Positions 1 through 64,000 of a DNA stretch of 64,000 nucleotides are shown here, piece after piece. Within the stretch, counting starts at the first letter, position 1; every line of letters begins with the position of its first letter. The notes beneath the pieces are model-generated. The model had not been told where the DNA came from. It ran no database searches and was given only the letters and a program-made list of their open reading frames with translations. Source of the DNA: Escherichia phage vB_Eco_mar004NP2. The translations under genes were made by a program, and so were the position numbers. The DNA is taken from sequence record NC_048205.1. One strand, written 5' to 3'.

Positions 1-240
1 ATATTTATATAAATTGATGAGGATTTCTCCTCATCATAGTTCACTAAGGTATTAGCTCGACCTAGGACTGGCTGCCAAAAAGCACGATCCCTACGATTCG
101 GGAGGAGTTCTAGATTAGTCCACTAGATTCAGCGGCAACTGAATAGTGTATTGGGTTTGCGAGATGACGCGGTTCCTTCCGCTCGAAGCGAAGGTGCTGT
201 AGTTACGCCGAGCTAATAGCCTTAGTAAACTAAAGAATTT

Positions 241-319
241 GGGGGATGGGTCTGCTAGGGGTGGACACCTCGCTTGCACCGAGGACATCAGAACGATTCG
301 AATTCGTTATCCTCCACCA
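241..319 (+). tRNA. tRNA, probable Ala (anticodon UGC)
   Basis: 7-bp acceptor stem GGGGGAT/ATCCTCC, anticodon stem-loop CCTCG-CTTGCAC-CGAGG, T-arm AACGA-TTCGAAT-TCGTT, encoded CCA; hand-folded. Confidence 0.5.
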
Positions 320-324
320 AATAC

Positions 325-401
325 GCGTGATTGATGGAATTGGCATACATACCGTCCTTAGAAGTCGGGTTTTGAGGGTTCGAATCCCTTGTCACGCACC
401 A
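325..401 (+). tRNA. tRNA, anticodon uncertain (best fold gives UAG); non-canonical D-arm
   Basis: acceptor GCGTGAT/GTCACGC, T-arm GAGGG-TTCGAAT-CCCTT, CCA end; anticodon stem has one mismatch. Confidence 0.4.
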
Positions 402-526
402 AATTTGATGGTCAGAGTAAATTAAACCTACTATCTCGGTTGAGCTGTTTTAATGGGTTCGAATCCCAGCGAGGCGTAACTGCCTGGTGTGATAGAGGCA
501 TCATTCCACTAACATTGGAAAAACTA

Positions 527-757
527 ATGAAACGAAAATTAAAAAAGTCTTATATAATTAAGATAAATAAGCTACGAAGTAGGGCAAAAGGATGGCCACT
601 TCGAATATTAATTGCGGATAACCATACTAGATACCATGCGGAACAACGTCATTACAAACAGTGGGAGTCATACTGCCGCTCAAAAGCAGGTCGTTTAGAT
701 GGATCTTATGAGTTTCTATTTGGTAAGAAGCCTACTAGAGTAGCTTTAGGTAATTAA
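527..757 (+). CDS. hypothetical small basic protein (76 aa)
   Basis: ATG after GGAAAAACTA; the longer track ORF 389..757 would overlap the tRNA at 325-401. Confidence 0.3.
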   Translation: MKRKLKKSYIIKINKLRSRAKGWPLRILIADNHTRYHAEQRHYKQWESYCRSKAGRLDGSYEFLFGKKPTRVALGN

Positions 758-762
758 TACTT

Positions 763-853
763 GGAAGAGCAAATCGAATTGGCGACGAAAACCGCTTGGA
801 AAGTGGCTGACTGGTAAAACGGCTTGAGAGTTCAAATCTCTCCTCTTCCGCCA
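763..853 (+). tRNA. type II tRNA, probable Ser (anticodon GGA)
   Basis: perfect acceptor GGAAGAG/CTCTTCC, anticodon loop TTGGAAA, long variable arm, T-arm GAGAG-TTCAAAT-CTCTC, CCA. Confidence 0.5.
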
Positions 854-865
854 AACAATTTATAT

Positions 866-960
866 GGTAGGTCAATCCAACGGCTGGCGCTGGACTCCGA
901 CTTGAAATCGGTTGATCGTAGTGATACGGTGTAAGGGTTCGATCCCCTTACCTACCTCCA
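866..960 (+). tRNA. type II tRNA, probable Ser (anticodon UGA)
   Basis: acceptor GGTAGGT/ACCTACC, anticodon stem-loop CCGA-CTTGAAA-TCGG, long variable arm, T-arm AAGGG-TTCGATC-CCCTT, CCA. Confidence 0.5.
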
Positions 961-1011
961 AATCTTGGAATATGCCGGAATTGGTAGACGGGACTGCCGA
1001 ATAGGTTTACT

Positions 1012-1096
1012 AGGAACATCCACTCCTAGAAATATACCTTAAAAGCGGTTGAGTTAAATGGTCTAACTCATGAAGGTTCAAGCCCTTCTATTCCTT
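1012..1096 (+). ncRNA. tRNA-like element (canonical T-arm, variable-arm hairpin; anticodon arm not resolved)
   Basis: T-arm GAAGG-TTCAAGC-CCTTC at 1072-1088 preceded by hairpin GAGTTA-AATGGTC-TAACTC; acceptor pairing imperfect. Confidence 0.25.
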
Positions 1097-1325
1097 GATA
1101 CATCAATGGCTCAAAGTGTAACGGTGCTATTTGATGCTCTTGGAAAGACTTTCCCGACATGCGTTCGGGGGTAAGCTTCTGAGGCTAGAATAGAAGAGTT
1201 TCTGAGAGCCGCCACAATTGAAAATTCGTACTCGTCTTGAGCTGCGTGCAATAGGAGATAACTTGATTAGTATTCTAGAACATGCTAATTGAGGATGGTT
1301 TCGCTAACCCTGCGAGTTTTCAATT

Positions 1326-1402
1326 GTGGCTATATCATAATTGGTTAATGATCCTGATTGTGAATCAGGCCTATGTGGATTCGAATTCCACTAGCCACCC
1401 CC
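1326..1402 (+). tRNA. tRNA, probable His (anticodon GUG)
   Basis: acceptor GTGGCTA/TAGCCAC, D-loop AATTGG, anticodon stem-loop CCTGA-TTGTGAA-TCAGG, T-arm GTGGA-TTCGAAT-TCCAC. Confidence 0.5.
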
Positions 1403-1428
1403 AAATTAACTTAAATAGGAAATAAAAT

Positions 1429-1623
1429 ATGGCTGATTTCTGCAAACAATGCTCCATTGATATGTGGGGCAGAGATACTGGTGATCTTTCTGGGCTGATT
1501 ACAGAAGCCGAAGTCAAAGAAGGTTATGGTGCAGTTGTGGTTTGTGAAGGATGCGGAGTCATTCGAGTAGATCATGAGGGTAAGCGCCTTGAAGAACCTG
1601 AGCCAGTTACCCTATTTCCCTAA
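1429..1623 (+). CDS. small zinc-ribbon protein (CxxC...CxxC), 64 aa
   Basis: ATG preceded by AATAGGAAATAAAAT; two CxxC pairs (CKQC, CEGC). Confidence 0.5.
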   Translation: MADFCKQCSIDMWGRDTGDLSGLITEAEVKEGYGAVVVCEGCGVIRVDHEGKRLEEPEPVTLFP

Positions 1624-1636
1624 AGTAAAGAATTAT

Positions 1637-1712
1637 TGGGATGTAGATCAATTGGCAGATCGTCGGCCTCTGACTCCGAAGGTTCCACGTTCGATCCGTG
1701 GCATCCCAGCCA
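1637..1712 (+). tRNA. tRNA, probable Gln (anticodon CUG)
   Basis: acceptor TGGGATG/CATCCCA, D-stem GATC/GATC, anticodon loop CTCTGAC, T-arm CCACG-TTCGATC-CGTGG, CCA. Confidence 0.5.
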
Positions 1713-1718
1713 AATACT

Positions 1719-1794
1719 TGGAGAGTAGTGTAACGGTTAGCACAACGGCCTTTGACTCCGTTAATGGTAGGTTCGATTCCTCCTTCTCCAGCCA
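1719..1794 (+). tRNA. tRNA, probable Gln (anticodon UUG)
   Basis: acceptor TGGAGAG/TTCTCCA, D-stem GTGT/GCAC, anticodon loop CTTTGAC, TTCGATT T-loop, CCA. Confidence 0.5.
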
Positions 1795-1801
1795 AATTAA
1801 T

Positions 1802-1876
1802 GCGTGATTAGTTCAGTGGCTAGAATAACTGGCTTCCAACCAGTAGACACGAGTTCGACTCTCGTATCCCGCACCA
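1802..1876 (+). tRNA. tRNA, probable Gly (anticodon UCC)
   Basis: anticodon stem-loop ACTGG-CTTCCAA-CCAGT, T-arm ACGAG-TTCGACT-CTCGT, CCA; one U-C mismatch in acceptor stem. Confidence 0.45.
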
Positions 1877-1890
1877 AATAAGGAAACACT

Positions 1891-2142
1891 ATGCACGTTT
1901 TTGAGTTTCGTAATAAAAGTACTGATAAGCGAGTTATCATTATTGGAGAAACATATCGAGCATATGAACAAACTGATGGCTCTGTTATCTTGAATGATGA
2001 GAAAGGAGGTTTTAGCTTTTATCCAGAAGAACCTTATGAAGAGTTTCGAAAACAATTTAACCTAGACTGGAGAAAGCATTTAAACACTGTTGCTTCATCT
2101 GTAGTATTGCCAACTACCAGTACTGTACTCTCTAATGGCTGA
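1891..2142 (+). CDS. hypothetical protein, 83 aa
   Basis: ORF with AAGGAAAC RBS directly after the tRNA. Confidence 0.5.
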   Translation: MHVFEFRNKSTDKRVIIIGETYRAYEQTDGSVILNDEKGGFSFYPEEPYEEFRKQFNLDWRKHLNTVASSVVLPTTSTVLSNG

Positions 2143-2298
2143 CAACCTAAAAGTAAAGATTGATAAACAAAAGAAACGTGTAGAAGTAGAGATTGGTGAA
2201 GAACGTGTTGGCTTTACTTTTGAATTTCTACAGCAAATGGCAATGGCAGTTATGACTGATAAGTCTCCTGTTATTGAAAAAGAAATCCCGTTGAAATA
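2136..2298 (+). CDS. hypothetical small protein, 54 aa (not in ORF track)
   Basis: ATG overlapping upstream stop; followed by hairpin CCCGTTGAAATAACGGG. Confidence 0.3.
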
Positions 2299-2309
2299 AC
2301 GGGATCATC

Positions 2310-2384
2310 GCTCCTAAAGCATTGCTGGCGATGCAGTTGCCTTGTAAGCATCTGAACCGGGTTCGATTCCTGGTGGGAGCACCA
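2310..2384 (+). tRNA. tRNA, probable Thr (anticodon UGU)
   Basis: acceptor GCTCCTA/TGGGAGC, D-stem GCAT/ATGC, anticodon loop CTTGTAA, T-arm TTCGATT, CCA. Confidence 0.5.
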
Positions 2385-2399
2385 AATTTAAAAATTCAT

Positions 2400-2428
2400 T
2401 TGCCTTCTCTCTTATTTATTGTTATAAT
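2400..2428 (+). promoter_or_regulatory. sigma70 early promoter (-35 TTGCCT, 17 bp, -10 TATAAT) with conserved leader TATAAATTAATGAGAGG
   Basis: consensus hexamers and spacing; leader shared with other promoters in window. Confidence 0.6.
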
Positions 2429-2458
2429 ATTTATATAAATTAATGAGAGGGAAACCAA

Positions 2459-2749
2459 ATGAAACGTTATCTTTCTATTGTATTCCAAACTGGTGGTCAA
2501 AGATATACCTATGAATTTCCATCTTCTTGGAAAATCAAAGAAGGTGATCAAGTAGTAGTGTTAACACCGCGTGAAGGGTATAAAGTAGTAATGGTTAAAC
2601 AAGTATTCCCAAAAGATCATGAACCAGCTAAAGGCATTCGCTATAAGATGATTCATGGTGTGGTCCGTCAAGTACCACGAACTGAGGTAGAAGTAGATAA
2701 GACTGGAGAAACTAAATTCCATTATACTTCTTACTTAGATAGTGTGTGA
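2459..2749 (+). CDS. hypothetical protein, 96 aa
   Basis: ATG 8 nt after GAGAGGG in promoter leader. Confidence 0.6.
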   Translation: MKRYLSIVFQTGGQRYTYEFPSSWKIKEGDQVVVLTPREGYKVVMVKQVFPKDHEPAKGIRYKMIHGVVRQVPRTEVEVDKTGETKFHYTSYLDSV

Positions 2750-2764
2750 TGTAAATATTCTAAT

Positions 2765-2841
2765 ACTTCGGTAGCTTAGCGATCTAAAGCACCCGGCTGA
2801 TAACCGAGAGATCGGGGGTTTAAATCCCTCCCGGAGTACCA
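2765..2841 (+). tRNA. tRNA, probable Ile (anticodon GAU)
   Basis: acceptor ACTTCGG/CCGGAGT, D-stem GCTT/AAGC, anticodon loop CTGATAA, T-loop TTTAAAT, CCA. Confidence 0.45.
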
Positions 2842-2936
2842 AATTTAGGAATTAAGACTATGCGTCCAGGAAAGTTTAAAAAAGCTAATTGGTCTAAAGA
2901 GTATAAAGAATACTTACTTAGTCTAGTAAAACATAA

Positions 2937-3013
2937 CAGTTAGTTGGCAGAGTGGTTATGCACCTCCTTCATACGGAGCGACTACAGTGGTTCAAATCCA
3001 CTACTAACTACCA
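2937..3013 (+). tRNA. tRNA with CAU anticodon (Met or Ile2)
   Basis: perfect acceptor AGTTAGT/ACTAACT, anticodon loop TTCATAC, T-arm AGTGG-TTCAAAT-CCACT, CCA. Confidence 0.5.
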
Positions 3014-3050
3014 TTAAAATAGCTAGAGATAGCTAAATTTAGGAGCAGCT

Positions 3051-3245
3051 ATGTTAACAATTAAAATAATGTCAGCCAAGAATGGTGAACATATCCATAC
3101 AGGCAAAAGCGTAAGCTTTAATCCTAGAAATAAGAGATTGGCTATAGTTGGAGTAGATCAAGCCATCTTTTTAAAAGAAGATGAAGTAGCATACGTCATG
3201 AACCAAACTGGTAAGACAGTTTCCGTATACTATGGAAAAGTATAA
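3051..3245 (+). CDS. hypothetical protein, 64 aa
   Basis: ATG after TAGGAGCAGCT RBS. Confidence 0.5.
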   Translation: MLTIKIMSAKNGEHIHTGKSVSFNPRNKRLAIVGVDQAIFLKEDEVAYVMNQTGKTVSVYYGKV

Positions 3246-3287
3246 AGAATAAAGAGCTGAGCCAAATTCTAGCATCGTGGAGATCTA

Positions 3288-3656
3288 ATGAAAGCATATC
3301 AAAATCTTAAGTCTGGCGTAATTAATCTTGTTCATGATAATCAGATTATTCAACTGTACTCTAAAAATGGCGAACTTAAACAAAAAGTTCTGGTTGAGGA
3401 TCTAGAGGGTATTACACCCCATTTTGACCCCGAGTCCTTTCGTGAAGTCAAGGTGGAAGTCGCCCCTCAAATTGAAGGTGGTCAGCACCTAAATGTCAAT
3501 GTGTTAAGTCGTGATCAGCTTTTGGATGCACAGAAACATCCTGAAAAATACCCTCAATTAACTATCCGTGTTTCAGGGTACGCTGTGCGTTTTAACGCAC
3601 TGACGCGTGAACAGCAGAACGACGTTATTAGTCGTACATTTACTCAGGCGATGTAA
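3288..3656 (+). CDS. autonomous glycyl-radical cofactor (GrcA/YfiD-like spare-part protein)
   Basis: C-terminal [31 protein letters not shown] matches the glycyl-radical signature RVSGYAV of pyruvate formate-lyase C-terminus and GrcA. Confidence 0.6.
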
Positions 3657-3737
3657 TGGGGCTTGGATACGGTTTCTACGAACTACGTAAGGTAGTCGAG
3701 CAAACTCCATTTATCTCCCAAGTTTTAGGAGAAATGT

Positions 3738-4052
3738 GTGGATCGAGCATTAAGACGTCATCACCGGCAACGTGTAAAGAACAACCGCAAGAAGTATTGG
3801 ACAGTCTTCCCACATGAAGAAAGCCCTAAACGGTTAGGTATTATCACTACTACTCCTTGTATCTGTTCTTGTTGGATGTGCGGGAATCCTCGCAAATACT
3901 TTAAGAATAGTAAAGCAGGGATGAAAACCTCGGAGATTAGGAAAATGGAAGCAATGATTACGGATATTTCAAATGATGAATTTGATGGCTTTGTAGGATT
4001 CGGAGAAGGAATTAGCTCAGGCTGTTTCGAAGATGTACGCCCCGATTTGTAA
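3738..4052 (+). CDS. hypothetical Cys-rich basic protein, 104 aa (GTG start)
   Basis: GTG start 6 nt after TAGGAGAAAT; followed by terminator. Confidence 0.45.
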   Translation: MDRALRRHHRQRVKNNRKKYWTVFPHEESPKRLGIITTTPCICSCWMCGNPRKYFKNSKAGMKTSEIRKMEAMITDISNDEFDGFVGFGEGISSGCFEDVRPDL

Positions 4053-4061
4053 TTAATAACA

Positions 4062-4097
4062 AACCCCAGCTATTGAATAGGTAGTCTGGGGTTTTTC
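4062..4097 (+). terminator. rho-independent terminator
   Basis: hairpin AACCCCAG...CTGGGGTT followed by TTTTT. Confidence 0.6.
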
Positions 4098-4173
4098 TGT
4101 ATACAGGTAGATAATTTATGTATAATAAAATTCATCCACATTAGGTTAATTTAAAAAACTTAATGGAGGTAAT

Positions 4174-4521
4174 ATGAGCCGTACTTATCGTAAACAATCT
4201 GGTGATCAGTGGTGGAAGTCTAAAGAACAATTCTCTCAAGAATATTCTTTCATCAAAGAAAATGGCTACTGGATTCGTGTTATTTATGCCAAATCTTGGG
4301 ACGACATCAAAAAAGAAATGAAGGAAGCAACCATTCGTAATGAGAAAAAGGATGGTTATAACTGGAATTCTGTTAGTAAGAATGTTAAGTGGCATTCTAA
4401 TAAAATGGTTCGTCAAGGGAATCGTCAAGAACTCCACCGCGTGATGAAAGATCCAGAAAATTACGACTATAATCGCGATCATGACATGCGTAAGCGTGGA
4501 TTATGGTGGTGCTACGACTAA
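4174..4521 (+). CDS. hypothetical protein, 115 aa
   Basis: ATG after GGAGGTAAT RBS. Confidence 0.55.
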   Translation: MSRTYRKQSGDQWWKSKEQFSQEYSFIKENGYWIRVIYAKSWDDIKKEMKEATIRNEKKDGYNWNSVSKNVKWHSNKMVRQGNRQELHRVMKDPENYDYNRDHDMRKRGLWWCYD

Positions 4522-4538
4522 TTTCTGAAATAATTCAT

Positions 4539-4568
4539 TTGCTAAACCTCTCTTTTCTTGTTATAATA
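4539..4568 (+). promoter_or_regulatory. sigma70 early promoter (-35 TTGCTA, -10 TATAAT) plus conserved leader
   Basis: hexamers with 18-bp spacer; leader TTTATAAATTGATGGGAGAGG. Confidence 0.6.
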
Positions 4569-4597
4569 TATTTATAAATTGATGGGAGAGGTTTGAA

Positions 4598-4879
4598 ATG
4601 AAAACTCGTCTAGACTGTGCTATCCACGTTGTCGAGCATAGTGTTGTTGGAACCTGTATGTCTTACCATGAGGCAGGTCGCTTAATTAAAGAACGTGTGG
4701 CAGATGTATGTGGATTGAAGATTACTGCTGAGGAAGCTGATGATCTTTTAGGCCAAGCACTTGAGAAAACCGAAATATTCCTCTGTGATTCTTGTTCTTG
4801 GTGGTGTGAAGCTCACGAACATTCCTTCAATGATTATGATGTATGCCGTGACTGTAATGAGGAAGATACTGATGAATAA
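4598..4879 (+). CDS. hypothetical Cys-rich protein, 93 aa
   Basis: ATG after promoter leader RBS. Confidence 0.55.
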   Translation: MKTRLDCAIHVVEHSVVGTCMSYHEAGRLIKERVADVCGLKITAEEADDLLGQALEKTEIFLCDSCSWWCEAHEHSFNDYDVCRDCNEEDTDE

Positions 4880-5171
4880 GTTTATTATTGCATTGATGGT
4901 TTCGGCAGTTAGTTTCGGTTCTCTAGCATCTACCAAAGTTTTTATGAAAAATGGCAATGTTAAAGTACAACAGAACGGCATTATTACCGAGTATGGTAAA
5001 GTTCGTGATGTTAAGGAACGTAACGGCAAAGTAGAAATATATACTAATAAAAACTTCTCTACTCCGGCTGTTACTGTTAGCAAACGTGGTGAGATAACTA
5101 CTCAACGTACTAATAGCTCTAGTTCTTTTACTTGTCGTTATGATTGCGACTTTGAAGGTGAAGATGAATAA
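4872..5171 (+). CDS. secreted/periplasmic small protein with N-terminal signal peptide, 100 aa
   Basis: start chosen at internal ATG (MNKFIIALMVSAVSFGSLAST...) overlapping upstream stop; track ORF 4761..5171 extends into the upstream gene. Confidence 0.45.
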   Translation: MNKFIIALMVSAVSFGSLASTKVFMKNGNVKVQQNGIITEYGKVRDVKERNGKVEIYTNKNFSTPAVTVSKRGEITTQRTNSSSSFTCRYDCDFEGEDE

Positions 5172-5559
5172 TTTAGACCCTAGAATTAAATTTGCAATTA
5201 CAGAAATCCAAGATCAAATTGATGAGGACTTCACTGTTTGGTCAAGGTCTGGTAATGGAGAATATTGCCAGCTTTATAGCATGAAAATGGGTATCTCAAT
5301 TGAGCTTAATATCAACTCTGAAGGTAGAGTAGAAGCCCAACCTATGTTTAGTATTCCAGGCTTCTCTGGATTTGTTGCAGGTATGAAATTGTGTCTACCA
5401 AATAACCATCTTCATCGAGTTATTTGTCAACTAGAGACTATTAAACACTTCTTACCAGAAGATAACATTAATGACCACTACCATGAAGTAGTAGCAGCTC
5501 ATATGATGAAAGAATGCAAACGTCGGAGAGAAGAACGTGAAAAAGCTAAACATCAATAG
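5164..5559 (+). CDS. hypothetical protein, 131 aa
   Basis: ATG after GAAGGTGAAG; start trimmed from track ORF 5140. Confidence 0.5.
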   Translation: MNNLDPRIKFAITEIQDQIDEDFTVWSRSGNGEYCQLYSMKMGISIELNINSEGRVEAQPMFSIPGFSGFVAGMKLCLPNNHLHRVICQLETIKHFLPEDNINDHYHEVVAAHMMKECKRRREEREKAKHQ

Positions 5560-5833
5560 CACAGTGCAGATTCCAGCAACTAAGGATATTTTAACATTCC
5601 TACGTAGTGAAAACACTCAGTTTTGGCACGACTATATTCAGGAAAATAAAAATAATCCAGATATAGTGGCTTTTGCCAAAACCCGTATTGGGGAATACAA
5701 AGATCCAGAAATTAAAGATGGCATGATTACTATGCAGTTATGGATAGCTATGAAAACATTTGGACCTACTATGAGTTTAGGATTTGCCCCTCTGTTTACT
5801 GATATTCTAATTAAGGAAAAGGATCTGAAATGA
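5537..5833 (+). CDS. hypothetical protein, 98 aa (GTG start)
   Basis: ORF with GGAGAGAAG upstream. Confidence 0.4.
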   Translation: MKKLNINSTVQIPATKDILTFLRSENTQFWHDYIQENKNNPDIVAFAKTRIGEYKDPEIKDGMITMQLWIAMKTFGPTMSLGFAPLFTDILIKEKDLK

Positions 5834-6114
5834 TTATCTCTCCATTTGCTCTTTGGTTCGTCATTGGGTCTATAGTTGCTATTTACAGCTTGATTGATGA
5901 TCTGTATATCTCTAAGAACAAAGATGTACTTTTATATGTTATACATAAAACACGTCCACTAGATCTAGCACCTCTTGACGATAAAACACTATTAAGATGT
6001 GGTATGTCTGTGCTATTTATTATGGATATTCTGCTAGGACCAGCATCTGTATTTTTCTATTACCGAAAAACTCGTAATATGAAAAAATTTAAAGCAGAAA
6101 TGCAGAATAATTAA
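5830..6114 (+). CDS. small membrane protein, 94 aa
   Basis: two hydrophobic segments; AAGGAAAAGG RBS. Confidence 0.5.
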   Translation: MIISPFALWFVIGSIVAIYSLIDDLYISKNKDVLLYVIHKTRPLDLAPLDDKTLLRCGMSVLFIMDILLGPASVFFYYRKTRNMKKFKAEMQNN

Positions 6115-6224
6115 AGAACTCGCGTAGGACCGAGTTGCGTCACCTGCAACTGTTACGGATAAGGGAGTCGTGCCCCTTAGTGCGGTAAGTGGTGAGTTGG
6201 TCGCTGACCTTAACTGGAGATGAT

Positions 6225-6569
6225 ATGACTATAGTATTAATTCTTGTTACCACTTGGTTTTTAATTGGTGCTGGGTATGCAGTAGCTGTACTTAGACATT
6301 TGGACGAATATTCTGCTGAATGGTTCATCAAATACCTTCGTATCGACAACAAGGAACATGAATTTAAAGATGAAAAGCAGAAAAAGGCAGTAGAGAAAAT
6401 GACAGCCAAAGAATGTTTATTCTACATGCGTATTATAGGATTCTTTGGGTTATTAATTGCTGGCCCAATTGGTTCTACTATTGCTCCGTACAAAGAAACA
6501 GTTGCTGACATCAAATTATGGAGAAATGCAGGGGTACTACGCAAAGCTAGAGAAACTAATATTACATAA
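6225..6569 (+). CDS. small membrane protein, 114 aa
   Basis: start at ATG after GGAG (track start 6189 lacks RBS); hydrophobic helices. Confidence 0.45.
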   Translation: MTIVLILVTTWFLIGAGYAVAVLRHLDEYSAEWFIKYLRIDNKEHEFKDEKQKKAVEKMTAKECLFYMRIIGFFGLLIAGPIGSTIAPYKETVADIKLWRNAGVLRKARETNIT

Positions 6570-6613
6570 GATTGACACTAAGTCAACTTACTAGCAAAAG
6601 CAAATAATGACAA

Positions 6614-6650
6614 AGCCCAGCCTGCACTTTTGCGACTGGGCTATTTTTGT
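6614..6650 (+). terminator. rho-independent terminator
   Basis: hairpin GCCCAGC...CTGGGC followed by TATTTTTGT. Confidence 0.6.
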
Positions 6651-6663
6651 AATAAAATTTTAG

Positions 6664-6692
6664 TTGCATAGATGCCCAAACTTTTGTATAAT
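6664..6692 (+). promoter_or_regulatory. sigma70 early promoter (-35 TTGCAT, 17 bp, -10 TATAAT)
   Basis: consensus hexamers immediately after terminator. Confidence 0.55.
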
Positions 6693-6723
6693 ATACTCAT
6701 AGATTGAGGCAATAGGATTAAAT

Positions 6724-7422
6724 ATGAGAATCATTTCTAAATTCGCAGATGTGTATGATTTGCAGAACAGTTTGTTTGATCCCGATCGTGTTTGGGAGCG
6801 TAAAACTGAAGAGTTACTAGTTAAGGTAACTGATGATGCAGAAAAGAACATTGTGCATACTCGCCAAGTATTTCGTGAGGGTTCACTATCTTTCCGTGGT
6901 GACTTCGAATACTTCGTAAACCCACTGTTTATTGCAGGTGAAGTTTACTGGCTACACGAGCTGTACTGCTGGCACCCAGCATTTAGTTTCAAAACGTTCA
7001 ACCTCGACACTATGTTCGATAAAATGGAAGAGATGGGATTGCATGCTCGCTCCTACTTAATGGATAAGAGTCGTGGAGATGTTCGTGAAACAATGCGTGA
7101 TTTGCTCGTTGAAGCAAAACCTAAAGCAGAACGTATCTTGTCCGAACTGCGTGTACCGATTGCATATGTGAAAGGTATTAAGAAGAACGATAACGATGAT
7201 GTTCGTAACTTCGTGATTCAGACTAACATTCGTTTCCATCAGTCAGGTATTCCGTGGCAGGAAATTGAAAGTAACTTATACCGTTTACACCAGATGATCG
7301 AGCAATATATCTGGGGCGTATTAGGAACCGGTGAACCAGATACTATTACCACTTCCGATAAGGATCGCTTAGCTGCATATGGATTTGATATTGTTACTTC
7401 TTTTAGGAATATGAAAAGATGA
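6724..7422 (+). CDS. hypothetical protein, 232 aa
   Basis: long ORF after promoter, RBS AATAGGATTAAAT. Confidence 0.6.
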   Translation: MRIISKFADVYDLQNSLFDPDRVWERKTEELLVKVTDDAEKNIVHTRQVFREGSLSFRGDFEYFVNPLFIAGEVYWLHELYCWHPAFSFKTFNLDTMFDKMEEMGLHARSYLMDKSRGDVRETMRDLLVEAKPKAERILSELRVPIAYVKGIKKNDNDDVRNFVIQTNIRFHQSGIPWQEIESNLYRLHQMIEQYIWGVLGTGEPDTITTSDKDRLAAYGFDIVTSFRNMKR

Positions 7423-7916
7423 TCAGTAAGGAAGAGCTAAGAAGGATGTTCGATTACCGAGATGATGGTAATCTTATCTGGAAACCCAGGGAAGGGGACG
7501 AACACTTTAATAAGATATTCGCCGGAACAGTAGCAGGATCTAGACAAAGTACAGGACATAGAGTAGTTGAGCTGTATAATGGTTCCCTAGCTATAGGTAC
7601 ACATAGATTAATCTATGCATGGCATACTGGAGAATGGCCAGAAATAGTTGACCATAAGGATAAAGACTCAACTAATGATAGGTTTGAGAACCTAAGACCT
7701 GCTACAAGATCTGATAACGCTTGTAATCAAAAAGTAAGAAGCGACAACCATTTAGGCGTTAAAAATATTCATAGAAAAACAAATGGGACTTACCAAGTAA
7801 GAATCACTAAACATGGTAAGCAAGTTTCGAAAACACTTAAGAGTTTGGAAGAGGCCATAGAATGGAGAGACGCCAAACTTAAAGAACTCCACGGTGAGTT
7901 TGCGAGTACAGGCTGA
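7419..7916 (+). CDS. HNH homing endonuclease with AP2-type DNA-binding domain
   Basis: HNH motif region HRLIYAWHTGEWPEIVDHKDKDSTNDRFENLRPATRSDNACN followed by AP2-like GVKNIHRKTNGTYQVRITKHGK. Confidence 0.65.
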   Translation: MISKEELRRMFDYRDDGNLIWKPREGDEHFNKIFAGTVAGSRQSTGHRVVELYNGSLAIGTHRLIYAWHTGEWPEIVDHKDKDSTNDRFENLRPATRSDNACNQKVRSDNHLGVKNIHRKTNGTYQVRITKHGKQVSKTLKSLEEAIEWRDAKLKELHGEFASTG

Positions 7917-8359
7917 TGTGGAAATGGTTTGTAGACTTAGTTTGGGATAATAAGATGTATATCCTGGGAGCAGGTCTAGCGATAGGCATCGGATTCGGTG
8001 CTTATCACTTAGTTAATAAGGTTGAGACTCTAGCAGGTGATCTTGCAGCAGCTACTAAAAAGATCTCTTCTCTAGAAACCTCCCTTAATAATGTGAGGGC
8101 TGAGAGTGAACTTCGTGAGACTCGAATGAATCAGTATTTCACAATGAATAATGTTTCGCAAGCAGATCTAGACAAGAAAATTAATCAGCTTGATAAAGCA
8201 CTTAGTCGTCAAGATATTATAGCTGCAAAGCCTGGATTGGTTACATTAATTGCTAAAAAGCAGAGTAAGGAGTTCGAGGAAAGATTAGCATGTTTAACTG
8301 GAAACTTGGAATACTGCTCGCAGCCGCAATCACAATCACAGGCTGTGCACAAGAAATAA
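7916..8359 (+). CDS. membrane-anchored coiled-coil protein (possible i-spanin-like)
   Basis: N-terminal TM helix then coiled-coil-like region; 3' end overlapped by a lipoprotein gene. Confidence 0.4.
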   Translation: MWKWFVDLVWDNKMYILGAGLAIGIGFGAYHLVNKVETLAGDLAAATKKISSLETSLNNVRAESELRETRMNQYFTMNNVSQADLDKKINQLDKALSRQDIIAAKPGLVTLIAKKQSKEFEERLACLTGNLEYCSQPQSQSQAVHKK

Positions 8360-8643
8360 AGCCAGAACCTACCCATGAACTACCAACAGCTCATGTGGAC
8401 TGGCCTAAAGGACTTCAACCTTGTAGCTTTGATTTCAAATTTGAAAAGAAATTAGCTACAAACGGTGAAGATGGTGTAGTAGTAGTCGTACCATATAAAG
8501 ATTGGAATATGTTGGCAAAATGCCGCGAGGCAGAATATTCATATATCTCACGACTGACAAGTATGGTTTGCTTCTACCGCCAAGATTTGCAAGAAAAACG
8601 TTGTTTAGTATATTATCCACCAATTAACAATAGGAAAGATTAA
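8290..8643 (+). CDS. lipoprotein (possible o-spanin-like), 117 aa
   Basis: signal peptide with lipobox ITGC; gene starts inside upstream ORF in another frame. Confidence 0.4.
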   Translation: MFNWKLGILLAAAITITGCAQEIKPEPTHELPTAHVDWPKGLQPCSFDFKFEKKLATNGEDGVVVVVPYKDWNMLAKCREAEYSYISRLTSMVCFYRQDLQEKRCLVYYPPINNRKD

Positions 8644-9395
8644 TGTCAGTATTAGTCGGTTTACATGGTGAAGCTGGTTCGGGAAAAGATACCGTTGCAA
8701 AATTAATTATCGATTGGTGTAATGACACGTATCCAACGTGTTTACCCCGTCGTTACAGTTTTGCCAAGCCCGTTTATGAACTTGCATCTGTAATCCTCGG
8801 TGTAACTCCAGAGTTTCTAGGAGAGCGCAGGGGAAAAGAGATTGACCAATGGTTTACGGTCACACAATCTCAATTGGAGCGAGCTAGAGACGTATGGTTT
8901 AAATACGGTATCGATAAGTTTGAAGACTTCTCGTACGTTTGGCCGATTTTTGAGGAAAAATATCTTAATCCTCAACAACTTATCTCAGAGAATAAAGAAG
9001 ACGGACTTTATAGTTTATTTATTTCTCCGAGAAAAATGTTACAGCTCGTAGGGACAGAGCTAGGAAGGCAGCTGGTACATGAACGCATTTGGCTCATAAT
9101 TCTGGAGCAATCCATCGCTAAAGACGACCCAGATGTCGCCGTAATAACAGATGTGAGATTCCCCAATGAAGGAGAGCTACTCAGAGAAACAAACCATTTA
9201 GATATGGATTCTTTGATAGTAAATGTAGTACCAGCTGAGCAGAAGTTCACTATTAAATCAGATCATCCATCTGAAAGTGGTATTCCTGCAAAATATATTA
9301 CTCACGAATTAGTTAATAAATTCGATGGTATCAATAACCTTAAACTAGAAGTTTATAACTTCTGTGACTTAGAGCTAGAACCACTAGTTGGATAA
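8643..9395 (+). CDS. deoxynucleoside monophosphate kinase (P-loop)
   Basis: N-terminal P-loop GLHGEAGSGKDT; size 250 aa matches T5-type dNMP kinase. Confidence 0.55.
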   Translation: MSVLVGLHGEAGSGKDTVAKLIIDWCNDTYPTCLPRRYSFAKPVYELASVILGVTPEFLGERRGKEIDQWFTVTQSQLERARDVWFKYGIDKFEDFSYVWPIFEEKYLNPQQLISENKEDGLYSLFISPRKMLQLVGTELGRQLVHERIWLIILEQSIAKDDPDVAVITDVRFPNEGELLRETNHLDMDSLIVNVVPAEQKFTIKSDHPSESGIPAKYITHELVNKFDGINNLKLEVYNFCDLELEPLVG

Positions 9396-9407
9396 TCAAG
9401 GATCGCT

Positions 9408-10007
9408 ATGACTAATAAAAAAGAAGAAAAGACTAACCTGTTTCACTCCATTCGCCAATCTAATGAGTATACCTTTTTCTTTGATGAAGAACTCGGTCCG
9501 CCGGATGAATACCGTGATTTATCAATGGTACTTATGCAAGCAAATGAGGACGACGAAATTAATCTGATGATTAATGGTCCAGGTGGTTATGTTGATACTG
9601 CTGCACAGTTATCTAACTTAATTGCTAATTGCCGTGGAACAGTTATAGGACATCTGGTTGGTCCTAGTGCTTCTGCTTACTGCACAATTTTCCTATCCTG
9701 TCATGGATGGGTAGTACATCCACATGCTACGCTAATGGGACACACGTTCTCTGGCGGATTCTGTGAGAAAGGTCAAGAAATCAAGAAAGCCTATGAATCT
9801 TACAACAAGTTCGTAGAAGATATGATGCTAGATGTCTACTATCCGTTCTTCTCAATAGATGAAATAGACGAGATGGTAAAAGACAACAAAAATATCTATC
9901 TAGATAGCAAGGAAATCCATAAGCGTATTGAAATCTTGGCGAAATATAGATCTGAGCAATATAATAAAATGCAGTTAACTCAATCTGAGGAGCACAACGA
10001 AGAGTAA
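9408..10007 (+). CDS. ClpP-like serine protease
   Basis: LMINGPGGYV motif resembling ClpP INSPGG; 199 aa. Confidence 0.45.
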   Translation: MTNKKEEKTNLFHSIRQSNEYTFFFDEELGPPDEYRDLSMVLMQANEDDEINLMINGPGGYVDTAAQLSNLIANCRGTVIGHLVGPSASAYCTIFLSCHGWVVHPHATLMGHTFSGGFCEKGQEIKKAYESYNKFVEDMMLDVYYPFFSIDEIDEMVKDNKNIYLDSKEIHKRIEILAKYRSEQYNKMQLTQSEEHNEE

Positions 10008-10017
10008 GTAATTTTAA

Positions 10018-10047
10018 GCCAGGGTTAAGTACCCTGGCTTTTCTTTT
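10018..10047 (+). terminator. rho-independent terminator
   Basis: hairpin GCCAGGGT-TAAGT-ACCCTGGC plus TTTTCTTTT. Confidence 0.65.
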
Positions 10048-10109
10048 ATCTAAAATTCTTCTTGACAACGACATAATTTTATGCTCCAAGTGTAACATTT
10101 AAAAACCCA

Positions 10110-10138
10110 TTGAAATTTTCCTCCAAAATTAGTATAAT
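10110..10138 (+). promoter_or_regulatory. sigma70 promoter (-35 TTGAAA, 17 bp, -10 TATAAT) for the lysis cassette
   Basis: hexamers and spacing; followed by GAGGAGG RBS. Confidence 0.5.
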
Positions 10139-10163
10139 GGTACTGGTTAGAGGAGGTTACAAA

Positions 10164-10820
10164 TTGGAAAAGTTCTTACAATTATTAACAGTACTGCTCC
10201 AAGAAGCGAAAGACCCAGCATCGCTTCTTAAACGTCTGCTAACTATCTTAGTTGCTGTCATTATTTTCTTATTTGTTAGTAATACTAGTGAAGTAATGTC
10301 ATTCTTAAAGACTTTTTCCACGTCTGCAGTTTTACAGGATTTACAAACCCAGAGGATAGATAACTTCCCTAATGTGGCGAGGGAAAAGAGCATGGTTCTC
10401 TTCTCTCAGACGGGTGCAGATGCTGTTTTTGTAGTCAAGTATAAACCAGATGCTATCAATGATTATTCCAATATTATTGCATGGGAAAGTAATGCGCAAT
10501 TAGATAGGGCTGACTTGGCCGATAAAGCGGTAAATAAAACGTCTGAATTATACAGACGTCATTTAGAGGGCTTTAACTACGCATCGGATTTAAGTGTAAG
10601 AGTAAATAAATATATGGGGTTAAATATACCTGCGTTTAAAAACGTTACTTTTAATTACATATACACTTGTCCATACTTCAATCTAAAAAATATCTATGCT
10701 GGGTACATTGGTATTGCTTGGAAAGATAATCCGGTAGATACAGCTGATTCTGAACAGTTCAAGGAATATTTAGCAAAGCTCTGTTCCCCACAACAGAGAT
10801 CTTTAGGTAGGTCAATATGA
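10164..10820 (+). CDS. holin (218 aa, TTG start inferred)
   Basis: TTG 7 nt after GAGGAGG; single TM helix (LLTILVAVIIFLFV); immediately upstream of endolysin; the track ATG at 10110 lies inside the promoter. Confidence 0.5.
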   Translation: MEKFLQLLTVLLQEAKDPASLLKRLLTILVAVIIFLFVSNTSEVMSFLKTFSTSAVLQDLQTQRIDNFPNVAREKSMVLFSQTGADAVFVVKYKPDAINDYSNIIAWESNAQLDRADLADKAVNKTSELYRRHLEGFNYASDLSVRVNKYMGLNIPAFKNVTFNYIYTCPYFNLKNIYAGYIGIAWKDNPVDTADSEQFKEYLAKLCSPQQRSLGRSI

Positions 10821-11230
10821 GTTTTAAATTTGGTAAAAATAGCGAAAAACAATTAGCTACCGTTAAGCCCGAGCTACAAAAAGTAGCTCGTAGGGCTTTA
10901 GAATTATCTCCGTATGATTTCACAATCGTGCAAGGTATTCGTACAGTAGCACAAAGTGCCCAGAACATTGCTAATGGTACTTCATTTCTAAAAGATCCTA
11001 GTAAAAGCAAACATATTACTGGGGATGCTATTGATTTTGCTCCATATATTAATGGCAAAATTGATTGGAATGACTTAGAAGCATTTTGGGCGGTTAAAAA
11101 GGCTTTTGAACAAGCTGGTAAAGAACTAGGCATTAAACTTCGTTTTGGTGCTGATTGGAATGCTTCAGGAGACTATCACGATGAAATAAAACGTGGTACC
11201 TATGATGGCGGTCATGTCGAACTAGTTTAA
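10817..11230 (+). CDS. endolysin, L-alanyl-D-glutamate peptidase type
   Basis: 137 aa with conserved His/Asp metal ligands (HITGDAIDF ... DGGHVE); matches size of T5 endolysin. Confidence 0.7.
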   Translation: MSFKFGKNSEKQLATVKPELQKVARRALELSPYDFTIVQGIRTVAQSAQNIANGTSFLKDPSKSKHITGDAIDFAPYINGKIDWNDLEAFWAVKKAFEQAGKELGIKLRFGADWNASGDYHDEIKRGTYDGGHVELV

Positions 11231-11241
11231 TTAATAACTGA

Positions 11242-11265
11242 GGCGGGAATATTCCCGCCTTTTTA
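11242..11265 (+). terminator. rho-independent terminator
   Basis: hairpin GGCGGGAATATTCCCGCC plus TTTTT. Confidence 0.7.
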
Positions 11266-11307
11266 GGCAAAGGGGGCTTTAATAATTTTTGAAGATAGGA
11301 GAAAGCC

Positions 11308-11724
11308 ATGTTTGCAGAACTATTCACTATGATGCTGCTAGGTATCTGGAAAATAAGTCTAGTAGTATTCGTTTTAATGATAGTCTTTACTATCATTGCA
11401 TTAACTACCCGAAATAGCTTATTAATAAAGGTTATTCACGGACTAGAGTATATAATTATGGGTTCATTCGGCGTTTGTAAATGCAATTGCCATAGAGATA
11501 CGAAATATTGTTGGTTATGGATGGAACTAGAGAATCCCATATCCATAGCTTTGGCTGTTTCATTCGGTATGATTCTTATGGCCCTTACTCTAGCATTAAT
11601 ACCTTTAATGTTAGCTGGGGGAGTTACAGCGTATTTCACCCTTTTCTCCCCGATACTTATGTACTCAATTTACCCAATAACTATGTATCTAGTTAGGAAA
11701 AGATTTATACATGCAGTAGATTAA
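11308..11724 (+). CDS. multi-pass membrane protein, 138 aa
   Basis: several hydrophobic helices; RBS GATAGGAGAAAG. Confidence 0.5.
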   Translation: MFAELFTMMLLGIWKISLVVFVLMIVFTIIALTTRNSLLIKVIHGLEYIIMGSFGVCKCNCHRDTKYCWLWMELENPISIALAVSFGMILMALTLALIPLMLAGGVTAYFTLFSPILMYSIYPITMYLVRKRFIHAVD

Positions 11725-11737
11725 GATAAAAAAGTAG

Positions 11738-11766
11738 TTGACTTTTAGCCCTAGTTATTATATAAT
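11738..11766 (+). promoter_or_regulatory. sigma70 early promoter (-35 TTGACT, 17 bp, -10 TATAAT) with conserved leader
   Basis: hexamers; leader ACATAAATTAGTTAAGAGAGG. Confidence 0.6.
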
Positions 11767-11799
11767 ATATACATAAATTAGTTAAGAGAGGTATATATT

Positions 11800-12231
11800 A
11801 TGTCTGATCGTTTCTACACTCAAATGGCGGAACATTTTCGTATACCACATTACGAGCTAAACATTGCACTCCGTGATCATGACTCTCCTGAGTACAAAAA
11901 GCTCGAAAAGAAAGCGGAAAAATCTATTGATACAAAGGTAGGTGCATCTATGTCTAAGGGCAAAAAGTTAACTCGTCTTGATCTTAATAAAATTTTAACT
12001 GAACTTTTGGGTACTGATATTGAAGGTGCTAAATTACCACTTCTTGTACTAGAGACTATGATTAAAAAGGTCAAAAATAAAGAATATAAGAAGGTAGAAG
12101 TCCCAGAGGGCAGATTAAAGGCTCCTTATCAGGAAGCATTAACCGAGTGTTTGGGTGTAAATCTTGATCTGAGCACCGCAACCGTAAAAACTATGAAAAA
12201 CTTCTTAGAGGCCATTAATAACTATGAGTAA
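11800..12231 (+). CDS. hypothetical protein, 143 aa
   Basis: ATG after AAGAGAGG. Confidence 0.55.
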   Translation: MSDRFYTQMAEHFRIPHYELNIALRDHDSPEYKKLEKKAEKSIDTKVGASMSKGKKLTRLDLNKILTELLGTDIEGAKLPLLVLETMIKKVKNKEYKKVEVPEGRLKAPYQEALTECLGVNLDLSTATVKTMKNFLEAINNYE

Positions 12232-12514
12232 ATTAGTCTATCTATTAAAAGGTTCCACCTGTAACCCGTGTAAACTTTTCGAGCCAGTATTTGATAAAGT
12301 AGTCAGTGACTATAATTTGGAAATCCATAAAGAGACTGATAATACAGAATTAATGCAGAAATTTGGTGTGCGCCAAGTTCCTGTAGTAGTTCTGGCGGAT
12401 CGCTTACCTAATGGTCGAGTAGAAGCTAATCATATTCTGATTGGACGTCAGCTTCGTAAAGAAACTATGCACGAAGCTATTAAAAATTTCCTGGATGATA
12501 ATCCAGAGGACTAA
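12224..12514 (+). CDS. thioredoxin/glutaredoxin-like protein (CxxC)
   Basis: CNPC motif near N-terminus, 96 aa. Confidence 0.45.
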   Translation: MSKLVYLLKGSTCNPCKLFEPVFDKVVSDYNLEIHKETDNTELMQKFGVRQVPVVVLADRLPNGRVEANHILIGRQLRKETMHEAIKNFLDDNPED

Positions 12515-12521
12515 TAAACAA

Positions 12522-12554
12522 AGCCTGATCTTAGCTGATCAGGCTTTTATTTTA
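12522..12554 (+). terminator. rho-independent terminator
   Basis: hairpin AGCCTGATC-TTAG-CTGATCAGGCT plus TTTTATTTT. Confidence 0.7.
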
Positions 12555-12556
12555 CT

Positions 12557-12584
12557 TGCTTTTTGCTAAAAATTTTGGTATAAT
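12557..12584 (+). promoter_or_regulatory. sigma70 early promoter (-35 TTGCTT, 16 bp, -10 TATAAT) with conserved leader
   Basis: hexamers; leader TTATATAAATTGATGAAAAGG. Confidence 0.55.
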
Positions 12585-12641
12585 ACTTATATAAATTGAT
12601 GAAAAGGCTATCTACACACTACAAGAAATAGGGGTATTCCA

Positions 12642-13019
12642 ATGAACTATGCATATCTAATTATTAATAATAACGTAGTTTGTGGTACTCGCGCCGTTGA
12701 GATGGGTATTACAGAAGAAAAGTATAAGTCACTTCCAGAAAAGGAACAACAATATTATGTTGAAGAAGCTGCTTGGGAATATGCTGATGTTTATCCCGAA
12801 CAGCGTGAAGATCGCGTTACTATTGTTGTCTCTTTGGGGCTGGTTGGCTGTGATACCGAAGTTGATACAGACCTAGAGACTTTAGAAGAGTGGGGAGAAT
12901 TAGACATTTCAGCTAAAAACTCTTTAATCCGTGAGGCTTTTTGGGAAGCAGTTGACTGCCATGTTGTCTTTGAGCCTAACGATGAGGAAGCTGAGAAGCA
13001 TACTAACCACTGGGGATAA
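12642..13019 (+). CDS. hypothetical acidic protein, 125 aa
   Basis: ORF after promoter. Confidence 0.55.
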   Translation: MNYAYLIINNNVVCGTRAVEMGITEEKYKSLPEKEQQYYVEEAAWEYADVYPEQREDRVTIVVSLGLVGCDTEVDTDLETLEEWGELDISAKNSLIREAFWEAVDCHVVFEPNDEEAEKHTNHWG

Positions 13020-13023
13020 TTAA

Positions 13024-13269
13024 ATGTTAGCGGAACAAGCAAAACGTTTAGCTAGGATAAATAGAGCTGCAATTCTTAAGAGCAGAAAGAAACCATATAA
13101 GTATGTTAAAAAGAGAATAGTTTCTTCTGTGGAGATTGGAGGTTCTTTTGTACAGTTTAATCGTGATGAAATTAGTTATGAAGCTATAAAAGCCCTCTAT
13201 AAAGAGGGTTATACTCTCCAACTATCTAATGAGTATGGCACAACTATTTTAACTGTTATTTGGGAATAA
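13024..13269 (+). CDS. hypothetical protein, 81 aa
   Basis: ORF track; tightly packed with neighbours. Confidence 0.45.
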   Translation: MLAEQAKRLARINRAAILKSRKKPYKYVKKRIVSSVEIGGSFVQFNRDEISYEAIKALYKEGYTLQLSNEYGTTILTVIWE

Positions 13270-13271
13270 TT

Positions 13272-14135
13272 ATGAAAAAAGAATTTAATGTACATAAAAC
13301 TCTAGTAGTGCCAGATGATGCCAACTTGTTTTTCGTTGGTGATATTCATGGATGCAATGATTTGCTGGAAGATGCGTTGAAATTAGCTGGGTATAATAGC
13401 AAGAAAGATTGCGTAGTATGTGTTGGTGACTTAATTGACCGGGGCACACAAAACTTACAAGTTTTAGCTAAATTCTTATATAATCCACGTTTTTGTAGCG
13501 TTCGTGGAAATCATGACCAGTTTATGATTGTAGGAGATTGGGCTAACTGGATGTATAATGGAGGTATGTGGGCTATGAATGAGCTGGACGCAGATACCAT
13601 TAAAAATATTGCCGAAGACATGGCTGAAAAACTTCCAGTATTTATGACTGTGCTGCATCGTGGCAAGAAGTATGGTGTTGTTCATGGTGGTGTACCTTTT
13701 ACATACAAAGAATGTGGTAACGAAGTAGAAACTCCAGTATGGGATAACCTTATTGCACAAGTAGAAGCAGCTAAGGAAGACCCACATGACCATCCTGGAT
13801 ACCATGTTGAACCATATTTATGGGATCGAGATGTAATACAAGAAATAGGCTTCCATTTGTCCAAAAATGGTGAGGAACACCCGTATTTCCAGCGTTATTC
13901 TGGGTTTAAAGAAAAATACATGGTAGAAATACCTCCAGTTAGTGGGGTAGACTTTGTGTTTCATGGGCATACTGGAGTACCTTACCCTATTTTACACCAA
14001 AATCGTGTTTACTTAGATACTGGCGGTGTTTTCAACGGGCAGTTGACGGTTGCGCAAGTTAATGATGAAACTGGCAAAATCACAACATTTACCACGCTTC
14101 GCGAAGATAGCTGTGGCATACAGAGGATTCTTTAA
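13272..14135 (+). CDS. Ser/Thr protein phosphatase (calcineurin-like metallophosphatase)
   Basis: motifs GDIHG, GDLIDRG, GNHD; ATG chosen instead of the track TTG at 13260. Confidence 0.7.
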   Translation: MKKEFNVHKTLVVPDDANLFFVGDIHGCNDLLEDALKLAGYNSKKDCVVCVGDLIDRGTQNLQVLAKFLYNPRFCSVRGNHDQFMIVGDWANWMYNGGMWAMNELDADTIKNIAEDMAEKLPVFMTVLHRGKKYGVVHGGVPFTYKECGNEVETPVWDNLIAQVEAAKEDPHDHPGYHVEPYLWDRDVIQEIGFHLSKNGEEHPYFQRYSGFKEKYMVEIPPVSGVDFVFHGHTGVPYPILHQNRVYLDTGGVFNGQLTVAQVNDETGKITTFTTLREDSCGIQRIL

Positions 14136-14656
14136 TGAAAGTCTGCTTTTGGAGCGATCTACACTTAGGACATGCAAATATTACTAAATTCAGACCAATC
14201 TTCTCTACTATGGAAGAGCATGATGAATTTATTATGGATACTATTACATCCATGAAAGATAAGCGTACAGTATTTTATATTTTAGGGGATGCATTTGTAT
14301 CTAGAAATGGTTTGGAGAAATTCGAAAAACTCTTTAGTAATGTTAGAACTACATTAGTTTTGGGGAACCACGACTTAGAACGAGAAGGGTTATCTTTCAA
14401 AGACTTAGTGGGAGTTGTAGATAACGTACAATCCCTAGTTAAGTATAAAAACTTTTGGCTTTCCCATGCTCCAGTACATCCAGAAGAGTTAAGGGGCAAG
14501 AAGAACTTACATGGGCATACTCACTTTGAGTTAATGGGGGACCCTCGTTATATTAACGTTTGTGTAGAGTATGCAAAATCACCAGTACGCCTGGAAGACA
14601 TCATGAATGGTAAGTACACTTCTCATGATAAAACTAGCTGGATGTTAAATGTCTAA
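14135..14656 (+). CDS. second metallophosphoesterase, 173 aa
   Basis: DLHLGH and GNHD motifs; TAATG start/stop overlap with upstream phosphatase. Confidence 0.55.
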   Translation: MKVCFWSDLHLGHANITKFRPIFSTMEEHDEFIMDTITSMKDKRTVFYILGDAFVSRNGLEKFEKLFSNVRTTLVLGNHDLEREGLSFKDLVGVVDNVQSLVKYKNFWLSHAPVHPEELRGKKNLHGHTHFELMGDPRYINVCVEYAKSPVRLEDIMNGKYTSHDKTSWMLNV

Positions 14657-14764
14657 GTATATAGCTGAGGTTATTATTAAACGAATTATACAGGCGATAG
14701 CAATACTTATAATCATTTGTATTGCTATTGGCACAGGATTAGGCATTTTAATTGAAAGTTTTAT

Positions 14765-14793
14765 TTGCTAAAATGCCTAAGTTTCTGTATAAT
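14765..14793 (+). promoter_or_regulatory. sigma70 early promoter (-35 TTGCTA, 17 bp, -10 TATAAT) with conserved leader
   Basis: hexamers; leader TTTATAAATTGATGAGAAGG. Confidence 0.6.
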
Positions 14794-14823
14794 TACTTTA
14801 TAAATTGATGAGAAGGAATCAAA

Positions 14824-15255
14824 ATGAACAAAGTTGATAAAGCTCTAGTTTTCACAGCAGCAGATAAGTTTGAACAAGTTAAGGCAACTTTCCGAACCTT
14901 GTTCCAGTCTTACGTTCAGGATAAGTCTAATCCTATCTCTGAACGTTTGATGGTCTGGGAATGTCATGCATGCAATGCCTTATTAATTGCTGATTATCGT
15001 AGCGATATAGATAAAGATCTGTGCGAAATTCTTATCGCTGAGGAGGCAGAACGTTATCAGTTAATCTCTTTCCAAGATTTGGCAGAGCATATCATTCCCG
15101 ATGATCTTTGGGATAAATACTATGGTGATCCTGAAGATGAAGGAATGACTCCAGAAGCATGCATTGAGCTGATCTGCAAAGATCATCCTGAAATTGCAGA
15201 GAAATTTGAAAAAGTTTTTGCTTCTGAGTTCTCCGGCGTTGTTAACGATTGGTAA
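14824..15255 (+). CDS. hypothetical acidic protein, 143 aa
   Basis: ATG after GAGAAGG. Confidence 0.55.
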   Translation: MNKVDKALVFTAADKFEQVKATFRTLFQSYVQDKSNPISERLMVWECHACNALLIADYRSDIDKDLCEILIAEEAERYQLISFQDLAEHIIPDDLWDKYYGDPEDEGMTPEACIELICKDHPEIAEKFEKVFASEFSGVVNDW

Positions 15256-15272
15256 GTAATTAAAAAATTCAG

Positions 15273-15301
15273 TTGCTTTAAGCCTTAAAATTCTGTATAA
15301 T
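15273..15301 (+). promoter_or_regulatory. sigma70 early promoter (-35 TTGCTT, 17 bp, -10 TATAAT) with conserved leader
   Basis: hexamers; leader TTCATAAATTAATGAGAGAGG. Confidence 0.6.
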
Positions 15302-15333
15302 AAGTTCATAAATTAATGAGAGAGGAAATTCTA

Positions 15334-15585
15334 ATGGAAAACATGACTAAAAATGAAATGGCTAACGTTCTGGCAATTCTCCTCGACATGCAGGGTTTTG
15401 AAGGCCAGCTCATGAAGATGTCTATTCCGGCAATGAAAAAGATGTACGATTCCCTGAATAAGAATGCTATGGCGTTCAACCTTGCAAAACAAGAAGCACG
15501 TTTTGCTAAAGAGCATCAGGCAACTGCCGAACGTCGTGCAGCATCTTTTGAGCGTGAAGTTAAGCAACTGAAAGGTAAGAAATAA
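15334..15585 (+). CDS. hypothetical protein, 83 aa
   Basis: start at ATG 8 nt after GAGAGG; the track start at 15316 is the ATG inside the conserved leader. Confidence 0.5.
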   Translation: MENMTKNEMANVLAILLDMQGFEGQLMKMSIPAMKKMYDSLNKNAMAFNLAKQEARFAKEHQATAERRAASFEREVKQLKGKK

Positions 15586-15750
15586 TGGAAAGAATATCCA
15601 TTTTTATGCTATCACTCCTTTTAGGAGTGTTAATATATAGTATAGTTTCTCTTCACACACGTTTAGCAGAACTAGACAATTCTATCCACGAGTTAAATGT
15701 GGAGTTGTGTAAACTAGTTCCAAACAATGAAAAATGTAAGGATATTTAAT
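15586..15750 (+). CDS. small TM/coiled-coil protein, 54 aa (not in ORF track)
   Basis: TAATGG overlap with upstream stop; hydrophobic N-terminus. Confidence 0.3.
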
Positions 15751-16030
15751 GTTGATTGAAATTCTTATTGGGTTACTAGTTCTTACTACACTAGTAGCGA
15801 TTGGTGGAGTTATTGGGATTGTGAATGCACGAAAAAACATGGAAAGTATGCTTAGTACTAATGATGGACTACACCACCGTTTGCTAGAGCAAGAGCAAGA
15901 TATTGAATTAGCACAAAGACGCTCGGATATTCTTAAGGAAAAACTAAATAGTATAGAAGCAATAGTTGGGAATAATAAATTACCGGCTAAAGTAATGCGT
16001 ACACAGATAATCACGGAGATTAAAAAATGA
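15749..16030 (+). CDS. small TM + coiled-coil protein, 93 aa
   Basis: N-terminal TM helix; translationally coupled. Confidence 0.45.
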   Translation: MLIEILIGLLVLTTLVAIGGVIGIVNARKNMESMLSTNDGLHHRLLEQEQDIELAQRRSDILKEKLNSIEAIVGNNKLPAKVMRTQIITEIKK

Positions 16031-16272
16031 TGATGTTTATTCTAGCATTTTATCTAATCGTGGTGGGAGTTCTAGTTACTAAGTACCATACATGGGCACC
16101 AAAGAATGTAGTTAAGGTAGCACTATTTGTTATTCCAGTCCCACTTATTATACTTTCTATGTTACTGGTGATGTTAATTGGTAAAGTGACGAAGACCGAT
16201 ATTAAACGCATTGCTGATGAATTGCAACAGTCTTGTGATATGGTAGAGGATATTCTTAAAGATGAAGCTTAA
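16027..16272 (+). CDS. small membrane protein, 81 aa
   Basis: two hydrophobic segments; ATGA overlap. Confidence 0.45.
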   Translation: MMMFILAFYLIVVGVLVTKYHTWAPKNVVKVALFVIPVPLIILSMLLVMLIGKVTKTDIKRIADELQQSCDMVEDILKDEA

Positions 16273-16588
16273 TTTTAATGAATTAAATACCTTACATGAG
16301 ATACTACAGTTTGTGAATAATAATATTAGCATTCCAGATGACACGCTAGAAGTTCTCATGTTAATCGAGAAAAAGGTAGGAATTGAAATTGAGGATTCTT
16401 GGAAACCACTTTCTGTATTAACACCACTTAATATGAAAGTGATAGTTAAAAATATTGATACTGGTGAAGAGTGTGAAATGATTCGTAAAGAACTAGCTGA
16501 TAGCTATTCACCAAAGTCTGTAGTAATGTACCATGATGATACCGCTAAGACTCTACAGACAGCTAATTATGTATGGCGTCTCCCATGA
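16262..16588 (+). CDS. hypothetical protein, 108 aa
   Basis: ORF track. Confidence 0.45.
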   Translation: MKLNFNELNTLHEILQFVNNNISIPDDTLEVLMLIEKKVGIEIEDSWKPLSVLTPLNMKVIVKNIDTGEECEMIRKELADSYSPKSVVMYHDDTAKTLQTANYVWRLP

Positions 16589-16687
16589 TTGATTTAGTAC
16601 CAATTACTGCGGGGCTAATAGCACTATTAGTGCTCGCAGTTTTCATTATTGTGGAGCAGGCCAAAGTAATAAGGAGACTTAAAAACA

Positions 16688-16888
16688 ATGGTAAAACGTC
16701 TTGTTTATCAGGCACCAAAGATTGTAACTGAGTATTTTGTATTACTGCCTCAGATTGTATTTCTAACAGCATTATTTAATATACTTTTTCGACATCTAGG
16801 AATAACGGAAAATATCTTCTACACTTCTGGGCTACTTCCTTTTATGTACGAAGGCATCATCGTGGCAATTAACGGAGTTCGTAAATGA
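16688..16888 (+). CDS. small membrane protein, 66 aa
   Basis: ATG after TAAGGAGA. Confidence 0.4.
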   Translation: MVKRLVYQAPKIVTEYFVLLPQIVFLTALFNILFRHLGITENIFYTSGLLPFMYEGIIVAINGVRK

Positions 16889-17346
16889 CAGCACTACAAC
16901 AACTACAGAATTACTGGTTTGATAACCAATTTAACGATCTCTTCATCCAGTTGTTTGTCGAAACGAACGGACGCTTCAACTACCGATTCTTTAATAAGTT
17001 TCACGAAACAAAATTCTCGCATACAGAAATTAATGCAGCAATCCAAGACCTAACTGGTTCTAAAGTAATTCAGTATCGTGAAGTAGACTTCACACCAGAT
17101 TGTTTTGGGTTTGAATTGTTTAAGAAAGCGTATAAATTTGGTAAGTTTGAGGATGCTCGTCAATGGGTTCATGATTTCTGGTACAACACCGATATTGTCC
17201 CTAGTCGCGTGCTGATTCTTAACTGGATTGCTAAGCAACATCCACCTAAAACGCAATCATCCTTCTTACCGACTGACACAGGAAACCTCTACCATGACAG
17301 AAAAGAAAAACCCATTATTGGAGCAGATGAAGGAGTGGGAGAGTAA
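16885..17346 (+). CDS. hypothetical protein, 153 aa
   Basis: ATGA overlap with upstream gene. Confidence 0.5.
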   Translation: MTALQQLQNYWFDNQFNDLFIQLFVETNGRFNYRFFNKFHETKFSHTEINAAIQDLTGSKVIQYREVDFTPDCFGFELFKKAYKFGKFEDARQWVHDFWYNTDIVPSRVLILNWIAKQHPPKTQSSFLPTDTGNLYHDRKEKPIIGADEGVGE

Positions 17347-17665
17347 TATTGAAACTGGTCTAATAGACGGTGAAGATATTGTCAACTCCATGCTAGAAGT
17401 AACAGTAGATAATATTAATCCTATTTTGGCTGGAGAAACCTCAGATCTTATAGGACTCTCTAGCACATTTGATTCTTTGGCTAAATTAGCTTTAGACGAT
17501 GAAGATATAACCAAAGAAGATCTCGCTACAGCTATGAATATGGCTATTAATGCTTACATCGGTAAACGTACTGATGAACTTGGTAAACAGATCAATAAGC
17601 GTGATGCTACGCTAGGTCTTATGGAAACGGCCACTATGTTAAGAAGTGGTAAACAACTTCATTAA
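17294..17665 (+). CDS. hypothetical acidic protein, 123 aa
   Basis: start at ATG after AGGAAACC; track start 17228 would overlap the upstream gene by >100 nt. Confidence 0.45.
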   Translation: MTEKKNPLLEQMKEWESNIETGLIDGEDIVNSMLEVTVDNINPILAGETSDLIGLSSTFDSLAKLALDDEDITKEDLATAMNMAINAYIGKRTDELGKQINKRDATLGLMETATMLRSGKQLH

Positions 17666-17670
17666 TTTTA

Positions 17671-17708
17671 GGAGGCCAGGACTTAGTTGTTCTGGCCTTT
17701 TATGTTTT
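17671..17708 (+). terminator. rho-independent terminator
   Basis: hairpin GGCCAGGA...TCTGGCC followed by T-rich run. Confidence 0.6.
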
Positions 17709-17721
17709 CAAGGAACTTCAA

Positions 17722-17925
17722 ATGCAAGTATATGTCCTTACTAGAGATATAAATGAGTATAATCAGGATGGTGAGTATTTTGTAAAAGTATTCGCTGAAA
17801 AGCCAAGTAAACAACAATTATTAGATGCGGGGGTACCCGAAGACCAGGCTAAGTGTATACTACAAGATAAAGAGTTTACCGGGGATGCTTACGAATGTTT
17901 CTACCTTAACTGTGAGACTATTTAA
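17722..17925 (+). CDS. hypothetical protein, 67 aa
   Basis: ATG after AAGGAACTTCA. Confidence 0.45.
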   Translation: MQVYVLTRDINEYNQDGEYFVKVFAEKPSKQQLLDAGVPEDQAKCILQDKEFTGDAYECFYLNCETI

Positions 17926-17926
17926 T

Positions 17927-18373
17927 ATGAGAGAGAAAGTAAATGAATTATTAATCGAGGAAGCTAACAACTTTCCAATAAATAGGTTCATCAAATCGGA
18001 TGGATCTATTAATAGAACTAAAATTAAGCAGCTACATCCCGACTTCCAACAAGAAGCACTAAACCTTATATTTATCAAGAAAGCTGTTGCAGCTCATGGA
18101 GCTTTCTTCGGGTATGAGCGTGTAAATTATAAGACAATGCAACAGCAAGTTGAGATCTATTGTCCAGATCACGATGGTTATTACTGGCAAACTGCTAGAT
18201 CTCATTTAGAAGGTCATGGATGTCGACTGTGCGCACACAAGGTTGTGCAGCGTGTCACGGATTATGGAACTTATACCGTACCAGCATGTTACCATAAATT
18301 TGTAATTGACGATAATCATATAGTTTGGTATAATAAGTTTTCAAAGCTAAGAATGGAGATAAGTAGTGAGTAG
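17927..18373 (+). CDS. hypothetical Cys/His-rich protein, 148 aa
   Basis: ATG right after upstream stop; track start 17825 overlaps upstream gene. Confidence 0.45.
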   Translation: MREKVNELLIEEANNFPINRFIKSDGSINRTKIKQLHPDFQQEALNLIFIKKAVAAHGAFFGYERVNYKTMQQQVEIYCPDHDGYYWQTARSHLEGHGCRLCAHKVVQRVTDYGTYTVPACYHKFVIDDNHIVWYNKFSKLRMEISSE

Positions 18374-18656
18374 CTATATTGTATGGTCAAACCCACTAGC
18401 AGCACTTAGTAACAAACTATTTAAAACAACGTGGGGGTATAATGAAATAGACTTAGGTAGTCGCCCAATACCAAACAAACACCCCTTAGTTCCAGAGCTG
18501 TATAAGGTAGTGATAAATGGCACGGAGTATTTGGTTGATAAATTTGACAGAAAACGTTTACTAGAGGGTATCTACGATAATTCTACATCGATAAATGAAT
18601 TAGTAGAACATGCCCAAATATACGATAAGAGCTGGATGTTAATATGGAGATCATAG
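18366..18656 (+). CDS. hypothetical protein, 96 aa (GTG start)
   Basis: GGAG 8 nt upstream. Confidence 0.4.
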   Translation: MSSYIVWSNPLAALSNKLFKTTWGYNEIDLGSRPIPNKHPLVPELYKVVINGTEYLVDKFDRKRLLEGIYDNSTSINELVEHAQIYDKSWMLIWRS

Positions 18657-18877
18657 TAATTATTTTAGCAGTTATGTTATTTATTGTAACATTTGTATCG
18701 TTTGCTATTATGCGCAGAGCTATAGAACTAGCGGAAGATATAACAAAATTACGCGGTGAGTTGGCTGCTCTTAAACTACAACGTGAAGCCCTCAAGCTAT
18801 TTGTAGCTCAAGGTAGCGTAGAGCATACAGCAGAAGACTTCATCATATATCTCAAACGTTACATGGGAGTTAAATAA
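18644..18877 (+). CDS. small TM + coiled-coil protein, 77 aa
   Basis: hydrophobic N-terminus. Confidence 0.4.
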   Translation: MEIIVIILAVMLFIVTFVSFAIMRRAIELAEDITKLRGELAALKLQREALKLFVAQGSVEHTAEDFIIYLKRYMGVK

Positions 18878-19062
18878 TGGAAACTCTTTTTCTTTTAATG
18901 CTCGTAGGTTCCTTGCTAGTTATATTAGCACTTCTACTGATCTGCAATATTCTTAATAATAAGAATCTAGAGCTAAAGTGTGAGAACCAAATCCTTAACC
19001 GTGAACTTAAACAATATAATCTAGCAGCCCATAAACTGTTAGACAAACTGGAGAATAAATAA
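18877..19062 (+). CDS. small TM + coiled-coil protein, 61 aa
   Basis: hydrophobic N-terminus, ATGA overlaps both sides. Confidence 0.4.
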   Translation: METLFLLMLVGSLLVILALLLICNILNNKNLELKCENQILNRELKQYNLAAHKLLDKLENK

Positions 19063-19664
19063 TGTTTACACAACAACCTATTCAAGTAGTACCAGACCAT
19101 GAACTGAACACATGGGATTATAGCCTTAAAGATTTAACTGCTACTGTACAATTCAAATCTATGAAGCTAACATTTGCACACACTGACCTTAGAGCCTGTA
19201 AAGATCTTGAAGGTAAGCTCGAAGATGCTCGTAGGATTTTTGGCACGGCTCGCATCCCGGCTGATAACCTGATTAATGCACTAATCGATGCGGGATACAA
19301 ACTCGTGAAGACTGAGGTGAACCGCCCCAATACTCCAGTGACTATTAGAGACCCGTGGCAGTCAGGGCCAAATACAATGTGGAACAGCCCTAAAATAACG
19401 TCGGATTTGCACAATGTTCCTTGTGGGGGTGTGGTAAGTAGTACGAAGTCATATAAGTTTGGTGAAGATTATGGGCCTTCTGTACAGTTAAAGCATACCC
19501 AAGAAGCTCTTGAATCTGACATGAAAAGCGTAGCGCCTGCGGATACTGAAGGTTTTAGAAGTCCCATCTATGTTACTCACTTTAATAATCTTAGACCTGG
19601 GAGTATAAATGATACTATCCTTGAGGCGTTGGGAGCTGCTCTTAATGAGAGTAAAAAGGATTAA
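19062..19664 (+). CDS. hypothetical protein, 200 aa
   Basis: ORF track. Confidence 0.55.
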   Translation: MFTQQPIQVVPDHELNTWDYSLKDLTATVQFKSMKLTFAHTDLRACKDLEGKLEDARRIFGTARIPADNLINALIDAGYKLVKTEVNRPNTPVTIRDPWQSGPNTMWNSPKITSDLHNVPCGGVVSSTKSYKFGEDYGPSVQLKHTQEALESDMKSVAPADTEGFRSPIYVTHFNNLRPGSINDTILEALGAALNESKKD

Positions 19665-19744
19665 TAATTTCCTAATACATGAGCCTCTACGGAGGCTCTA
19701 AAATAAAAAGAAGGTCATCCAGACCTTAAAAACGGGAGATAATA

Positions 19745-20629
19745 ATGTATAACTTTAAAGATAAACTAAGACAAAATGCTGGTAAAACAAAACCTAAAGA
19801 GAATAATAATGTTCCTAATGCCAAAGTATTACCATTTCCAGAACTGTCTCAAGAAGAAAAAGATAAGTTAGCATTTATGTTTGATGCTCTTCTAGGGCTA
19901 AGTGGACGTTTATATTCCTCACTCAATATTAATGAGAAACGTCTAGTAGAGATGTTCTGTAAACGTTACCAAGTTACTTCAAAGGGCAATTCTTATAAAG
20001 AAGGTGAAAAAGCATTTACAGTCTTAAAGATTAGCGCATATGCACATCGTTTCTTAGTTTATGGATTGCAAATGGAATACTTCACCATCCCATCATTTAG
20101 CTCTTTCCATATCTTTGAAGATGAACGAATGAATATTGATGATCTCTATGGGGATACGTACAAATACTCAGGAAGTCCATTCCACGATGCATTAAGGAGC
20201 TACCCTACTAGTTACTTACCAGTTAGGGCATCTCAAGGTAAAGCTAGCGTTTTTGCTGTTTACTCAGGATCTAAAGCATCGGATCTAGAAACTTATATAT
20301 TTAAAGAGCGTAAATCTGTACTTCCAGATGAAGCATTGTATAGCAATCCATTGCTTCCAGAAAAAGAACCAGAGAAAATTGATGTAACCCCACCAATCCC
20401 ATCTGATTCTCAATATTTAATTTATGAGAAACAAGTTAAGTTATCCCTAGAAATTGGGTTAGTTACACCGCTTGCTGCAGCGTTCATAAATAGATACCTA
20501 GAAATCCCAGATGAGTTCCACCAACGTTATAATACGAATATTCAGATAACGGATGAATTAATTGCGTTAGCAAAAGATACACCTACTGACACTGAGGCGT
20601 ATCAAAAAGCATACCAAGAGTTATTATAA
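19745..20629 (+). CDS. hypothetical protein, 294 aa; last gene before the higher-GC island
   Basis: ORF with RBS AACGGGAGATAATA. Confidence 0.6.
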   Translation: MYNFKDKLRQNAGKTKPKENNNVPNAKVLPFPELSQEEKDKLAFMFDALLGLSGRLYSSLNINEKRLVEMFCKRYQVTSKGNSYKEGEKAFTVLKISAYAHRFLVYGLQMEYFTIPSFSSFHIFEDERMNIDDLYGDTYKYSGSPFHDALRSYPTSYLPVRASQGKASVFAVYSGSKASDLETYIFKERKSVLPDEALYSNPLLPEKEPEKIDVTPPIPSDSQYLIYEKQVKLSLEIGLVTPLAAAFINRYLEIPDEFHQRYNTNIQITDELIALAKDTPTDTEAYQKAYQELL

Positions 20630-20685
20630 TATTCTGCATGTCTCGGTGCACAATACCTGTACCGAGACTCAAATACAAACTCTCG

Positions 20686-20714
20686 TTGACAGATAGCTAA
20701 ATGTATGTTATCAT
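20686..20714 (+). promoter_or_regulatory. strong sigma70-like promoter (-35 TTGACA, 17 bp, -10 TATCAT) firing into a non-coding repeat field
   Basis: perfect -35 and 5/6 -10 with ideal spacing; no ORF with an RBS downstream for 1.6 kb. Confidence 0.45.
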
Positions 20715-21162
20715 AACTCTATGAGTTAATAGAATTAACCATTTAGAGTTGCCACACAGAAGGTGTGGTGGTTCAGTAATTTAAAATTACTAACTTGTAG
20801 CGGAGGATACGGAGCGACAGGACAAGTTAATAAGTAATTTAATATAAATTGCTAGAAACATCACGAGACCTTCTGGCGGGGGCAAAGCTCTATATGAGAA
20901 CCCTGGGGGATCTTATATTTAAAATAAAAGTAAAACTTTTGACCATATAATTTACATTCAAGATGATACACCTGTTGCCGCTCATCTGCTAGGATGGCAC
21001 AACACTTTCTTCTAGACTCCTAAGTTTCTAGGAAAACTCTTACACTCTAGGGCAGTTTCTCTCCAACGTTACATATCCTAGGCCGGTTTAATACAGGGCG
21101 GTTATTGGGAGGGCGGTTATTTCTAGAAGACATTTTTCCAAAACACATTTCCAGAAATTACT

Positions 21163-21764
21163 GTCGGATTCGCACATTGTGTTTCTAGAAATTTATGGTC
21201 GGATTTGCACAATTGCCTAAGTTTTCATGGACACATAATCTCCTGAAAATGGCAGCATTATTTCGGGCCGAAGGCCCATGATTGCCTGAGTTTTTAGAGC
21301 CACAAGAATTTTCACTTGTCAAGCTATTTTGCCACCTTTAGCAAATAAAATTTTACTTTATCTCCACTAATCTCAAATTAACCCAAATCTTCTCAACTCT
21401 TCCCCCAAAAACGCAGCAAATCAGGCGTTGCACGCCACCCATGCTGCTCCTCCAGTTTCTCCACTTATTTTCTCTCGCTCTCTCATCTTCTCCTCAAACC
21501 TATACAATCACACACCCTCCAATCGAAGTCACAAAAATCTTGTCGGATTCGCACATCTTAATCCTAGAAAAACCGTGTCGGATTTGCACATATCCCACAG
21601 GATTCGAACGCAGTTCGAGATTGCTGGAGTTTTTGGGAAAATTCATTGTCGGATTTGCACACTATAAAAATTTTTGGGGTCGGATTTGCACACTACCAAA
21701 AATTGTCGGATTCGCACATACACGCCCGCGCGTAATCCATGGTGGCAAATGTCGGATTTGCACA
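21163..21764 (+). repeat. array of 8 direct repeats GTCGGATT(T/C)GCACA
   Basis: copies at 21163, 21198, 21542, 21577, 21648, 21679, 21705, 21751, all same orientation; candidate injection-stop or protein-binding array. Confidence 0.8.
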
Positions 21765-21796
21765 AAAGCGCAGGGCAATTGCCCTGCGCTAAATAC

Positions 21797-21991
21797 GAAT
21801 GATAATGAGAATCATTCGTATTTAAAAAGCGGAATAAGAATGATAATAGTTCTCATTTAGAAAGTGAAATGAGAATCAATCTCATTTAAGAAAGGGAATG
21901 AGAACTATTCAAAAAATGAAATGATTCTCATTTAAAAAATGGAATGATTATCGGTTAGATAGTGAAATGCGAATGATAATGATTCTCATTT
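21797..21991. promoter_or_regulatory. cluster of about 6 imperfect palindromes AATGAGAAT-N-ATTCTCATT (operator-like; resemble Fur-box halves)
   Basis: copies near 21804, 21845, 21866, 21897, 21918, 21971; further copies at 22328-22348 and 31322-31339. Confidence 0.6.
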
Positions 21992-22096
21992 AAGAATGGA
22001 AGCGAGAAACACTATTATTTAAGTTACCCACAGACTTATTAACAGCACGATTTGATTTGACAGAATCCTAGCCATTTTGAGGCGTTATCAACAGAC

Positions 22097-22105
22097 TTAT
22101 CCACA
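22097..22105 (+). promoter_or_regulatory. DnaA box TTATCCACA
   Basis: exact 9-mer consensus inside left IR arm. Confidence 0.6.
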
Positions 22106-22113
22106 GCTTATCC

Positions 22114-22133
22114 TACTGTATAAATATACAGTA
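22114..22133. promoter_or_regulatory. LexA (SOS) box-like palindrome TACTGTATAAATATACAGTA
   Basis: CTGT-N8-ACAG with AT-rich spacer, 19/20 match to E. coli consensus TACTGTATATATATACAGTA. Confidence 0.55.
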
Positions 22134-22389
22134 TTCCTACGCAGTGAATAATTCTAATATAGCGTTAAAACGTCCTAAATCGCATTCTAACGCGCTTAAT
22201 TTTGATGGGGATACTAAAACAAGGGCAAAATTGGAGGAGGCTTAAAAATTAGTTAGCTTGCTAACGATCACACAAGGCGACACGTAACACCCTAATCATT
22301 AGCAGGCTAACCATCACGGGCGCGGTTAAATGAGAATCACTCTCATTTGAGAATTGGGGGCACTCCCTGGTAGTTGCGCCCCGTTATTA

Positions 22390-22584
22390 TTAGTCTGGTA
22401 GTCGATGCGTGATCTTTTCCTCCTCCCCGTAGGAATCCACCAAATGCTGATAATAACCATCGTGATCATAAATCACTTTATCATACTCGCCACGCTCGAC
22501 CGCTTGTCGGTTTTCCGGCGTATCGGGCACGTAAAAAACATCAACCATTGTACTGATTTTGGTTACAACAATTTTATTGCTCAT
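22390..22584 (-). CDS. cassette gene 7, hypothetical acidic protein (64 aa from internal ATG)
   Basis: ORF track 22390..22614 uses TTG; ATG at 22584 has AGGGG RBS. Confidence 0.4.
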   Translation of the reverse strand: MSNKIVVTKISTMVDVFYVPDTPENRQAVERGEYDKVIYDHDGYYQHLVDSYGEEEKITHRLPD

Positions 22585-22686
22585 AATAACCCCTAGTAAA
22601 TATATTTTTGCCAATAGTGGCGAACGTTATCGCCACCAGCGGAATCATTTGCAGCCTCAACATTACCCGCGAAAATATATATAATC

Positions 22687-23031
22687 TCATTGCGCCACCT
22701 TTCGAAACGCTGTTTCAATACTATCCGCAGTGGATTGAATATACGCGCCTTTCATTATCAGGCGCTCGGTGCATATCTTGCGAAAAATATTAATAAAATC
22801 ATCTTCATTTTCTGCAATTAACGCCTCACCCATGACCTGAACGTCGCAAGATGCAAAGGTCAAAAATTGAAACGCTAGTTCACGGGCAACGACCGCATTG
22901 ATTTTATAATGCGCCTTGCCTTCATAAATATTAATAACGCCCTTATAAGCTGGGGAAAGCTGATTTAAGTAGTTTGCTAGTAATGCCGGACGGCAATTAG
23001 CAACAAAACGATTGCCTTCATAAATTACCAT
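22687..23031 (-). CDS. cassette gene 6, hypothetical protein, 114 aa
   Basis: ATG at 23031 with GGGGAG RBS, 1 nt after upstream stop; the track start 23070 is a TTG that would overlap the upstream gene. Confidence 0.45.
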   Translation of the reverse strand: MVIYEGNRFVANCRPALLANYLNQLSPAYKGVINIYEGKAHYKINAVVARELAFQFLTFASCDVQVMGEALIAENEDDFINIFRKICTERLIMKGAYIQSTADSIETAFRKVAQ

Positions 23032-23032
23032 T

Positions 23033-23245
23033 TTATAGCACTCCCCGAAACGCAGCGTAAAAGGTGGCAAAATGTTTAACTGTTTCAGCTATCACGTTGC
23101 CCCGTTTATCGAATTTTTTCTCGGTAACACGGAAGGCGTTTTTATTTCGCGCTACATATTCAATTTTACAATCTTCCCGCTCGAACGTGTTAACGTCCAC
23201 CAGCTTAAAGCCTTTTGAACGTGCAAGGGAAACGTTACGAATCAT
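23033..23245 (-). CDS. cassette gene 5, hypothetical basic protein, 70 aa
   Basis: ORF directly after small TM ORF. Confidence 0.45.
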   Translation of the reverse strand: MIRNVSLARSKGFKLVDVNTFEREDCKIEYVARNKNAFRVTEKKFDKRGNVIAETVKHFATFYAAFRGVL

Positions 23246-23247
23246 TT

Positions 23248-23397
23248 TTATTCTCCTTTACTAGTCATGCAGCCCAGCAGATAAGAAAATACAGCGATAC
23301 CCGCACCAATAATAACCGCGTGAACGCCGAAAGCTATTGCAAAAAGTGATAAAATAGCGCCCAAGATACCTGCTAGAATAGCTCGAAAAATAACCAT
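23248..23397 (-). CDS. cassette gene 4, small hydrophobic protein, 49 aa (not in ORF track)
   Basis: ATG after AGGAGG RBS; MVIFRAILAGILGAILSLFAIAFGVHAVIIGAGIAVFSYLLGCMTSKGE, two predicted TM helices. Confidence 0.35.
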   Translation of the reverse strand: MVIFRAILAGILGAILSLFAIAFGVHAVIIGAGIAVFSYLLGCMTSKGE

Positions 23398-23446
23398 TTG
23401 TGATAGCCTCCTAGTTATCGGGGGATATTATATCCCCCGTTATTAA

Positions 23447-23677
23447 TTACATTAAAACAATTTTTGCAGCTTGTTTTTTGGTGCAATGTTCCGCCTTCAG
23501 GGTATCCAGCAAAAAGCCAGCCGTTTGCTGATCGATTTTATCGGCGTTATATAGTTCCTGAATGGTATTATAGGTTTTAGCAATACCGAACTCCTGCACC
23601 ATTTCATAGATGACAGCACGATTAGATACCCAGCCTTGCGCGGTAAACAGATGACTAGCAGAAGAATAAGCAACCAT
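23447..23677 (-). CDS. cassette gene 3, hypothetical protein, 76 aa
   Basis: internal ATG at 23677 with GGAGG RBS preferred over track start 23710. Confidence 0.45.
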   Translation of the reverse strand: MVAYSSASHLFTAQGWVSNRAVIYEMVQEFGIAKTYNTIQELYNADKIDQQTAGFLLDTLKAEHCTKKQAAKIVLM

Positions 23678-23783
23678 TTTAAGCCTCCAAATTTTTGGGA
23701 AAATTTTCAACCGTCCTTAAACGGTGTAAAGGCATTATAACAAAAAAGGCCACCAATTATGGCGACCTTTACAAAACTTTACA

Positions 23784-24278
23784 TTAAACTACTTGTAATG
23801 TTTCAATATTGAAACATCGTTTCAATTCGTCATGCAAAACAGCGTATTCATCCCATCGGGTACTATCAGGGATATAAACAAGCTGTTTTAGTCGGTTTGC
23901 GTATATTACCGCTTTATTTCCGATTATTTCAGCGCCACCATATTTAATAATTAATTTCATGACGGAATTAATAGGATCGCCGCCGTTTACATATGTGCCG
24001 GATTTACTTAATTGATAATGATAAAGGCTTGCATATACATTATCATTCTCATACCATTCGCCCGTTTCCTCATCTTCATAGCCATCGCTACCAAAACGAG
24101 AAGCATTATCAACAGCCATTTCATGAGCGAAAGCGTCGAGATCCGTACCAGCAGGAACAAAATATTCCTCAGTATTCCCTTCACCGCAATAGCCAGTATG
24201 ACAATCGACCAAAATGATCATATCATGTTTAGCCTTGCTCACTTCCCCTAGCGAAAACCCATATTTTTCCTCAGCCAT
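23784..24278 (-). CDS. cassette gene 2, hypothetical acidic protein, 164 aa
   Basis: ATG with AGGAGG RBS; no recognisable motif. Confidence 0.55.
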   Translation of the reverse strand: MAEEKYGFSLGEVSKAKHDMIILVDCHTGYCGEGNTEEYFVPAGTDLDAFAHEMAVDNASRFGSDGYEDEETGEWYENDNVYASLYHYQLSKSGTYVNGGDPINSVMKLIIKYGGAEIIGNKAVIYANRLKQLVYIPDSTRWDEYAVLHDELKRCFNIETLQVV

Positions 24279-24343
24279 TTATTAGCCTCCTATTAATTAA
24301 TAAGGGAATAGTAAAGCGGGGAAACAATCCCCGCTAAATATTA

Positions 24344-25336
24344 TTACTCGCTTTCGGTGCTAGTGGTAAAAGTAGAAATATCGATACCTTTCACCATTTC
24401 ATCAATCATTTCAGCGATGTTAAAACTTTGCACCATTTCTAGCATTGCCGCTTCCATAGCTGCGCCTGCTACCGCTTTCGCTTTCTGGTTATTCGGGGCG
24501 TACTGGTCAACCGCTACGCTCAGCAGGTTAGCAATAACTACCCGACCAATCGGCGTATCAATATAACCTTTAATCATAAACGGCGCTTTTTTAGCCGCTA
24601 CTTTCGTGATTTGAGTCAATGCAATTTTGCCAGCTTCCAGTTTTGCAGCATTTACAACAGCGGATTTATTAGCGGCAACGATATTAGCGATCTTGGTCAT
24701 GGTATTATTTCCTTTGTTTTCAGTAGTTTGAGTGTTAACGCTTTGAGTGTTAGAATTTACAGCATGTTTTTCCGTGTTGTCAATAGGCTGATCTTCCTCC
24801 TTCCAGAAAGAAAAGCCCGCGCTTTCAATATCCCCATCATATACATAAGGGTACACTTCCGACGGTAACAAAAAATTACCGTTATCATCAAAGGCCATTA
24901 CAGCCGCGAAACGATACCCGTCACAATCCGACCGATTCCAGCCAACTGATAAATAACGCCAAAATGAATCAAGAAAATTTTCAATATCATAAAGATCATT
25001 GGGGTTGGCTTCATAATTTTCTATTGAAAAAACTTCTAAGCCTGCCCCAGTATCATAGGCTTTTACTGTGCTACCTTTTACGATTATGAAATCAGTATCC
25101 GGCCCTCGACTAGTGAGCAATTGATAATCTTGATTATATAAAACAAGCGTTGCCCCTTGTTTATATAACGGTAGAAAACTATTCATATCATAGGCATCGA
25201 AATCACCAAAAAAGTTTTGGTGAATAGTTTCAGCCTTGTTAATAAAATGTTTAATGCTGGTTGTTCTGCTACCGTCCAGCAGGTTACGCAGCGCACCTTT
25301 TAAGACGGTTGCGTTATCTGGTTTATATAGCCTCAT
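24344..25336 (-). CDS. cassette gene 1, hypothetical two-domain protein, 330 aa (Ala/Lys-rich C-terminal third)
   Basis: ATG with GAGGGAGG RBS; preceded by own promoter. Confidence 0.6.
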   Translation of the reverse strand: MRLYKPDNATVLKGALRNLLDGSRTTSIKHFINKAETIHQNFFGDFDAYDMNSFLPLYKQGATLVLYNQDYQLLTSRGPDTDFIIVKGSTVKAYDTGAGLEVFSIENYEANPNDLYDIENFLDSFWRYLSVGWNRSDCDGYRFAAVMAFDDNGNFLLPSEVYPYVYDGDIESAGFSFWKEEDQPIDNTEKHAVNSNTQSVNTQTTENKGNNTMTKIANIVAANKSAVVNAAKLEAGKIALTQITKVAAKKAPFMIKGYIDTPIGRVVIANLLSVAVDQYAPNNQKAKAVAGAAMEAAMLEMVQSFNIAEMIDEMVKGIDISTFTTSTESE

Positions 25337-25367
25337 TTGTTGGCCTCCCTCGTTAATCGGTGAGTGA

Positions 25368-25397
25368 ATGATAAAGGCAATTTTCTAGCATAGGCAA
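25368..25397 (-). promoter_or_regulatory. sigma70 promoter of antisense cassette (-35 TTGCCT, 18 bp, -10 TATCAT on - strand)
   Basis: hexamers read on reverse complement, AT-rich upstream element, about 30 nt upstream of gene 1 start. Confidence 0.5.
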
Positions 25398-25472
25398 ATA
25401 TTATTTTACCTTTTTATTTTCCTTGCCTAGCGCCTAGTTTTATGCTAACCGCGCAGCGGTACAGTAAAGAGC

Positions 25473-25510
25473 AAAACACGGTGAAGCCACCAGGGCGACG
25501 GGTGAAGGCT
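25473..25510. terminator. hairpin GTGAAGCC...GGCTTCAC, terminator-like on both strands
   Basis: stem with T-rich flank on either strand, between right IR and cassette promoter. Confidence 0.4.
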
Positions 25511-25601
25511 TCACTTTAATATTACCCCACCGCATTTAGCTCGTTAGAAAGCGTTTTAGGCCGCCTAAAATTGATTGCAGTTGTTAACACTACCTTTTTA
25601 C

Positions 25602-25712
25602 CCTGTATATTTATACAGTAGGATAACATGTGGATAAGTCTGTGGATAAGTCCTTATATCGTCGCCTATCGTGTCAAATCATTTTGTGCTGTTAATAAAC
25701 TTGTGGATAACT
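25602..25712. repeat. right arm of inverted repeat; contains LexA-like box CTGTATATTTATACAG (25603-25618) and three DnaA boxes
   Basis: TGTGGATAA at 25629, 25641, 25702 (reverse complement of TTATCCACA). Confidence 0.8.
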
Positions 25713-25994
25713 TAAATGATAGTGGTTCTCACTTAGGACGATAGTTTCTTATAGTTATTATTTCTATCGGTTACGATTTCTTATAATTATTATTTCTCAT
25801 TAATTTATAAGTATATTATATATCATGAAATAGTTAGTTGGCTAATGAGATTTTCCGTGATTAATAGTCTGCTAACAGTTCCGGCTGTTACAATCCACCA
25901 GCATGATTATCATCCTAGCAACTATTAGTCTGCTATCTTTCCGATGCATACTAACAAATAAAAGTCAATTAATTTATTTCATAAAATAAGTAGT

Positions 25995-26027
25995 TATCCA
26001 CTGGAAAATAAAAGTCAAGTGGATAAC
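25995..26027. promoter_or_regulatory. pair of DnaA-box-like sites (TTATCCACT / AGTGGATAA) in inverted orientation
   Basis: 8/9 matches to TTATCCACA; TTATCAACA also at 26061. Confidence 0.45.
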
Positions 26028-26482
26028 TAGGAAAATTTCATTTTTGCTTTTGGGGATAAGTTATCAACAAGGCTAGAATGCGCCTAAAACGCCCTATAAC
26101 GCGATGAAGTTTTTAGCCATGCCATTGCATTGCCTACCCTCGTTTATCGCTACCACGAGCTTTTTAGTTTTTGTCAAGTAGGGCAAGGCAAATATAAATG
26201 AAAAAATTACTTGCCAACCTGCTGGGTTTTATGGTATTCGCGCGCCCGTTTCCTTTAATTTTAGTGCGCCGCGCCCAGGTCGCCGCACGGTGTCCGGTGG
26301 CATTTTGTCTTTACGTTTCTTTACAAAAATAAGGTTGCGCCATTTTTACTATTTGCTATTATTTATCTCGTAGGGCGGCAATGACGAACTACACGGCGGG
26401 AAGTTTACCGCCGCGCTCTTTAAAAATTGGGTACATCTTAAAGTCTATCGGCGGTAAACTTATATTATAAGGAATCGCAGAT

Positions 26483-26686
26483 ATGAAACAAACTTTATTG
26501 ATCACTGGTAAACCAGCTAAAAAATTAGATGGTACTACTAAAAAATTGTTGACAATAGCCCAGCAATCCGTAAAATACCGATTTGCTCAGTACAAGAAAG
26601 GCCGCCAGCAGGGTTTAGAAATGATCTGGCGTAATATTATGATCGACCTGAAAGAAAATCATAAAAAACTGCAAAAAACAGTTTGA
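26483..26686 (+). CDS. pre-early small basic protein, 67 aa
   Basis: ATG after TAAGGAATCGCAG; host-like codon usage. Confidence 0.45.
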   Translation: MKQTLLITGKPAKKLDGTTKKLLTIAQQSVKYRFAQYKKGRQQGLEMIWRNIMIDLKENHKKLQKTV

Positions 26687-26916
26687 CACCCTAGCCGATA
26701 GGCTTTAAGATGTACCCAGTTCGATGAGAGCGATAACTTGATACAATTTGACGGTTAGGTGATTCCCCATAAATCATCCTGCCCCCTAACTGGGATATAG
26801 CAGCCTGCGTGGAGTTCCTTAAATTGATTATAGCGGTGAGCGGATTGTTGCTTATTACCTGCTACTTTCTAGCAGGTAATGCGGAACAATCCCCTAAATA
26901 ACTTGGAGTTTATACT

Positions 26917-27168
26917 ATGCAAAACGTTATTACCGCGCCTAAAATTGGTCAATCCGTTTTTATTCCTTTCGTTACTAAAACGGATGAACTAACCGGAAAA
27001 GCCGAACGTATTAAAGGTGCGGCGCTTATGCCGTTTGATACAATCGACGCGGTATACGCTGAAAATGAACGTAGTAACAACGGCAAAACCGTTTTTAGCG
27101 TTCGCGTTAAATCCGGCGACGTTGTAAAGGTTGTACAGCGTAACGAAAAATGGGAAGCTGTAGCGTAA
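26917..27168 (+). CDS. pre-early hypothetical protein, 83 aa
   Basis: conserved TIR TTGGAGTTTATACT-ATG; followed by hairpin. Confidence 0.5.
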   Translation: MQNVITAPKIGQSVFIPFVTKTDELTGKAERIKGAALMPFDTIDAVYAENERSNNGKTVFSVRVKSGDVVKVVQRNEKWEAVA

Positions 27169-27264
27169 TAGTGTTACTTTTATATCCCCCAGTAGTTCGG
27201 GGGATATAACGATTAACATTATGTTAATCTTATCCCTTAAATTAAACTAATAGGAGTTTTTACC

Positions 27265-27672
27265 ATGACTAACGTTAAAACCGCAAAATTTGCTTGGAAT
27301 GAAGAAAACACTCAAAAAGCTGTTTCTATGTACCAGCAGTTAATTAATGAAAACGGTTTAGATTTCGCAAATAGCGACGGTTTAAAAGAGATTGCAAAAG
27401 CAGTGGGCGCGTCTTCTCCCGTGTCTGTTCGCTCAAAATTGACCAGCGCAAAAGCGTATCAGAAAAGCGATAAGCCTCGCAAAGTTGGCGGCGGTAGCTC
27501 AATCCGCAAAGCTCACTATGTACGCGTTATCGCTAAACATGCTATTGATTCCGGCATTATTAAAGACGCCGACGATCTGGCAAGTCTGGAAAGTGCAAAA
27601 CTTGAAACGCTGGACGCCGTAGCGCAACTGTTAGGCGTTGCCGATGAAGTAAAACAGGCCGCAGGTGAATAA
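27265..27672 (+). CDS. A2: pre-early protein, 135 aa; candidate A2-like DNA-binding protein
   Basis: size and position next to A1-like gene as in T5; assignment by synteny only. Confidence 0.35.
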   Translation: MTNVKTAKFAWNEENTQKAVSMYQQLINENGLDFANSDGLKEIAKAVGASSPVSVRSKLTSAKAYQKSDKPRKVGGGSSIRKAHYVRVIAKHAIDSGIIKDADDLASLESAKLETLDAVAQLLGVADEVKQAAGE

Positions 27673-27728
27673 ATTTAATTAGTGGGGAATATTCCCCACT
27701 ATAATTTCCCTTTGACTGGAGTTTTAAA

Positions 27729-27926
27729 ATGATCTTTTACCCCACTGAATCGTTAATTTTAGGCTTATTTATTATGGCGGCCTCGTTATTATTCGCTTAT
27801 TTTCAAAATGATTTAGACTCATATTATTTTAAACGTAAGTCTAAATTGGCAAAGCGTTTAGGTCTGATTTGTTTTATTGCCGCCATTGCTTGTGGTGTTA
27901 GTTCTAGCCTTATGCCTTTAAATTAA
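27729..27926 (+). CDS. pre-early small membrane protein, 65 aa
   Basis: two hydrophobic helices; TIR CTGGAGTTTTAAA-ATG. Confidence 0.45.
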   Translation: MIFYPTESLILGLFIMAASLLFAYFQNDLDSYYFKRKSKLAKRLGLICFIAAIACGVSSSLMPLN

Positions 27927-28023
27927 TGTTGCAAATTATAACGCCTATTATTCAAGGCGTTATATTTGGCAATATTTGCCAATAACAAACGTTTTTTAAT
28001 CCCTTTAATGGAGTTTTATTAAT

Positions 28024-29688
28024 ATGATTATTTCCGCAGAAAAACAAACCGTTATCCTGAAAATGGCCGCTGACTTTAATTTCTATGGTAAACGTCTGCG
28101 CGCTACTAAACTGGAGGTCTGCGACGATATATCAAAAGCGGTCTACGATACAACAAAACACTCGACCGCTATCTGCGACTGGTTGGAAGCAAATAAACCA
28201 GCTAAACCGAAAGCGGCGAAAGTAGCAAAAGCCATTAAAAACGATGAGCGTCCAGAAGCGGCGGGGATTGTTTCTAGCACGGTTGAGCAATGGGAAGTAA
28301 AGCAGGGTAAACGCTTTATTATTACGTCGATTCAGAATAATACTTTCCCGCATAAAAACTTTTTAGCCTCATTGGAGCAATTTGCTAAATATATCGGCGC
28401 TGATTTGCTGGTTAGCAAGTTTATTTATAACAAAAACGGTTTTCAAAATGGCGAGGGTGCAGAAGGAATAAAATATGATTCCGCATTTGACAAATATATC
28501 TGCAATAAAAACGTGTTTTTAAATAACCGCCGTTTTGCTTTCATGGCTGAAATTAACGTTTTGCCAACCGCAGATTATCCGCTTTCTGGATTCGCTGAAA
28601 CTGCAACGGCGCTTAATCTGGAAGGTCTGGCAATTGGTCACGCTAAAATTACCGCTGAAAGCGTGCCAGCTTTAAAAGGTGAAGTAGTGCGCCGTATGTA
28701 CTCAACCGGAACGGCAACGCTCAAAAACTACATTCAGCAGAAAGCAGGACAAAAGGCCGAGGCGCTGCATAACTTCGGTGCGCTAATTGTCGAGTTCGAC
28801 GAGGACGGGGAATTTTTTGTACGCCAGCTCGAAACGATGGACGAAAGCGGGGTATTTTATGATCTGAATGTGTGCGCTACTCCTGCCGGATGCTATGAGA
28901 CATCGGGGCATGTTTTAGGCTTGCAATACGGCGATATTCACGCAGAAAAACTAGATGATGATTGTGCCGTTGCGTCATGGGCTGGCGAAAATAGCTTGCT
29001 TGATATTCTCAAGCCTAAATATCAGTTTATCCATGACGTGCATGATTTTACATCACGCAACCATCACAACCGCGCATCCGGTGTATTCCTAGCAAAACAA
29101 TACGCCGCCGGACGTGATAAGGTATTAGATGATCTTATCGATACGGGGCGCGTGCTGGAATCAATGGAACGTGATTTCTCGCAAACAATCATTGTTGAAT
29201 CTAATCACGATTTGGCGCTATCCCGTTGGCTTGATGATCGTAATGCTAACATTAAAGACGATCCAGCAAACGCGGAACTATATCACCGCCTAAATGCCGC
29301 GATTTATGGAGCTATTGCAGAAAAAGACGATACTTTCAACGTGCTAGATTATGCGCTGCGCAAGGTTGCAGGTTGTGAGTTTAACGCCATTTTTCTAACT
29401 ACTGACCAATCTTTCAAGATTGCAGGCATTGAATGCGGCGTACACGGTCACAACGGCATTAACGGCAGCCGTGGCAATCCTAAACAATTTAAGAAATTGG
29501 GCAAATTAAACACCGGACACACTCACACCGCCAGCATTTATGGCGGCGTGTATACCGCTGGCGTAGCTGGTAGTCTGGACATGGGTTACAACGTTGGCGC
29601 GTCAAGCTGGACGCAAACGCATTTAATTACCTATGCAAACGGTCAGCGCACTTTGATTGACTTTAAAAACGGTAAATTCTTTGCGTAA
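28024..29688 (+). CDS. A1: A1-like pre-early protein (554 aa, metallophosphoesterase-type motifs)
   Basis: size close to T5 A1; motifs GDIHAEK, HDFTSRNHH, ESNHD, GHTHT; TIR ATGGAGTTTTATTA. Confidence 0.55.
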   Translation: MIISAEKQTVILKMAADFNFYGKRLRATKLEVCDDISKAVYDTTKHSTAICDWLEANKPAKPKAAKVAKAIKNDERPEAAGIVSSTVEQWEVKQGKRFIITSIQNNTFPHKNFLASLEQFAKYIGADLLVSKFIYNKNGFQNGEGAEGIKYDSAFDKYICNKNVFLNNRRFAFMAEINVLPTADYPLSGFAETATALNLEGLAIGHAKITAESVPALKGEVVRRMYSTGTATLKNYIQQKAGQKAEALHNFGALIVEFDEDGEFFVRQLETMDESGVFYDLNVCATPAGCYETSGHVLGLQYGDIHAEKLDDDCAVASWAGENSLLDILKPKYQFIHDVHDFTSRNHHNRASGVFLAKQYAAGRDKVLDDLIDTGRVLESMERDFSQTIIVESNHDLALSRWLDDRNANIKDDPANAELYHRLNAAIYGAIAEKDDTFNVLDYALRKVAGCEFNAIFLTTDQSFKIAGIECGVHGHNGINGSRGNPKQFKKLGKLNTGHTHTASIYGGVYTAGVAGSLDMGYNVGASSWTQTHLITYANGQRTLIDFKNGKFFA

Positions 29689-29744
29689 ATAATTAATCCC
29701 CTAGCGGCTTGAAATATAGCCGCTATTACAGGAGCTAAATTAGA

Positions 29745-30002
29745 ATGAAAGTTACATTACCCAAAACGCTAGACGAAAAAGCATTTATTTCACCGGATGA
29801 AATGGAATCCGATAAAGTTTACAGCTTCGGGCCTATTCTAGCCGCCAAAACTAATACTGATGGGATTATTACGGTCGATTATCGTGATAATGATATTGTA
29901 CCCTTTGACGATGATGGTGCTTTTTATGAGTGGCTAAGCGATAATAATTTACCCGTAAACGGTGAATTAACGCCGTACCAGATGCAGATTATTATCAAAT
30001 AA
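29745..30002 (+). CDS. pre-early acidic protein, 85 aa
   Basis: ORF with CAGGAGCTAAATTAGA RBS. Confidence 0.5.
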   Translation: MKVTLPKTLDEKAFISPDEMESDKVYSFGPILAAKTNTDGIITVDYRDNDIVPFDDDGAFYEWLSDNNLPVNGELTPYQMQIIIK

Positions 30003-30040
30003 ATTAAATCCATTATTAAACTAATTGGAGTTTTATAAAC

Positions 30041-30433
30041 ATGAAAAAGCAAAATATTCCATTTGACCGCGCTCAATCCTCAATTGTTCTGGTTTATTCT
30101 AATGGTGAGCGTTACCACGTCGAGGCGGGGCACGTTATTGATGAATTGCTAGATTTCAATGACGCTTTGCAGGTTACAACATTTGCATATATGCAAGGCA
30201 AACTAACTAGCCATATTAAAGCAAAAGGCGTTTATGTTGACACGGTGAAACAAGAAACGATTATCATCGACGCAGTAAAATCCGGTCTAACCTTTGCAGT
30301 TGTCGCGCCTTGCCCCGCTTGCCTTGATGATCAATTGATTTCTGCAAAAGTATATACTTGTGCGGGGATTCGTTCCCATGTATCAGGTGAGGATGTTAGT
30401 TTTATCGCCGATGCGTTGGCTTATGGTCTTTAA
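30041..30433 (+). CDS. pre-early hypothetical protein, 130 aa
   Basis: TIR TTGGAGTTTTATAAAC-ATG. Confidence 0.5.
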   Translation: MKKQNIPFDRAQSSIVLVYSNGERYHVEAGHVIDELLDFNDALQVTTFAYMQGKLTSHIKAKGVYVDTVKQETIIIDAVKSGLTFAVVAPCPACLDDQLISAKVYTCAGIRSHVSGEDVSFIADALAYGL

Positions 30434-30512
30434 TAGTTAATTTATTATTACCCGCTTATAAATAGCGGGTAATGCTGAATTAATCTAATCCCTTAAATGG
30501 AGAACGTAACAA

Positions 30513-31247
30513 ATGAATAAAGCTATCATGAATCTTTCCCGCAGCTTCCCGCATATTTCCCGCGTCATGATTTGGGATTTAGACGGCACTATCATTAATT
30601 CTTTCCATCGTGTAGCACCCTGCTTTGATAGCGAGGGCAATTTAGATTTAAATAAGTATAAAAATGAAGCGTGTAAACACCATTTAATAATGCAAGATAC
30701 TTTATTGCCATTGGTTGAATATATGCGCCAGTGCATGAATGACGCAAATACTTTAAACATTATTTGCACCGCTCGACTGATGAGTAAGTCGGACTATTAT
30801 TTCTTGCGTAAACAAGGGTTGCGCGGTCGTGGTAATAGTAATATCCGCGTATTTTCCCGCGATACACTACACAAATATTTTAAAGCTGATAAGGTTAGCG
30901 AAATATACCACAGCAAAGACGCAGTATATAAATCTTATTATTTTGAATTATTTAAACAGTTATATCCTAACGCTGATTTTACAATGATTGATGATCATAA
31001 AGGCGTGCTATCAGCGGCAGCGTCATACGGATTTAAAACGCTGGACGCACAAGCCGTTAATGATATTCTATCAATCGGCGTGGCATTGATAGGTGAAACC
31101 TTTATTGATGAATCTCTCGACGATGATAATGATTATCAATTCCTAGCTGACCGTTTAAAATTATGCTGGGAAGGTATGACCGAGGAAGAACGCGCAGAAT
31201 ATAGTTGCAGTCCTCAACAATATATTGAGAAATTAAAAGTTGCCTAA
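30513..31247 (+). CDS. dmp: 5'-deoxyribonucleotidase (HAD-like), Dmp-like
   Basis: 244 aa as in T5 Dmp; HAD motif I in VMIWDLDGTIIN; last gene of the island. Confidence 0.55.
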   Translation: MNKAIMNLSRSFPHISRVMIWDLDGTIINSFHRVAPCFDSEGNLDLNKYKNEACKHHLIMQDTLLPLVEYMRQCMNDANTLNIICTARLMSKSDYYFLRKQGLRGRGNSNIRVFSRDTLHKYFKADKVSEIYHSKDAVYKSYYFELFKQLYPNADFTMIDDHKGVLSAAASYGFKTLDAQAVNDILSIGVALIGETFIDESLDDDNDYQFLADRLKLCWEGMTEEERAEYSCSPQQYIEKLKVA

Positions 31248-31399
31248 CAATTAAAGTTGAAATAGTCACGGTGTGTAATGATACCATGCCGTGACTATTA
31301 GCCTGCTAAGTACCGGGCGGTAATGAGACTCATTCTCATCTGGGGGGCCACTGGACACACCCACGCGTACGTAATCCAAAGAAATTGGCAAAAGTCAAA

Positions 31400-31645
31400 T
31401 TAGCGCATAGAAGGGTCATCAAACCTGTATTCTGGTCTGAACTCACGGAATCTCTTCCGCGACGCCCGAGATCCATCCGACCACTCCCGCTCAAACTCCG
31501 CACGTTTCTCGTCAAACTTCCGCTCCCTTTCCGCAATCTCCCGCGTCACTCCCGCAATATATTTACGATGCTTATTGATTGCCGCAGTCGTCCCGAAAAC
31601 TCCCGTGAGTATCCCGATAATAAAAGCAATTACAATACTAAACAT
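31400..31645 (-). CDS. small TM protein with highly charged tail, 81 aa
   Basis: ORF track; N-terminal TM helix. Confidence 0.4.
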   Translation of the reverse strand: MFSIVIAFIIGILTGVFGTTAAINKHRKYIAGVTREIAERERKFDEKRAEFEREWSDGSRASRKRFREFRPEYRFDDPSMR

Positions 31646-31832
31646 CTAATTCCCTCTCAATTTGCAGAATACGGGTACTATCACAGCGTTGAAGCTCTAC
31701 TAATTTTTCTAGTGCAAATTGTTGCTGCTTTACCTGGGCCTCTAGAGTTTTTAGGCGAACATACGCGGTATAAGAAACAATGAAAATTGCCCAGATTAAT
31801 ATTACTATTAATGTAGCTGCCACTTCCATCAT
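31638..31832 (-). CDS. small TM + coiled-coil protein, 64 aa
   Basis: ORF track; ATGATGG overlap. Confidence 0.4.
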   Translation of the reverse strand: MMEVAATLIVILIWAIFIVSYTAYVRLKTLEAQVKQQQFALEKLVELQRCDSTRILQIERELDV

Positions 31833-31936
31833 TTACGTTTCTCCAGCAATAAAGTTTCAATTCTAGCTAAGTGATTATCTAAAATACATTGCCCAATAAT
31901 CACAATCCCTAATAGTGCAATAATTACCCATTCCAT
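31829..31936 (-). CDS. micro membrane protein, 35 aa (not in ORF track)
   Basis: MEWVIIALLGIVIIGQCILDNHLARIETLLLEKRK; coupled TAATGG/ATGATGG junctions. Confidence 0.3.
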   Translation of the reverse strand: MEWVIIALLGIVIIGQCILDNHLARIETLLLEKRK

Positions 31937-32064
31937 TAAATCCACCCCGCCATAGCTGCTAACCAAAAACCTACGAAAATAAAGAATAGGAGAGTTCCGA
32001 ACCCAAAACTATTTATCCAACTCTCATACACCTCTCCGCGTCTATTATTTCTTTTGTTTGACAT
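31936..32064 (-). CDS. micro membrane protein, 42 aa (not in ORF track)
   Basis: GGGAG RBS; MSNKRNNRRGEVYESWINSFGFGTLLFFIFVGFWLAAMAGWI. Confidence 0.3.
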   Translation of the reverse strand: MSNKRNNRRGEVYESWINSFGFGTLLFFIFVGFWLAAMAGWI

Positions 32065-32231
32065 ATCTTTCGTGCTCCCATAAATGTGATATTTTAAAAT
32101 ATGTGCATAACCAACCGTGCTTGTGGACTCCTAGAAGGACTTCTACTTTTCTTACATAGTGGTTTCTGCCAATATACCATCCAAGAAATAAAAAATTTAG
32201 TTTACTTGGATGTCTTTTTGTTTTATACTAA

Positions 32232-32498
32232 TTACAGGTAATTAGATTGCTCTAGTTTAAATTTACAATCACCATATTTAAGGTCAAACTGACTGAGATC
32301 CCACCACCCAAATTTAGTACGGAGCTGTACTACTGGAAAGCGATCTCCCTTAATACGAACTTTTTGAACCTTGAGACCGTAATATTCTTCTCCCGCACCA
32401 CCAAAAGATTTTACAAATCCCGTACAAAATGGTTTGGGAGCAGGTACACAACCAGATAATATAACTGTGGCAACTAGTGCAATTACAAACTTTTTCAT
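32232..32498 (-). CDS. llp: Llp-like lipoprotein (receptor-blocking superinfection-exclusion type)
   Basis: signal peptide with lipobox LSGC; small size; adjacent and antisense to the receptor-binding protein gene as in T5. Confidence 0.5.
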   Translation of the reverse strand: MKKFVIALVATVILSGCVPAPKPFCTGFVKSFGGAGEEYYGLKVQKVRIKGDRFPVVQLRTKFGWWDLSQFDLKYGDCKFKLEQSNYL

Positions 32499-32583
32499 AT
32501 TTATCTCTCCATTTCTAATTTATGAATTTATTATAGCAAAATAGAGGGATGAAAGCAAATACATTTTTATAATAGGAGATTAT

Positions 32584-34341
32584 ATGGGTTTTTTCGCTGG
32601 AAAGTATAGCGATGGTAAGACCGTACTATCTTTAAATACTGAATCTGGGGGTGACATTAATCGTCACTATAGTCCAAGTAATAATAGTATTTTTCATAGT
32701 GATATGCCATTTGTTCTAGTTGAGGGTACTTATGAGGCAGGATTAGGTGATGCCGGGAATGGGTTTTTCGTATGTCAGATGCCTCCTGATATAGTAAATA
32801 TTAAATCTAATGATCCTGGTAGAGTTATACTAACTGCTATTGAGATTAATGGTACTCACAGAGCTTTTCTTAATGGTACTCAGAGTAAAGTTGGTCAAAC
32901 TATAGTTGCCACTCAAGCAGACCCCTTTAGATCTTTTGCTAGTGTTTCTCAAACCAGTGGATTTGCATTTGGTAATAGTCTAGCATCTGGAACTTATAAT
33001 TATAACCCATCGATAGGGCACGAAGAATCTATCTCTAGGAGTGGTACAGGTGGTACTACGTTACATAGTACCTACCATGGGATAGTTAGGCCTGGTGCGG
33101 GAGCTCCTGTAGGTGTTACTGTTGCAGAAGCCTTTGCACAATTAGGTTTTCCTACTAATAGTAGCACAGTACCTGTAGATGGGAATAACCCGTACTATTG
33201 GGATCCTGGATGGATGTCGCCTCTAGGAGCAGCACATAGAGGGCATGATTGGTTTTATGTTTGCAACTCTAATATACGTGGATACGGTGGGGTTAGACAA
33301 GGGCTCCCAGGTAATGTAAATACTATGTACCACGACGGTGGGAACAGATTTGTTTGTAGGGGATCTACTACTAATTTAGCTAACCAGTCGGGTGACTCTA
33401 CAATACTACAGGATTGGTATAATATAACCCCTACTAAGGTTATTTGGTATGTTCTTAATTTAAGGTACTCTAATGGTGGAATGAGTATTTCAGGCAACCC
33501 CTTTACTGGTTCTGATATTCTTATATCTCCTTCTAATTTCATAATTAAAGGGGTAAGTCTCCCTAATACCGGGTATAAATTTATAAATCAGAATGCTTTT
33601 GGTAACCTAGGTTACCGTCCTGATATGGAGTATATAGGAAATAACGCAGCGTATACCGGGGTTTTTGGGGATACCACGGCAAGGTGTGAACTTGTAGGGT
33701 CTAGTAATGGAGGATTATGGTCTCCTGTAGACTATGGTGGAGCTAAATCCCAAATTAGCATTTACAAATTCGGAGCTGGTAAGCAATGGTATGTAAACTC
33801 TAGGGATAATACTATCGGTAATGAACACGGGGTTGTTTGGGGACCATCAGCAGTTCCATTACGACTTTTTGGTGGAAATGTAGGTAGCTCTTACATGGGG
33901 GATGATATTACTCCCAGCTACCCGGGAACAGGGGATAGATACGTTGGTTTATCAACTATTGGGCTAGGTATACCGGGTGGCAATGCTACAGTAATTCTTA
34001 CCACTGAAGTTATATCAGGTAACCTTAACTGTGCAGGTGTTCCTGCTAATACATGGAATAACGGTGTGTTTCAAGTGCAAGGAAGAAGAGCATATAGCTA
34101 TAGTAATGGAGATGCAATATTCCACCAGATTTTAACATTACCAGTAGGGTATTTAGTACCTTTTCATACTACATCTGCTTTTAGGTACACACCTAACAAT
34201 GCCCTAAGTAGAAATAGTTTTATATATACTGCTAAAAATCTGGGGAATGGAAATGTAGAGTTAGGGGTAGTTATGCACGTAAGTTTAGGTAGTGCAGTTT
34301 TCCTACCGAGATTAAGAGTAACAGTTCAACGCCTTACCTAA
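32584..34341 (+). CDS. receptor-binding tail protein (pb5-like), 585 aa
   Basis: position between llp and terminase as in T5; Gly/Asn/Ser-rich. Confidence 0.5.
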
Positions 34342-34351
34342 AGGAGGAAAT

Positions 34352-34834
34352 ATGGCAAATGATGTATTAGTACCAGATCTTATGTCCCCTGAAGGGATGG
34401 ATGTAATTGAAGCATATTTACAGTGTGGCAGCGATGTGCCTTCTGCCGCACGTAGTCTTGGGATGTCCGAAATTGCTTTTCGAGATATTATGAATCGTAG
34501 TGAAGTTAAGAACTACTTAAATGATATTTTTATGGAGAGTGGTTTCCGTAACAGAGATCGTTTATTTGGTGTTCTGGATGAAGTTATCAAGCGTAAACTA
34601 GAGGAACTAGAAGAAACTGGCATGGGTTCTGACCAAGATATTATGGATATTCTCTGGAAAGCACATAAAATGAAAATGGAAGAAATGAAAATGATGGTAG
34701 AACTGGAGAAAGTGAAGGCAGCAGCCCGTACTCCAGCTAACCAGACCAACATCCAGAATAATATTATTGCTGGAGCTGGGGATCAAAACTACATGGACTT
34801 AATTACTTCCCTAGCTACTGGAGGTAAGAAGTAA
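34352..34834 (+). CDS. terS: terminase small subunit (putative)
   Basis: 160 aa, immediately upstream of and coupled to terminase large subunit. Confidence 0.45.
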
Positions 34835-36150
34835 TGGAAGTATCAAGACCTTACGTTAATACAGTAGATGTTATTGATTTCGGAATAGATAAACGTTTCT
34901 TTCGTCTACCTGTTTCGGGAATACTAGCACAAGAAGGTATTACACCTAATGGTCCTCAAATAGCGATTATTAATGCTCTAGAGGATCCTAGACATCGTTT
35001 TGTAACGGCGTGTGTATCACGCCGTGTAGGTAAATCCTTCATCGCATATACTCTTGGGTTCCTAAAATTGCTGGAACCTAATGTGAAGGTGTTAGTAGTT
35101 GCTCCTAACTATTCACTGGCCAACATCGGATGGTCTCAGATTCGTGGTCTTATTAAAAAATATGGCCTACAAACTGAACGTGAGAACGCTAAAGATAAGG
35201 AAATTGAGTTAGCTAATGGTTCTCTGTTTAAACTAGCTTCCGCTGCTCAGGCTGACTCCGCGGTTGGACGTTCATATGATTTTATCATCTTTGACGAGGC
35301 GGCAATTTCCGATGTGGGTGGTGATGCCTTCAGGGTTCAGCTGCGTCCTACTCTAGATAAACCTAATTCTAAGGCTCTATTTATTTCCACACCTCGTGGA
35401 GGTAACTGGTTTAAAGAGTTTTACGCCTACGGATTTGATGATACGTTGCCTAACTGGGTATCTATTCATGGTACATATCGTGATAACCCTCGTGCTGACC
35501 TGAATGATATAGAAGAAGCACGTCGTACGGTTAGTAAAAACTACTTCCGCCAGGAATATGAAGCTGACTTCTCTGTATTTGAAGGTCAGATTTTTGATAC
35601 TTTCAATGCTATTGACCATGTTAAAGACCTTAAGGGTATGCGTCATTTCTTTAAAGATGATGAAGCATTCGAAACGTTGCTTGGTATCGACGTTGGTTAT
35701 CGTGATCCTACAGCAGTTCTTACTATTAAGTATCATTACGATACGGATACTTACTATGTATTAGAAGAGTATCAGCAGGCGGAGAAAACTACAGCTCAGC
35801 ATGCTGCTTACATTCAGCACTGTATAGATCGTTATAAAGTTGATCGTATTTTTGTTGACTCCGCGGCAGCTCAGTTCCGTCAAGACTTAGCTTATGAGCA
35901 TGAAATTGCATCAGCTCCAGCTAAAAAATCTGTCCTAGATGGCCTAGCATGCCTGCAAGCACTGTTCCAACAGGGTAAGATTATTGTAGATGCCTCATGC
36001 TCCTCCTTAATTCATGCACTGCAGAACTATAAGTGGGACTTCCAAGAAGGTGAAGAGAAATTATCACGTGAAAAACCACGTCATGATGCTAATTCTCACC
36101 TTTGTGATGCGCTGCGCTATGGAATTTACTCTATTTCCCGTGGTAAATAA
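34834..36150 (+). CDS. terL: terminase large subunit
   Basis: Walker A-like VSRRVGKS, Walker B IIFDEAA, C-terminal nuclease region; 438 aa. Confidence 0.8.
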   Translation: MEVSRPYVNTVDVIDFGIDKRFFRLPVSGILAQEGITPNGPQIAIINALEDPRHRFVTACVSRRVGKSFIAYTLGFLKLLEPNVKVLVVAPNYSLANIGWSQIRGLIKKYGLQTERENAKDKEIELANGSLFKLASAAQADSAVGRSYDFIIFDEAAISDVGGDAFRVQLRPTLDKPNSKALFISTPRGGNWFKEFYAYGFDDTLPNWVSIHGTYRDNPRADLNDIEEARRTVSKNYFRQEYEADFSVFEGQIFDTFNAIDHVKDLKGMRHFFKDDEAFETLLGIDVGYRDPTAVLTIKYHYDTDTYYVLEEYQQAEKTTAQHAAYIQHCIDRYKVDRIFVDSAAAQFRQDLAYEHEIASAPAKKSVLDGLACLQALFQQGKIIVDASCSSLIHALQNYKWDFQEGEEKLSREKPRHDANSHLCDALRYGIYSISRGK

Positions 36151-36321
36151 ATAAGTATAGGATGGGATACTACTCAGTTGGTATCCCATTCCTGCATTTT
36201 AAAATCCCCTTTACAAATTCGATACGATTATGTATACTATATTCATTGATCGGGAGAACTTCTCCCATAATAGAACGTAAACAAGAAAAATTAATGCTCT
36301 ACATGGGGTGTAGGAGATTCT

Positions 36322-36995
36322 ATGGGTCGACAAAAGCTAACAATAAAAGATATAAATATTAGATTAGCTGATCGTGGAATCCAAATTGTCGGTGAGTATG
36401 TAAACCAACGTACAAAAACAGTATTTAAATGCCAGAGAGCACATGTTTGGGAAGCAACACACATTCTATACTCCATATGGGGAGAGGTTGTCCACACTGC
36501 TCCAATAATACAATATCGTTAGATGAAGTTAATAACAGAATATCTAATATAGGGTATACTCTGTTAAGCAGCTATACTAATGCTAAAACAAAACTACATC
36601 TACGCTGCAATAAGGGGCATGACTGTTTACTTACCTTAGATGGATTGACTCAAGGTAAGAGATGTCCTTATTGTTCTCTTAAGTGGGAGAATGGCGGATT
36701 CCTCTATATCATGTCCTCCTCTAGTGGTACTAAAGTAGGCATAAGCTTATACCCTGAGAAACGGCTGAATGAAGTTAAAAGAGAATCTGGATTTTCTGAC
36801 CTATACTTGTTCACCATGTATCATCTGCCAGATAGAGAGACTGCTTTAGATTTAGAAAAGGAAGTTCACAGAGAATATTATAATAAAAACTGTGGGTTTT
36901 CTAATTTTACAGGAAGCACGGAATTTTTTAATGTTGCTCCTGAGGATATAGTAATCTTTCTAAGTAGCTTTGGATTGGAGGATTATGGCCACTAA
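36322..36995 (+). pseudogene. homing-endonuclease-like gene split by a -1 frameshift at TGGGG (36478-36482)
   Basis: frame-1 ORF 36322..36522 and frame-3 ORF 36429..36995 join into a tandem repeat K..KC...H....T......G..CP.C only if ribosome slips -1 at the G-run. Confidence 0.45.
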
Positions 36996-37422
36996 TACTA
37001 AGTACAAACGTGATGCCATTTCCATAATGAGGGATGGTATAAAATCTAGGTATAGTAAGGATGGTTGCTGTGCTATATGTGGTAGTAGTGAAGACCTAGA
37101 ACTTCACCATTATCATACTATATCTCAGCTAATAAAAAAATTTGCTAAAGAACTCCAGCTGGATTTCACTGATGAGAATATCGTCCTTTCAAATAGGGAA
37201 GCATTCTACAAGAAATATGAGCATGAGTTAGTTAGGGACGTGGTAACATTGTGCCAGCACCATCACCAATTATTACATAAGGTTTACACAAAAGAACCTC
37301 CTTTATTTTCTGCTAATAAGCAAAAAGCGTGGGTTCAAAAGCAGAAAGACAAATTACAGAATCCTCAAGAAAAGACACAAGTCAAGACTGAAACAAAATC
37401 AGGATTCGCAAGGTTCTTATAA
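36970..37422 (+). CDS. HNH endonuclease
   Basis: CAICGSSEDLELHHYH ... LCQHHHQLLH motif; between terminase and portal. Confidence 0.6.
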   Translation: MDWRIMATNTKYKRDAISIMRDGIKSRYSKDGCCAICGSSEDLELHHYHTISQLIKKFAKELQLDFTDENIVLSNREAFYKKYEHELVRDVVTLCQHHHQLLHKVYTKEPPLFSANKQKAWVQKQKDKLQNPQEKTQVKTETKSGFARFL

Positions 37423-38633
37423 TGGGTTTAAAAAGCTGGATTACTGAAAAGTTAAATCCGGGTCAACGTATTATAAGAGACATGGAACCAGTTAGTCATC
37501 GCACTAACCGTAAGCCTTTTACCACTGGACAAGCCTACAGTAAAATTGAGATTCTCAATAGAACTGCTAATATGGTTATAGATAGTGCGGCGGAGTGTTC
37601 TTATACTGTCGGAGATAAATATAATATTGTTACGTACGCTAATGGCGTCAAAACAAAGACTCTAGACACTCTCTTAAATGTACGACCTAATCCATTCATG
37701 GATATAAGCACATTCCGTAGACTTGTAGTCACTGACCTACTTTTTGAAGGTTGTGCATACATCTATTGGGATGGCACATCGCTTTACCATGTCCCGGCTG
37801 CTCTTATGCAGGTCGAGGCAGATGCCAATAAGTTTATCAAAAAGTTTATATTTAATAATCAGATAGACTATCGCGTAGATGAGATTATCTTTATAAAGGA
37901 TAACAGTTACGTGTGTGGCACAAATTCTCAAATTTCTGGACAATCTCGTGTTGCTACTGTTATTGATTCTCTTGAAAAGCGTTCTAAGATGCTTAACTTT
38001 AAAGAGAAATTCCTAGATAACGGAACCGTGATTGGTCTTATTCTTGAGACGGATGAAATCCTGAACAAGAAATTGCGTGAGCGTAAACAAGAAGAATTAC
38101 AACTCGATTATAATCCTAGTACTGGTCAGTCTTCTGTCCTGATTCTAGATGGTGGTATGAAAGCTAAACCGTACTCCCAAATATCCTCTTTTAAAGATCT
38201 AGACTTTAAGGAAGACATTGAAGGATTTAATAAATCTATCTGTCTAGCCTTTGGTGTTCCGCAAGTGTTGCTTGATGGGGGTAATAATGCGAACATTCGA
38301 CCAAACATCGAACTGTTCTATTATATGACTATCATTCCTATGCTGAACAAACTGACTAGTTCTCTTACTTTCTTTTTTGGTTATAAGATCACTCCGAATA
38401 CTAAGGAAGTCGCAGCATTAACACCAGATAAAGAAGCAGAGGCTAAACATTTAACCTCATTGGTTAATAATGGTATTATAACCGGTAACGAAGCTCGTTC
38501 AGAGCTGAACCTTGAACCTTTAGATGATGAGCAGATGAATAAGATCCGTATTCCTGCTAACGTCGCTGGTTCTGCAACAGGTGTATCTGGTCAAGAAGGT
38601 GGTAGACCCAAGAGTTCCACCGAGGGAGATTAA
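37422..38633 (+). CDS. portal protein
   Basis: 403 aa, position after terminase, ATGA coupling; size matches T5 portal. Confidence 0.65.
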   Translation: MGLKSWITEKLNPGQRIIRDMEPVSHRTNRKPFTTGQAYSKIEILNRTANMVIDSAAECSYTVGDKYNIVTYANGVKTKTLDTLLNVRPNPFMDISTFRRLVVTDLLFEGCAYIYWDGTSLYHVPAALMQVEADANKFIKKFIFNNQIDYRVDEIIFIKDNSYVCGTNSQISGQSRVATVIDSLEKRSKMLNFKEKFLDNGTVIGLILETDEILNKKLRERKQEELQLDYNPSTGQSSVLILDGGMKAKPYSQISSFKDLDFKEDIEGFNKSICLAFGVPQVLLDGGNNANIRPNIELFYYMTIIPMLNKLTSSLTFFFGYKITPNTKEVAALTPDKEAEAKHLTSLVNNGIITGNEARSELNLEPLDDEQMNKIRIPANVAGSATGVSGQEGGRPKSSTEGD

Positions 38634-38635
38634 GA

Positions 38636-39121
38636 ATGATTGATTATAGTGGTCTGAGGACCATTTTTGGTGAAAAACTGCCAGAATCTCATATCTTCTT
38701 TGCTACGGTTGCTGCGCATAAATATGTTCCTAGCTATGCTTTTCTGCGTAGAGAACTAGGGCTTTCATCTGCGCATACTAATCGTAAAGTATGGAAGAAA
38801 TTTGTAGAGGCTTATGGTAAAGCAATTCCTCCGGCTCCACCATTAACTCTTTCTAAAGATTTAACTGCGAGCATGTCAGTTGAAGAGGGAGCAGCATTAA
38901 CACTTTCTGTTACTGCAACTGGGGGTACTGGTCCATATACTTATGCATGGACTAAAGATGGTTCTCCTATTCCTGGTGCTTCAGGAGCTACCTATACTAA
39001 GCCTACAGCAGCAGCTGAGGATGCCGGCTCTTATAAAGTAACTGTAACAGATAGTAAGCAAGTAAGTAAGGATTCTACTGCATGTGCTGTAACAGTTAAT
39101 CCTACTGTTCCTGGAGGCTAA
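38636..39121 (+). CDS. capsid decoration protein with Ig-like domain (pb10-like)
   Basis: C-terminal Ig-like segment LTLSVTATGGTGPYTYAWTKDGSPIPGA...YKVTVTD. Confidence 0.5.
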   Translation: MIDYSGLRTIFGEKLPESHIFFATVAAHKYVPSYAFLRRELGLSSAHTNRKVWKKFVEAYGKAIPPAPPLTLSKDLTASMSVEEGAALTLSVTATGGTGPYTYAWTKDGSPIPGASGATYTKPTAAAEDAGSYKVTVTDSKQVSKDSTACAVTVNPTVPGG

Positions 39122-39124
39122 TAA

Positions 39125-39757
39125 ATGACACAAGCTGCTATTGACTATAACAAGTTAAAATCAGCACCGGTTCATTTAGATGCTTATATTAAATCTATTG
39201 ATAGCGAATCCAAAGAGGGTGTTGTAAAAATACGTGGATTCGCTAATACAATTAGTAAAGATCGCGCTGGTGATGTAATTCCTGCTTCTGCATGGAAAAC
39301 ATCTAATGCACTTACTAACTACATGAAAAACCCGATTATTCTTTTCGGACACGATCATCGTCGTCCAATCGGTAAGTGTATTGATCTTAACCCCACTGAA
39401 ATGGGTCTCGAAATCGAATGCGAGATCTATGAAAGTTCTGACCCGGCTATCTTTTCACTAATTAAAAACGGTGTACTGAAAACTTTTAGTATCGGATTCC
39501 GCTGCCTAGATGCAGAGTGGGATGAAGCTACTGATATATTTATTATTAAAGATTTAGAACTATACGAAGTTTCGGTAGTTTCTGTACCTTGTAATCAGGA
39601 CTCAACATTCAATCTCGCTAAGAGCATGAATGGTCATGATTATACTGAATGGCGTAAATCTTTTACTGCAATAAGTTCTAAAGCTGTCCCAGCTCAAGAA
39701 CGTAATCTTTCTGAACTAGAAAAACTTGCGATAGCTTTAGGCTACGTTAAAGAATAA
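39125..39757 (+). CDS. prohead protease
   Basis: 210 aa between portal/decoration and major capsid genes. Confidence 0.55.
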   Translation: MTQAAIDYNKLKSAPVHLDAYIKSIDSESKEGVVKIRGFANTISKDRAGDVIPASAWKTSNALTNYMKNPIILFGHDHRRPIGKCIDLNPTEMGLEIECEIYESSDPAIFSLIKNGVLKTFSIGFRCLDAEWDEATDIFIIKDLELYEVSVVSVPCNQDSTFNLAKSMNGHDYTEWRKSFTAISSKAVPAQERNLSELEKLAIALGYVKE

Positions 39758-39774
39758 CGGAGAATTATTTAAAA

Positions 39775-41151
39775 ATGACTATTGATATTAATAAGCTGAA
39801 AGAAGAACTTGGTCTGGGTGATCTGGCTAAATCTCTGGAAGGTCTGACCGCTGCTCAGAAAGCCCAGGAAGCTGAACGTATGCGTAAAGAGCAGGAAGAA
39901 AAAGAACTGGCTCGTATGAATGACCTGGTTTCTAAAGCAGTTGGCGAAGATCGTCAGAAACTGGAACAAGCTCTGGAACTGGTTAAGTCCCTGGATGAAA
40001 AATCTAAGAAGAGCGCAGAACTGTTCGCACAGACTGTAGAAAAGCAGCAGGAAACCATTGTTGGTCTTCAGGATGAAATTAAATCTCTGCTAGCAGCTCG
40101 TGAAGGTCGTTCCTTCGTCGGTGATAGCGTAGCTAAAGCACTGTATGGTACTCAGGAAGCTTTTGAAGATGAAGTTGAAAAACTAGTTCTCCTGTCTTAT
40201 ATGATGGAGAAGGACGTATTTGAAACTGAACATGGTAAAGCCCACGTTAAAGCTGTTAATACTTCTTCCTCTGTACAGGTTTCCAGTGAAAACTACGAAA
40301 CTATTTTCTCTACCCGTATCCTTCGTGACCTGCAGAAAGAGTTAGTAGTTGGTGCACTGTTCGATGAACTGCCAATGTCCAGCAAAATTCTTACTATGCT
40401 GGTTGAGCCTGAAGCTGGAAAAGCTACTTGGGTAGATGCTGGTTCCTACGGTACTGATGCTACTGTTGGTAACGAAGTTAAAGGTACTCTGACTGAAATT
40501 AGTTTTAAAACCTACAAACTGGCTGCTAAGTCCTTCATTACTGATGAAACTGAAGAAGATGCAATCTTCTCCCTGCTGCCGCTGCTGCGTAAGCGTCTGA
40601 TTGAAGCACATGCTGTTTCTATCGAAGAAGCTTTTATGACTGGTGATGGTACTGGTAAGCCGAAAGGTCTGTTGAAACTGGCTGAAGATGATGGTGCTAA
40701 AGTTACTACTGAAGCTAAAGCTGATGGTACTGTTCTGGTAACTGCTAAAACTATCTCTAAACTGCGTCGTAAACTGGGTCGTCATGGTCTGAAACTGAGC
40801 AAACTGGTACTGATAGTATCTATGGATGCTTACTACGATCTGCTGGAAGACGAAGAATGGCAGGATGTTGCACAGGTTGGTAACGATGCTGTTAAACTGC
40901 AAGGTCAGGTTGGTCGTATCTATGGTCTTCCGGTTGTAGTTTCTGAATACTTCCCAGCTAAAGCAGCAGATAAAGAGTTCGCAGTTATTGTTTATAAAGA
41001 TAACTTCGTAATGCCGCGTCAGCGTGCTGTTACTGTTGAACGTGAGCGCCAAGCTGGTAAACAGCGTGATGCGTACTACGTTACTCAGCGTGTTAACCTG
41101 CAACGTTACTTCGAAAACGGCGTTGTATCTGGTGCTTACGCTGCATCTTAA
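39775..41151 (+). CDS. major capsid protein precursor (pb8-like)
   Basis: 458 aa as in T5; coiled-coil delta-domain-like N-terminus then capsid fold region; strongly biased codon usage. Confidence 0.7.
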   Translation: MTIDINKLKEELGLGDLAKSLEGLTAAQKAQEAERMRKEQEEKELARMNDLVSKAVGEDRQKLEQALELVKSLDEKSKKSAELFAQTVEKQQETIVGLQDEIKSLLAAREGRSFVGDSVAKALYGTQEAFEDEVEKLVLLSYMMEKDVFETEHGKAHVKAVNTSSSVQVSSENYETIFSTRILRDLQKELVVGALFDELPMSSKILTMLVEPEAGKATWVDAGSYGTDATVGNEVKGTLTEISFKTYKLAAKSFITDETEEDAIFSLLPLLRKRLIEAHAVSIEEAFMTGDGTGKPKGLLKLAEDDGAKVTTEAKADGTVLVTAKTISKLRRKLGRHGLKLSKLVLIVSMDAYYDLLEDEEWQDVAQVGNDAVKLQGQVGRIYGLPVVVSEYFPAKAADKEFAVIVYKDNFVMPRQRAVTVERERQAGKQRDAYYVTQRVNLQRYFENGVVSGAYAAS

Positions 41152-41172
41152 TACAGGCTTTTCAGCCGATAA

Positions 41173-41200
41173 GGAGAGCTTCGGCTCTCCTTTTTTATTG
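41173..41200 (+). terminator. rho-independent terminator after capsid gene
   Basis: hairpin GGAGAGC-TTCG-GCTCTCC plus TTTTTT. Confidence 0.7.
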
Positions 41201-41210
41201 GGAAAAATAA

Positions 41211-41723
41211 ATGCAAATCATCACAGCCGAAGATTATAGATTATATGGTGGTTTAAAACGACCTGAATTAGAATCTGGTGTAGAAATGATGATTACTGCT
41301 GCCAATGCGCTGATCACAAGCCTTCTAGGCATGGATGACGCTGATGCGGTAGACCAGTTAATCAATACAAAACCTACACGTAGGAAATATTTTCTGAGCT
41401 CACCATCTGCTACCTCCGTAACTAAAGTGACGATTAACGATAATGAGATTGACCCAGAGCAGTATAGGCTATACTCTGACGGTATTATCCTTCTCAAATT
41501 TAATCCTCCAGAAGGTTATATGGATGTAGCATATACACAAGGTGGATTCAATCCAATACCTGAAGATCTCAAACTTGCAGCATGTATGTTAGTAGATCAT
41601 TGGCACAAACAAGATTATCGCCAAGCTAAAACAATTGGTGGTGAAACAGTAACCTTCAATAGCACTAAGTCTGGTATTCCAGAGCATATTCGTACTATTA
41701 TTGAAGTATATAGGAGAGTATAA
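41211..41723 (+). CDS. head completion / connector protein (putative)
   Basis: 170 aa, directly downstream of capsid gene. Confidence 0.4.
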   Translation: MQIITAEDYRLYGGLKRPELESGVEMMITAANALITSLLGMDDADAVDQLINTKPTRRKYFLSSPSATSVTKVTINDNEIDPEQYRLYSDGIILLKFNPPEGYMDVAYTQGGFNPIPEDLKLAACMLVDHWHKQDYRQAKTIGGETVTFNSTKSGIPEHIRTIIEVYRRV

Positions 41724-42490
41724 TGTCTCTTTCCGATCTAGCTAAACAAATTATTAAAGAGCAGCTAGATACTGCAGGACGATCTGAAAATAATAAGAAT
41801 ACTGTTGTATACTCTGTTGAAACAGGGCTAAAAGATCCTACCAGAGATGGTACTGTTGCTCAAGTATCTTTTAAGTTTTCAAAGCCTGTATCCCAAGATC
41901 TTCTTGATGTTAGAACAGCCTCTATACTAAAAGCTGTATCCTCTAGTTTAGATCTTTCGGGAGATTTAGGTGCTTTAGAGAATTTAATACAAGCAACCGC
42001 TGGTAAAAAATCTGCTGTAGGTAAAAAACGTTCTACAGGCAGAGTACAGGTAAACTTTGGGGATCCTAGAGACGTAGAGGATGGATACTCAGGTGCAATA
42101 ACAGGTGCTTCCGGACGTTTTGTATCAAATAGCAATATGAAGGTTATATTAGAGATAGTTGCTAAAGAGTACTTAATAAAGGATATGAAAAAGACAGGAG
42201 CGCCATTAAAATTTAGAACCGGTCGCTTTGCAAATTCTCTGAAAATTAAGGATGTTATACTTAGAGATGCAGAGACTAGTAAAGGCTCTCCTGAATTGAA
42301 CGTAACATATAATTATATGACTCGTCCATATTCTGTATTCAACCCTGCAGTATCTACGTATAGAAGATTATCTCTAAGACCTTATCCTGGCGCTAGAAAT
42401 CCACAAAAACTTATTGGTGAGGCTATAGCAAAAGCTGCAAGAGACCTGATTCACTCTAGATATAAAATCAAGGTTAATCAAGGAACCTAA
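41723..42490 (+). CDS. structural protein (putative head-tail joining), 255 aa
   Basis: synteny. Confidence 0.4.
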   Translation: MSLSDLAKQIIKEQLDTAGRSENNKNTVVYSVETGLKDPTRDGTVAQVSFKFSKPVSQDLLDVRTASILKAVSSSLDLSGDLGALENLIQATAGKKSAVGKKRSTGRVQVNFGDPRDVEDGYSGAITGASGRFVSNSNMKVILEIVAKEYLIKDMKKTGAPLKFRTGRFANSLKIKDVILRDAETSKGSPELNVTYNYMTRPYSVFNPAVSTYRRLSLRPYPGARNPQKLIGEAIAKAARDLIHSRYKIKVNQGT

Positions 42491-42493
42491 TAA

Positions 42494-42979
42494 ATGGACC
42501 ATAGAACAAGTATTGCACAAGCTCTGGTTGACCGTATATCTAAACAGTTGGACGGTTCTCAACCTGACGAATATTTTAATAACCTATATGGAAACGTTTC
42601 TCGTCAAACTTATAAATTTGAGGAAATACGAGAGTTTCCTTATGTGGCAGTTCATATCGGAACTGAAACTGGGCAGTATCTTCCTTCAGGCCAACAGTGG
42701 ATGTTTTTAGAACTTCCAATCCTGGTGTATGATAAAGAGAAAACAGACATTCAAGAGCAACTTGAAAAACTCGTAGCGGATATAAAAACCGTTATTGACA
42801 CAGGTGGAAATTTAGAATATACTGTTAGTAAACCTAATGGATCGACCTTCCCATGTGAGGCAACTGATATGATCATTACATCAGTTAGTACAGATGAGGG
42901 TCTACTGGCCCCATATGGTTTAGCAGAAATAAATGTAACAGTGAGGTATCAGCCTCCACGTAGGTCACTTCGCAGATAA
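42494..42979 (+). CDS. tail completion protein (putative), 161 aa
   Basis: synteny. Confidence 0.4.
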   Translation: MDHRTSIAQALVDRISKQLDGSQPDEYFNNLYGNVSRQTYKFEEIREFPYVAVHIGTETGQYLPSGQQWMFLELPILVYDKEKTDIQEQLEKLVADIKTVIDTGGNLEYTVSKPNGSTFPCEATDMIITSVSTDEGLLAPYGLAEINVTVRYQPPRRSLRR

Positions 42980-43005
42980 GTTACAGATTAGGAGAAAATA
43001 ATTAA

Positions 43006-44415
43006 ATGTCTTTACAACTATTACGTAATACTCGAATCTTCGTGTCTACGGTTAAGACTGGTCATAATAAGACCAACACGCAAGAGATTCTAGTTCAGGA
43101 TGATATTTCTTGGGGTCAGGACAGTAACTCAACAGATATTACTGTTAATGAAGCTGGTCCGCGTCCAACTCGTGGTTCTAAACGTTTTAATGACTCTTTA
43201 AACGCGGCTGAGTGGAGTTTCTCTACTTATATCCTGCCATATAAAGATAAAACTACTAACAAACAGATTGTCCCTGACTATATGTTATGGCATGCTCTTT
43301 CTAGCGGTAAAGCTCTTAACCTAGAAGGTGATACAGGAGCACATAATAACGAAACCAATTTTATGGTTAACTTTAAAGATAACGCGTACCACGAACTGGC
43401 AATGCTGCATATCTACATCCTGACTGACAAAGCATGGAGTTACATCGACTCTTGCCAGATCAACCAGGCAGAAGTTAACGTTGATATTGAGGATATTGGT
43501 CGTGTAACTTGGTCAGGTAATGGTAACCAGCTTATTCCTTTGGATGAGCAACCATTTGATCCTGATACTGTAGGTATTGATGATGAAACTTATATGACTA
43601 TTCAGAGTTCTTATATCAAGAACAAATTGACTATCCTGAAAATTAAGGATATGGATTCTGATAAGGCATATGATATCCCTATTACTGGAGGTACTTTCAC
43701 CATTAATAACAATATTACGTACCTAACCCCCAATATTATGTCCCGTGTAAATATTCCGATCGGTTCATTTACTGGTGCGTTTGAACTAACTGGTTCTCTG
43801 ACAGCTTACCTTAATGATAAAGCTCTAGGATCTATGGAGCTATATAAAGATCTAATTAAAACTCTTAAGGTAGTTAACAAGTTTGAAGTTGCACTTATCC
43901 TTGGTGGTGAATATGATGATGAACGTCCGGCAGCTGTGTTAGTTGCTAAACAGGCGCATGTTAATATTCCTACTATTGAGACTGATGATGTACTTGGTAC
44001 TTCAGTAGAGTTTAAAGCTATCCCTACAGATCTGGATACTGGTGATGAAGGTTATCTTGGTTTTTCTAACAAGTATACTAAAACCACTGTGGCTAATCTG
44101 ATTGCTACAGGAGATGGCGCTAAAACTCCACCAAAACTAGTTGAATCAATCACAGTTAAATCAGCTGGTAATGTCACTTCAGTGGAGAATAGCAATACTC
44201 TACAGATGTCTGTTGAAGTAACTCCGCCAGATGCTACTAATAGTGCTGTAACTTGGTCTATTTCTAGCGGTGATGCAGCTACAATTGATCCAGAATCTGG
44301 TCTATTAACTGCGGATACTACTAAGACTGGAGAAGTTACTGTGAAAGCTGTAGCTAAAGACGGTTCTGGTGTAGAAGGTACTAAGAGCATTACAGTTACT
44401 GGTTCTGGTGGCTAA
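43006..44415 (+). CDS. tail tube protein (pb6-like) with C-terminal Ig-like domain
   Basis: 469 aa; C-terminal Ig-like segment NTLQMSVEVTPPDATNSAVTWSISSGDAATI...VTVKAVAKDGSG. Confidence 0.6.
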   Translation: MSLQLLRNTRIFVSTVKTGHNKTNTQEILVQDDISWGQDSNSTDITVNEAGPRPTRGSKRFNDSLNAAEWSFSTYILPYKDKTTNKQIVPDYMLWHALSSGKALNLEGDTGAHNNETNFMVNFKDNAYHELAMLHIYILTDKAWSYIDSCQINQAEVNVDIEDIGRVTWSGNGNQLIPLDEQPFDPDTVGIDDETYMTIQSSYIKNKLTILKIKDMDSDKAYDIPITGGTFTINNNITYLTPNIMSRVNIPIGSFTGAFELTGSLTAYLNDKALGSMELYKDLIKTLKVVNKFEVALILGGEYDDERPAAVLVAKQAHVNIPTIETDDVLGTSVEFKAIPTDLDTGDEGYLGFSNKYTKTTVANLIATGDGAKTPPKLVESITVKSAGNVTSVENSNTLQMSVEVTPPDATNSAVTWSISSGDAATIDPESGLLTADTTKTGEVTVKAVAKDGSGVEGTKSITVTGSGG

Positions 44416-44419
44416 TTAA

Positions 44420-45322
44420 ATGTACTACTCTCTAATGAGAGAGTCAAAAGTTATAGTTGAGTATGATGGTAGGGCATTTCATTTTGATGCCCTATCAAAC
44501 TATGATATACAGACTTCCTACGAGGAATTCAAGACTCTTCGTAGGACTGTTCATCGTAGAACTAACTATGCAGACTCTATTATAAATGCTCAAACCCCCT
44601 CTTCTATCTCTCTAGCAGTAAATTTCAGTAATACTCTTACGGAGGCTAACTTCTTTGAATGGTTAGGTTTTGATAGAAAAGGTAATACTTTCTTACTCCC
44701 ACTATATAGTAATAATATTGAACCTATTATGTTTAATATCTATATAGTAAATAAAGATAATAACTGTGTATATTTTGAAAACTGCTATGTATCTACAGTA
44801 GATTTTTCTTTAGATAAGAACATACCAATTCTTAATGTTGGTATTGAGTCTGGGAAATTCTCAGAAGTATCTACCTATAGAGAAGCAGCTTCTATTATAC
44901 AGGGTGAAGTAATGTCTTACAGCCCAGTAATAGCTTCTACTAATGGCAGCATCTTACCCGGTCTTATTTCTGCCTCTTTATCTTTCCAGCAGCAGTGCTC
45001 TTGGAGAGAGGATAAGAGTGTTTTTGATATAAATAAAATTTATAATAATAAAAGAGCCTATGTAACTGAAATGAATGCTTCGGCAACCCTTTCTTTGTAT
45101 TACTTAAAACGTTTTGCAGGGGATATGGTTTATAATATAGAACCGGAGACAGATGTACCTTTAAATATAAGAAATAATAATATTTCTATAGATTTTCCTT
45201 CAGCACGTATTACAAAACGCCTAGATTTCTCAGATGTGTATAGAGTTGAGTGGGATATTATACCTACTGCTTCCTCAGACCCAGTGAGAATAGATTTCTT
45301 TGGAGAAATTAAAAATGATTAA
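44420..45322 (+). CDS. tail-associated structural protein, 300 aa
   Basis: synteny between tube and chaperone genes. Confidence 0.4.
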   Translation: MYYSLMRESKVIVEYDGRAFHFDALSNYDIQTSYEEFKTLRRTVHRRTNYADSIINAQTPSSISLAVNFSNTLTEANFFEWLGFDRKGNTFLLPLYSNNIEPIMFNIYIVNKDNNCVYFENCYVSTVDFSLDKNIPILNVGIESGKFSEVSTYREAASIIQGEVMSYSPVIASTNGSILPGLISASLSFQQQCSWREDKSVFDINKIYNNKRAYVTEMNASATLSLYYLKRFAGDMVYNIEPETDVPLNIRNNNISIDFPSARITKRLDFSDVYRVEWDIIPTASSDPVRIDFFGEIKND

Positions 45323-45719
45323 TTTAAAAGATATTACTCTTGATACTCGTACTATTACTCTTTCCTACCCAGGTATGCCGAACTTTAAACTAGAACTTAA
45401 CTATATGTCTCGTGCTACCTCTAAACGTGTTATTTCTTCTGCTAAACGCGATGAATGGGTTAATGGTACTTTGATTCAGGTACAGGATGATGATAAGTTC
45501 ATTGAAGCCTTCGTTGACGCAGCTATTAAAGGTTGGACCGGTTTGACTGTAGGTGACGTTGAAAAACTGATGCTGATTGAAACAGATGCTGATCCTGCTA
45601 CTGAAGTTCCTTTTAGCCGCGATAATGCTGTAATGCTCATGCAGAACTCTGCTGCGTTTGACTCTTGGATCAACCAGACAGTGTTCCACTTAGACACTTT
45701 TCGTAGCCCAAAAGCGTAA
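45300..45719 (+). CDS. tail assembly chaperone (putative)
   Basis: small acidic protein upstream of tape measure gene. Confidence 0.4.
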   Translation: MEKLKMINLKDITLDTRTITLSYPGMPNFKLELNYMSRATSKRVISSAKRDEWVNGTLIQVQDDDKFIEAFVDAAIKGWTGLTVGDVEKLMLIETDADPATEVPFSRDNAVMLMQNSAAFDSWINQTVFHLDTFRSPKA

Positions 45720-45780
45720 AGAACTCCTAGATGCTGTTGCTGATTTTGCAGATAAATGTATTAAAAGCTCAGCATCTAAA

Positions 45781-46149
45781 ATGACCAAACAACAATATTT
45801 AATACTTTGTGAGTCAATGGGTATAGAACCTGATCCTAAGGCTATGCCTGTTGAGCTTGAAGATTTTCCACCTATTGTAGCTATTAGTATGAATATTTAT
45901 AATAGTCTAGTTGACTGTTTCATACCTGGTGACTTTCCTATCTTTATAGGTAAAGATAAAGCTGCTCTAGGTGTTTTATTTGATATTTATGGGATTACCG
46001 ATCCTATAGAAAAAGAATTTGTTCTACACATTATCAATATATTTGATGCTAAAGCTGTAGACGCTGCACGTAAACGTGCCGAGAAGCATAAACCGCAAAA
46101 CGGAAGAATACCTAACGTTAAGCCACATGCTAGATCTCGGGCGCGATAA
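45781..46149 (+). CDS. tail assembly protein (putative), 122 aa
   Basis: position immediately upstream of tape measure gene. Confidence 0.4.
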   Translation: MTKQQYLILCESMGIEPDPKAMPVELEDFPPIVAISMNIYNSLVDCFIPGDFPIFIGKDKAALGVLFDIYGITDPIEKEFVLHIINIFDAKAVDAARKRAEKHKPQNGRIPNVKPHARSRAR

Positions 46150-46181
46150 AAGTTTCCTCCAATGGGCGTTCCACGATGAGG

Positions 46182-46215
46182 CTTGGCTCTGGGTGATTTG
46201 CCCAGAGCCTTTTTT
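46182..46215 (+). terminator. rho-independent terminator-like hairpin before tape measure gene
   Basis: GGCTCTGGG-TGATTTG-CCCAGAGCC plus TTTTTT. Confidence 0.6.
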
Positions 46216-46232
46216 ATTGGGAAAAATAAAAT

Positions 46233-49200
46233 ATGACTGATAAGCTAATACGAGAATTACTGATAGACGTTAAACAGAAGGGGGCAACTCGTACTGCAAA
46301 GTCTATTGAAAACGTATCTGATGCATTAGAGAATGCTGCTGCGGCTTCTGAGCTAACGAATGAACAGTTAGGTAAAATGCCCAAAACTCTATACTCCATT
46401 GAGAGAGCAGCAGACAGGGCAGCAAAAAGTCTTACTAAAATGCAAGCTAGTAGGGGTATGGCTGGTATCACTAAATCCATTGATGGTATTGGTGATAAGC
46501 TAGATTACCTGGCTATCCAACTTATTGAAGTAACAGATAAGCTAGAAATTGGATTCGACGGAGTTTCTAGATCTGTTAAAACAATGGGCAATGATGTTGC
46601 AGCTGCAACAGAGAAAGTTCAAGATAGATTGTATGACACCAATAGAGTTTTAGGCGGTACAACTAGAGGTTTTAATGACACTGCAGGTGCCGCTGGTAGA
46701 GCTTCTAGAGCTATTGGTAATACTTCTGGTTCGGCACGTGGGGCTACCCGTGATTTTGCAGCAATGGCTAAGATCGGTGGTAGTTTACCTATTATGTATG
46801 CAGCTCTTGCTTCCAACATCTTCGTTTTGCAATCTGCATTCGAACAACTTAAGTTAGGTGATCAGCTAAATCGTCTAGAAAAATTTGGTGTTATAGTAGG
46901 TACTCAGACAGGTACTCCTGTTCAGTCTCTTGCTAGATCACTACAAGAAGCTGCCGGATATGCTATCTCCTTTGAAGAAGCAATGAGACAAGCATCCTCT
47001 GCTTCTGCGTACGGATTTGATGCTGAACAACTTAATAAATTTGGTCTAGTAGCTCGTCGTGCTGCTGCTGTTCTTGGCGTTGATATGACTGATGCACTTA
47101 ACCGTGTAATTAAGGGTGTATCTAAACAAGAAATCGAACTTCTGGATGAACTTGGTGTTACTATTCGTCTTAATGACGCATATGCTGATTACGTTAAACA
47201 GTTGAATGCTGCAAACACAGGTATAACATATAATATTAATAGCCTTACTACCTTCCAGAAACAGCAAGCGTATGCTAATGCTGTTATAGCAGAGTCTACT
47301 AAACGTTTTGGTTACTTAGATGAAGTTTTACGTGCTACTCCGTGGGAGCAGTTTGCCGCTAATGCTGATGCCGCACTGAGAAAGATTCAGCAGGCTGCTG
47401 CTAAGTATTTAGGGCCGGTAATTGATGCTATCAACACAGTATTTTATACTTCTCAGGCTTCTATATCTGCTGAAGCAGCTAGAGCTCAAGAAAAAACCAA
47501 TAGACAGATAGATCCTACCAACGTTGGTGCTGTTGCTTTAAGTTTGGCCGCTTCTGAAGAAGGCTATAATAAAGCTCTAGATATGTACAAGGAATCTCTT
47601 GATAAGCGTAATAAGCTAAAATCCGAATTCGATAAACGAATGGAGCAAGCGGATTTCTATACAAGATTAGCCATACGTCAAGTTGGTGAAGGTATTCCTG
47701 TTGGTCTTGCTGCTGCTGGTGCTTCCGAAGCTAATAAAAAGTTCGTAGAAGAAACTGCGGCTATGGGTCTACAAGTAACCAGACTAGGTAAGGAAGTAGA
47801 AGATTCTACTGAAAACCTTAATGCTTGGAAGTCAGCCTATCAAGCTGCGGGTGCTGCTGCTGCAAAAGCTAATCCAGAGTTTCAGAAACAGATTAATCTA
47901 CAGAGAGATACTACTGATCCTGGTGCTGTATATGACTTTAACTCCACAGTATTAAAAGGACTAACTGAACAACAGAAAGCATATAATCAAACTAAGAAAA
48001 CTGCTAGTGACTTAGCTAATGATATACAGAACGTTGCTCAGAATACAGATACTGCTGCTAAAACTAGTGCTACTTTAGCAGATGCTATAAAAAACATAGA
48101 ATCTCTATCCTTAGGCACTGGTAAGAGTGCCGATGAGTATGTTAAAAACCTTAACCTGGGCTATAACACACTGTCTGAAATGAAAACTGCATCTCAGGCT
48201 CTATCTGAGTATGTTAAACTAACTGGTAATGAAACTAAAAATCAGTTAGCAGTTCAACAGAAAATAGCTGATGTGTACAACCAAACTAAGGATAAGGAAA
48301 AGGCTCAGGAAGCGGGTAGACGTTTAGAGTTGCAACAGTTAGAAGAGCAAGAAGCTGCTTTACGCCGTGTTCTTCAAACAAACCAGGGAAATAAAGCTGT
48401 TGAGAAAGAAATTGAAAAAATTCAGCTGGAGAAACTTAGACTTACCAATCAGGGTATGGAAGCCCAGAAGAAGGTCAAGGATTACACAGATAAAATTCTT
48501 GGTGTAGATCGTGAGATAGCTCTCCTGAATGACCGTACTATGACTACTACTCAATATAGATTAGCTCAGCTAAAACTAGAACTAACTGTAGAGAAAGAGA
48601 AGTACGAATGGTATACAAAACAAGCGGACAAACAGAAAGAGGCGGAACAGTCTAGACGTGCGCAAGCACAAATAAGCCGGGAGTTATGGGAAGCGGAGAA
48701 GCAGGCAACTGCCTCACATGTATCAGCTCTCATGGATGCACTAGAAGTCAGCCAAACACAAAGAAATGTTACTGGCCAAGCTCAGATTCTTACGGAAAGA
48801 TTATCTGTTTTGCAAGAACAGCTAGAACTATCTAAGGGCAATACCGAAGAAGAGATCAAGTATCGTAATGAGATCTATAAAACTGCTGCTGCTCTAGAGC
48901 AACTTAGAAAGCAAAGAGAAGGCCAAATGCAGCAACAGGTAGGATCTTCTGTGGGTGCTGTGTACACTCCTACAACTGGACTATCTGGGGAAGACAAAGA
49001 TTTTGCAGATATGCAAAATAGAATGGCTTCTTATGATCAGGCAATCTCTAAGCTATCTGAATTAAATTCTGAAGCAACCGCTGTGGCTCAAAGTATGGGT
49101 AACTTAACTAACGCTATGATTCAGTTCTCTCAGGGATCCTTAGATACTACCTCCTTGATTGCTTCTGGCATGCAAACTGTATCTTCTATGATTCAGTATA

Positions 49201-49913
49201 GTACTAGTCAACAGGTTAGTGCTATTGATGCAGCTATCGCAGCGGAGCAGAAACGTGATGGTAAATCAGAAGCATCTAAAGCTAAATTGAAGAAGCTAGA
49301 AGCTGAAAAGCTGAAGATTCAACAAGACGCAGCTAAGAAGCAGATTATCATCCAAACTGCGGTAGCAGTAATGCAAGCGGCAACAGCTGTACCGTACCCG
49401 TTCTCTATTCCTTTGATGGTGGCGGCAGGTTTAGCAGGTGCCTTAGCTCTTGCTCAAGCATCTTCTGCTTCTGGTATGTCAAGTATTGCTGATTCTGGAG
49501 CGGATACAACTAGTTACTTAACCTTAGGAGAGCGTCAGAAGAATATAGATGTGTCTATGTCTGCTAATGCTGGTGAATTATCTTATATCCGTGGTGATAA
49601 AGGCATAGGCGGTGCTAACTCTTTCGTTCCTCGTGCTGAGGGTGGTAATATGTACCCTGGGGTTAGCTATCAAATGGGTGAGCATGGTACAGAAGTAGTT
49701 ACCCCTATGGTTCCTATGAAAGCTACGCCTAATGATGAGCTAAAAACCTCATCTAACTCAACTTCAGGAAGACCTATCATCCTGAATATTAGTGCTATGG
49801 ATGCTGCAAGTTTTAGAGAGTTTGCTTCTAGTAATAGTAGTGCTCTAAGAGACGCAGTGGAATTAGCTCTGAATGAGAACGGTGCTAGTCTGAAAACATT
49901 AGGAAATTCTTAA
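46233..49913 (+). CDS. tail tape measure protein (pb2-like), 1226 aa
   Basis: very long coiled-coil, Ala/Gln-rich protein with hydrophobic segment near C-terminus. Confidence 0.8.
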   Translation: MTDKLIRELLIDVKQKGATRTAKSIENVSDALENAAAASELTNEQLGKMPKTLYSIERAADRAAKSLTKMQASRGMAGITKSIDGIGDKLDYLAIQLIEVTDKLEIGFDGVSRSVKTMGNDVAAATEKVQDRLYDTNRVLGGTTRGFNDTAGAAGRASRAIGNTSGSARGATRDFAAMAKIGGSLPIMYAALASNIFVLQSAFEQLKLGDQLNRLEKFGVIVGTQTGTPVQSLARSLQEAAGYAISFEEAMRQASSASAYGFDAEQLNKFGLVARRAAAVLGVDMTDALNRVIKGVSKQEIELLDELGVTIRLNDAYADYVKQLNAANTGITYNINSLTTFQKQQAYANAVIAESTKRFGYLDEVLRATPWEQFAANADAALRKIQQAAAKYLGPVIDAINTVFYTSQASISAEAARAQEKTNRQIDPTNVGAVALSLAASEEGYNKALDMYKESLDKRNKLKSEFDKRMEQADFYTRLAIRQVGEGIPVGLAAAGASEANKKFVEETAAMGLQVTRLGKEVEDSTENLNAWKSAYQAAGAAAAKANPEFQKQINLQRDTTDPGAVYDFNSTVLKGLTEQQKAYNQTKKTASDLANDIQNVAQNTDTAAKTSATLADAIKNIESLSLGTGKSADEYVKNLNLGYNTLSEMKTASQALSEYVKLTGNETKNQLAVQQKIADVYNQTKDKEKAQEAGRRLELQQLEEQEAALRRVLQTNQGNKAVEKEIEKIQLEKLRLTNQGMEAQKKVKDYTDKILGVDREIALLNDRTMTTTQYRLAQLKLELTVEKEKYEWYTKQADKQKEAEQSRRAQAQISRELWEAEKQATASHVSALMDALEVSQTQRNVTGQAQILTERLSVLQEQLELSKGNTEEEIKYRNEIYKTAAALEQLRKQREGQMQQQVGSSVGAVYTPTTGLSGEDKDFADMQNRMASYDQAISKLSELNSEATAVAQSMGNLTNAMIQFSQGSLDTTSLIASGMQTVSSMIQYSTSQQVSAIDAAIAAEQKRDGKSEASKAKLKKLEAEKLKIQQDAAKKQIIIQTAVAVMQAATAVPYPFSIPLMVAAGLAGALALAQASSASGMSSIADSGADTTSYLTLGERQKNIDVSMSANAGELSYIRGDKGIGGANSFVPRAEGGNMYPGVSYQMGEHGTEVVTPMVPMKATPNDELKTSSNSTSGRPIILNISAMDAASFREFASSNSSALRDAVELALNENGASLKTLGNS

Positions 49914-49917
49914 AACT

Positions 49918-49947
49918 GGAGGAGGACTTTGAGTCCTCCTTTTCTTT
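49918..49947 (+). terminator. rho-independent terminator
   Basis: GGAGGACT-TTG-AGTCCTCC plus TTTTCTTT. Confidence 0.7.
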
Positions 49948-49956
49948 ATGGAAAAA

Positions 49957-49985
49957 TAAAAATTTCTTGATAAAATTTTCTAATA
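49957..49985 (+). promoter_or_regulatory. sigma70-like promoter (-35 TTGATA, 17 bp, -10 TATAAT) upstream of baseplate genes
   Basis: hexamers and spacing; followed by AAAGAGGAG RBS. Confidence 0.5.
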
Positions 49986-50022
49986 CTATTATAATATTGT
50001 TATTAAAGAGGAGAAATTAACT

Positions 50023-50637
50023 ATGAGATTACCAGACCCATACACGAATCCAGAACTTTCAGGCTTAGGATTCGAAAGTGTTAACCTGATTGATAATGAC
50101 CCAGTAATTCGTGATGAGTTACCAAATGGTAAAGTTAACGAAGTTAAGGTATCTGCTCAATACTGGGGTATAAATATTTCTTATCCAGAATTATTTCCAG
50201 ATGAATATAGTGTTCTAGATGCATTTATTCTAGAATACAAAAGGACTGGTGGTTATATAGATGTTATATTACCACAATACGAAGCTTTTAGAGTTAGAGG
50301 TAATACTAGCCTAGTAAATATACCTGCTGGACAGAAGGGTTCTAATATAACTATGGATACAAAAGGACTTCTCACAGGTATTCCAAAACCAGGGGATCTA
50401 TTTAAGCTATCTAACCATCCAAAAGTATATAAAATAACATCATTCAATAAATCAGGCAATACGTGGTCTATAAACTTATACCCTGATTTATTTATAACTA
50501 CTACTGGGGCTGAGAAACCAGTGTTTAACGGAATACTATTTAGAACAAAACTCATGAATGGTGATGCTTTCGGATCTACATTAAATAATAACGGAACATA
50601 TTCCGGCATCTCATTAAATTTACGGGAAAGTTTATGA
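50023..50637 (+). CDS. distal tail protein (Dit, pb9-like)
   Basis: 204 aa as in T5 pb9; follows tape measure gene. Confidence 0.6.
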   Translation: MRLPDPYTNPELSGLGFESVNLIDNDPVIRDELPNGKVNEVKVSAQYWGINISYPELFPDEYSVLDAFILEYKRTGGYIDVILPQYEAFRVRGNTSLVNIPAGQKGSNITMDTKGLLTGIPKPGDLFKLSNHPKVYKITSFNKSGNTWSINLYPDLFITTTGAEKPVFNGILFRTKLMNGDAFGSTLNNNGTYSGISLNLRESL

Positions 50638-53483
50638 AGAAAATACTAGATAGTGCTAGAAACTACTTAAAAAATAATAGCAGAATAAAAACTGCTAGTC
50701 TAATTTCCCTAGAATTACCTGGCTCTACTGGTACTAGTACTGCTTTTATTTATTTAACTGATTATTTTAGAGATGTACTATATAATGGTATTTTGTACCA
50801 GGCCGGTAAGGTTAAGTCCATTAGCACACATAAACAAAATAGAGATTTATCTATTGGCAGTCTATCTTTTACTATTACGGGTACAGCGCAGGATGAAGTA
50901 CTGAAATTAGTGCAGAATGGTGTGTCCTTTTTAGATAGAATAGTAACAATCCACCAAGCAATTATTACAGAGGATGGTTCTATTTTACCTGTAGACCCAG
51001 ACACAAATGGCCCTTTATTATACTTTAGAGGGAGAATTACCGGTGGGGGTATTAAGGACAACATTAGTACTTCTGGGGTTGGAACCTCCACAATTACTTG
51101 GAATTGTTCTAACCAATTCTATGACTTTGATAGGGTTAACGGTAGATTTACTGATGATGCTTCTCATAGAGGGCTTGAGGTTGTAGCAGGGCAATTAGTT
51201 CCATCTAACGGGGCTAAAAGACTTGAGTACCAAGAAGATTATGGGTTCTTTCATGCTAATAAAAGTATCTCTATTTTAGCAAAATATCAGGTACAGGAAG
51301 AGAGATACAAGCTAAAGTCTAAGAAAAAGCTATTTGGCCTATCTAGAAGCTATAGTCTTAAAAAGTATTATGAGACTGTTACTAAAGAAGTAGATATAGA
51401 TTTTAACCTTGCTGCTAAGTATATACCAGTAGTTTATGGTGTACAGAAAATACCAGGAATACCTATTTTTGCGGATACGGAACTACACAATCCTAATATA
51501 GTTTATGTAGTATACGCCTTTGCTGAAGGGGAGATAGACGGTTTTCTTGACTTTTCCTTCGGGGATAACCCTATGATTTGTATGGACTCTAATGATAGCT
51601 CTGCTAGAACCTGTTTCGGTGTTAAAAAAGTAGCAGGAGACACCATGCAAAGAATAGCATCAGGAATATCTTCTAGTAGTCCTTCTGTGCATGGTCAGGA
51701 ATATAAGTATAATGATGGTAATGGTGATATAAGGATTTGGACTTATCATGGAAAAGCTGATCAAACGGCTTCTGAAGTATTAGTAGACATAGCGAAAGAA
51801 CGTGGGTTCTACCTTCAGAATATGAATGGCAATGGACCGGAGTACTGGGATGCTAGGTATAAACTACTAGATACTGCATACGCAGTGGTGCGCTTCACTA
51901 TTAATGAAAATAGGACTGAGATTCCTGAAGTTAGTGCTGAAATTCAAGGTAAAAAAGTAAAAGTCTATCATTCTGATGGTAGAGTAACTGCTAATAGTAC
52001 TAGTTTAAATGGTATTTGGCAAACACTTGACTACTTAACCTCCGATAGATACGGTGCTAATATTACCATTGATCAGTTCCCTCTTCAGCAATTAATACAG
52101 GAAGCAGCTATTTTAGATATTATAGATGAATCCTATCAGGTATCTTGGCAGCCATATTGGAGATACGTTGGGTGGACTGATCCACTAGCAGAAAATAGAC
52201 AAATAGTACAAATGAATACTATTCTGGATACATCTGAATCAGTATTTAAAAATGTGCAAGGTTTATTAGAGTCCTACGGTGGGGCTATTAACAACTTATC
52301 TGGCCAGTACAGGATTACTGTAGAAAAATACTCTAATACTCCATTAGAGATTAATTTTCTAGATACTTACGGTGATTTGGAGCTATCAGATACTACTGGT
52401 AGAAATAAATTCAACTCAGTTCAAGCATCTATCGTAGATCCAGCCCTTAGCTGGAAAACTAATTCCATTACATTCTATAACTCCAAGTATAAGGAACAGG
52501 ACAAGAACCTAGACAAAAAATTACAATTATCTTTTGCAAATATAACTAACTACTATACTGCTAGAAGTTTTGCAGACAGAGAACTTAAGAAATCTAGGTA
52601 TTCTAGAACCCTCTCATTTTCTTTACCATATCAATTCATTGGTATTGAGCCTAATGATGCTATTGCATTTACATACGACCGTTACGGATGGGATAAGAAG
52701 TACTTTTTAGTAGATGAAGTCGAAAACTCTAGGGAAGGAAAGATAAATGTTACTCTACAGGAGTATGGAAAAGATGTATTCATCAACTCTGATCAAGTAG
52801 ATAATAGTGGTAATGATATACCAGATATTAGTAACAACGTTCTTCCTCCTAGAGATTTTAAGTATACTCCTACACCCGGTGGCTTAGTTGGTTCTATAGG
52901 TAAAAATGGTGAGTTATCCTGGCTTCCGAGTCTAACCAATAATGTAGTTTATTACTCTATTGTGCACTCAGGCCATGCCGAACCTTACATAGTACAACAG
53001 TTAGAGACCAATCCTAACGAACGTATGATCCAAGAAATAATTGGGGAACCAGCAGGTCTGGCTATATTTGAGATAAGAGCAGTAGATATTAATGGTAGAA
53101 GAAGTTCCCCGGTGACTCTGTCTATAGAACTTAACTCTGCTAAAAACCTTAGTGTAGTATCTAATTTTAGGGTAACTAATACTGCTTCTGGAGATGTAAC
53201 TGAGTTTGTTGGCCCAGATGTAAAACTAGCTTGGGATAGAATACCTGAAGAAGATATAATAGAGAGTATATTTTATACACTTGAAATACACGATTCGCAA
53301 AATAGGATGTTAAGAAGTGTACGTATTGAAAATCAGTATACTTATGACTATTTATTAACATATAATAAGGCAGACTTTGCTCTCCAGAACAGCGGTGCTC
53401 TAGGTATAAATAGAAAATTGTATTTTCGTATTAGGGCTGAAGGGGATGATGGAGAACAGTCTGTGGAGTGGGCATCCATTTAA
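50634..53483 (+). CDS. baseplate hub / tail tip protein (pb3-like)
   Basis: 949 aa as in T5 pb3; ATGA coupling to Dit. Confidence 0.6.
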   Translation: MKKILDSARNYLKNNSRIKTASLISLELPGSTGTSTAFIYLTDYFRDVLYNGILYQAGKVKSISTHKQNRDLSIGSLSFTITGTAQDEVLKLVQNGVSFLDRIVTIHQAIITEDGSILPVDPDTNGPLLYFRGRITGGGIKDNISTSGVGTSTITWNCSNQFYDFDRVNGRFTDDASHRGLEVVAGQLVPSNGAKRLEYQEDYGFFHANKSISILAKYQVQEERYKLKSKKKLFGLSRSYSLKKYYETVTKEVDIDFNLAAKYIPVVYGVQKIPGIPIFADTELHNPNIVYVVYAFAEGEIDGFLDFSFGDNPMICMDSNDSSARTCFGVKKVAGDTMQRIASGISSSSPSVHGQEYKYNDGNGDIRIWTYHGKADQTASEVLVDIAKERGFYLQNMNGNGPEYWDARYKLLDTAYAVVRFTINENRTEIPEVSAEIQGKKVKVYHSDGRVTANSTSLNGIWQTLDYLTSDRYGANITIDQFPLQQLIQEAAILDIIDESYQVSWQPYWRYVGWTDPLAENRQIVQMNTILDTSESVFKNVQGLLESYGGAINNLSGQYRITVEKYSNTPLEINFLDTYGDLELSDTTGRNKFNSVQASIVDPALSWKTNSITFYNSKYKEQDKNLDKKLQLSFANITNYYTARSFADRELKKSRYSRTLSFSLPYQFIGIEPNDAIAFTYDRYGWDKKYFLVDEVENSREGKINVTLQEYGKDVFINSDQVDNSGNDIPDISNNVLPPRDFKYTPTPGGLVGSIGKNGELSWLPSLTNNVVYYSIVHSGHAEPYIVQQLETNPNERMIQEIIGEPAGLAIFEIRAVDINGRRSSPVTLSIELNSAKNLSVVSNFRVTNTASGDVTEFVGPDVKLAWDRIPEEDIIESIFYTLEIHDSQNRMLRSVRIENQYTYDYLLTYNKADFALQNSGALGINRKLYFRIRAEGDDGEQSVEWASI

Positions 53484-55540
53484 TGATTTCAAATAATGCA
53501 CCAGCCAAAATGGTCTTAAATAGTATAATGACTGGATATACTTTGGCTTATGTCCAGCACTCCATTTATACTGATTATGATGTTATTGGTAGATCTTTTT
53601 GGTTAAAAATAGGAGAAAGTATAGATAGACGTGATTACACCGGTATAGATACTTTCTTCGTAATGATTAATAATTTAACCCCCTCTACCTCCTATGAGAT
53701 TCAGGGGGCTTTCTATGACTCAATTATTGACTCAGAGTTACTAGAAGCTAAGATTGGTATCAACCTCTCTAATGAAACTAACTTTAGAACAAAGGAAAAG
53801 CCAATAATTACTGCAGCAAGATCTGAATCAGAACCCGTTGACGTTGGTGTTGGTGCTCCAATAGTTGTTGTAGAGACTGCTGGTGAGGCTAGTTACTGCA
53901 CTATTGAATTAAAAAGTACTGCATCAGAAGATAGTGAATGGGTTAAATATTACATAGGAGCACTGGGACCTACTATCAAATTTGGTGGTGTTCCTGTTGG
54001 CAACTATAAGATCAGAATATCTGGTCAAGTTACTATGCCAGATGGTGTTACAGTTGACTCATCTGGCTATTATGAATATCCTAGCGTTTTCACTGTAGCT
54101 TATAATTTCGTACCACCTACTGCACCTACTAACATTGACTTTAAAGCTGCACGAATCGCAGACGGTAAGGAACGATATGATGTTAGAATAGAGTGGGACT
54201 GGGAACGTGGTGCTGGTGCTAATGTCCGTGAATTTCTGGTTACTTATATAAACTCTGAAGAATATTCTAAGACTGGCTGGGCTAAAGCTCAAAAGATAAA
54301 CGTTGGTGCTGCCAGAGCCGCAACGATTATATCATTCCCATGGAAAGTTGAGCATACTTTTAAGGTATCATCAATTGCCTGGGGACCAAATAAGCAAGAT
54401 ATAGCAGAATCAGCTCCTGTAACGTTTATACTTAATGAAGATACTCCTCTAGACAACAGCTTTGTCAATGAGACTGGTATTGATGTTAACTATGCCTTTA
54501 TTAAGGGCAGCATGAAAGATGGAGAAATCTGGAGACAGACATTCTTAATCGACGCAGCTACTGGTGCTATTAACATTGGTCTGCTAGATGAAGAAGGAAA
54601 AGCACCTATTTCTTTTGACCCTATAAACCGTGTTGTTAACGTTGATGGTAAAGTAATTACTAGAGATATTAATGCTGCGAACTTTATCATGACTAACTTA
54701 TCTGGTAAGGATAATCCAGCAATTTACACTCAAGGTAAATCTTGGGGTGATAATAACTCCGGTATTTGGATGGGTATGGATAATACTTCTGCCAAAGCTA
54801 AACTAGACATTGGTAACGCCACACAATGGATACGTTATGATGGTGATGTGCTACGTATTTCTAGTGGAGTAGTTATTGGAACTCCTAATGGCGATGTAGA
54901 TCTGGGTACTGGTATGCAAGGTAAGCAAACAGTATTTGTTTATAAGTTAGCAACATCTCTACCTGCTAAACCACTAGAACAAGATTATCCGCCTCCTGGT
55001 TGGTCAAAAACTCCACCTAACCGTACAGATATGACACAAAATATCTATACCACTACAGGTACGCTTGATCCAGTTACTAATAGGTTATTAGAGGGTACTA
55101 GCTGGTCGGATGTAGTTCAGTGGAGTGGTACTGAAGGTACTATAGGGCATGATGGACAACGTGGTCCTGGGATGTATTCTGTAGGTATAGCAGGTTTAGG
55201 TGGTTGGGATGATGGACAAGCTAATTCCTTCTTTCAAAGTAACTTCGGTTCTCCACCAGTTAAATACGATGTATTAACTGAATTTAATAGTAATGCCCCC
55301 CAATCAGCATTTACAAGGCAATGGAATGGGTCTGGTTGGGTTAACCCTGCAATGGTTCTCCATGGAAACATGATTGTTAATGGGACGGTGACGGCAGATA
55401 AAATTGTAGCAGGAAATGCTTTCTTATCTCAGATCGGTGTTAACATCATTTATGATAGGAATGCTGCATTATCGGGAAACCCTGAGGCATACTACAAGAT
55501 GAAGATAGACCTAAATAGTGGGTATATCCATATAAGGTAA
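53468..55540 (+). CDS. central tail fibre / tip protein (pb4-like)
   Basis: 690 aa, downstream of hub gene. Confidence 0.55.
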   Translation: MGIHLMISNNAPAKMVLNSIMTGYTLAYVQHSIYTDYDVIGRSFWLKIGESIDRRDYTGIDTFFVMINNLTPSTSYEIQGAFYDSIIDSELLEAKIGINLSNETNFRTKEKPIITAARSESEPVDVGVGAPIVVVETAGEASYCTIELKSTASEDSEWVKYYIGALGPTIKFGGVPVGNYKIRISGQVTMPDGVTVDSSGYYEYPSVFTVAYNFVPPTAPTNIDFKAARIADGKERYDVRIEWDWERGAGANVREFLVTYINSEEYSKTGWAKAQKINVGAARAATIISFPWKVEHTFKVSSIAWGPNKQDIAESAPVTFILNEDTPLDNSFVNETGIDVNYAFIKGSMKDGEIWRQTFLIDAATGAINIGLLDEEGKAPISFDPINRVVNVDGKVITRDINAANFIMTNLSGKDNPAIYTQGKSWGDNNSGIWMGMDNTSAKAKLDIGNATQWIRYDGDVLRISSGVVIGTPNGDVDLGTGMQGKQTVFVYKLATSLPAKPLEQDYPPPGWSKTPPNRTDMTQNIYTTTGTLDPVTNRLLEGTSWSDVVQWSGTEGTIGHDGQRGPGMYSVGIAGLGGWDDGQANSFFQSNFGSPPVKYDVLTEFNSNAPQSAFTRQWNGSGWVNPAMVLHGNMIVNGTVTADKIVAGNAFLSQIGVNIIYDRNAALSGNPEAYYKMKIDLNSGYIHIR

Positions 55541-55546
55541 TAAATA

Positions 55547-55969
55547 ATGAGTACTGAAAATAGAGTTATAGACTTAGTAATAGATGAAAAAGTACCTTAT
55601 GGTCTAATGATGCAATTCTTAGATGTTGATGATAGTACTTATCCACCTACAAATACCCCTGTTAACTTAACAGGGTATTCCCTAAGGGGTACTATAAAGG
55701 CGGGGCTTGATGAGAACGCGGAAACTTTGGCATCTTTTACTACTAAAATTATTGATGCTGCTCAAGGTGCTATAGCTATAAGTTTACCTGTAGAGGCGGT
55801 AGATAATATTGGTGAAAAAGCTACCAAAGAGAGAGATAAGTATAACCCTCGCCAACGTTTTGCAGGATACTATGATATAATTATGACACGAGATGTCATA
55901 GGATCAGCTATTAGCTCTTTTCGTATAATGGAGGGTAAAGTATTTATCAGTGATGGGGTAACTAGATAA
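55547..55969 (+). CDS. collar / fibre-attachment protein (p132-like)
   Basis: 140 aa immediately upstream of L-shaped fibre gene. Confidence 0.45.
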
Positions 55970-58359
55970 TGGCAATAACTACTAAGATTATTGTACAACA
56001 AATATTAAATATTGATGATACTAAAGCTACTGCTAGTAAATTTCCTAGATACACAGTAACTCTTGGAAATTCTATTAGCTCTATTACTGCTAATGAGTTA
56101 GTATCTTCTATAGAGGCTGCTGCTAAATCTGCTGCGGCTGCAAAAGATTCTGAAATAGCTGCTAAAACCTCAGAACTTAATGCTAAGAACTCTGAACAGA
56201 AAGCTGCTATTTCTGCTGGAGCTTCTGAAGCTTCTGCTACTCAGTCTGCTACCTCTGCTACTCAGTCTGCCACTTCTGCTACTAAATCCGCAGAATCAGC
56301 TGCAGCTGCAAAAACCTCTGAAACCAATGCTAAGTCTAGTGAAACAAAAGCTAAAACTAGCGAAACTAATGCAAAAGCTAGTGAAACAAAAGCTAAAACT
56401 AGCGAAACTAATGCAAAAGCTAGTGAGGATAAGGCAAAGGCTAGTGAAACCAACGCTGCTGCTTCCGCTGCTGCTGCAAAAATTAGCGAAACTAACGCTA
56501 AAATTAGTGAGACTAATGCTGCTGCGTCTGCTGCCGATTCTAAAGGTTTTAGGGATGAAGCAGAAACATTCGCTAGACAAGCTGCAACATCTGCATCCGC
56601 TGCTAAAGTATCCGAGACTAATGCAAAAGCTAGTGAGACTAAAGCCAAAGCTAGTGAGACTAAAGCCAAAGCTAGTGAGACTAACGCAGCTAGTTCCGCA
56701 ACTTCAGCTAGTCAGTCAGTAACTACTATTCAAGGCTTAAAATCAGATGTTGAGCAGCTAAAATCAGATACTCAGGCCATTAAAAACAGTGCTGTAACAG
56801 AGACAACAGCTATAAAGGCAGATGTTGCGCAGTTAAAAACAGACACACAAGGCATTAAGAATAGCGCGATAACAGAAACTACCACGCTAAAAAACCAAGC
56901 TGCTAATTCTGCAACTAGTGCTGCTAATTCTGCTACTGAAGCAGGAAAACAAGCTACTAATGCTGCTAATAGTGCTAATACTGCTAAAACTGAAGCCGAT
57001 CGTTCAAAAACTGAGGCTGATAGATCAGAAGCTGCTGCTAATTCTACCCCCGACATTCAACCTCTTCCAGATGTATGGATACCGTTTAACGATTCTCTAG
57101 ATATGATCACCGGCTTTGCGCCAGGCTATAAAAAAATAACAGTCGGTGATGAGGAAATAACACTGCCCAGTGACAAGATTGTTAGCTTTACACGTGCATC
57201 AACTGCGACATATATTAATAAATCAGGTGTATTAACTGTTGCGGGGATTGATGAACCTAGATTTGAAAAGGATGGTTTGCTCATTGAGGGGCAAAGAACT
57301 AACTATCATCTTAACTCACTTACGCCATCTAAGTGGGGAGCTACAACAAGTGTAACTATAACAGAAAGTGGTGTTGATGAGTTTGGATTTACTTATGGGC
57401 GGTTTCAAATAAAGGACGAAAAAATTGGGACAAATACGGCAATGAATATCGCTGCGATTTCAGGAGGAAGAGGTGTCGATGTTACCGGAACTGAAAAGTA
57501 TGTTACAACATCATGTCGTGTAAAAAGCGATAGTGCTAATATACAATGTCGTATAAGATTTGAAAGATATGACGGATCCGCATATTTTTATCTAGCAGAT
57601 GCATATCTTAATATAACAGATATGTCCATTAGAAAAACGGGAGTAGGGGCTGCAAGAATAACCGCCCGAGCGGAGAAAGAATCTAATGGATGGATTTATT
57701 TCGAGGTTACATATCAATCTGAAGCTATTGATAATATGGTTGGCTCTCAGATCCAAATTGCTCCACCTGTTTCACCTGGCACTTATTCTGGTGGAGAGTA
57801 CTTACAGGTAGCTACCCCTCAAGTTGAAGGCGGGGCGTGCGCTTCATCGTTTATTATTACAGAAGCGACTCCAGTAACACGGGCAAGCGATATGGTCACA
57901 TTACCAATAAAAAACAACCTTTACAATTTGCCGTTTACAGTACTTGTGGAAGCTCATAAAAACTGGAGTATAACGCCAAATGCAGCGCCACGTGTTTTTG
58001 ATACCAGCGGTCATCAAACCGGAGCGGCTATTATTCTTGCTTTCGGATCTGCCGAAGGCGATAATGATGGTTTCCCTTATTGCGATATAGGTAAATCAAA
58101 CAGAAGGGTTTACGAGAATGCAAAACTAAAAAAGATGATCATGGGAATGAGAGTAAAGAGTGATTACAATACTTGCTGTGTAAGTAATGCCAGAATATCA
58201 AGCGAAACAAAAACGGAATGGAGATACATACAATCAACGGCTACTATAAGGATTGGAGGACAAACAACTACGGGCGAACGTCATCTTTTCGGGCACGTTA
58301 GAAACTTTAGAATCTGGCATAAGGAACTAACTGATAGACAAATGAAGGAGTATGTATGA
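55969..58359 (+). CDS. L-shaped tail fibre protein A: tandem KxSETNAK repeats, C-terminal lectin-like domain
   Basis: about 300 aa of (K/A)(A/T)SETNAKASETKAK repeats; C-terminal part resembles concanavalin-type lectin fold; no C-terminal chaperone domain. Confidence 0.6.
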   Translation: MAITTKIIVQQILNIDDTKATASKFPRYTVTLGNSISSITANELVSSIEAAAKSAAAAKDSEIAAKTSELNAKNSEQKAAISAGASEASATQSATSATQSATSATKSAESAAAAKTSETNAKSSETKAKTSETNAKASETKAKTSETNAKASEDKAKASETNAAASAAAAKISETNAKISETNAAASAADSKGFRDEAETFARQAATSASAAKVSETNAKASETKAKASETKAKASETNAASSATSASQSVTTIQGLKSDVEQLKSDTQAIKNSAVTETTAIKADVAQLKTDTQGIKNSAITETTTLKNQAANSATSAANSATEAGKQATNAANSANTAKTEADRSKTEADRSEAAANSTPDIQPLPDVWIPFNDSLDMITGFAPGYKKITVGDEEITLPSDKIVSFTRASTATYINKSGVLTVAGIDEPRFEKDGLLIEGQRTNYHLNSLTPSKWGATTSVTITESGVDEFGFTYGRFQIKDEKIGTNTAMNIAAISGGRGVDVTGTEKYVTTSCRVKSDSANIQCRIRFERYDGSAYFYLADAYLNITDMSIRKTGVGAARITARAEKESNGWIYFEVTYQSEAIDNMVGSQIQIAPPVSPGTYSGGEYLQVATPQVEGGACASSFIITEATPVTRASDMVTLPIKNNLYNLPFTVLVEAHKNWSITPNAAPRVFDTSGHQTGAAIILAFGSAEGDNDGFPYCDIGKSNRRVYENAKLKKMIMGMRVKSDYNTCCVSNARISSETKTEWRYIQSTATIRIGGQTTTGERHLFGHVRNFRIWHKELTDRQMKEYV

Positions 58360-58634
58360 GAGATATAATCCTAAAATTCACGGATAAATCAGCATATAAA
58401 GATTTTCTCTTAAAAATAGAGTGGGATACTAATGAAAATTTGCAAAACCAAATAATGCTTGACGAAATTGGATATACTTATACTGAAATCTCTCCGCTAG
58501 GTGATGAGGAACCTAGATGCATCCGTAATGAAGGGTATTATATTAATGTAAGGATTCTTGATGAATCCTTTACTTACGAATCCTTCGAGCCTTTTATAGT
58601 TCAGCTAGAACAGCCTCTTAGAGTATGGGCATAA
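58356..58634 (+). CDS. small acidic protein between fibre genes (possible adaptor or chaperone), 92 aa
   Basis: ATGA overlap with upstream fibre gene. Confidence 0.4.
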   Translation: MRDIILKFTDKSAYKDFLLKIEWDTNENLQNQIMLDEIGYTYTEISPLGDEEPRCIRNEGYYINVRILDESFTYESFEPFIVQLEQPLRVWA

Positions 58635-58643
58635 GGTTTTATA

Positions 58644-60413
58644 ATGGTAACTAAAACAGTAATTCCTACGGATATTACAAAACTTAAAAATGAGTCACTT
58701 AATAAAAATAATAACCTGAGTGACTTAGCAGACCGTGCAGCAGCATGGCTAAATGTGCGTCCTATTGGATCTACCCCTCTTGCTGGAGATCCTGTTAGTG
58801 ACTATGATGCCGCAACTAAGCGTTGGGTGGAGAACAAACTTAATACTGGCACAGTAGGACCCACAATGAATGGTGTTATGAACTACGGGGTGGGGGATTT
58901 TCATCTTCGAGATAGCCGTGCGTATATTCAACCTTATGAGGTAGTTTCTGATGGGCAGCTTCTTAACAGGGCTGACTGGCCTGAACTTTGGGCGTATGCA
59001 CAAATGGTTGGAGCTATAGATGATTCAGTTTGGTTAGCAGATGTAGGACAACGTGGGAAATATTCTACGGGAGATGGTACCACTACTTTCCGCGTCCCAG
59101 ATCGTAATGGTGTGCAACTAAATTCAATCAAAGGGTTATTCGCTCGTGGTGACGGTGGGGGGGATGCTGGTCAAGCTGGTTCAATATCAGAAGCTGCAGC
59201 ACCCAATATTACTGGTAGTTTTCCTGGCGCTATTGCTGGTGCATATGAAGAAGCGCTTAATAGATATTCATCTAGATTTGGTCTTATTGGGGCGATTGGT
59301 GGTGAAAACGGCTTAGGTGCCGCTCCTGGAGGTGCATCTAAATCATTCGCCGTAGTTAATCCTGATAACCAATACGGATTTAGTTTTGATGCAAACTTAG
59401 CGGACCCTGTTTATGGGCGTTATGGAATAAAAGGTACTATTATTCCAAACAGCTTTATAGGTGTCTGGGTAATCCGTGCTTCTGGTGGGTTCGTGGCTGC
59501 AAAGACTTCGTGGAGTGTTATTAGTGGTGATGCTGTCAAACCTAATACTGGTACTACTGTTTATGGCGGGAGTGTACTATCTGAGTATAAAGTAGGTACT
59601 AGTAGTGAGGCTGTAAGTACACTACGAGCTAAAGCTACTATTGGTGGCACCTACTCTACTGAACTACTAATAGACAATAAATCTACCGGTAAATCGAATT
59701 CCGCCCAGCTTGTAGATAATGGGGATTTTGTAACGGATCGTTTTAAAGCTAGATTAGTTACTGGCATGGCGTGGTCTCAGACTGGCTGGGTACAAGGTAC
59801 TCTTTCTCAGAACGAGGTCAATATAGGTAGTACATTTAACTTTAATAGTATATTGAGCGGTTCCCAGTCTTCTTCCGCAGGGTATAAGACATCTGCACAT
59901 TTTGGATTAATTCATAATGACTTAGGCTCATTTGCAGATTCTTGTTGGCAGGTAGCGGGAGATGATGATAATAAATTTGGTGTGCGTTTAAAAATTCAGC
60001 CGAATAATAATAGTATTTATTTTTATTCTTGGTGGCCAGGTGCTTCAGCAACCTATACTTTGCAATTAAATGCTGTATCTGATTCTCGCTTAAAGCATGA
60101 TATTAAGGCTATAGACGCAACTAAGTCCATCGAGGTATTAAAAGGATTAGAATTCCAATCCTTTGTATATAATAACGATGAAAAATCTCGTGTCCGACGT
60201 GGGGTTATTGCTCAGCAAGTAGAGACTATAGAACCACTTTATGTAAAAACTAGAAAATTTTATAATGATGACGGAATAGAGCAGGAGCAAAAGGAATTAG
60301 ATACAACTCCAATGCTTCTTGACACTATGCATGTTGTGCAAGATCTTATTAAACGGATTGAAGATCTAGAGAAAGAGCTTGAGCAATTAAAGGTACAATT
60401 AGTATCACAATAA
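58644..60413 (+). CDS. L-shaped tail fibre protein B with C-terminal intramolecular chaperone (S74-like autoproteolytic) domain
   Basis: C-terminal LQLNAVSDSRLKHDIKAID...LEFQSFVYN motif typical of self-cleaving fibre chaperone domains, followed by coiled coil. Confidence 0.6.
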   Translation: MVTKTVIPTDITKLKNESLNKNNNLSDLADRAAAWLNVRPIGSTPLAGDPVSDYDAATKRWVENKLNTGTVGPTMNGVMNYGVGDFHLRDSRAYIQPYEVVSDGQLLNRADWPELWAYAQMVGAIDDSVWLADVGQRGKYSTGDGTTTFRVPDRNGVQLNSIKGLFARGDGGGDAGQAGSISEAAAPNITGSFPGAIAGAYEEALNRYSSRFGLIGAIGGENGLGAAPGGASKSFAVVNPDNQYGFSFDANLADPVYGRYGIKGTIIPNSFIGVWVIRASGGFVAAKTSWSVISGDAVKPNTGTTVYGGSVLSEYKVGTSSEAVSTLRAKATIGGTYSTELLIDNKSTGKSNSAQLVDNGDFVTDRFKARLVTGMAWSQTGWVQGTLSQNEVNIGSTFNFNSILSGSQSSSAGYKTSAHFGLIHNDLGSFADSCWQVAGDDDNKFGVRLKIQPNNNSIYFYSWWPGASATYTLQLNAVSDSRLKHDIKAIDATKSIEVLKGLEFQSFVYNNDEKSRVRRGVIAQQVETIEPLYVKTRKFYNDDGIEQEQKELDTTPMLLDTMHVVQDLIKRIEDLEKELEQLKVQLVSQ

Positions 60414-60416
60414 AAG

Positions 60417-60460
60417 AAAACCCCAGTGGACAAAATCCACTGGGGTTTATTATTTATTTT
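60417..60460. terminator. bidirectional terminator between convergent fibre and dut genes
   Basis: hairpin AAACCCCAGTGGA-CAAAA-TCCACTGGGGTTT, T-rich on + and A-rich upstream. Confidence 0.7.
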
Positions 60461-60469
60461 ATATGTAGA

Positions 60470-60916
60470 TTACTTACTTCCTGAACTTCCAAATCCTCCT
60501 TCTCCACGTACAGTCTCTTCTAACTCATCAACGATTTCAAAATTATGAGTTGAGTAATGTGGCAATACCACTAGCTGACAAAGTCTCTCGAAATTCTCCA
60601 GAGTTTGCATTTCAGAACCGTAATTATAGAGGTTCATCTTAATAGTACCACGATAGTCCGAGTCGATCACCCCTGCGGTGTTTGCAATCATCAAATAGCG
60701 CTTACCTAAAGAGCTACGAGGAACCACCAAACCGAACCAACCTCGCGGAATTTCTACCGCGACACCGGTGTCAATCATTAGGGATTTGCCTGGCGCAATA
60801 GCACGTAAATCTGCGGCAGGGTTTGTACCAAAGAATGCTCGCAGATCCATACCTGCGGCATCTTCGGAACCAATCTTAGGCATACAATCTGGATGAGTTA
60901 ATTTAATTTTAATCAT
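60470..60916 (-). CDS. dut: dUTPase
   Basis: motifs AAGMDLRA, GLVVPRSSLGKRY, DSDYRG; 148 aa. Confidence 0.8.
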   Translation of the reverse strand: MIKIKLTHPDCMPKIGSEDAAGMDLRAFFGTNPAADLRAIAPGKSLMIDTGVAVEIPRGWFGLVVPRSSLGKRYLMIANTAGVIDSDYRGTIKMNLYNYGSEMQTLENFERLCQLVVLPHYSTHNFEIVDELEETVRGEGGFGSSGSK

Positions 60917-61788
60917 TGTTCTGCAATCTCCAAAATATCTTTTGTAAACTTATCTAATACATCTTGACCTACAGCAGCAATAGCGTCCACACAGTAGGTA
61001 GGTAAATCAACTAAAATTAGGTTTCGATAAAGCAATTCTTCCGAAGCATTTAAATTCTGTATATATTTCTGTTTTCCAGGTAGTGGAAGCTGATCAATAA
61101 TATCCAGAACGTTACCAAATTCACGAATAATATTATACCCGCGTTTTGCCCCAATACCTTCAACACCACGGATATTATCCCCTAAATCACCCATAATTGC
61201 TTTCAGAGAGATAAACTGCTCTACATCGTCAACATTATGGTGCTCATACATATCACGAAGATGATATTCACGACGTGTTGTAAAAGAGAAGCGAGAAACT
61301 TTATCAGTTAATAAAGTATCCCAGTCACCATCGGTAGAAATTAGCCAAACATGATCATATAGATGCCCAATCAGCTTAACAATATAAGCTGCCATATCAT
61401 CTGCTTCTACACCACGAATAGTGAAGGTTGGGAATGTAGTTTCACATAGTTCGAAAGCATCTTTCAAATACTCGAAAAACTGCTCATCTAACGCTTTTTC
61501 CTCTTCCGTACGCTGAGAGTATTTCTCATCTCGATTCCCTTTATACTCTGGAAGATGCTCTAGGCGGAATGCAGACTTTCCTTTATCCCCTAAAACTATT
61601 GTAGTTCTAGCAGAATAAGATTTTGCTAGAGACTGAATAGTGGAAACATAACTTGAGGCAAATGGTTTTTTACTATTGTTATGTTTGAAGCGGAAGCCTA
61701 AGTTAGTTCCATCAACAATCATTAGGTTACGACGGGAAGCCATTTCAGCTTCCTCTTCTTCAATAAATTTTCCCCAGGATTTACTCAT
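60913..61788 (-). CDS. D15: flap endonuclease / 5'-3' exonuclease (T5 D15-like)
   Basis: 291 aa; N-terminal LMIVDGTNLGFRF and acidic-cluster motifs of the FEN family. Confidence 0.75.
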   Translation of the reverse strand: MSKSWGKFIEEEEAEMASRRNLMIVDGTNLGFRFKHNNSKKPFASSYVSTIQSLAKSYSARTTIVLGDKGKSAFRLEHLPEYKGNRDEKYSQRTEEEKALDEQFFEYLKDAFELCETTFPTFTIRGVEADDMAAYIVKLIGHLYDHVWLISTDGDWDTLLTDKVSRFSFTTRREYHLRDMYEHHNVDDVEQFISLKAIMGDLGDNIRGVEGIGAKRGYNIIREFGNVLDIIDQLPLPGKQKYIQNLNASEELLYRNLILVDLPTYCVDAIAAVGQDVLDKFTKDILEIAEQ

Positions 61789-62270
61789 TATTTAATTAAG
61801 TCCTCAACAGATGCATGATGTAGCCACGGTTCAAATAAACCAATTACGATTTCCATGTCTTTCTTATTTAACACCATATGGGTACGACTCATTAAGTTGT
61901 CAACCATCGGGTCTGCGCTATCCAAAGCTATTAACCACTGTCCTCTGTCTTTTTTGAATATTAATGCAGACTTGGAGTTCATCTGCTCACCTTCACGTGA
62001 GCATTGCTGCCACCACTTCTCTAGAGTGGATTCACCGACATTAAATAAATTACTTGATATATTATCATCTTTATACCACTTAACTTCGAAGCAGTATTTA
62101 CTAATGTGTCCGCTTTGTGGTGGAAGGTAGATGTCACCTTTCAGTCCGTGGCTCTGGCCAAAAGCACCAGAGCCAGGAACACGTTCCCACTCAAGACCTG
62201 TACGCTCGCGTAGAATATCTCTTACCTGATATTCACCACGTTTACCTTTCTCTCTACTATCTACAGCCAT
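61788..62270 (-). CDS. D14-like protein, 160 aa
   Basis: position between FEN and SbcC-like gene as in T5. Confidence 0.45.
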   Translation of the reverse strand: MAVDSREKGKRGEYQVRDILRERTGLEWERVPGSGAFGQSHGLKGDIYLPPQSGHISKYCFEVKWYKDDNISSNLFNVGESTLEKWWQQCSREGEQMNSKSALIFKKDRGQWLIALDSADPMVDNLMSRTHMVLNKKDMEIVIGLFEPWLHHASVEDLIK

Positions 62271-62273
62271 GTT

Positions 62274-64000
62274 TTATTCTAAGTAGGAAAATCCTTCTGC
62301 ATCTTTTTTGACAGTAATCTTATGGGCCAATGGATGCGTATGCCCATGAGAAACAATGATAGAGTTTAGACTTTCTTCCTCATTTAATAATTCAACAAGG
62401 GTGTCAAGTCCTTTCGTATCAATAAAGCTAATTACTTCATCAAGGAATAGAAGATTAATATTAACTTTACTAATAGATGTTAGTAGCATTCGAATAGCTA
62501 ACAGAGTTGCTAGGTTGATTCGACTTTGCTGACCAGTAGAGCAGTTCTCCATACTGGTACGGTTTCCATCATTGAAGATTACTACTTGTAATTTTGTTTC
62601 ATCAAGTTCAAATCCAAGTGCGAACTTACCACCAGTCATAATGGAAAGGTATTTATTAATTAGTTCTTCAAATACTTTCACACTATGCTCTAGCTTATAC
62701 CCTACCAGATTTTTCAATGCGGCGATCAGAATATCGAGATCAGCAACAGCTTCTGATACTTCATCCAGTTTGGAAGTAATCTCAGACATTTCTGCCTCAG
62801 CTTTCTCAATCTGTTCTAGTTTCGCTTTATATTTTGCATTGGCTAATTCAACATTTGCATTATGCTCTTTGGCAATTGCAACCTTAGAACGTCCATCAGC
62901 AATTTCCTGTTCTAATTGTCGTATTTGCACCTGTAGGTTTTGCACATTGAGTTCTTCAAAAGAAGCATCACTCATTGAATTTTTGAACTCGTCTCTAGCT
63001 GCTACTGCTTTATCCAAAGCATCCTTTGCTCTAATATACGTAGTGTACTCAAGTTGTTCTTTCTTCAGCTGTTCTAGCTTGGTTTCAAGAGATTGCTTCT
63101 CTTTGAACAGAGGATCATATTCTGTTCTAGCCATATCCATTGCTTTTTGAGCAGCAGTTGTATCCAGGTGAGTACCACAAGTAGGACATTCAGTATTTGA
63201 AGCCTCTTGCTTGAACTTCTGATAACGTTTCTTGACTTCGCCCGCACGTGAGGTCACAATCGTTAGGTCACGCGTAACACTCGAGATCTCTTCATTTTGG
63301 TCGGTGGGCGCAGGCAAATTTTTGAAAGGCTCGAAAGATTGTTCGGCAACTTGTACAGCTTTGTCCAAATTACGCAATTTAGTAATATTAGCCTCTTGAG
63401 ACTTGGCTAATGCCGCCTTAATTTTCGATTCTGTAAGTTCTTGTGCTAATGGTTCTTCATCAAATTCTGGTACTTCGACTGGTTCTTGTAAGGTTCCCAA
63501 GTTATTCTTTCCATTAAGGATTTTTGTAATTACAGCCATTTGGCCCTGCAAATTATTTAAGGTATTTGCTATTTCTTTACGGTCAGCCTTAATAGTTTCT
63601 GACATTTCTTTATACTGTTCTTGATTGAACAAGTTAACAAGAAAAGCCTTACGTGTTGCATCTGTTGCTTTGAGGAAGTCTAGATTGGAACCAACAGATT
63701 GATAGATTAGTTTAGTGAATGTTTGGAAGTCACCACCCATAATCTCTTCAATCATCTTGTACGTTTGAGTTGCTGTGTGTCCACTGATATCTTCTCCATT
63801 CTTAATCAGTGTAACCTTAGCAGTTGATTTAACTACTTTATGCAATTCATACTCATCTTCATCTTTCGAGAAGTAAGCATGCATATCATACTCTTTCTTC
63901 GGAGAACCCCAAGAGAATAGGGCGTCCTTCTTGATACCACGTGAGTTCTTGTTATAAAACAATTCCTCAATAACAGTAGCAATAGTGGACTTCCCTAGAC
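62274..64000 (-). CDS. SbcC/Rad50-like ATPase (D13-like), 5' end beyond window
   Basis: long coiled coil, C-terminal signature/Walker B region (LLFLDEVISFID); the reading frame continues upstream past the window end. Confidence 0.6.
   Translation of the reverse strand, partial: LGKSTIATVIEELFYNKNSRGIKKDALFSWGSPKKEYDMHAYFSKDEDEYELHKVVKSTAKVTLIKNGEDISGHTATQTYKMIEEIMGGDFQTFTKLIYQSVGSNLDFLKATDATRKAFLVNLFNQEQYKEMSETIKADRKEIANTLNNLQGQMAVITKILNGKNNLGTLQEPVEVPEFDEEPLAQELTESKIKAALAKSQEANITKLRNLDKAVQVAEQSFEPFKNLPAPTDQNEEISSVTRDLTIVTSRAGEVKKRYQKFKQEASNTECPTCGTHLDTTAAQKAMDMARTEYDPLFKEKQSLETKLEQLKKEQLEYTTYIRAKDALDKAVAARDEFKNSMSDASFEELNVQNLQVQIRQLEQEIADGRSKVAIAKEHNANVELANAKYKAKLEQIEKAEAEMSEITSKLDEVSEAVADLDILIAALKNLVGYKLEHSVKVFEELINKYLSIMTGGKFALGFELDETKLQVVIFNDGNRTSMENCSTGQQSRINLATLLAIRMLLTSISKVNINLLFLDEVISFIDTKGLDTLVELLNEEESLNSIIVSHGHTHPLAHKITVKKDAEGFSYLE

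Follow-up and report, generated by a model that had tools for sequence, protein, structure and literature searches.

The window (the whole stretch of 64,000 nucleotides analyzed) belongs to a Tequintavirus (T5-like) phage with 99.8% identity to Salmonella phage SPLA5b and 94% identity to T5. It carries repeated copies of a sigma-70 type promoter followed by a similar transcribed leader, listed below with the Shine-Dalgarno (SD) where assigned. Transcription should start (+1) at the A of ATAAATT, by homology with the numbering of T5 PN25, in which TATAATAGATTCAT represents -12 to +2 (PMC7472727).

1 to 36, + strand: promoter copy cut by the window start, ortholog of T5 P13b; last 2 bases of the -10, discriminator, predicted +1 at base 9, ATAAATTGATGAGGA; 5' hairpin GATGAGGA-TTTC-TCCTCATC after the +1 region; heads a stable RNA and tRNA-Ala/Leu, with no ORF
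2400 to 2461, + strand: P2423; -35 TTGCCT 2400-2405, -10 2423-2428, predicted +1 2435, ATAAATT 2435-2441; in-leader ATG 2443 (out of frame, 23 aa), SD GAGAGGG 2444-2450, true ATG 2459 (96-aa ORF); a "putative promoter" is annotated in T5 at the orthologous place
4539 to 4600, + strand: P4562; -35 TTGCTA 4539-4544, -10 4562-4567, predicted +1 4574, ATAAATT 4574-4580; in-leader ATG 4582 (4 aa), SD GGGAGAGG 4583-4590, true ATG 4598 (93-aa ORF)
6664 to 6726, + strand: P6687, degenerate; -35 TTGCAT, -10 6687-6692, predicted +1 6699, ATAGATT (1 mismatch); no in-leader ATG, true ATG 6724 (232-aa ORF)
11738 to 11802, + strand: P11761; -35 TTGACT, -10 11761-11766, predicted +1 11773, ATAAATTAGTTAAGAGAGG without in-leader ATG, true ATG 11800 (143-aa ORF)
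12520 to 12644, + strand: terminator hairpin (12520-12547), then P12579; -35 TTGCTT 12556-12561, -10 12579-12584, predicted +1 12591; in-leader ATG 12599 (10 aa), first gene not before +52 (12642)
14765 to 14826, + strand: P14788, ortholog of T5 "promoter P-F 30"; -35 TTGCTA, -10 14788-14793, predicted +1 14800; in-leader ATG 14808 (9 aa), SD GAGAAGGA, true ATG 14824 (143-aa ORF)
15273 to 15336, + strand: P15296; -35 TTGCTT, -10 15296-15301, predicted +1 15308, SD GAGAGAGGA, true ATG 15334 (83 aa)
25802 to 25845, - strand: copy TATAAT-N6-ATAAATTAATGAG; poor -35 TTAGCC, 19-bp spacer, no ORF behind it
32496 to 32558, - strand: P32535(-); -35 TTGCTT 32558-32553, -10 32535-32530, predicted +1 32523, ATAAATTAGAAATGGAGAG, true ATG 32498; drives a Cor/Llp-type superinfection-exclusion lipoprotein gene

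A preliminary description had claimed at least eight such promoters, which holds with eight exact copies, one degenerate copy and one cut copy. The motif TATAAT-N6-ATAAATT was matched exactly eight times in the window compared to 0.02 expected, no more than one match occurred in any of 100 shuffles, and allowing one mismatch gave nine matches compared to 0.78 expected. The six sites it had located were placed correctly, with -35 starts at 2400, 4539, 11738, 12556 (given there as 12557), 14765 and 15273, as was the partial copy at the window start, where bases 1-22 are the cut promoter; 32535(-), 25820(-) and the degenerate 6687(+) are additional. At the six sites a -35 of the TTGCTT/TTGACT type is followed by a 17-bp spacer and then TATAAT (at 2423, 4562, 11761, 12579, 14788 and 15296). 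These six together with 6687 and 32535(-) score at least 11/12 with a 17-bp spacer, the usual length in the PN25 class, where 18 bp is rare; the -35 fails at 25820(-), which lies in a non-coding part of the pre-early region and could represent a relic or a promoter of low activity. Most copies have an A-rich block upstream of the -35 (AAAAATTCA or ATAAAAAAG). The gap between TATAAT and the leader, previously given as about 7 nt, does exist but is exactly 6 nt when counted to the first A of ATAAATT and 5 nt when counted to the preceding Y. A chance origin of the repeat from A/T-rich intergenic DNA is vanishingly improbable and was rejected on the motif count and on the conservation of the copies in orthologs. 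The window does have 38-40% G+C with intergenic DNA richer in A/T, and generic sigma-70 consensus matches do not exceed shuffles (58 vs 64); however, a good -35 stands in register in all copies but 25820(-), and all but 25820(-) and the cut copy (stable-RNA/tRNA genes) lie just upstream of a protein gene.

What recurs here is the well-known strong early promoter found in T5 and related phages. The T5 record AY692264 has promoter features orthologous to window positions 2400, 4539, 6664, 11738, 12556, 14765, 15273 and 1-22, with 14765 corresponding to P-F30 and 1-22 to P13b. The earlier assignment to T5 PN25-type promoters whose leader supplies the SD is supported by these annotated orthologs and by the layout of PN25 itself, which is also TATAAT-N6-ATAAATT-purine/SD-ATG. 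Among 32 strong annotated T5 promoters, 12 have an exact ATAAATT at +1 to +7 and 16 have it with no more than one mismatch (P-N25, P-F30, P-D/E33 and P-K28a included). The closest known system is the T5 early promoters PN25, PF30, PD/E33, PK28a and P13b (Gentz and Bujard, 1985, cited in PMC7472727), which all share the ATAAATT block. They have in common with the window copies the -35 and -10, the 17-bp spacer, the 6-bp A/T discriminator, ATAAATT at +1 to +7 and a purine/SD leader with an ATG at about +25, and they do not differ in substance. The common window variant TT(G/A)ATGAG does contain an ATG, whereas PN25 has TTTGAGAG, without ATG, and the closest relative has Salmonella as host. In the sister phage AKFV33 (T5-like, 32 promoters) the consensus comprises the same four blocks (TTGCTw, TATAATA, AAAAATT at -43 and a "+1 region (TAAATT)"; PMC3326045), which the A-rich block of the window copies fits; in that paper the +1 block was seen only as "AT-richness", was not set apart from the SD and its conservation was unmeasured. 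The ATAAATT start with a purine-rich ribosome-binding leader is already published and tested, and the finding is real, ordinary and not new. The window copies are very probably ordinary strong promoters of the sigma-70 type that belong to the T5 early class and are read by unmodified host RNA polymerase, presumably the sigma-70 holoenzyme of E. coli or Salmonella, and their location in the early gene region together with the T5 class suggests early timing. Work on the "downstream sequence region" or initial transcribed sequence of the PN25 class was reportedly carried out by Kammerer and colleagues in 1986 and by Hsu and colleagues in 2006 and 2025.

The leader had been described as invariant, which is true for ATAAATT (+1 to +7) but not beyond +7, where a degenerate purine-rich stretch extends from +8 to +20 (83% purine compared to 52% in the window) and contains the SD. 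Likewise, the 17-mer consensus proposed for it fits one site exactly, but the other five need one to two mismatches (seven matches vs 0.67 expected). Information content was 1.62 bit/position over +1 to +8, close to the -10 (1.71) and -35 (1.56) hexamers, and lower in the discriminator (0.83), the spacer (0.69) and +21 to +40 (0.45). When the six promoters were compared across about 25 T5-like genomes, the mean pairwise difference was 0.013 for +1 to +7, 0.016 for the -35 and 0 for the -10, compared to 0.098 for the discriminator, 0.078 for the spacer, 0.080 for +8 to +13 and 0.131 for +14 to +20, making the flanking bases 6-10 times more variable than +1 to +7. The +1 to +7 block is under purifying selection, even if conservation among paralogs could partly reflect recombination between promoter copies (see P12579 below). 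Selection on the region after +1, as first proposed, is backed by this ortholog comparison and by PN25, where replacement of +3 to +20 (antiDSR) lowered full-length RNA to about one tenth and 43 leader variants changed productive yield up to 25-fold (PMC12464699). The antiDSR variant changes +3 to +20 as a block, so that the effects of ATAAATT and of the purine run cannot be told apart, nor DNA-level effects from RNA-level ones. Leader mutations without effect had been put forward as counter-evidence to such selection; the published PN25 replacement did lower RNA (PMC12464699), and by analogy with this literature the leader would affect expression. The purine content of the initial transcribed sequence also correlates with productive yield (PMC10911233). 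Conservation downstream of +1 had been called unusual, which it is not, as it is published for this phage group. The leader is absent from several equally strong promoters of the window, at 10133 (holin), 18329, 20709 and 49990, and is therefore not needed for strength as such.

An ATG within the leader, included in the preliminary description, is present at +9 to +11 in five of the six sites listed there and in the cut copy, but is missing at 11773. It is out of frame at four sites (peptides of 4-23 aa) and in frame only at 15316, where it misleads ORF calling as had been stated: the program-made ORF list starts at 15316 (89 aa), while annotations of T5 and SPLA5b place an 83-aa product at 15334. 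The PHROG profile of this 83-aa protein (true ATG 15334) has 9 extra N-terminal positions. No SD was found upstream of the in-leader ATG (+9), which arises as a side effect of the common variant TTRATGAG and does not serve as a start codon. Five of the six listed sites have their true ATG between +25 and +28.

Conservation of the leader could also act at the level of the RNA, with AUAAAUU as an A/U-rich 5' element (S1 binding, translation enhancer, RNase E protection or targeting) that together with the SD forms an optimised 25-nt 5' UTR, an explanation that we regard as possible but doubtful. It is consistent with an ATG at +25 to +28, 6-9 nt past GAGG, in six of the eight full promoter copies and with an SD inside the purine run, and A/U-rich tracts before an SD act as enhancers. 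However, ATAAATT is also retained at promoters without a nearby SD or ATG, i.e., P13b and the cut copy (stable RNA and tRNAs), P12579, whose gene begins at +52, and T5 promoters that have 35-80 nt leaders, and therefore translation alone does not explain +1 to +7. ATAAATT moreover always stands exactly 6 nt from the -10, but at variable distances from the SD. The RNA-level and polymerase-level explanations are not mutually exclusive.

We propose a promoter in which an A-rich block near -43 precedes TTGCTT/TTGACT, followed by 17 bp of spacer, TATAAT and an A/T-rich discriminator of 6 bp, with a transcribed part that would consist of two modules. The first (+1 to +7/8, ATAAATTR) would belong to the promoter itself, being constrained like the hexamers and kept without a following gene, and would most likely tune late initiation, i.e., the choice of start site, abortive cycling and promoter escape, the open complex being bound very tightly. 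The second (about +9 to +20) would be the purine run, favouring productive escape and holding the SD, and would place the start codon at +25 to +28, leaving very short 5' UTRs. For these particular window copies we infer the mechanism; against a promoter module, an A/U-rich start followed by an SD also resembles a translation enhancer.

A further explanation would make the ATAAATT region a site for a phage factor that shuts the early class off or tells early from late, or make TATAAAT (-1 to +6) a second -10-like pause element (sigma-70-dependent, promoter-proximal); we consider this very unlikely. The leader is class-restricted, being absent from the holin promoter and from the strong promoter at 49990, which we take to be the T5 late promoter PG25, and TATAAAT spans +1 in four of the six listed sites. 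In T5, gpT5.026 weakens polymerase contacts with -5 to +2, where early and late promoters differ (PMC7472727). However, no operator-like dyad is common to all copies, a C at -1 in some of them abolishes both the palindrome and the likeness to a -10, no candidate binding protein was identified, and the same block occurs in the pre-early-region and llp/cor copies (25820, 32535).

In related phages P12579 forms the left edge of a variable gene cassette with at least five different downstream modules; no such insertion or replacement borders were seen at the other five promoters examined. The region from -57 to about +10 is near-identical in 16 variants and is followed by at least five different downstream sequences or genes, with the breakpoint inside the leader. 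P12579 is also the only copy with a terminator hairpin directly upstream (12520-12547), a composite resembling PeSL (PMC2839356), and in one ortholog of P4562 (L140) the spacer has been converted to the exact reverse complement of the leader. These observations would fit promoter-leader cassettes of about 70 bp that serve as homology anchors for module swaps, with copies homogenised by gene conversion, as compared with PeSL. We consider recombination an unlikely explanation for the leader, since the paralogs vary freely in the -43 block, spacer and discriminator with only functional blocks kept (a pattern of selection and not of recent copying), no module swapping at the leader was seen at the other five promoters, and the fixation of exactly +1 to +7 is left unexplained. 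The window copies resemble PeSL of T4-type phages (PMC2839356, PMC4122927) as repeated strong early promoters among small non-essential genes, and in the terminator hairpin plus promoter at the edge of a swapped gene module (P12579); unlike PeSL, they show no sequence relationship to it, with the composite and the swapping at one window copy only. A PeSL-type promoter and terminator stem-loop composite was thus rejected as a family trait.

Two of the promoters are enclosed in imperfect palindromes:

2395 to 2463, + strand: imperfect palindrome/predicted RNA hairpin enclosing P2423 (-25.2 kcal/mol, z -6.2)
4534 to 4602, + strand: imperfect palindrome/predicted RNA hairpin enclosing P4562 (-25.2 kcal/mol, z -6.1), with the same geometry as at 2395-2463

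None of 200 shuffles folded as well as these two, and cognate arms pair at -22 to -24 kcal/mol compared to a non-cognate mean of -8.9 (sd 3.35). No stable hairpin was found in the other six copies (z -0.8 to +2.3). The 5' arms (2395-2416, 4534-4557) lie upstream of +1 and cover the -35 and spacer, and the 3' arms cover the SD and AUG; the predicted +1 (2435, 4574) is near the hairpin tip, and a transcript from the embedded promoter would be without the 5' arm. Across 13 variants of the P4562 hairpin 97.5% of cells are paired, two pairs are doubly changed and several A-to-G changes give U-G pairs; its covariation score was also reached by 22 of 500 shuffles, and template-switch repair of quasi-palindromes could mimic compensation (L140). 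The P2423 hairpin is conserved in structure with no covariation.

The presence of P2423 and P4562 in conserved hairpins of about 70 nt is possibly a new side observation. We tentatively suggest that the -35/spacer DNA may encode an anti-SD arm, so that read-through RNA would have its SD and AUG locked in a helix of about 22 bp or be cut by RNase III, while RNA begun at the promoter within the hairpin could be translated. Between 1316 and 5355 the + strand has no predicted terminator, which makes read-through plausible. A promoter within a hairpin is known from the T4 genes e, soc, 49 and I-TevI, where the hairpin masks the ribosome-binding site of longer transcripts (PMC3014915). The two hairpins are like the T4 gene e type in their predicted helix of about 22 bp, with the 5' arm upstream of +1 and the 3' arm over the SD/AUG (2395-2463, 4534-4602), and in the prediction that only embedded-promoter transcripts would have a free ribosome-binding site. 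Unlike that type, the embedded promoter is sigma-70 early and not gp55 late, so that any gating would not be early vs late, and the predicted hairpin occurs in only two window copies (three in T5). If true, T5-like phages would have a promoter-dependent translation gate in the style of T4 gene e, built on a sigma-70 early promoter, of a kind not described for them. The third case of a promoter within a hairpin in T5 lies before T5p088.

The window can be assigned to Tequintavirus by sequence, since bases 2000-16000 have 99.8% identity to Salmonella phage SPLA5b and 94% identity to coliphage T5 (T5 15.6-29.1 kb, opposite strand). The promoter family sits in its tRNA and early-gene region, with nine tRNA genes at 241-3013. 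The six full promoters of a preliminary description were located by their -35 hexamers, each with TATAAT 17 bp further on. Promoters are named here by the start of the -10 hexamer.

2400 (+): -35 hexamer TTGCCT of P2423
4539 (+): -35 hexamer TTGCTA of P4562
11738 (+): -35 hexamer TTGACT of P11761
12556 (+): -35 hexamer TTGCTT of P12579
14765 (+): -35 hexamer TTGCTA of P14788
15273 (+): -35 hexamer TTGCTT of P15296
1-22: copy cut by the window start, matching T5 promoter P13b base for base; P13b stands before a stable RNA and tRNA-Ala and tRNA-Leu genes
32535 (-): further exact copy, driving a Cor/Llp-type superinfection-exclusion lipoprotein gene (32232-32498 (-)) oriented divergently to the gene for the receptor-binding tail protein
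25820 (-): further exact copy
6687 (+): copy with one mismatch

The 17-mer consensus first proposed for the leader (the transcribed bases after +1) was exact at only one site and too strict to define the family, and all six promoters fitted it with up to two mismatches, at which level these six and one opposite-strand site were found against 0.67 expected. A better description was TATAAT-N6-ATAAATT, with 8 exact occurrences compared to 0.02 expected, two of them (32535 (-) and 25820 (-)) outside the range first described. The count of at least eight promoters was correct, because 6687 joins these exact copies with one mismatch and the cut copy is added to them. Scanning with a generic sigma-70 consensus gave no useful signal (58 matches vs 64 in shuffles), an Rfam search returned tRNAs only, and among genes downstream of the promoters PHROGs gave a function only for the Cor-type exclusion protein. 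Equally strong promoters without the leader occur in the window at 10133, 18329, 20709 and 49990, and the leader is therefore the mark of a promoter class and not a requirement for strength.

The family itself is not new. The main finding is a rediscovery of one of the best-studied promoter families, with very little at stake. PN25 and its leader underlie the pQE/pDS expression vectors and decades of abortive-initiation work. The PN25-type reading of the promoters agrees with both T5 annotations and the published consensus. The T5 st0 record AY692264 has promoter features at the orthologous place of every copy in the range first described, including P-F30 (14765) and P13b (1-22). Among all annotated promoters of the first 81 kb of T5, 32 of them strong, exact ATAAATT at +1..+7 was present in 12/32 strong promoters and with at most one mismatch in 16/32, and promoters carrying the block at the latter level include P-N25, P-F30, P-D/E33, P-K28a and P13b. 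A consensus of 32 promoters from the T5-like phage AKFV33 comprises TTGCTw, TATAATA, AAAAATT at -43 and a "+1 region (TAAATT)" (PMC3326045). Conservation past +1, initially called unusual and ascribed to selection on the RNA 5' end, is published and is not unusual within this phage group. According to PMC12464699, which summarises Kammerer et al. (1986) and Hsu et al. (2006), antiDSR in place of PN25 +3..+20 lowered full-length RNA to one tenth and raised abortive products, and 43 leader variants shifted productive yield up to 25-fold. Productive yield also correlates with the purine content of the initial transcribed sequence (PMC10911233). Leader mutations without effect, the outcome named beforehand as refuting such selection, have in effect been looked for on the type member PN25, and the proposal was not refuted.

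The leader had been described as invariant, which held for ATAAATT (+1..+7) and not for +8..+20, where only composition was conserved. ATAAATT was identical in all seven full copies compared, and its information content (1.62 bits per position) was similar to that of the -10 (1.71) and -35 (1.56) hexamers, with 0.83 for the discriminator, 0.69 for the spacer and 0.45 for the later leader. Positions +8..+20, which include a GAGG-type Shine-Dalgarno (SD), were variable in sequence and 83% purine vs 52% for the whole strand. We compared the regions of the six promoters with orthologs from about 25 T5-like genomes in IMG/VR.

Mean pairwise difference by promoter element, orthologous regions of six promoters
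-35 hexamer: 0.016
Spacer: 0.078
-10 hexamer: 0
Discriminator: 0.098
+1..+7: 0.013
+8..+13: 0.080
+14..+20: 0.131

The difference at +1..+7 is near that of the -35 and -10 hexamers, so this block is under purifying selection as strong as on the classical promoter elements; beyond it, the leader is kept in composition only. The invariant block can now be separated from the purine-rich SD block, which published block swaps never did, and the comparison points to individual bases worth mutating.

Most probably, each copy is a very strong sigma-70 promoter whose tight hold on polymerase makes escape rate-limiting, and the transcribed part consists of two modules, ATAAATT(R) followed by a purine run. 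ATAAATT(R) would be part of the promoter itself, because its distance from the -10 hexamer is fixed to the base and it is kept without a nearby gene start: it is retained before the stable RNA of P13b, before a gene 52 nt away at P12579 and in T5 leaders of 35-80 nt. The purine run would aid productive escape and supply the ribosome-binding site. The A/U-rich 5' end may also act at the RNA level, in translation or stability, perhaps adding to the role in the promoter. There is little support for the leader as an operator or a sigma-dependent pause element, and a palindrome common to all copies, as an operator might have, was sought by eye and not found.

Consensus TTGACA-17-TATAAT promoter families were also seen in unrelated phage contigs (IMG/VR L007, L053, L019, L054, L112, L124 and others), where promoters likewise begin with ATAAATT six bases past the -10 hexamer and have an SD and ATG after it. 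Among the matches listed, 9/131 strict consensus promoters had this start once one ascertained match per locus was removed. Matches listed for the pattern TTG-N20-TATAAT-N6-ATAAATT mix T5-likes and unrelated phages, and frequencies cannot be derived from them. It may be common for the strong promoters of one phage to share a fixed A/T-rich start, though the sample is biased by the way it was collected.

The PN25 oligonucleotide TATAATAGATTCAT carries the numbering -12..+2 (PMC7472727), which places +1 at the A of ATAAATT. By analogy with PN25, the probable start sites are 2435, 4574, 11773, 12591, 14800, 15308 and 32523 (-). The start codons given in the annotations fall between +25 and +28, 6-9 nt past GAGG, except at P12579, where the first gene begins only at +52. 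An ATG at +9, preceded by just eight A/U-rich bases without an SD, was present at five of the six promoters and in the cut copy. It was out of frame in four cases, giving peptides of 4-23 aa, and in frame at 15316 only. Here ORF callers are indeed misled, as had been suggested, with a mechanical ORF list beginning at the leader ATG (89 aa) compared to an 83-aa product in both the T5 and SPLA5b annotations. The phrog_3880 profile has 92 positions and the 83-aa product (ORF 15316-15585 (+)) aligns to 10-92, leaving nine extra N-terminal positions; it seems that the in-leader ATG was taken as the start for many database members, and the wrong start has therefore entered databases. False N-terminal extensions from this ATG are thus carried by both gene callers and protein-family profiles.

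In a weight-matrix scan P2423 also gave a promoter-like score on its reverse strand, which drew attention to conserved imperfect palindromes of about 70 nt around P2423 and P4562 (2395-2463 and 4534-4602 (+)). RNA folding predicted one long helix for each (-25.2 kcal/mol, z about -6), with z between -0.8 and +2.3 for the other six copies. Raw energy did not single out the two hairpins, as about 2.7% of 85-nt windows across the whole window reach -25 kcal/mol owing to the higher G+C content of coding DNA; they stand out in composition-corrected tests only. In T5, pairing between the upstream and downstream arms of one and the same promoter reached -22 to -24 kcal/mol at the counterparts of P2423 and P4562 and at a third promoter before T5p088 (AY692264 38131-38197), compared to a mean of -8.9 (sd 3.35) for non-cognate arms. 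Arm complementarity was rejected as a family-wide feature (permutation p = 0.17), with only these three T5 promoters standing out.

In the predicted hairpin the 5' arm spans the -35 hexamer and spacer, +1 is at the tip, and the 3' arm spans the SD and AUG. Upstream of P2423 and P4562 no terminator was predicted on the + strand, and read-through transcripts would therefore carry both arms. This geometry is shared with T4 genes e, soc, 49 and I-TevI (PMC3014915). We tentatively suggest, as a possibly new but rather unlikely role, that the modelled hairpins act as a translational gate like that of T4 gene e; alternatively, they may be an RNase III cutting site. If hairpin-embedded promoters are functional, early gene expression in T5 would gain a post-transcriptional layer through them. 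The helices are retained in orthologs with weak covariation (two double changes, a score matched by 22/500 shuffles), and such compensation could be mimicked by quasi-palindrome template switching. Two cases show signs of template switching: in the ortholog of 4534-4602 in IMGVR_UViG_3300045988_054024 the spacer now matches the leader exactly as its reverse complement, which creates a perfect inverted repeat of 23 bp while the -10 hexamer is retained, and in the P13b 5' hairpin (15-36) the 8-bp T5 tip GAGAAATC appears in the window in the opposite orientation, GATTTCTC.

Recombination may be a second process acting on the family. At P12579, -57 to about +10 was almost identical across 16 variants. 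What follows it in related phages (loci L208-L230) varies, with at least five distinct sequences or genes and the breakpoint inside the leader at about +10..+20. A terminator hairpin (12520-12547) lies directly upstream, in the region 12520-12650 (+). P12579 is the constant left border of a variable module, resembling the PeSL cassettes that shuffle modules in T4-type phages (PMC2839356). Module swapping was absent at the other five promoters compared.

Elsewhere in the window, a strong promoter without ATAAATT at 49967-50040 (+), probably the T5 late promoter PG25, is followed by the leader ATTAAAGAGGAGAAATTAACTATGAG. This leader was found verbatim in papers using pQE/ASKA-type vectors and is presumably their 'RBSII'. 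Its core AAAGAGGAGAAA matches the widely used synthetic RBS B0034, and the leader of a T5 gene thus seems to be the source of that RBS. In the stretch of the pre-early region that lacks ORFs, near the promoter-like copy at 25820 (-), three exact DnaA-box nonamers (TTATCCACA) are clustered in 82 bp at 25629-25710 (-), with a fourth exact box at 22097 (+). The most stable 85-nt fold of the window (-41.6 kcal/mol), at 21741-21825 (both strands), consists of three adjacent perfect hairpins near the counterpart of the T5 'injection stop signal' region.

Follow-up and report, generated by a model that had tools for sequence, protein, structure and literature searches.

A GrcA-like glycyl-radical protein encoded beside the tRNA genes of a T5-like phage, a probable spare part for host pyruvate formate-lyase-type enzymes

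Introduction

At positions 3288–3656 of the DNA of Escherichia phage vB_Eco_mar004NP2 (NC_048205.1) lies a small ORF that an earlier note had read as encoding a GrcA-like glycyl-radical protein, supporting host glycyl-radical enzymes during infection. The locus raises the question of what such a protein would do for a virulent phage: whether it is a working part, which enzyme it would serve, where its radical would come from, and how long the phage lineage has kept it. We addressed these questions in the window, by which we mean the whole 64,000-nt stretch analysed, and by comparison with related phage and bacterial genomes.

Two elements of the answer are already known. The identity of the gene is, since it is annotated as GrcA or autonomous glycyl radical cofactor in public phage records, and so is the concept of a phage spare part, shown in 2001 for the T4 counterpart. 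In the account of that work given in PMC8683613 (Wagner et al. 2001, as cited there), both YfiD, the GrcA of Escherichia coli, and Y06I of phage T4 are activated by the activase of pyruvate formate-lyase (PFL) and restore the activity of oxygen-cleaved PFL. In searching the literature we came upon no paper dealing with the T5-family protein; for GrcA in combination with phage the search gave host-side papers only. What we add here is that the T5-like lineage is old and independent, that the tail following the radical glycine resembles that of TdcE, that the gene is nearly universal in its clade, and that the N-terminal half is linked to that of GrcA by transitive homology.

The gene and its product

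The ORF (Table 1) runs from ATG to TAA with 122 codons before the stop, exactly where the earlier note had placed it. It is the orthologue of T5.056 of phage T5 (NC_005859), which has the same length and position and a translation identical to that of the window protein at 119 of the 122 residues. The start codon is confirmed by the N-terminal sequence MKAYQ, which is common to the homologues of T4-like and other phages. The product (13,958 Da, ~14 kDa) has no cysteine at all, and therefore no catalytic capacity of its own. It is a stand-alone protein: its neighbours are separate ORFs and tRNA genes, and it comes without the barrel of the glycyl-radical enzymes (GREs) and without their catalytic cysteines.

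Table 1. Coordinates of the GrcA-like gene, its parts and neighbouring features in the window
Feature	Position	Strand	Remarks
tRNA-Ala	241–319		called by ARAGORN, missed by Rfam
tRNA-Leu	325–401		
tRNA-His	1326–1401		
Sigma-70-type promoter-like site	2400–2428	+	TTGCCT-17-TATAAT with TG; consensus scan, 10/12 match
T5.058 homologue	2459–2749		
64-aa ORF	3051–3245	+	phrog_3909; no Pfam match
Shine-Dalgarno GGAG	3279–3282	+	5 nt before the ATG of the GrcA-like gene; read from the sequence
GrcA-like gene	3288–3656	+	T5.056 orthologue; from ORF list
N-terminal half, residues 1–60	3288–3467	+	putative divergent counterpart of YfiD N-terminal region
Glycyl-radical domain, residues 61–122	3468–3653	+	corresponds to PflB 698–759; Pfam PF01228, PDB alignments 6OWR and 1H16
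Glycine-radical signature TIRVSGYAV, residues 92–100	3561–3587	+	single regular-expression match
Gly97 codon, predicted radical site	3576–3578	+	alignment register with PflB Gly734 and YfiD Gly102
53-aa ORF	3656–3817	+	phrog_31464; CDS in PMBT29 annotation; overlaps start of T5.055 homologue
Spacer	3657–3737		last 48 nt, 3690–3737
T5.055 homologue	3738–4052	+	104 aa; phrog_4499; GTG start; AGGAG ribosome-binding site
Rho-independent terminator	4061–4096	+	hairpin and U-run; RNA fold –18.3 kcal/mol, z –4.77; putative unit end

The glycyl-radical domain

The C-terminal half of the protein carries the domain that the earlier note had suspected, and a profile search of the kind it proposed was positive: Pfam PF01228 (Gly_radical) matched residues 62–103 at E 3.8e-18, its 66.4 bits exceeding the cut-off of 22.2. 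The top match in a sequence search of the PDB was 6OWR, the NMR entry of YfiD/GrcA (E 1.6e-30). The same search aligned residues 61–122 of the query with residues 698–759 of E. coli PFL (1H16, E 5e-27), so that Gly97 falls on the radical site Gly734. The motif RVSGYAVRF, on which the earlier reading had rested, is indeed present, at residues 94–102, and its glycine stands in an identical context in the alignments with PflB and YfiD. The match to the radical loop is thus real and well outside what chance would give, although the 30 C-terminal residues first allotted to it fall short of its extent, which is 62. The signature within this region was found with the expression [STIV]-x-R-[IVT]-[CSA]-G-Y-x-[GACV], which we take to be PROSITE pattern PS00850. 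In an alignment of 36 phage and bacterial homologues, bacterial GrcA included, all 41 invariant columns lay in the C-terminal half; they included EGG-HLN-NVL, an uninterrupted run of 16 residues and the whole 12-residue radical loop, and Gly97 was invariant (36 of 36).

Among the NCBIfam models those for GrcA, GrcA3 and GrcA2 ranked best, followed by PFL. All three GrcA scores remained under the respective equivalog cut-offs, which are curated score thresholds and not biological properties: 121.5 bits against 170 for TIGR04365, the GrcA model of the autonomous glycyl radical cofactors (IPR011140), with only residues 50–122 aligned, 116.5 against 158 for GrcA3, and 90.8 against 145 for GrcA2. 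The formate C-acetyltransferase model TIGR01255 gave 85.9 bits against a cut-off of 994.2, and only over the last 62 positions of the profile. The phrog_1209 profile, on the other hand, was matched over its full length, residues 1–122 on positions 1–121 of 121 (E 4.7e-48). On these profile comparisons we file the window protein as a phage GrcA-like protein of the phrog_1209 (Y06I/T5.056) group, not as an NCBI-equivalog GrcA, and judge it not to be a formate acetyltransferase.

Public records name this gene in many ways: GrcA, autonomous glycyl radical cofactor, pyruvate formate-lyase, 2-ketobutyrate formate-lyase, acetyltransferase-like, ribonucleotide reductase subunit, and hypothetical. T5.056 itself is annotated as a 'putative acetyltransferase-related protein', from a match to the glycine-radical InterPro domain IPR001150. 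For a Cys-free protein of 122 aa the labels pyruvate formate-lyase, 2-ketobutyrate formate-lyase, acetyltransferase and ribonucleotide reductase subunit are wrong. The practical value of the present analysis lies mostly here, in annotation, the public labels being inconsistent and many of them wrong.

Structure prediction agreed with the family assignment. The AF2 model had moderate confidence (mean pLDDT 70) and ordered its elements as N-terminal strands, a low-confidence linker (residues 59–72, pLDDT below 50), a helix, the hairpin with the glycine and, at the C-terminus, another helix. Foldseek against the PDB returned 6OWR first (E 5.8e-6, TM 0.73 per target), then 2PFL, 1CM5 and 1MZO. A control model of an enterobacterial-type GrcA gave an identical order of predicted elements, and the N-terminal strands are therefore no peculiarity of the phage protein; a structured N-terminal domain was accordingly rejected as a distinguishing trait. 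By NMR YfiD's N-terminal half is disordered, unlike the AF2 picture (PMC8683613).

Relationship to GrcA, Y06I and PFL

E. coli GrcA was the best PDB match to the window protein both by structure and by sequence, and resembles it in being a stand-alone protein of ~14 kDa with an identical radical loop (Gly97 corresponding to Gly102), 55 of 74 positions identical over residues 51–122 of the window protein, and the same order of predicted secondary structure. It differs in length (127 aa, five residues longer) and in setting, since grcA occupies the chromosomal grcA-ung locus and the window gene sits beside tRNA genes in a virulent phage. It also differs in the N-terminal 50 residues, for which direct comparison detected no similarity. 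T4 Y06I, encoded by vs.6 and an experimentally validated phage spare part, shares the MKAYQ N-terminus, membership in phrog_1209 and 53% identity over the full length, although its genomic neighbourhood is unlike that of the T5-like gene. PflB and TdcE share the strand, helix, Gly loop and C-terminal helix of their C-terminal domain with the window protein; their barrel of ~700 residues and the catalytic Cys418/Cys419 are both absent from it.

The N-terminal half, which is variable and differs strongly from that of bacterial GrcA, could be connected with it in two steps. By hhalign, the N-terminal halves of T5-like phages matched those of other phages (85.6% probability, E 5.5e-6), and the latter matched those of bacterial GrcA (95.8% probability, E 7.8e-9). 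The direct hhalign comparison of T5-like with bacterial GrcA N-terminal halves was not significant, and the link between them is one of transitive homology only. We accordingly regard the whole window protein, as judged by sequence, as a GrcA homologue that has diverged, and this would account for its score below the equivalog cut-off of the GrcA model. In YfiD, the N-terminal 60 residues are required, together with PFL residues 696–733, for complex formation and efficient activation (PMC8683613). As the N-terminal half of the window protein is not directly recognisable as that of GrcA, its binding and activation behaviour could differ.

Distribution, selection and origin

The window is from a T5-like phage; over the 1.4 kb that surrounds the gene, Salmonella phages EH4 and PMBT29 and Escherichia phage Baret show 100% identity to it, and many Tequintavirus records ~95%. 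A tblastn search found a homologue in 1,582 phage records: ~434 of them, at 80% identity or more, come from T5-like phages of E. coli and Salmonella, and more than 1,000, at ~50–60% identity, for the most part from T4-like phages, in which the gene bears the name vs.6, with some jumbo phages. The dNMP kinase gene of the window gave 432 records at 80% identity or more, a number so close to ~434 that the GrcA-like gene must be essentially universal in the T5-like clade.

Every one of the 31 T5-like copies, that of the window and those of 30 related loci, had an intact full-length ORF; they comprised 29 distinct nucleotide sequences and 18 distinct proteins. Selection was measured on 18 T5-like sequences, those of the window and of 17 related loci, by the pooled Nei-Gojobori method. 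With dS at ~0.4, dN/dS was 0.07 for the whole gene, 0.11 for codons 1–60 and 0.02 for codons 61–122; that is, both halves are under purifying selection, and the radical domain most strongly. Together with its near-universality in E. coli and Salmonella T5-like phages, this strong purifying selection suggests that these phages regularly infect cells where oxygen is low or fluctuates.

The gene did not come recently from the host. Matches of the pflB/grcA/tdcE type were present in all 5,426 of the 5,426 complete E. coli genomes, with similarity to the host genes in the 3' half only. Over the radical domain the T5-like gene has 70–73% nucleotide identity to grcA, to pflB and to T4-like vs.6 alike; where the residues are identical, their codons differ in about half of the cases, and synonymous sites are saturated. 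Because of this combination of nucleotide identity and saturation, recent host capture was rejected and the T5-like copy is taken, on its sequence divergence, to be an old, separately maintained lineage.

The vs.6 gene of the T4-like phage ime09 agrees with E. coli K-12 grcA over its last 62 codons at 179 of 186 nt (96%) and 60 of 62 aa, and its N-terminal half is of the phage type (positions 4001–4363 of our locus L004 compared with K-12 grcA at 8067–8450 of L042), which suggests a recent exchange or recombination of the C-terminal half with host grcA. The protein cluster P0108, of 900 member sequences, has an enterobacterial GrcA N-terminal part with a PflB-type C-terminal tail, SLTKEQQQDVITRTFTQSM; gene conversion between pflB and grcA might account for this make-up, or else a chimera made in assembly.

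Proposed function and alternative readings

We consider it likely that the window protein is a phage GrcA/YfiD, that is, a spare part for oxygen-cleaved host enzymes of the PFL type that receives its radical from host PflA; the comparative evidence above supports such an interpretation of the gene. In the mechanism that we propose, active, radical-bearing host PflB (and probably also its paralogue TdcE) would meet oxygen and be cleaved at the radical glycine. The phage protein would dock on the cleaved enzyme through its N-terminal half and a strand, PflA would put a new radical on Gly97, and the hybrid complex would again turn pyruvate and CoA into acetyl-CoA and formate. T5 is described in a preprint (bioRxiv 10.64898/2026.04.02.716235) as rapidly degrading host DNA. 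With its DNA destroyed early by a phage of the T5 type, an infected cell would be unable to make new PflB or GrcA, and a phage copy expressed early would sustain the flow of carbon and energy through fermentation when infection takes place under microaerobic conditions or fluctuating oxygen. On this reading the gene illustrates cleanly how a phage can bring along a repair part for an enzyme of host metabolism. The earlier note's placing of this role in the gut is plausible as ecology, and goes beyond what can be read from the DNA.

The activase would have to be that of the host, whose pflA adjoins pflB in E. coli. No radical-SAM-sized protein with a CxxxCxxC motif was present among all ORFs of at least 80 aa in the six frames of the window, and host PflA is therefore needed for activation in our scheme; nor was an activase annotated in the stretches 14.0–34.0 kb and 38–62 kb of T5. 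The sole CxxxCxxC match among those ORFs was in the 104-aa T5.055 homologue, which was rejected as a phage-encoded activase, being too small for a radical-SAM protein and lacking a Pfam match.

A variant with the same mechanism would make the protein a spare part mainly for TdcE (2-ketobutyrate/pyruvate formate-lyase 4), or for another PFL-type enzyme, rather than for PflB. Over the last 62 residues the window protein is closest to E. coli TdcE (51 identities, against 49 for PflB and 48 for GrcA), and the likeness is strongest in the 25 residues that follow the glycine, the very piece lost on oxygen cleavage (TdcE 23, PflB 20, GrcA 18). These differences are small, however, and the order reverses in the 36 residues before the glycine (GrcA 29, PflB 28, TdcE 27). 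PflB and TdcE are moreover close paralogues, both of which one spare part would probably fit, and PflB is the abundant enzyme, which also counts against a part meant mainly for TdcE. We regard PflB and TdcE both as plausible clients, the differences in identity being so small, and a part dedicated mainly to TdcE or another such enzyme as unlikely. An ancient phage-maintained lineage with a TdcE-like tail and a diverged N-terminal half might also serve a different client (TdcE or another PFL-type enzyme), or be activatable without prior oxygen damage, which we think quite improbable. Free YfiD is a poor activase substrate (PMC8683613). Were the phage protein activatable without oxygen damage, it would be a phage-controlled switch on host fermentation and not simply a repair part.

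The divergence of the N-terminal half from bacterial GrcA also leaves room for altered binding, and hence for a decoy or inhibitor that soaks up PflA, or occupies damaged or undamaged PFL, and so shuts down or redirects pyruvate fermentation. Nothing in our data favours this directly. The radical glycine and the full activase-recognition loop are invariant, and the strong constraint on their domain is as expected for a working radical site; the T4 homologue, for its part, restores activity in vitro in the account of PMC8683613. We hold an inhibitory role to be very improbable beside the spare part that we prefer.

T5 has a class III ribonucleotide reductase, NrdD, which carries a Gly_radical domain of its own and whose gene, T5.099 in T5, has its counterpart outside this window; repair of the phage's own NrdD, encoded elsewhere in the genome, was therefore weighed as well. 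Some records do name the gene 'ribonucleotide reductase subunit', and for T4 vs.6 a role in nucleotide metabolism was put forward, as speculation, in 2006 (PMC1524935). BLASTP, however, found no similarity between the window protein and T5 NrdD (E 5.1), whose tail is of a different type, a Cys4 (Zn) ribbon followed by TRRVCGYLGNP; the identity to PflB and TdcE over the last 62 residues, by contrast, is 49–51. We rejected the NrdD spare part on these grounds and give it hardly any credence. Lowest of all we place a non-functional captured fragment of host pflB or grcA, a reading that the restriction of host similarity to the 3' half might invite and that the selection analysis refutes: both halves are under purifying selection, the intact copies show abundant synonymous change with very few replacements, the saturated synonymous sites argue against recent capture, and the gene is near-universal in its clade.

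Transcription unit and neighbouring genes

The gene lies in the tRNA-bearing early region, as the earlier note had it: nine tRNA genes occupy 241–3013, and the last of them, tRNA-Met, ends 275 nt upstream of the GrcA-like gene. The promoter-like site upstream is the probable equivalent of T5 promoter P11 and the putative start of the unit that holds the gene; T5 annotates P11 directly upstream of T5.058, whose homologue follows the site in the window. At the other end, the terminator is nearly identical to one annotated in T5 downstream of T5.055. Its long loop hid it from our terminator scan; the T5 annotation, together with folding of the RNA, brought it to light. The unit would thus run, in order, from the promoter through the T5.058 homologue, tRNA-Ile, tRNA-Met, the 64-aa ORF, the GrcA-like gene and the T5.055 homologue to the terminator, and from the T5 annotation and the consensus scans the GrcA-like gene is probably an early gene that shares with tRNA-Ile and tRNA-Met a transcript beginning at the P11-like promoter and reaching about position 4096.

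The 64-aa ORF separates the GrcA-like gene from tRNA-Met. T5.056 adjoins tRNA-Met in the T5 reference at a distance of only 13 nt, and the region of this ORF is therefore an indel of ~260 bp among T5-like genomes.

Directly downstream of the GrcA-like gene, and probably co-transcribed with it, is the T5.055 homologue. Its product begins with a strongly basic N-terminus, contains a cluster of Cys residues that does not vary, PCICSCWMCGNPRK, and is clearly under purifying selection, with dN/dS of 0.13 outside its overlap with the 53-aa ORF and 0.02 inside. In that overlap the frame of the 53-aa ORF has dN/dS of 3.6 against the 0.02 of the other frame, and upstream of the overlap it shows no frame-specific signal; judged by these substitution patterns, the 53-aa ORF probably does not represent a gene.

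From the stop codon of the GrcA-like gene to the T5.055 homologue, the spacer varies much less than the synonymous sites of the flanking genes, with ~0.04–0.08 differences per site in every frame against ~0.32. Its last 48 nt are nearly invariant in an alignment of 11 phages, in which the window and six others are identical and four have one to six changes each, and a hairpin (UCUCC...GGAGA) covers the downstream ribosome-binding site. A conserved RNA element in this spacer was rejected, as the fold was no better than that of shuffled sequences (z –0.59) and there was no covariation.

Between tRNA-Leu and tRNA-His of the window neither ARAGORN nor Rfam found a tRNA; in T5 and T5_ev219 the corresponding interval holds two tRNA-Ser genes, to which T5 adds several 'stable RNAs'. 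At 28024–44415, the window passes from the early tRNA region and genes of the pre-early type directly to the terminase (34834–36150), portal (37422–38633) and capsid (39775–41151) genes, and the source assembly appears to be circularly permuted, with its terminal repeat collapsed.

Follow-up and report, generated by a model that had tools for sequence, protein, structure and literature searches.

Two overlapping genes at some distance from the holin and endolysin genes of Escherichia phage vB_Eco_mar004NP2 (NC_048205.1) raise the question of whether a T5-like phage encodes its spanins outside the lysis cassette, and whether such a location is out of the ordinary. We analyzed a stretch of 64,000 nucleotides of this phage (the window), for which an original prediction had read a 147-aa and a 117-aa open reading frame (ORF) as an overlapped i-spanin/o-spanin pair. 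The gene structure, signals, homology, and conservation described below are observations on the window and its relatives, and they bear this reading out: the two proteins are orthologous to T5.045 and T5.044, share the families PHROG 739 and PHROG 812 with PseT.3 and PseT.2 of T4, and fall within the T5 family of Kongari et al. (2018, PMC6139136). Judged by its homology to the T4 pair and by its architecture, the locus very probably encodes the two-component spanin of a T5-like phage. The gene pair is already catalogued, both in RefSeq and in the main spanin survey, and the finding is correct but ordinary; since the pair is listed in the T5 family of Kongari et al., it amounts to a rediscovery.

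Orthologues in T5 and relatives in T4

Over 2 kb spanning the pair, the window shows 100% identity to Salmonella phage EH4 (Epseptimavirus) and 96.6% identity to T5; this stretch has matches in 447 phage records, nearly all of them T5-like, and homologues of the pair itself occur in 540-582 phage records. The i-spanin is 98% and the o-spanin 100% identical to the T5.045 and T5.044 proteins, respectively, both of which are annotated as "Rz-like spanin" in the RefSeq record of T5 (NC_005859), where the annotators' notes refer to the T4 PseT proteins. Kongari et al. placed ten i-spanins and ten o-spanins in two families that both bear the name 'T5', with an overlapped two-component layout and a 70-bp overlap in T5 (PMC6139136). 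The window pair agrees with these families in orthology, in the 70-bp overlap, and in gene order, and its coordinates relative to hegF and dnk are identical to those of T5.

Both window proteins gave significant profile matches, to PHROG 739 and PHROG 812 (Table 1), and these are also the families hit by T4 PseT.3 (1.3e-37) and PseT.2 (5e-42). The relationship was also recovered by BLASTP against the Edwardsiella T4-like phage PEi26, in which the i-spanin matched PseT.3 (E 3e-7) and the o-spanin matched PseT.2 (E 3e-11). In T4, pseT.3/pseT.2 complement the lysis defect of lambda RzamRz1am, for which both PseT.2 cysteines are required (PMC6139136). Residues C94 and C105 of the window o-spanin align with the corresponding cysteine pair of T4 and PEi26, the pair that is essential in T4 PseT.2. 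Searches of Pfam (E <= 0.01) and NCBIfam returned no family for either spanin protein; Pfam includes models for Rz and Rz1. Sequence searches of the PDB with both proteins gave nothing meaningful, and no solved structure of a relative was found. We found no experimental test of a T5-family spanin pair in the searchable literature, and the function of the pair is therefore assigned from homology and architecture.

Records of T5-like phages are uneven at this locus, and many give both spanins as hypothetical. The EH4 record (OR413345) has no o-spanin CDS at 3891-4244 and calls the i-spanin hypothetical, the RefSeq record of IME260 is without an o-spanin CDS, and in the RefSeq record of LmqsSP1 (NC_104259; 1825-2523 and 3017-3442) the 'i-spanin' label sits on the T5.047 homologue, the true i-spanin being called 'hypothetical protein'. 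The present analysis has little discovery value and some practical value for the annotation of T5-like records.

Table 1 Features of the spanin locus and its surroundings, in window coordinates
Feature	Coordinates	Strand	Basis and remarks
HNH homing endonuclease gene (T5 hegF, F-TflVI orthologue)	7419..7916	+	Pfam HNH_3 1e-12; T5 annotation
i-spanin gene	7916..8359	+	ATG, 147 aa; T5.045 orthologue; PHROG 739 'Rz-like spanin' E 1.6e-37
Predicted TM segment, i-spanin codons 15-33, YILGAGLAIGIGFGAYHLV	7958..8014	+	Highest Kyte-Doolittle 19-residue window; sole hydrophobic stretch
Membrane-proximal helix, heptad coiled-coil-like, i-spanin codons 36-64	8021..8107	+	a/d pattern; helix in AF2 model
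Shine-Dalgarno-like GAGGA	8276..8280	+	9 nt before o-spanin ATG; within i-spanin CDS; read from sequence
o-spanin gene	8290..8643	+	ATG, 117-aa precursor; T5.044 orthologue; PHROG 812 'Rz-like spanin' E 3.5e-30
o-spanin lipoprotein signal peptide, residues 1-19 (predicted)	8290..8346	+	Pattern match; lipobox ITGC 8335-8346
Dual-coding overlap	8290..8359	+	70 nt; i-spanin residues 125-147 / o-spanin signal peptide
dNMP kinase gene (dnk)	8643..9395	+	Pfam DNMK
Intrinsic terminator-like hairpin	10016..10040	+	10-bp stem then T-run; matches T5-annotated terminator
Promoter-like site, TTGAAA-17 nt-TATAAT	10110..10138	+	11/12 consensus matches; inside T5-annotated promoter
Class III (T4 T-type) holin	10164..10820	+	Pfam Phage_holin_T 2.8e-112; T5.041 annotation
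Endolysin, L-alanyl-D-glutamate peptidase, M15 type	10817..11230	+	PHROG 465 1.1e-54; T5.040 lys, EH4 annotations

Two reading frames under constraint

The coordinates, lengths, and lipobox claimed for the 147-aa and 117-aa ORFs all hold, and the claimed overlap at the 3' end in another frame is real: the frames differ (7916 mod 3 = 2 versus 8290 mod 3 = 1), and 70 nt are common to both ORFs. Both cysteines of the i-spanin (C126 and C134) are encoded within this overlap. The genes are also tightly joined to their neighbors, with one base common to the TGA stop of the HNH gene (7419-7916) and the i-spanin ATG, and one base common to the o-spanin TAA and the ATG of the dNMP kinase gene (8643-9395). 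Met14 (7955) was considered as an alternative start of the i-spanin and rejected, because relatives with other upstream genes keep a similar tail of ~13 residues (xxKxxxxxxWxxK) ahead of the membrane segment.

For nucleotide diversity, T5, the window, and 28 IMG/VR loci supplied 26 distinct sequences with the overlapped layout. In its own frame, the i-spanin gene varied mostly at third positions (0.155, versus 0.040 and 0.015 at first and second positions), as did the o-spanin gene (0.189 versus 0.053 and 0.039). Mean diversity in the overlap was 0.045, compared to 0.070 and 0.094 in the flanking coding parts, the lowest of the non-mosaic segments, and within it diversity at third positions of the o-spanin frame dropped to 0.021, as a double constraint would predict; much greater variability was confined to the mosaic stretch of the first 14 i-spanin codons. 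As judged from these codon-position patterns, both frames are under purifying selection. The overlapped layout is kept in 24 of the 28 IMG/VR loci, in a Klebsiella Sugarlandvirus whose proteins are 35-44% identical (88-nt overlap, lipobox IASGC), and in a Providencia Priunavirus (49-nt overlap).

Predicted envelope topology of the two proteins

The i-spanin is predicted to consist of a short N-terminal tail, a single transmembrane (TM) segment, a helical periplasmic domain, and a cysteine-containing C-terminal tail. The N-terminal TM helix and coiled coil of the original prediction correspond to one hydrophobic segment at residues 15-33 and a heptad pattern at residues 36-64. With a Kyte-Doolittle 19-residue mean of 1.55, the TM segment scores slightly below the usual rule of thumb of 1.6, because it is rich in Gly; it is nearly invariant among 28 related loci. 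A single N-terminal segment of this kind, found here by hydropathy, is what characterizes the i-spanin of a two-component spanin, and an N-in/C-out topology is predicted. Hydrophobic residues occupy 89% of the a/d positions in residues 36-64 and 20% of positions elsewhere, a value reached by 0.4% of shuffles. A single-sequence AlphaFold model of modest confidence (pLDDT 62.6) is almost all helix, with helices at residues 2-77, 82-97, 106-114, and 118-127, and agrees with a largely alpha-helical periplasmic domain with coiled-coil propensity. Residues 14-65 (7955-8110) also gave a match to the NCBIfam FtsL model, at 24.1 bits against a cut-off of 50 (E 2.1e-5). We rejected homology to FtsL and read this match, which is below the cut-off, as reflecting the bitopic-plus-coiled-coil architecture that the two proteins have in common.

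The description of the 117-aa protein as a lipoprotein with the lipobox ITGC is upheld by matching to a PROSITE-style pattern: the N-terminus MFNWKLGILLAAAITITGC (written up to the cleavage site, MFNWKLGILLAAAITITG/C) fits a predicted signal peptidase II site at LLAAAITITG/C, with Cys19 as the predicted lipidated residue and a predicted mature lipoprotein of 99 residues. According to the +2 rule for sorting of E. coli lipoproteins, Asp at position +2 is an inner-membrane retention signal; the o-spanin has Ala, not Asp, after the lipid-bearing Cys, and delivery to the outer membrane is therefore predicted. A five-way alignment with the homologues from Klebsiella, Providencia, Edwardsiella, and T4 shows no variation at G18 and C19 and no Asp at +2 in any of the proteins; a W-P motif and the C-terminal C94/C105 pair are likewise unchanged throughout this alignment. 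Beyond the signal peptide, the o-spanin continues with a Pro-rich linker and a region with four further cysteines (C45, C78, C94, and C105), so that intermolecular disulfides could draw on these four in the mature protein and on C126 and C134 in the i-spanin. By hydropathy, the 117-aa lipoprotein has no hydrophobic segment past its signal peptide, and the combination of lipobox and C-terminal TM segment in one protein that defines unimolecular spanins of the T1 gp11 type is not found here. The single-sequence AlphaFold model of the o-spanin is of low confidence (pLDDT 50.3), and at pLDDT 62.6 and 50.3 the two models are too uncertain to serve as a basis for fold searches.

Genomic context

The original prediction had placed the pair between an HNH endonuclease gene and a dNMP kinase gene, ~1.5 kb from a holin-endolysin cassette at 10164-11230, and had called this location unusual. 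Pfam, PHROG, and the T5 annotation identify the neighbors as claimed, and the distance from the o-spanin stop to the holin start measures 1520 nt, but the location is not unusual: gene order is conserved in every Demerecviridae locus examined, in four genera, and the T4 spanin genes are likewise unlinked, not adjoining t and e (PMC6139136). The order of spanin pair, dNMP kinase, Clp-like protease, terminator, promoter, holin, and endolysin is the same in T5, EH4, LmqsSP1, all 28 IMG/VR loci, Klebsiella phage IME260, and Providencia phage PR1. In the T5-like family, spanin genes normally lie apart from those for holin and endolysin. The terminator-like hairpin closes the transcription unit of the spanin genes, dnk, and the Clp-like protease gene, and the promoter-like site at 10110-10138 precedes the holin-endolysin operon; with both signals lying in between, in agreement with the T5 annotation, the spanin genes belong to the unit directly upstream of the holin-endolysin operon and are read in the same direction. 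In the lambda spanin model, complexes are kept inactive by the intact peptidoglycan until the endolysin acts, and early or separate expression of the spanins is compatible with the published model.

About one in three of the related loci sampled carry the HNH neighbor hegF, and most lack it; it is a mobile element, incidental to the lysis system and not part of it. Where it is lacking, the i-spanin ATG overlaps the 3' end of the T5.047 homologue by ~44 nt, and the first ~13 i-spanin residues differ (MDLIQKLLSGIWRGKW… or MIKNFISSLWQGKW…), with the membrane segment unchanged. Across related loci (L011 and L020-L036), these first ~13 codons (7916-7957) occur in three versions that track the presence of hegF upstream. 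At the other end of the gene, an endonuclease gene of ~700 bp (PHROG 681) is inserted exactly at the spanin overlap in 4 of the 28 IMG/VR loci and in LmqsSP1; a separated spanin layout was described for Shivani and phiR201 by Kongari et al. (PMC6139136). Both ends of the i-spanin gene thus appear to be insertion points of homing endonucleases, and the locus neatly illustrates how a dual-coding gene can take such insertions at its two ends and stay functional.

The 232-aa T5.047 homologue (6724-7422, +; PHROG 4243, no Pfam match) is conserved directly upstream of the i-spanin gene, apart from hegF. Within the dNMP kinase gene, AGCGC at 8824-8828 (+) is the sole RGCGC match between 1588 and 12370 and coincides exactly with the T5 'major DNA single-chain interruption' (T5 22336/22337; nick consensus Pu/GCGC); a nick site of the T5 type therefore seems to have been retained some 180 nt downstream of the spanin genes. 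A 138-aa ORF at 11308-11724 (+), 78 nt past the endolysin stop, is orthologous to T5.039, which is annotated with four TM domains, and its position makes a lysis-related role possible. Farther along, the region 30500-34500 matches the T5-like receptor-binding tail protein, a superinfection-exclusion/receptor-blocking protein, and the dmp/left-terminal-repeat region, from which it follows that the window passes straight from the left end of the genome into its right end; this suggests a permuted assembly with only one copy of the terminal repeat.

A model for lysis and its alternatives

From the homology to T4 PseT.3/PseT.2 and the published spanin model, we infer localization, complex formation, disulfide bonding, and membrane disruption as follows. 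The i-spanin would be anchored in the inner membrane by its N-terminal helix, with its mostly helical domain reaching into the periplasm, and the o-spanin precursor would be lipidated at Cys19, relieved of its signal peptide, and, since its lipid-bearing Cys is followed by Ala, delivered to the outer membrane. Their C-terminal regions may then bind each other to form a periplasm-spanning complex threaded through the peptidoglycan mesh and stabilized by disulfides. Once the T-type holin released the M15 endolysin and the wall was degraded, the complexes would be freed to disrupt the outer membrane, most likely by fusing it with the inner membrane, the route put forward for lambda Rz/Rz1, and lysis would be completed. 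Conceivably, the T5-type pair works unlike both studied models, with the Cys-Cys tail (CLTGNxxxC) of the i-spanin providing a distinct disulfide-locking step and/or the pair having an additional early envelope role. That tail is absent from T4 PseT.3 and encoded wholly in the overlap, so a distinct locking step could form, and the fact that the pair shares its transcription unit with early nucleotide-metabolism genes, and not with the holin and endolysin genes, could reflect an early role in the envelope; the sequence differences are the only support found, and we give such a departure a slim chance.

Readings outside lysis by spanins fare less well. T5-like phages encode small outer-membrane lipoproteins for receptor blocking (Llp, cited in PMC4342426), and the pair is transcribed with early metabolic genes and not with the holin and endolysin, so the lipoprotein might be imagined as a receptor-blocking or superinfection-exclusion protein akin to Llp or Cor, overlapped by a functionally unrelated membrane protein. 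However, it falls in PHROG 812, as T4 PseT.2 does, and has the cysteine pair that is essential in that protein, its overlap with a PseT.3 homologue is conserved, and an annotated superinfection-exclusion/receptor-blocking gene lies elsewhere, beside the receptor-binding protein gene at ~30.5-34.5 kb, all of which makes this reading highly improbable. Equally far-fetched is a role for the pair in regulating the T-type holin, as an analogue of the T4 antiholins RI/RIII and with no part in outer-membrane disruption. The phage does have a holin of the T4 type (Pfam Phage_holin_T 2.8e-112), and the 147-aa protein is bitopic with a periplasmic domain, like RI, but its homology is to PseT.3 and not to RI, and an antiholin would leave no role for a lipoprotein partner with the conserved PseT.2 cysteine pair; homology to PseT.3 and PseT.2 is what makes the idea so unlikely. 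Finally, the 117-aa ORF is unannotated in the 100%-identical EH4 record, as might be the case if one or both ORFs were chance open frames and not genes. Each frame, however, has coding-like codon-position diversity and a strong PHROG match, and even a Klebsiella phage at 35-44% identity retains the ORFs, lipobox, and overlap; on this evidence chance frames may be regarded as excluded, with next to no probability remaining for them.

Comparison with the spanins of lambda, T4, and T5

Like lambda Rz/Rz1, the window pair would combine a type II inner-membrane protein that has a coiled-coil periplasmic domain with an outer-membrane lipoprotein encoded in another frame, and would thus fall in the same functional class. 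Rz1 is fully embedded in Rz, whereas the window genes merely overlap, and Rz/Rz1 directly follow S and R in one cassette. No sequence homology to Rz/Rz1 was detectable, nor did either protein fall in a Pfam spanin family, and what links the pair to lambda is therefore function and architecture, making it an analogue and not a demonstrable homologue.

The likeness to T4 PseT.3/PseT.2 is closer, with the same PHROG families (739/812), a location away from the holin and endolysin genes in both phages, a KPxL motif in the i-spanin, and a WP motif and the C-terminal cysteine pair CxYRxxLxExxC in the o-spanin, though protein identity is only 21-30%. The two systems differ in that the T4 genes have a separated architecture (PMC6139136) and PseT.3 lacks cysteines, while in the window the genes share 70 nt and two cysteines occur in the i-spanin, carried on a C-terminal extension of ~25 residues (CLTGNxxxC) that is encoded inside the overlap; the window o-spanin also has two extra cysteines, C45 and C78. 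In alignments, the extension, as CLTGNxxxCS, is found in i-spanins of the T5 lineage (the window, Klebsiella IME260, and Providencia PR1) and is absent from the T4 lineage. Separated genes and a cysteine-free i-spanin, the marks of the T4 subtype, are not seen in the window pair, and the 70-nt overlap together with the two i-spanin cysteines therefore assigns it to the T5 subtype.

Within the T5-like phages, Shivani, phiR201, and LmqsSP1 carry these proteins, 87-97% identical, at an unchanged genomic position. In these phages, unlike in the window, the spanin genes are separated by the ~700-bp endonuclease gene insert and lie 666 nt apart (see PMC6139136 for the layout), with the i-spanin C-terminus (…CLSGSLEYCRDERKNK) and the o-spanin N-terminus (MHKIK…) rewritten. 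T5 itself is among the closest of the known systems: T5.045/T5.044 have the same lengths (147 and 117 aa), the same 70-nt overlap, the same flanks (hegF upstream and dnk downstream), and the same distance to the holin-endolysin genes, and differ from the window pair only by a few substitutions in the i-spanin, such as R2W and N11D in its N-terminal tail.

Follow-up and report, generated by a model that had tools for sequence, protein, structure and literature searches.

On analysis of a 64,000-nucleotide stretch of Escherichia phage vB_Eco_mar004NP2 (NC_048205.1), referred to here as the window, the region 20640-31400 was identified by homology as the terminal repeat of a T5-like phage (Demerecviridae), that is, first-step-transfer (pre-early) DNA, together with a 0.66-kb spacer. 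We consider it probable that the features of this region are explained as a whole by such a repeat, in which codon depletion is driven by tRNA availability and RNA hairpins that are not terminators follow the genes. The locus itself is already known, and several of its cis-elements described below appear to be undescribed in the literature searched. An earlier reading of this DNA, made from the sequence only, had missed the identity of the locus yet inferred its biology correctly.

A nucleotide search with the window matches 488 T5-like records and gives 99% nucleotide identity to Salmonella phage PMBT29. Positions 1-10219 of T5 (AY543070), annotated as its left terminal repeat, align to 21297-31356, with collinear gene order (dmp, T5.002, T5.003, A1, T5.005, A2, T5.007, P-H22 and the iss region). 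The A1, A2 and dmp homologues lie in conserved order in a single operon, and PHROG families were found for all three. The start of the repeat at 21297 was derived from right-end copies in six complete T5-like genomes, and left-end copies of complete T5-like genomes stop at the position equivalent to its end at 31356; with ends thus placed by homology, the terminal repeat spans about 10,060 bp. The window holds a single collapsed copy, so that for this phage the duplication into direct terminal repeats of about 10 kb is inferred. Between the T5.018 homologue (19745-20629) and the repeat lies a unique non-coding spacer of 657 nt (20640-21296), where the first TGTCGGATT(C/T)GCACA repeats occur along with a hairpin (20640-20668) that has no T-run. 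Of the borders proposed by the sequence-only reading, the right one (31.4 kb) falls within 44 nt of the repeat end at 31356, whereas the left one (20640) lies 657 nt short of the repeat, about where the last early gene stops. Public RNA-seq of a relative is available (PRJEB101990).

The likeness to the first-step-transfer repeat of T5 and BF23 covers the gene order dmp, 002, 003, A1, 005, A2, 007 and 008, the two divergent operons, the iss repeat arrays, the 132-nt inverted repeat, the DnaA boxes and the repeat ends. Nucleotide identity with T5 is about 90%; unlike T5, this phage lacks the HNH endonuclease (hegG) cassette and the promoter of that cassette, and in the window the one collapsed repeat copy is joined to the right-hand unique end. 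A large iss-type non-coding region (21297-22389), homologous to the injection-stop-signal region of T5, sits at the inner end of the repeat and contains ordered direct and inverted repeats: arrays of direct repeats, palindromes and, at 22000-22131, an arm of the 132-nt inverted repeat that bears TTATCCACA-type DnaA boxes. The T5 iss region with its repeats and DnaA boxes has been described (bioRxiv 10.1101/866236). The leftward pre-early operon (22390-25336, minus strand) comprises seven ORFs with GGAGGC-type Shine-Dalgarno sites, on the side homologous to T5.011-T5.017, and its ORF at 24344-25336 (minus strand) was assigned to DUF7566. Within it, on the minus strand, an 11-bp stem followed by TTTTGTT (23745-23770) maps to the annotated T5 terminator 7534-7559; no other canonical intrinsic terminator was found in the repeat. 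Two further minus-strand structures are intercistronic hairpins, one of 8 bp with weak T content past it (24315-24335) and one of 9 bp with no T-run and with compensatory stem changes in relatives (23419-23439). The divergent operons are separated by a non-coding region (25337-26482) where the 132-nt inverted repeat has its other arm (25603-25734) and where a 12-bp palindrome with DnaA-box-like arms (25991-26029) is found; the leftward operon promoter (25342-25420), also in this region, is homologous to T5 6411-6489.

On the plus strand, the T5.008 homologue (26483-26686, 67 aa) contains a promoter-like site (26549-26576) homologous to T5 P-H22. The promoter-like sequence TTGACA-17-TAAGAT at the head of the rightward operon (26683-26711, plus strand) is one of the two arms of a 39-nt inverted repeat, the other being 26414-26452. 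A long, conserved leader hairpin, imperfect and of about 26 bp (26839-26895, plus strand), was absent from the earlier reading. The seven plus-strand genes of the operon encode homologues of T5.007 (26917-27168, 83 aa), the DNA-binding pre-early protein A2 (27265-27672, phrog_1725), T5.005, a small membrane protein (27729-27926), the DNA transfer protein A1 (28024-29688, 554 aa, phrog_1745, E=1.5e-244), T5.003 (29745-30002), T5.002 (30041-30433) and the deoxynucleoside-5'-monophosphatase dmp (30513-31247, 244 aa). The operon probably forms one transcription unit of about 4.7 kb that runs off the DNA end.

The proposal that these genes have their own translation-initiation motif holds in part. 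GGAGTTT precedes five of the seven (26905, 27253, 27718, 28010 and 30027), and four of these sites fit the full pattern proposed; at the site given as 30495 the sequence is GGAGAACG, and GGAGCTA stands before the gene at 29745. GGAGTTT occurs 14 times in the window, on both strands. A GGAG Shine-Dalgarno site was found before 13/15 repeat genes against 28/73 elsewhere. GAGAGG had been taken as the leader of early genes, a description that does not hold as it precedes only 4/73 genes outside the repeat. Shine-Dalgarno sites of the repeat are also preceded by a conserved element absent from the earlier reading, the CCC box (AATCCCYTWAAT), placed 0-11 nt upstream of GGAG. The 3' arm of the leader hairpin runs into its first copy (26888-26899, plus strand); further plus-strand copies are at 27231-27242, 27703-27714, 27998-28009, 29693-29701, 30006-30018 and 30487-30498, and minus-strand copies precede the genes starting at 24278, 23677 and 23397. 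Each ribosome-binding site comprises a GGAG Shine-Dalgarno site, a U-rich spacer and the conserved upstream CCC box.

Another element that had gone unnoticed is a boxA-like element of the rrn/lambda type in the leader, a candidate Nus-factor signal. It is preceded by a boxB-like hairpin: over 26394-26428 (plus strand), the hairpin GGCGG-N8-CCGCC is followed after 1 nt by CGCTCTTTAAAAATT. Compared with the GCUCUUUAACAA consensus, its 9-nt core GCTCTTTAA is identical and 11/12 positions match; copies in Serratia phage Kamaji match at 12/12, and across 10 leader copies of phages belonging to three genera the block GCTCTTTAA.AA does not vary. BoxA/Nus-factor antitermination signals are present in rrn operons, in the nut sites of lambda and in the leaders of CRISPR arrays (PMC7665894). 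The window sequence CGCTCTTTAAAAATT (26414-26428) resembles the rrnA leader (TGCTCTTTAACAATT) and lambda nutL (CGCTCTTAAAAATT), and a variable hairpin directly upstream of the boxA-like element is a further likeness to rrn leaders. Unlike the rrn and lambda elements, that of this phage and of T5 lies upstream of both recognisable operon promoters, the single copy in the window preceding the promoter-like sites 26549 and 26683. In Kamaji, Klebsiella phage VAC51 and L033/L035, a copy begins 15-17 nt past a -10-like hexamer (TAAGAT or TAGAAT). We know of no N-like protein.

All six hairpins that the sequence-only reading had placed in the rightward operon are present, with perfect stems of 8-11 bp. 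On the plus strand, these are hairpin 1 (27180-27209; 11 bp, 11 nt past the stop codon, no U-tract), hairpin 2 (27680-27701; 9 bp, 7 nt past the stop codon), hairpin 3 (27937-27964; 10 bp, with an AT-rich palindrome past it at 27966-27982), hairpin 4 (29702-29725; 8 bp, between a CCC box and the next Shine-Dalgarno site), hairpin 5 (30447-30473; 10 bp, in a fold extending over 30434-30487) and hairpin 6 (31261-31299; 11 perfect pairs, 15 with G·U), from which 57 nt remain to the physical end of the DNA. Hairpin 6 is followed by another structure (31301-31348). The earlier claim of a palindrome after every gene holds for six of the seven cistrons, with the hairpin 7-13 nt past the stop codon, since none was found after the T5.003 homologue. 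Folding energies are -15 to -37 kcal/mol (z -2.9 to -6.2).

These six hairpins are maintained as RNA structures. Covariation was observed with 98-100% of cells paired and 4-6 pairs per stem changed on both sides (100% and 4 pairs in hairpin 1; hairpins 5 and 6 also covary), and stem positions show series such as U·G / C·G / U·A. In controls, slid windows pair in 27-57% of cells and 0/500 shuffles reach the covariation score; covariation was also looked for in the AT-rich secondary palindromes at 27211-27229 and 27966-27982, where none was found. Sense-strand G·U cells number 16 against 4 A·C cells, counted over haplotypes that are not independent of one another, and this excess points to structure in RNA rather than DNA. 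Kamaji and VAC51, with diverged intergenic sequences, show the same layout of hairpins without T-runs.

An abrupt switch in GC content had been claimed for the region as well, which is overstated as GC ranges at the 1-kb scale are indistinguishable inside (0.364-0.439) and outside (0.336-0.442) 20640-31400. The rise is real and small, 0.402 against 0.379 (1-20639) and 0.390 (31401-64000), and brings the region close to the highest GC that any 10.76-kb stretch of the window attains (0.405, start 20851), with 2.8% of stretches of this length equalling or exceeding the region. The claimed switch in codon choice, by contrast, is borne out: it is sharp, proceeds gene by gene and coincides with the repeat borders. 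AGA and AGG make up 2/79 Arg codons in the repeat (2.5%) against 296/702 (42%) outside (p=6e-15), and ATA (9% vs 27%), GGA (10% vs 25%) and AAG (17% vs 33%) are similarly reduced. Together, AGR, ATA and GGA account for 0-15% in 15/15 repeat genes against 27-45% in the genes flanking either side, whereas CTG, GCG, CCG and CGC are commoner in the repeat. GC3 is 0.365-0.386, compared with 0.312 in early and 0.275 in late genes. With E. coli codon frequencies and CAI weights entered by hand, the Sharp-Li CAI is 0.31-0.33 against 0.255 (early) and 0.271 (late), and synonymous fractions correlate with those of E. coli at 0.81 in the repeat, compared with 0.56 and 0.53 outside.

The codon shift reflects selection by tRNA availability and not foreign DNA, because the depleted codons are those read by the phage tRNAs Arg-UCU, Gly-UCC, Lys-CUU, Pro-UGG, Thr-UGU and Ala-UGC, C/T-ending two-fold codons, in which a plain GC3 shift or one towards high expression would register, show no matching rise (TAC and TTC are lower in the repeat, ATC/ATT unchanged), and the same rare-codon depletion is found in two other genera, represented by Kamaji and VAC51. 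Nine phage tRNA genes (241-3013, plus strand) lie outside the repeat, in second-step-transfer DNA, as part of a larger cluster continuing upstream; together with the depleted set, this supports, in a sharper form than first put forward, the earlier suggestion that the genes must be expressed before phage tRNAs exist. TCT is also depleted, and a matching phage tRNA was not found within the stretch examined. Ordinary selection for high or fast expression, independent of the absence of phage tRNAs, is an unlikely explanation: pre-early proteins are needed within minutes, GGAG sites are more frequent (13/15 vs 28/73) and CAI shows a modest rise (0.31-0.33 vs 0.26-0.27), but the repeat shows no enrichment of the classic optimal codons, the codons that are depleted correspond to the phage anticodons, and the top CAI of the window (0.67) belongs to a late gene although AGA, ATA and GGA are used freely by the late genes taken together. 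The depletion could nevertheless partly represent a general avoidance of host-rare codons in fast-expressed genes, and the two ideas overlap. As for an island acquired horizontally from a host or another phage, with codon usage as its legacy, the slightly elevated GC and GC3 and the synonymous fractions nearer to E. coli (r=0.81) would agree with it, yet this origin is exceedingly improbable. A megablast search of the segment against 5,426 complete E. coli genomes gave no match, the segment is conserved and syntenic in every T5 relative examined, other genera included, and in VAC51 the depletion occurs with equal GC3 inside and outside the repeat (0.463 vs 0.465). The GC of the repeat (40%) is also far below that of the host, roughly 51%. 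With neither patchy distribution among the relatives examined nor similarity to an E. coli donor, a horizontally acquired genomic island was rejected, and the notion of a foreign or host-derived island is unsupported.

Turning to the hairpins, their place 7-13 nt past stop codons is typical of terminators, and they could be weak or conditional terminators or attenuators, which would create an expression gradient that falls along the operon or become active at the A1-dependent pre-early shut-off, whose mechanism is not known (PMC10644984). The canonical terminator between leftward operon genes indicates that internal termination does occur in this repeat. We regard this role as possible but rather doubtful. 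As the earlier reading had noted for most of them, the hairpins lack U-tracts: 0/6 pass a hairpin-plus-T-run scan, with 2-4 T in the 9 nt past each stem, whereas outside the repeat 7-8 of 9-10 comparable hairpins have a T-run, most with 5-8 T. As intrinsic (Rho-independent) terminators they were accordingly rejected, the GC-rich stem-loop being present and the U-tract 3' of the stem missing. Annotators working with terminator predictors placed no terminator in this operon, whether in T5 or in EASG3, and at the last hairpin, 57 nt from the DNA end, termination would be needless in the left repeat copy. Furthermore, the only strong promoter-like site within the operon is at 30237, inside the T5.002 homologue and none is upstream of A1, so that the essential A1 must be read through three hairpins. 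A role of the palindromes as DNA, in which A2 or some other dimeric protein would bind them or cruciforms would take part in injection arrest or repeat recombination, is very improbable. A2 is indeed a DNA-binding protein and the non-coding parts of the repeat are rich in functional DNA repeats and palindromes; however, stem bases vary freely provided that they still pair, a single position showing as many as four Watson-Crick types, loops are replaced wholesale, contrary to a sequence-specific operator, a sense-strand G·U is an A·C mismatch in DNA or on the opposite strand, and all hairpins lie just past stop codons on the coding strand. The earlier view of RNA elements rather than terminators is supported by the missing U-tracts, the position of A1, the covariation and the sense-strand G·U pairs; as to its further part, stabilisation or processing, the hairpins most likely serve as mRNA 3' barriers or processing boundaries, which RNA polymerase would pass.

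Known systems offer partial parallels. In the T7 early operon, RNase III cuts the transcripts of host polymerase at hairpins between the cistrons, which then protect 3' ends. The presumed polycistronic early transcript of host polymerase, with a conserved non-terminator stem-loop after nearly every cistron, is alike; however, the stems here (8-15 bp) are below the classical RNase III size, and only the leader hairpin is long enough. RNase III sites of the T7-early type were rejected for the six hairpins, whose stems fall short of about 20 bp of dsRNA. Bacterial intercistronic stem-loops and REP elements block 3'-5' exonucleases, and the hairpins resemble these as stable, GC-rich structures without U-tracts in transcribed intergenic DNA, conserved in structure and not in sequence; unlike REP elements, the six share no common sequence or REP consensus, and none has an Rfam match. 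In T4 and other tRNA-carrying phages, codon use differs by gene expression time. Stage-specific phage codon usage has been surveyed generally, with T5 not included (PMC5683454). As in phages of the T4 type, the first-expressed genes are closer to the host tRNA pool and later genes use phage-tRNA codons, but here the separation would be physical, with the tRNA genes still outside the cell during first expression, and the switch follows the repeat borders gene by gene.

With the T5-like repeat as the most probable reading, the biology of this region may be pictured as follows. As in T5, the first-step segment would be injected first and then stall, and the two divergent operons (A2, A1, dmp and about 12 small genes) would be read by unmodified host RNA polymerase and ribosomes while the tRNA cluster and everything else in the genome have yet to enter the cell. 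Selection would have purged host-rare, phage-tRNA-dependent codons (AGA/AGG, ATA, GGA, AAG, CCA and ACA), the part of the explanation that the codon counts show, with the slight rise in GC3 and GC as a probable by-product. The hairpins, as 3'-5' exonuclease barriers or processing boundaries, may stabilise the message of each cistron and may also insulate the next ribosome-binding site.

The region 20640-31400 is the T5-type pre-early terminal repeat, an already known locus that forms the pre-early segment in the two-step injection of T5. On megablast it matched 488 phage records, nearly all T5-like phages of Salmonella, Escherichia and Klebsiella, and the top match, Salmonella phage PMBT29, showed 99.0% identity across its full length. 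Positions 1-10219 of T5 (AY543070), which carry the annotation of left terminal repeat in that record, are collinear with it in reverse orientation. The genes comprise homologues of T5.008 (26483-26686), T5.007 (26917-27168), A2 (27265-27672; phrog_1725), T5.005 (27729-27926), A1 (28024-29688; phrog_1745, E=1.5e-244), T5.003 (29745-30002), T5.002 (30041-30433) and dmp (30513-31247; collinear with T5, dmp family phrog_415 in the PHROG profiles), with the T5.011-017 side (22390-25336) on the opposite strand to the dmp-T5.008 genes. In complete T5-like genomes retaining both copies of the repeat, right-end copies start at the homologue of 21297 and left-end copies end at that of 31356, which gives a repeat of ~10,060 bp in the window. 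The right border proposed in a sequence-only reading (31400) was only 44 nt off, whereas the left one (20640), where the last early gene stops, lay 657 nt outside the repeat. A single collapsed copy is present in the window, abutting on its right the right-hand unique genome end (Cor-like and receptor-binding genes). Since the outer repeat end meets this unique end directly at 31356/31357, the source assembly appears to be circularly permuted, with two repeat copies merged into one. Neither the HNH homing endonuclease gene hegG of T5 nor its promoter had a blast match in this phage; the segments compared were about 25740-26480 of the window and 5411-6012 of T5.

An abrupt switch in GC content had been described for this region. 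The shift is real but small (0.402 vs 0.379 and 0.390), and its abruptness is weak at 1 kb, a resolution at which the GC content of the region is indistinguishable from the rest of the window. Compared with other 10.76-kb stretches of the window, its GC content is close to the highest (0.405), and 2.8% of stretches of this size are equally high. GC3 reaches 0.37-0.39 in the repeat vs 0.31 and 0.28 outside, GC1 and GC2 being nearly equal. Synonymous codon fractions, compared with an E. coli codon table, correlated at r=0.81 for the repeat, 0.56 for early genes and 0.53 for late genes, and early and late genes correlated with each other at 0.96. Amongst Arg codons, AGA and AGG (together AGR) account for 2 of 79 in the repeat and 296 of 702 outside (p=6e-15); similarly, ATA (9% vs 27%, p=2e-7), GGA (10% vs 25%, p=3e-5), AAG (17% vs 33%, p=9e-6) and TCT (19% vs 40%, p=7e-7) are less frequent in the repeat. 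ATC/ATT usage, in contrast, does not change, and the repeat has lower fractions of TAC and TTC; the pattern is explained neither by an overall drift in GC3 nor by the optimisation classically seen in highly expressed genes. Gene by gene, AGR, ATA and GGA make up 0-15% of Arg/Ile/Gly codons in all 15 repeat genes, compared with 27-45% in the genes just outside both borders (Mann-Whitney p=5e-7).

The codons depleted in the repeat are those read by phage tRNAs. The window holds nine tRNA genes (241-3013), and the remaining cluster is found directly upstream in the near-identical PMBT29, where it includes Arg-UCU, Gly-UCC, Lys-CUU, Pro-UGG, Thr-UGU, Ala-UGC and Leu-UAA/UAG; three CAU tRNAs are present, counting the window copy at 2938-3013 plus the PMBT29 annotation. 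In T5, the DNA bearing all tRNA genes enters only once the pre-early proteins A1 and A2 are made. Serratia and Klebsiella Demerecviridae were chosen for distant comparison. In Serratia phage Kamaji (A1 identity 62%), AGR stands at 9% in the repeat vs 26% outside (p=5.5e-5) and GGA at 2% vs 18% (p=3.5e-10); in Klebsiella phage VAC51 (A1 identity 73%), the values are 7.5% vs 28% for AGR (p=1.6e-5) and 9% vs 19% for ATA (p=0.004), with GC3 equal in and out of the repeat (0.463 vs 0.465). A1 homologues at 36-47% identity (L041-L054, from IMG/VR) were set aside, as they are not syntenic with the T5-type repeat and have no comparable intergenic architecture. A search of the repeat against 5,426 complete E. 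coli genomes gave zero megablast matches. We conclude that the apparent island results from selection for translation by the host tRNA pool alone, and dismiss a foreign origin; the earlier proposal of host-only expression before phage tRNAs exist was essentially right, as judged by the match between codons and tRNAs. Work on T4 likewise shows stage-specific codon use. It is an established general principle in phages (PMC5683454); tRNA-pool selection on T5 pre-early codons was found stated nowhere in our literature search, the coverage of which was incomplete.

A hairpin had also been proposed after every gene. All six predicted hairpins were recovered on the + strand (27180-27209, 27680-27701, 27937-27964, 29702-29725, 30447-30473 and 31261-31299), yet they follow six of the seven genes of the rightward operon and not all; the spacer 3' of 29745-30002 is unstructured (z=-0.6). 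Their perfect 8-11-bp stems begin 7-13 nt past the stop codon and their folding energies are well under those of shuffled sequence (z -2.9 to -6.2). The absence of a U-tract, claimed earlier for most of them, holds for each: none of the six passes a hairpin-plus-T-run scan, with tails of 2-4 T in 9 nt, and comparable hairpins outside the repeat are mostly canonical terminators with 5-8 T. Annotations of T5 and EASG3 place terminators solely in the leftward operon, and an Rfam E-value search of 20600-31500 returned chance-level matches only, far under gathering scores.

Comparison of 37-40 T5-like loci revealed that the stems are retained through compensatory changes while the loops are replaced. 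Formal counts on three stems gave 98-100% of cells paired, with 4-6 pairs altered on both sides; among the controls, 27-57% of cells paired when the stems were slid, and none of 500 shuffles attained the covariation score. All four Watson-Crick pairs are seen at one stem position. Pairs change in series of the type U·G / C·G / U·A, and the six stems hold 16 sense-strand G·U vs 4 A·C cells. This excess and such series point to selection on the sense RNA and not on a DNA or protein-binding palindrome, so that an action of the palindromes at the DNA level is unlikely. The leftward-operon hairpin at 23419-23439 has also been rewritten with its pairing kept. In Kamaji and VAC51, where the intergenic sequence has diverged, a GC hairpin without a T-run follows most pre-early genes in the same layout. 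Taken together, the hairpins are shown to be conserved RNA structures without the U-tract that defines intrinsic terminators.

Promoter-like sites on the sense strand were located at 26549-26576 (homologous to T5 P-H22) and 26683-26711, the T5 P-D/E20 fragment maps at 26737-27060, and within the operon the sole strong promoter-like site is at 30237, inside the T5.002 homologue. From these positions it follows that A1, which is essential, must be transcribed through three hairpins. Polymerase would pass through the hairpins, which may block 3'-5' exonucleases or mark processing boundaries and stabilise segments of a single polycistronic message; for a stabilising or processing role specifically, we regard the chances as about even. 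Alternatively, they could be weak or conditional transcription terminators, to which we assign a small probability: the last hairpin sits 57 nt short of the physical DNA end, where in the left repeat copy a terminator would be superfluous. A run-off transcript at that end would need 3' protection, and hence the position of this hairpin fits the stabiliser reading. Such stabilisation would be similar to that by bacterial intercistronic stem-loops, and hairpins remaining at T7 early RNase III sites would be similar in proposed role. Compared with classical RNase III sites, the intercistronic stems of the phage (8-15 bp) are too short; classical substrate length is reached by the leader hairpin alone (26839-26895, + strand), an imperfect, ~26-bp stem that is conserved in relatives and belongs to the 5' leader of the rightward operon.

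The initiation motif described for six of the operon genes was found before five of the seven. The window contains 14 copies of GGAGTTT, both strands counted, of which five are operon Shine-Dalgarno sites (26905, 27253, 27718, 28010 and 30027); variants are GGAGAAC for dmp, GGAGCTA for the T5.003 homologue and GGAGGC in the leftward operon. In the repeat, 13 of 15 genes have an upstream GGAG, vs 28 of 73 elsewhere (p=0.001). GAGAGG, put forward as a general early-gene leader, does not behave as one: outside the repeat it precedes just 4 of 73 genes. A conserved element missed by that reading, the CCC box AATCCC(T/C)T(A/T)AAT (AATCCCYTWAAT), occurs 0-11 nt upstream of GGAG, at 26888-26899, 27231-27242, 27703-27714, 27998-28009, 29693-29701, 30006-30018 and 30487-30498, and on the - strand ahead of genes starting at 24278, 23677 and 23397. 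With up to one mismatch it has six matches in the window, four of them on the sense strand in operon intergenic regions. The looser pattern [AT]CCC...GGAG precedes 8 of 15 repeat genes vs 3 of 73 others (p=1e-5), 9 of 18 vs 0 of 46 in Kamaji and 7 of 15 vs 0 of 17 in VAC51. When close relatives are aligned, the flanks vary but the box does not. A -10 element was considered and rejected, since TTAAAT/TTTAAT has no A at hexamer position 2 and a consistent -35 is absent. Folding of some spacers pairs CCC with GG(A)G, with stems of only 3-4 bp and a spacing of 0-29 nt, and a role as anti-Shine-Dalgarno partner is unconvincing.

At 26394-26428 (+ strand), a single base separates the hairpin GGCGG-N8-CCGCC from CGCTCTTTAAAAATT downstream; in the E. 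coli rrnA leader, a hairpin is followed by TGCTCTTTAACAATT, and lambda nutL (CGCTCTTAAAAATT) and nutR (CGCTCTTACACATT) were compared with the same phage element. The pattern GCTCTTTAA[AC]A has 41 matches in 37 T5-like loci (536 kb), each of them 1.4-1.8 kb ahead of A1 and in the sense orientation of the operon, with zero elsewhere in the 536 kb. Three copies were found in Kamaji (16997(-), 17970 and 18408), one being in the leftward-operon leader, two in VAC51 (4476 and 4964) and two in each of two further T5-like phages, L033 (6194 and 6526) and L035. Several begin 15-17 nt past a -10-like TAAGAT/TAGAAT, and when ten phage copies are aligned with rrnA the sole invariant block is GCTCTTTAA.AA.T. 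The element is invariant across three T5-like genera and confined to pre-early leaders, always on the sense strand and with a variable hairpin in front. It looks like a putative Nus-factor antitermination signal. Signals of this kind guard against Rho where transcripts are long or poorly translated (PMC7665894); the presence of one here would fit operon read-through. The single copy in the window and in T5 lies upstream of the recognisable operon promoters; the annotated upstream promoter of T5 is part of the hegG cassette, which is absent from the window.

Other repeats and palindromes were also observed. The non-coding segment 21297-22389 matches the T5 injection-stop-signal region and shares its repeat arrays, an architecture reported for 25 T5-like phages (bioRxiv 10.1101/866236). 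A 132-nt inverted repeat with DnaA-box-like sequences (arms 22000-22131 and 25603-25734, 80% complementary) encloses the entire leftward operon; this repeat and a 12-bp palindrome with DnaA-box-like arms at 25991-26029 (TTATCCAC) are the counterparts of the IRC/IRD structures that have been considered in connection with injection arrest in T5. About nine irregularly spaced copies of TGTCGGATT(C/T)GCACA (21156-21771) form an array that crosses the inner border at 21297 into unique DNA. A nick-site consensus was sought in the BF23 paper and none was found. On both sides of the T5.008 homologue lies a 39-nt inverted repeat (26414-26452 and 26694-26732, 82% complementary), one arm being the promoter-like core TTGACA-17-TAAGAT and the other its reverse complement beside the boxA-like element; Kamaji likewise has this arrangement. 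The heptamer CCCTAGC occurs inside or beside intercistronic hairpins in Kamaji (19924, 21701 and 22084), VAC51 (2299, 5998 and 9632) and the window (29699); it is enriched in Kamaji, with 7 of 10 copies within the repeat, all on the sense strand, and shows no clear enrichment in the window. AT-rich palindromes at 27211-27229 and 27966-27982 were not counted as elements, because they lack covariation and are disrupted in some of the relatives. Outside the repeat, a perfect 13-bp GC-rich hairpin between convergent genes (60418-60448), flanked by T-runs on both strands, looks like a candidate bidirectional intrinsic terminator; its stem and the distant terminator stem at 4061-4094 have a common arm, AAACCCCAG...CTGGGGTTT.

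Four results appear to be new in the searchable literature: the gene-exact depletion of phage-tRNA-dependent codons across genera, the covariation that supports the hairpins without a U-tract, the CCC box specific to pre-early genes, and the boxA-like element in the leader. The literature searched, with incomplete coverage, did not mention pre-early codon bias, the hairpins or boxA in T5, nor did it link T5 with boxA or Nus factors. Boldly read, the pre-early operons of T5-like phages would have a dedicated, conserved and undescribed RNA-level control kit of boxA, hairpins and CCC box, which we consider quite improbable as a whole. In such a kit, boxA with the hairpin in front would render host polymerase termination-resistant, the U-tract-less hairpins would punctuate the message, and a phage or host factor would recognise the CCC box just upstream of every GGAG; this recognition could be a handle for A1-dependent pre-early shut-off, like T4 RegA or RegB.

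The relevance of these observations is moderate and chiefly for phage T5 specialists. During translation of the 15 pre-early genes, the tRNA genes of the phage have not yet physically entered the cell; T5 therefore provides an exceptionally clean natural test of tRNA supply, with a codon signature that tracks the repeat borders and recurs in three genera. The hairpins, the CCC box and the boxA-like element are conserved, pre-early-specific and mutable targets for the questions of how the T5 message is kept intact and expressed fast, and how pre-early expression is shut off. For engineering of T5-type phages, removing a gene plus its hairpin or box may be polar.
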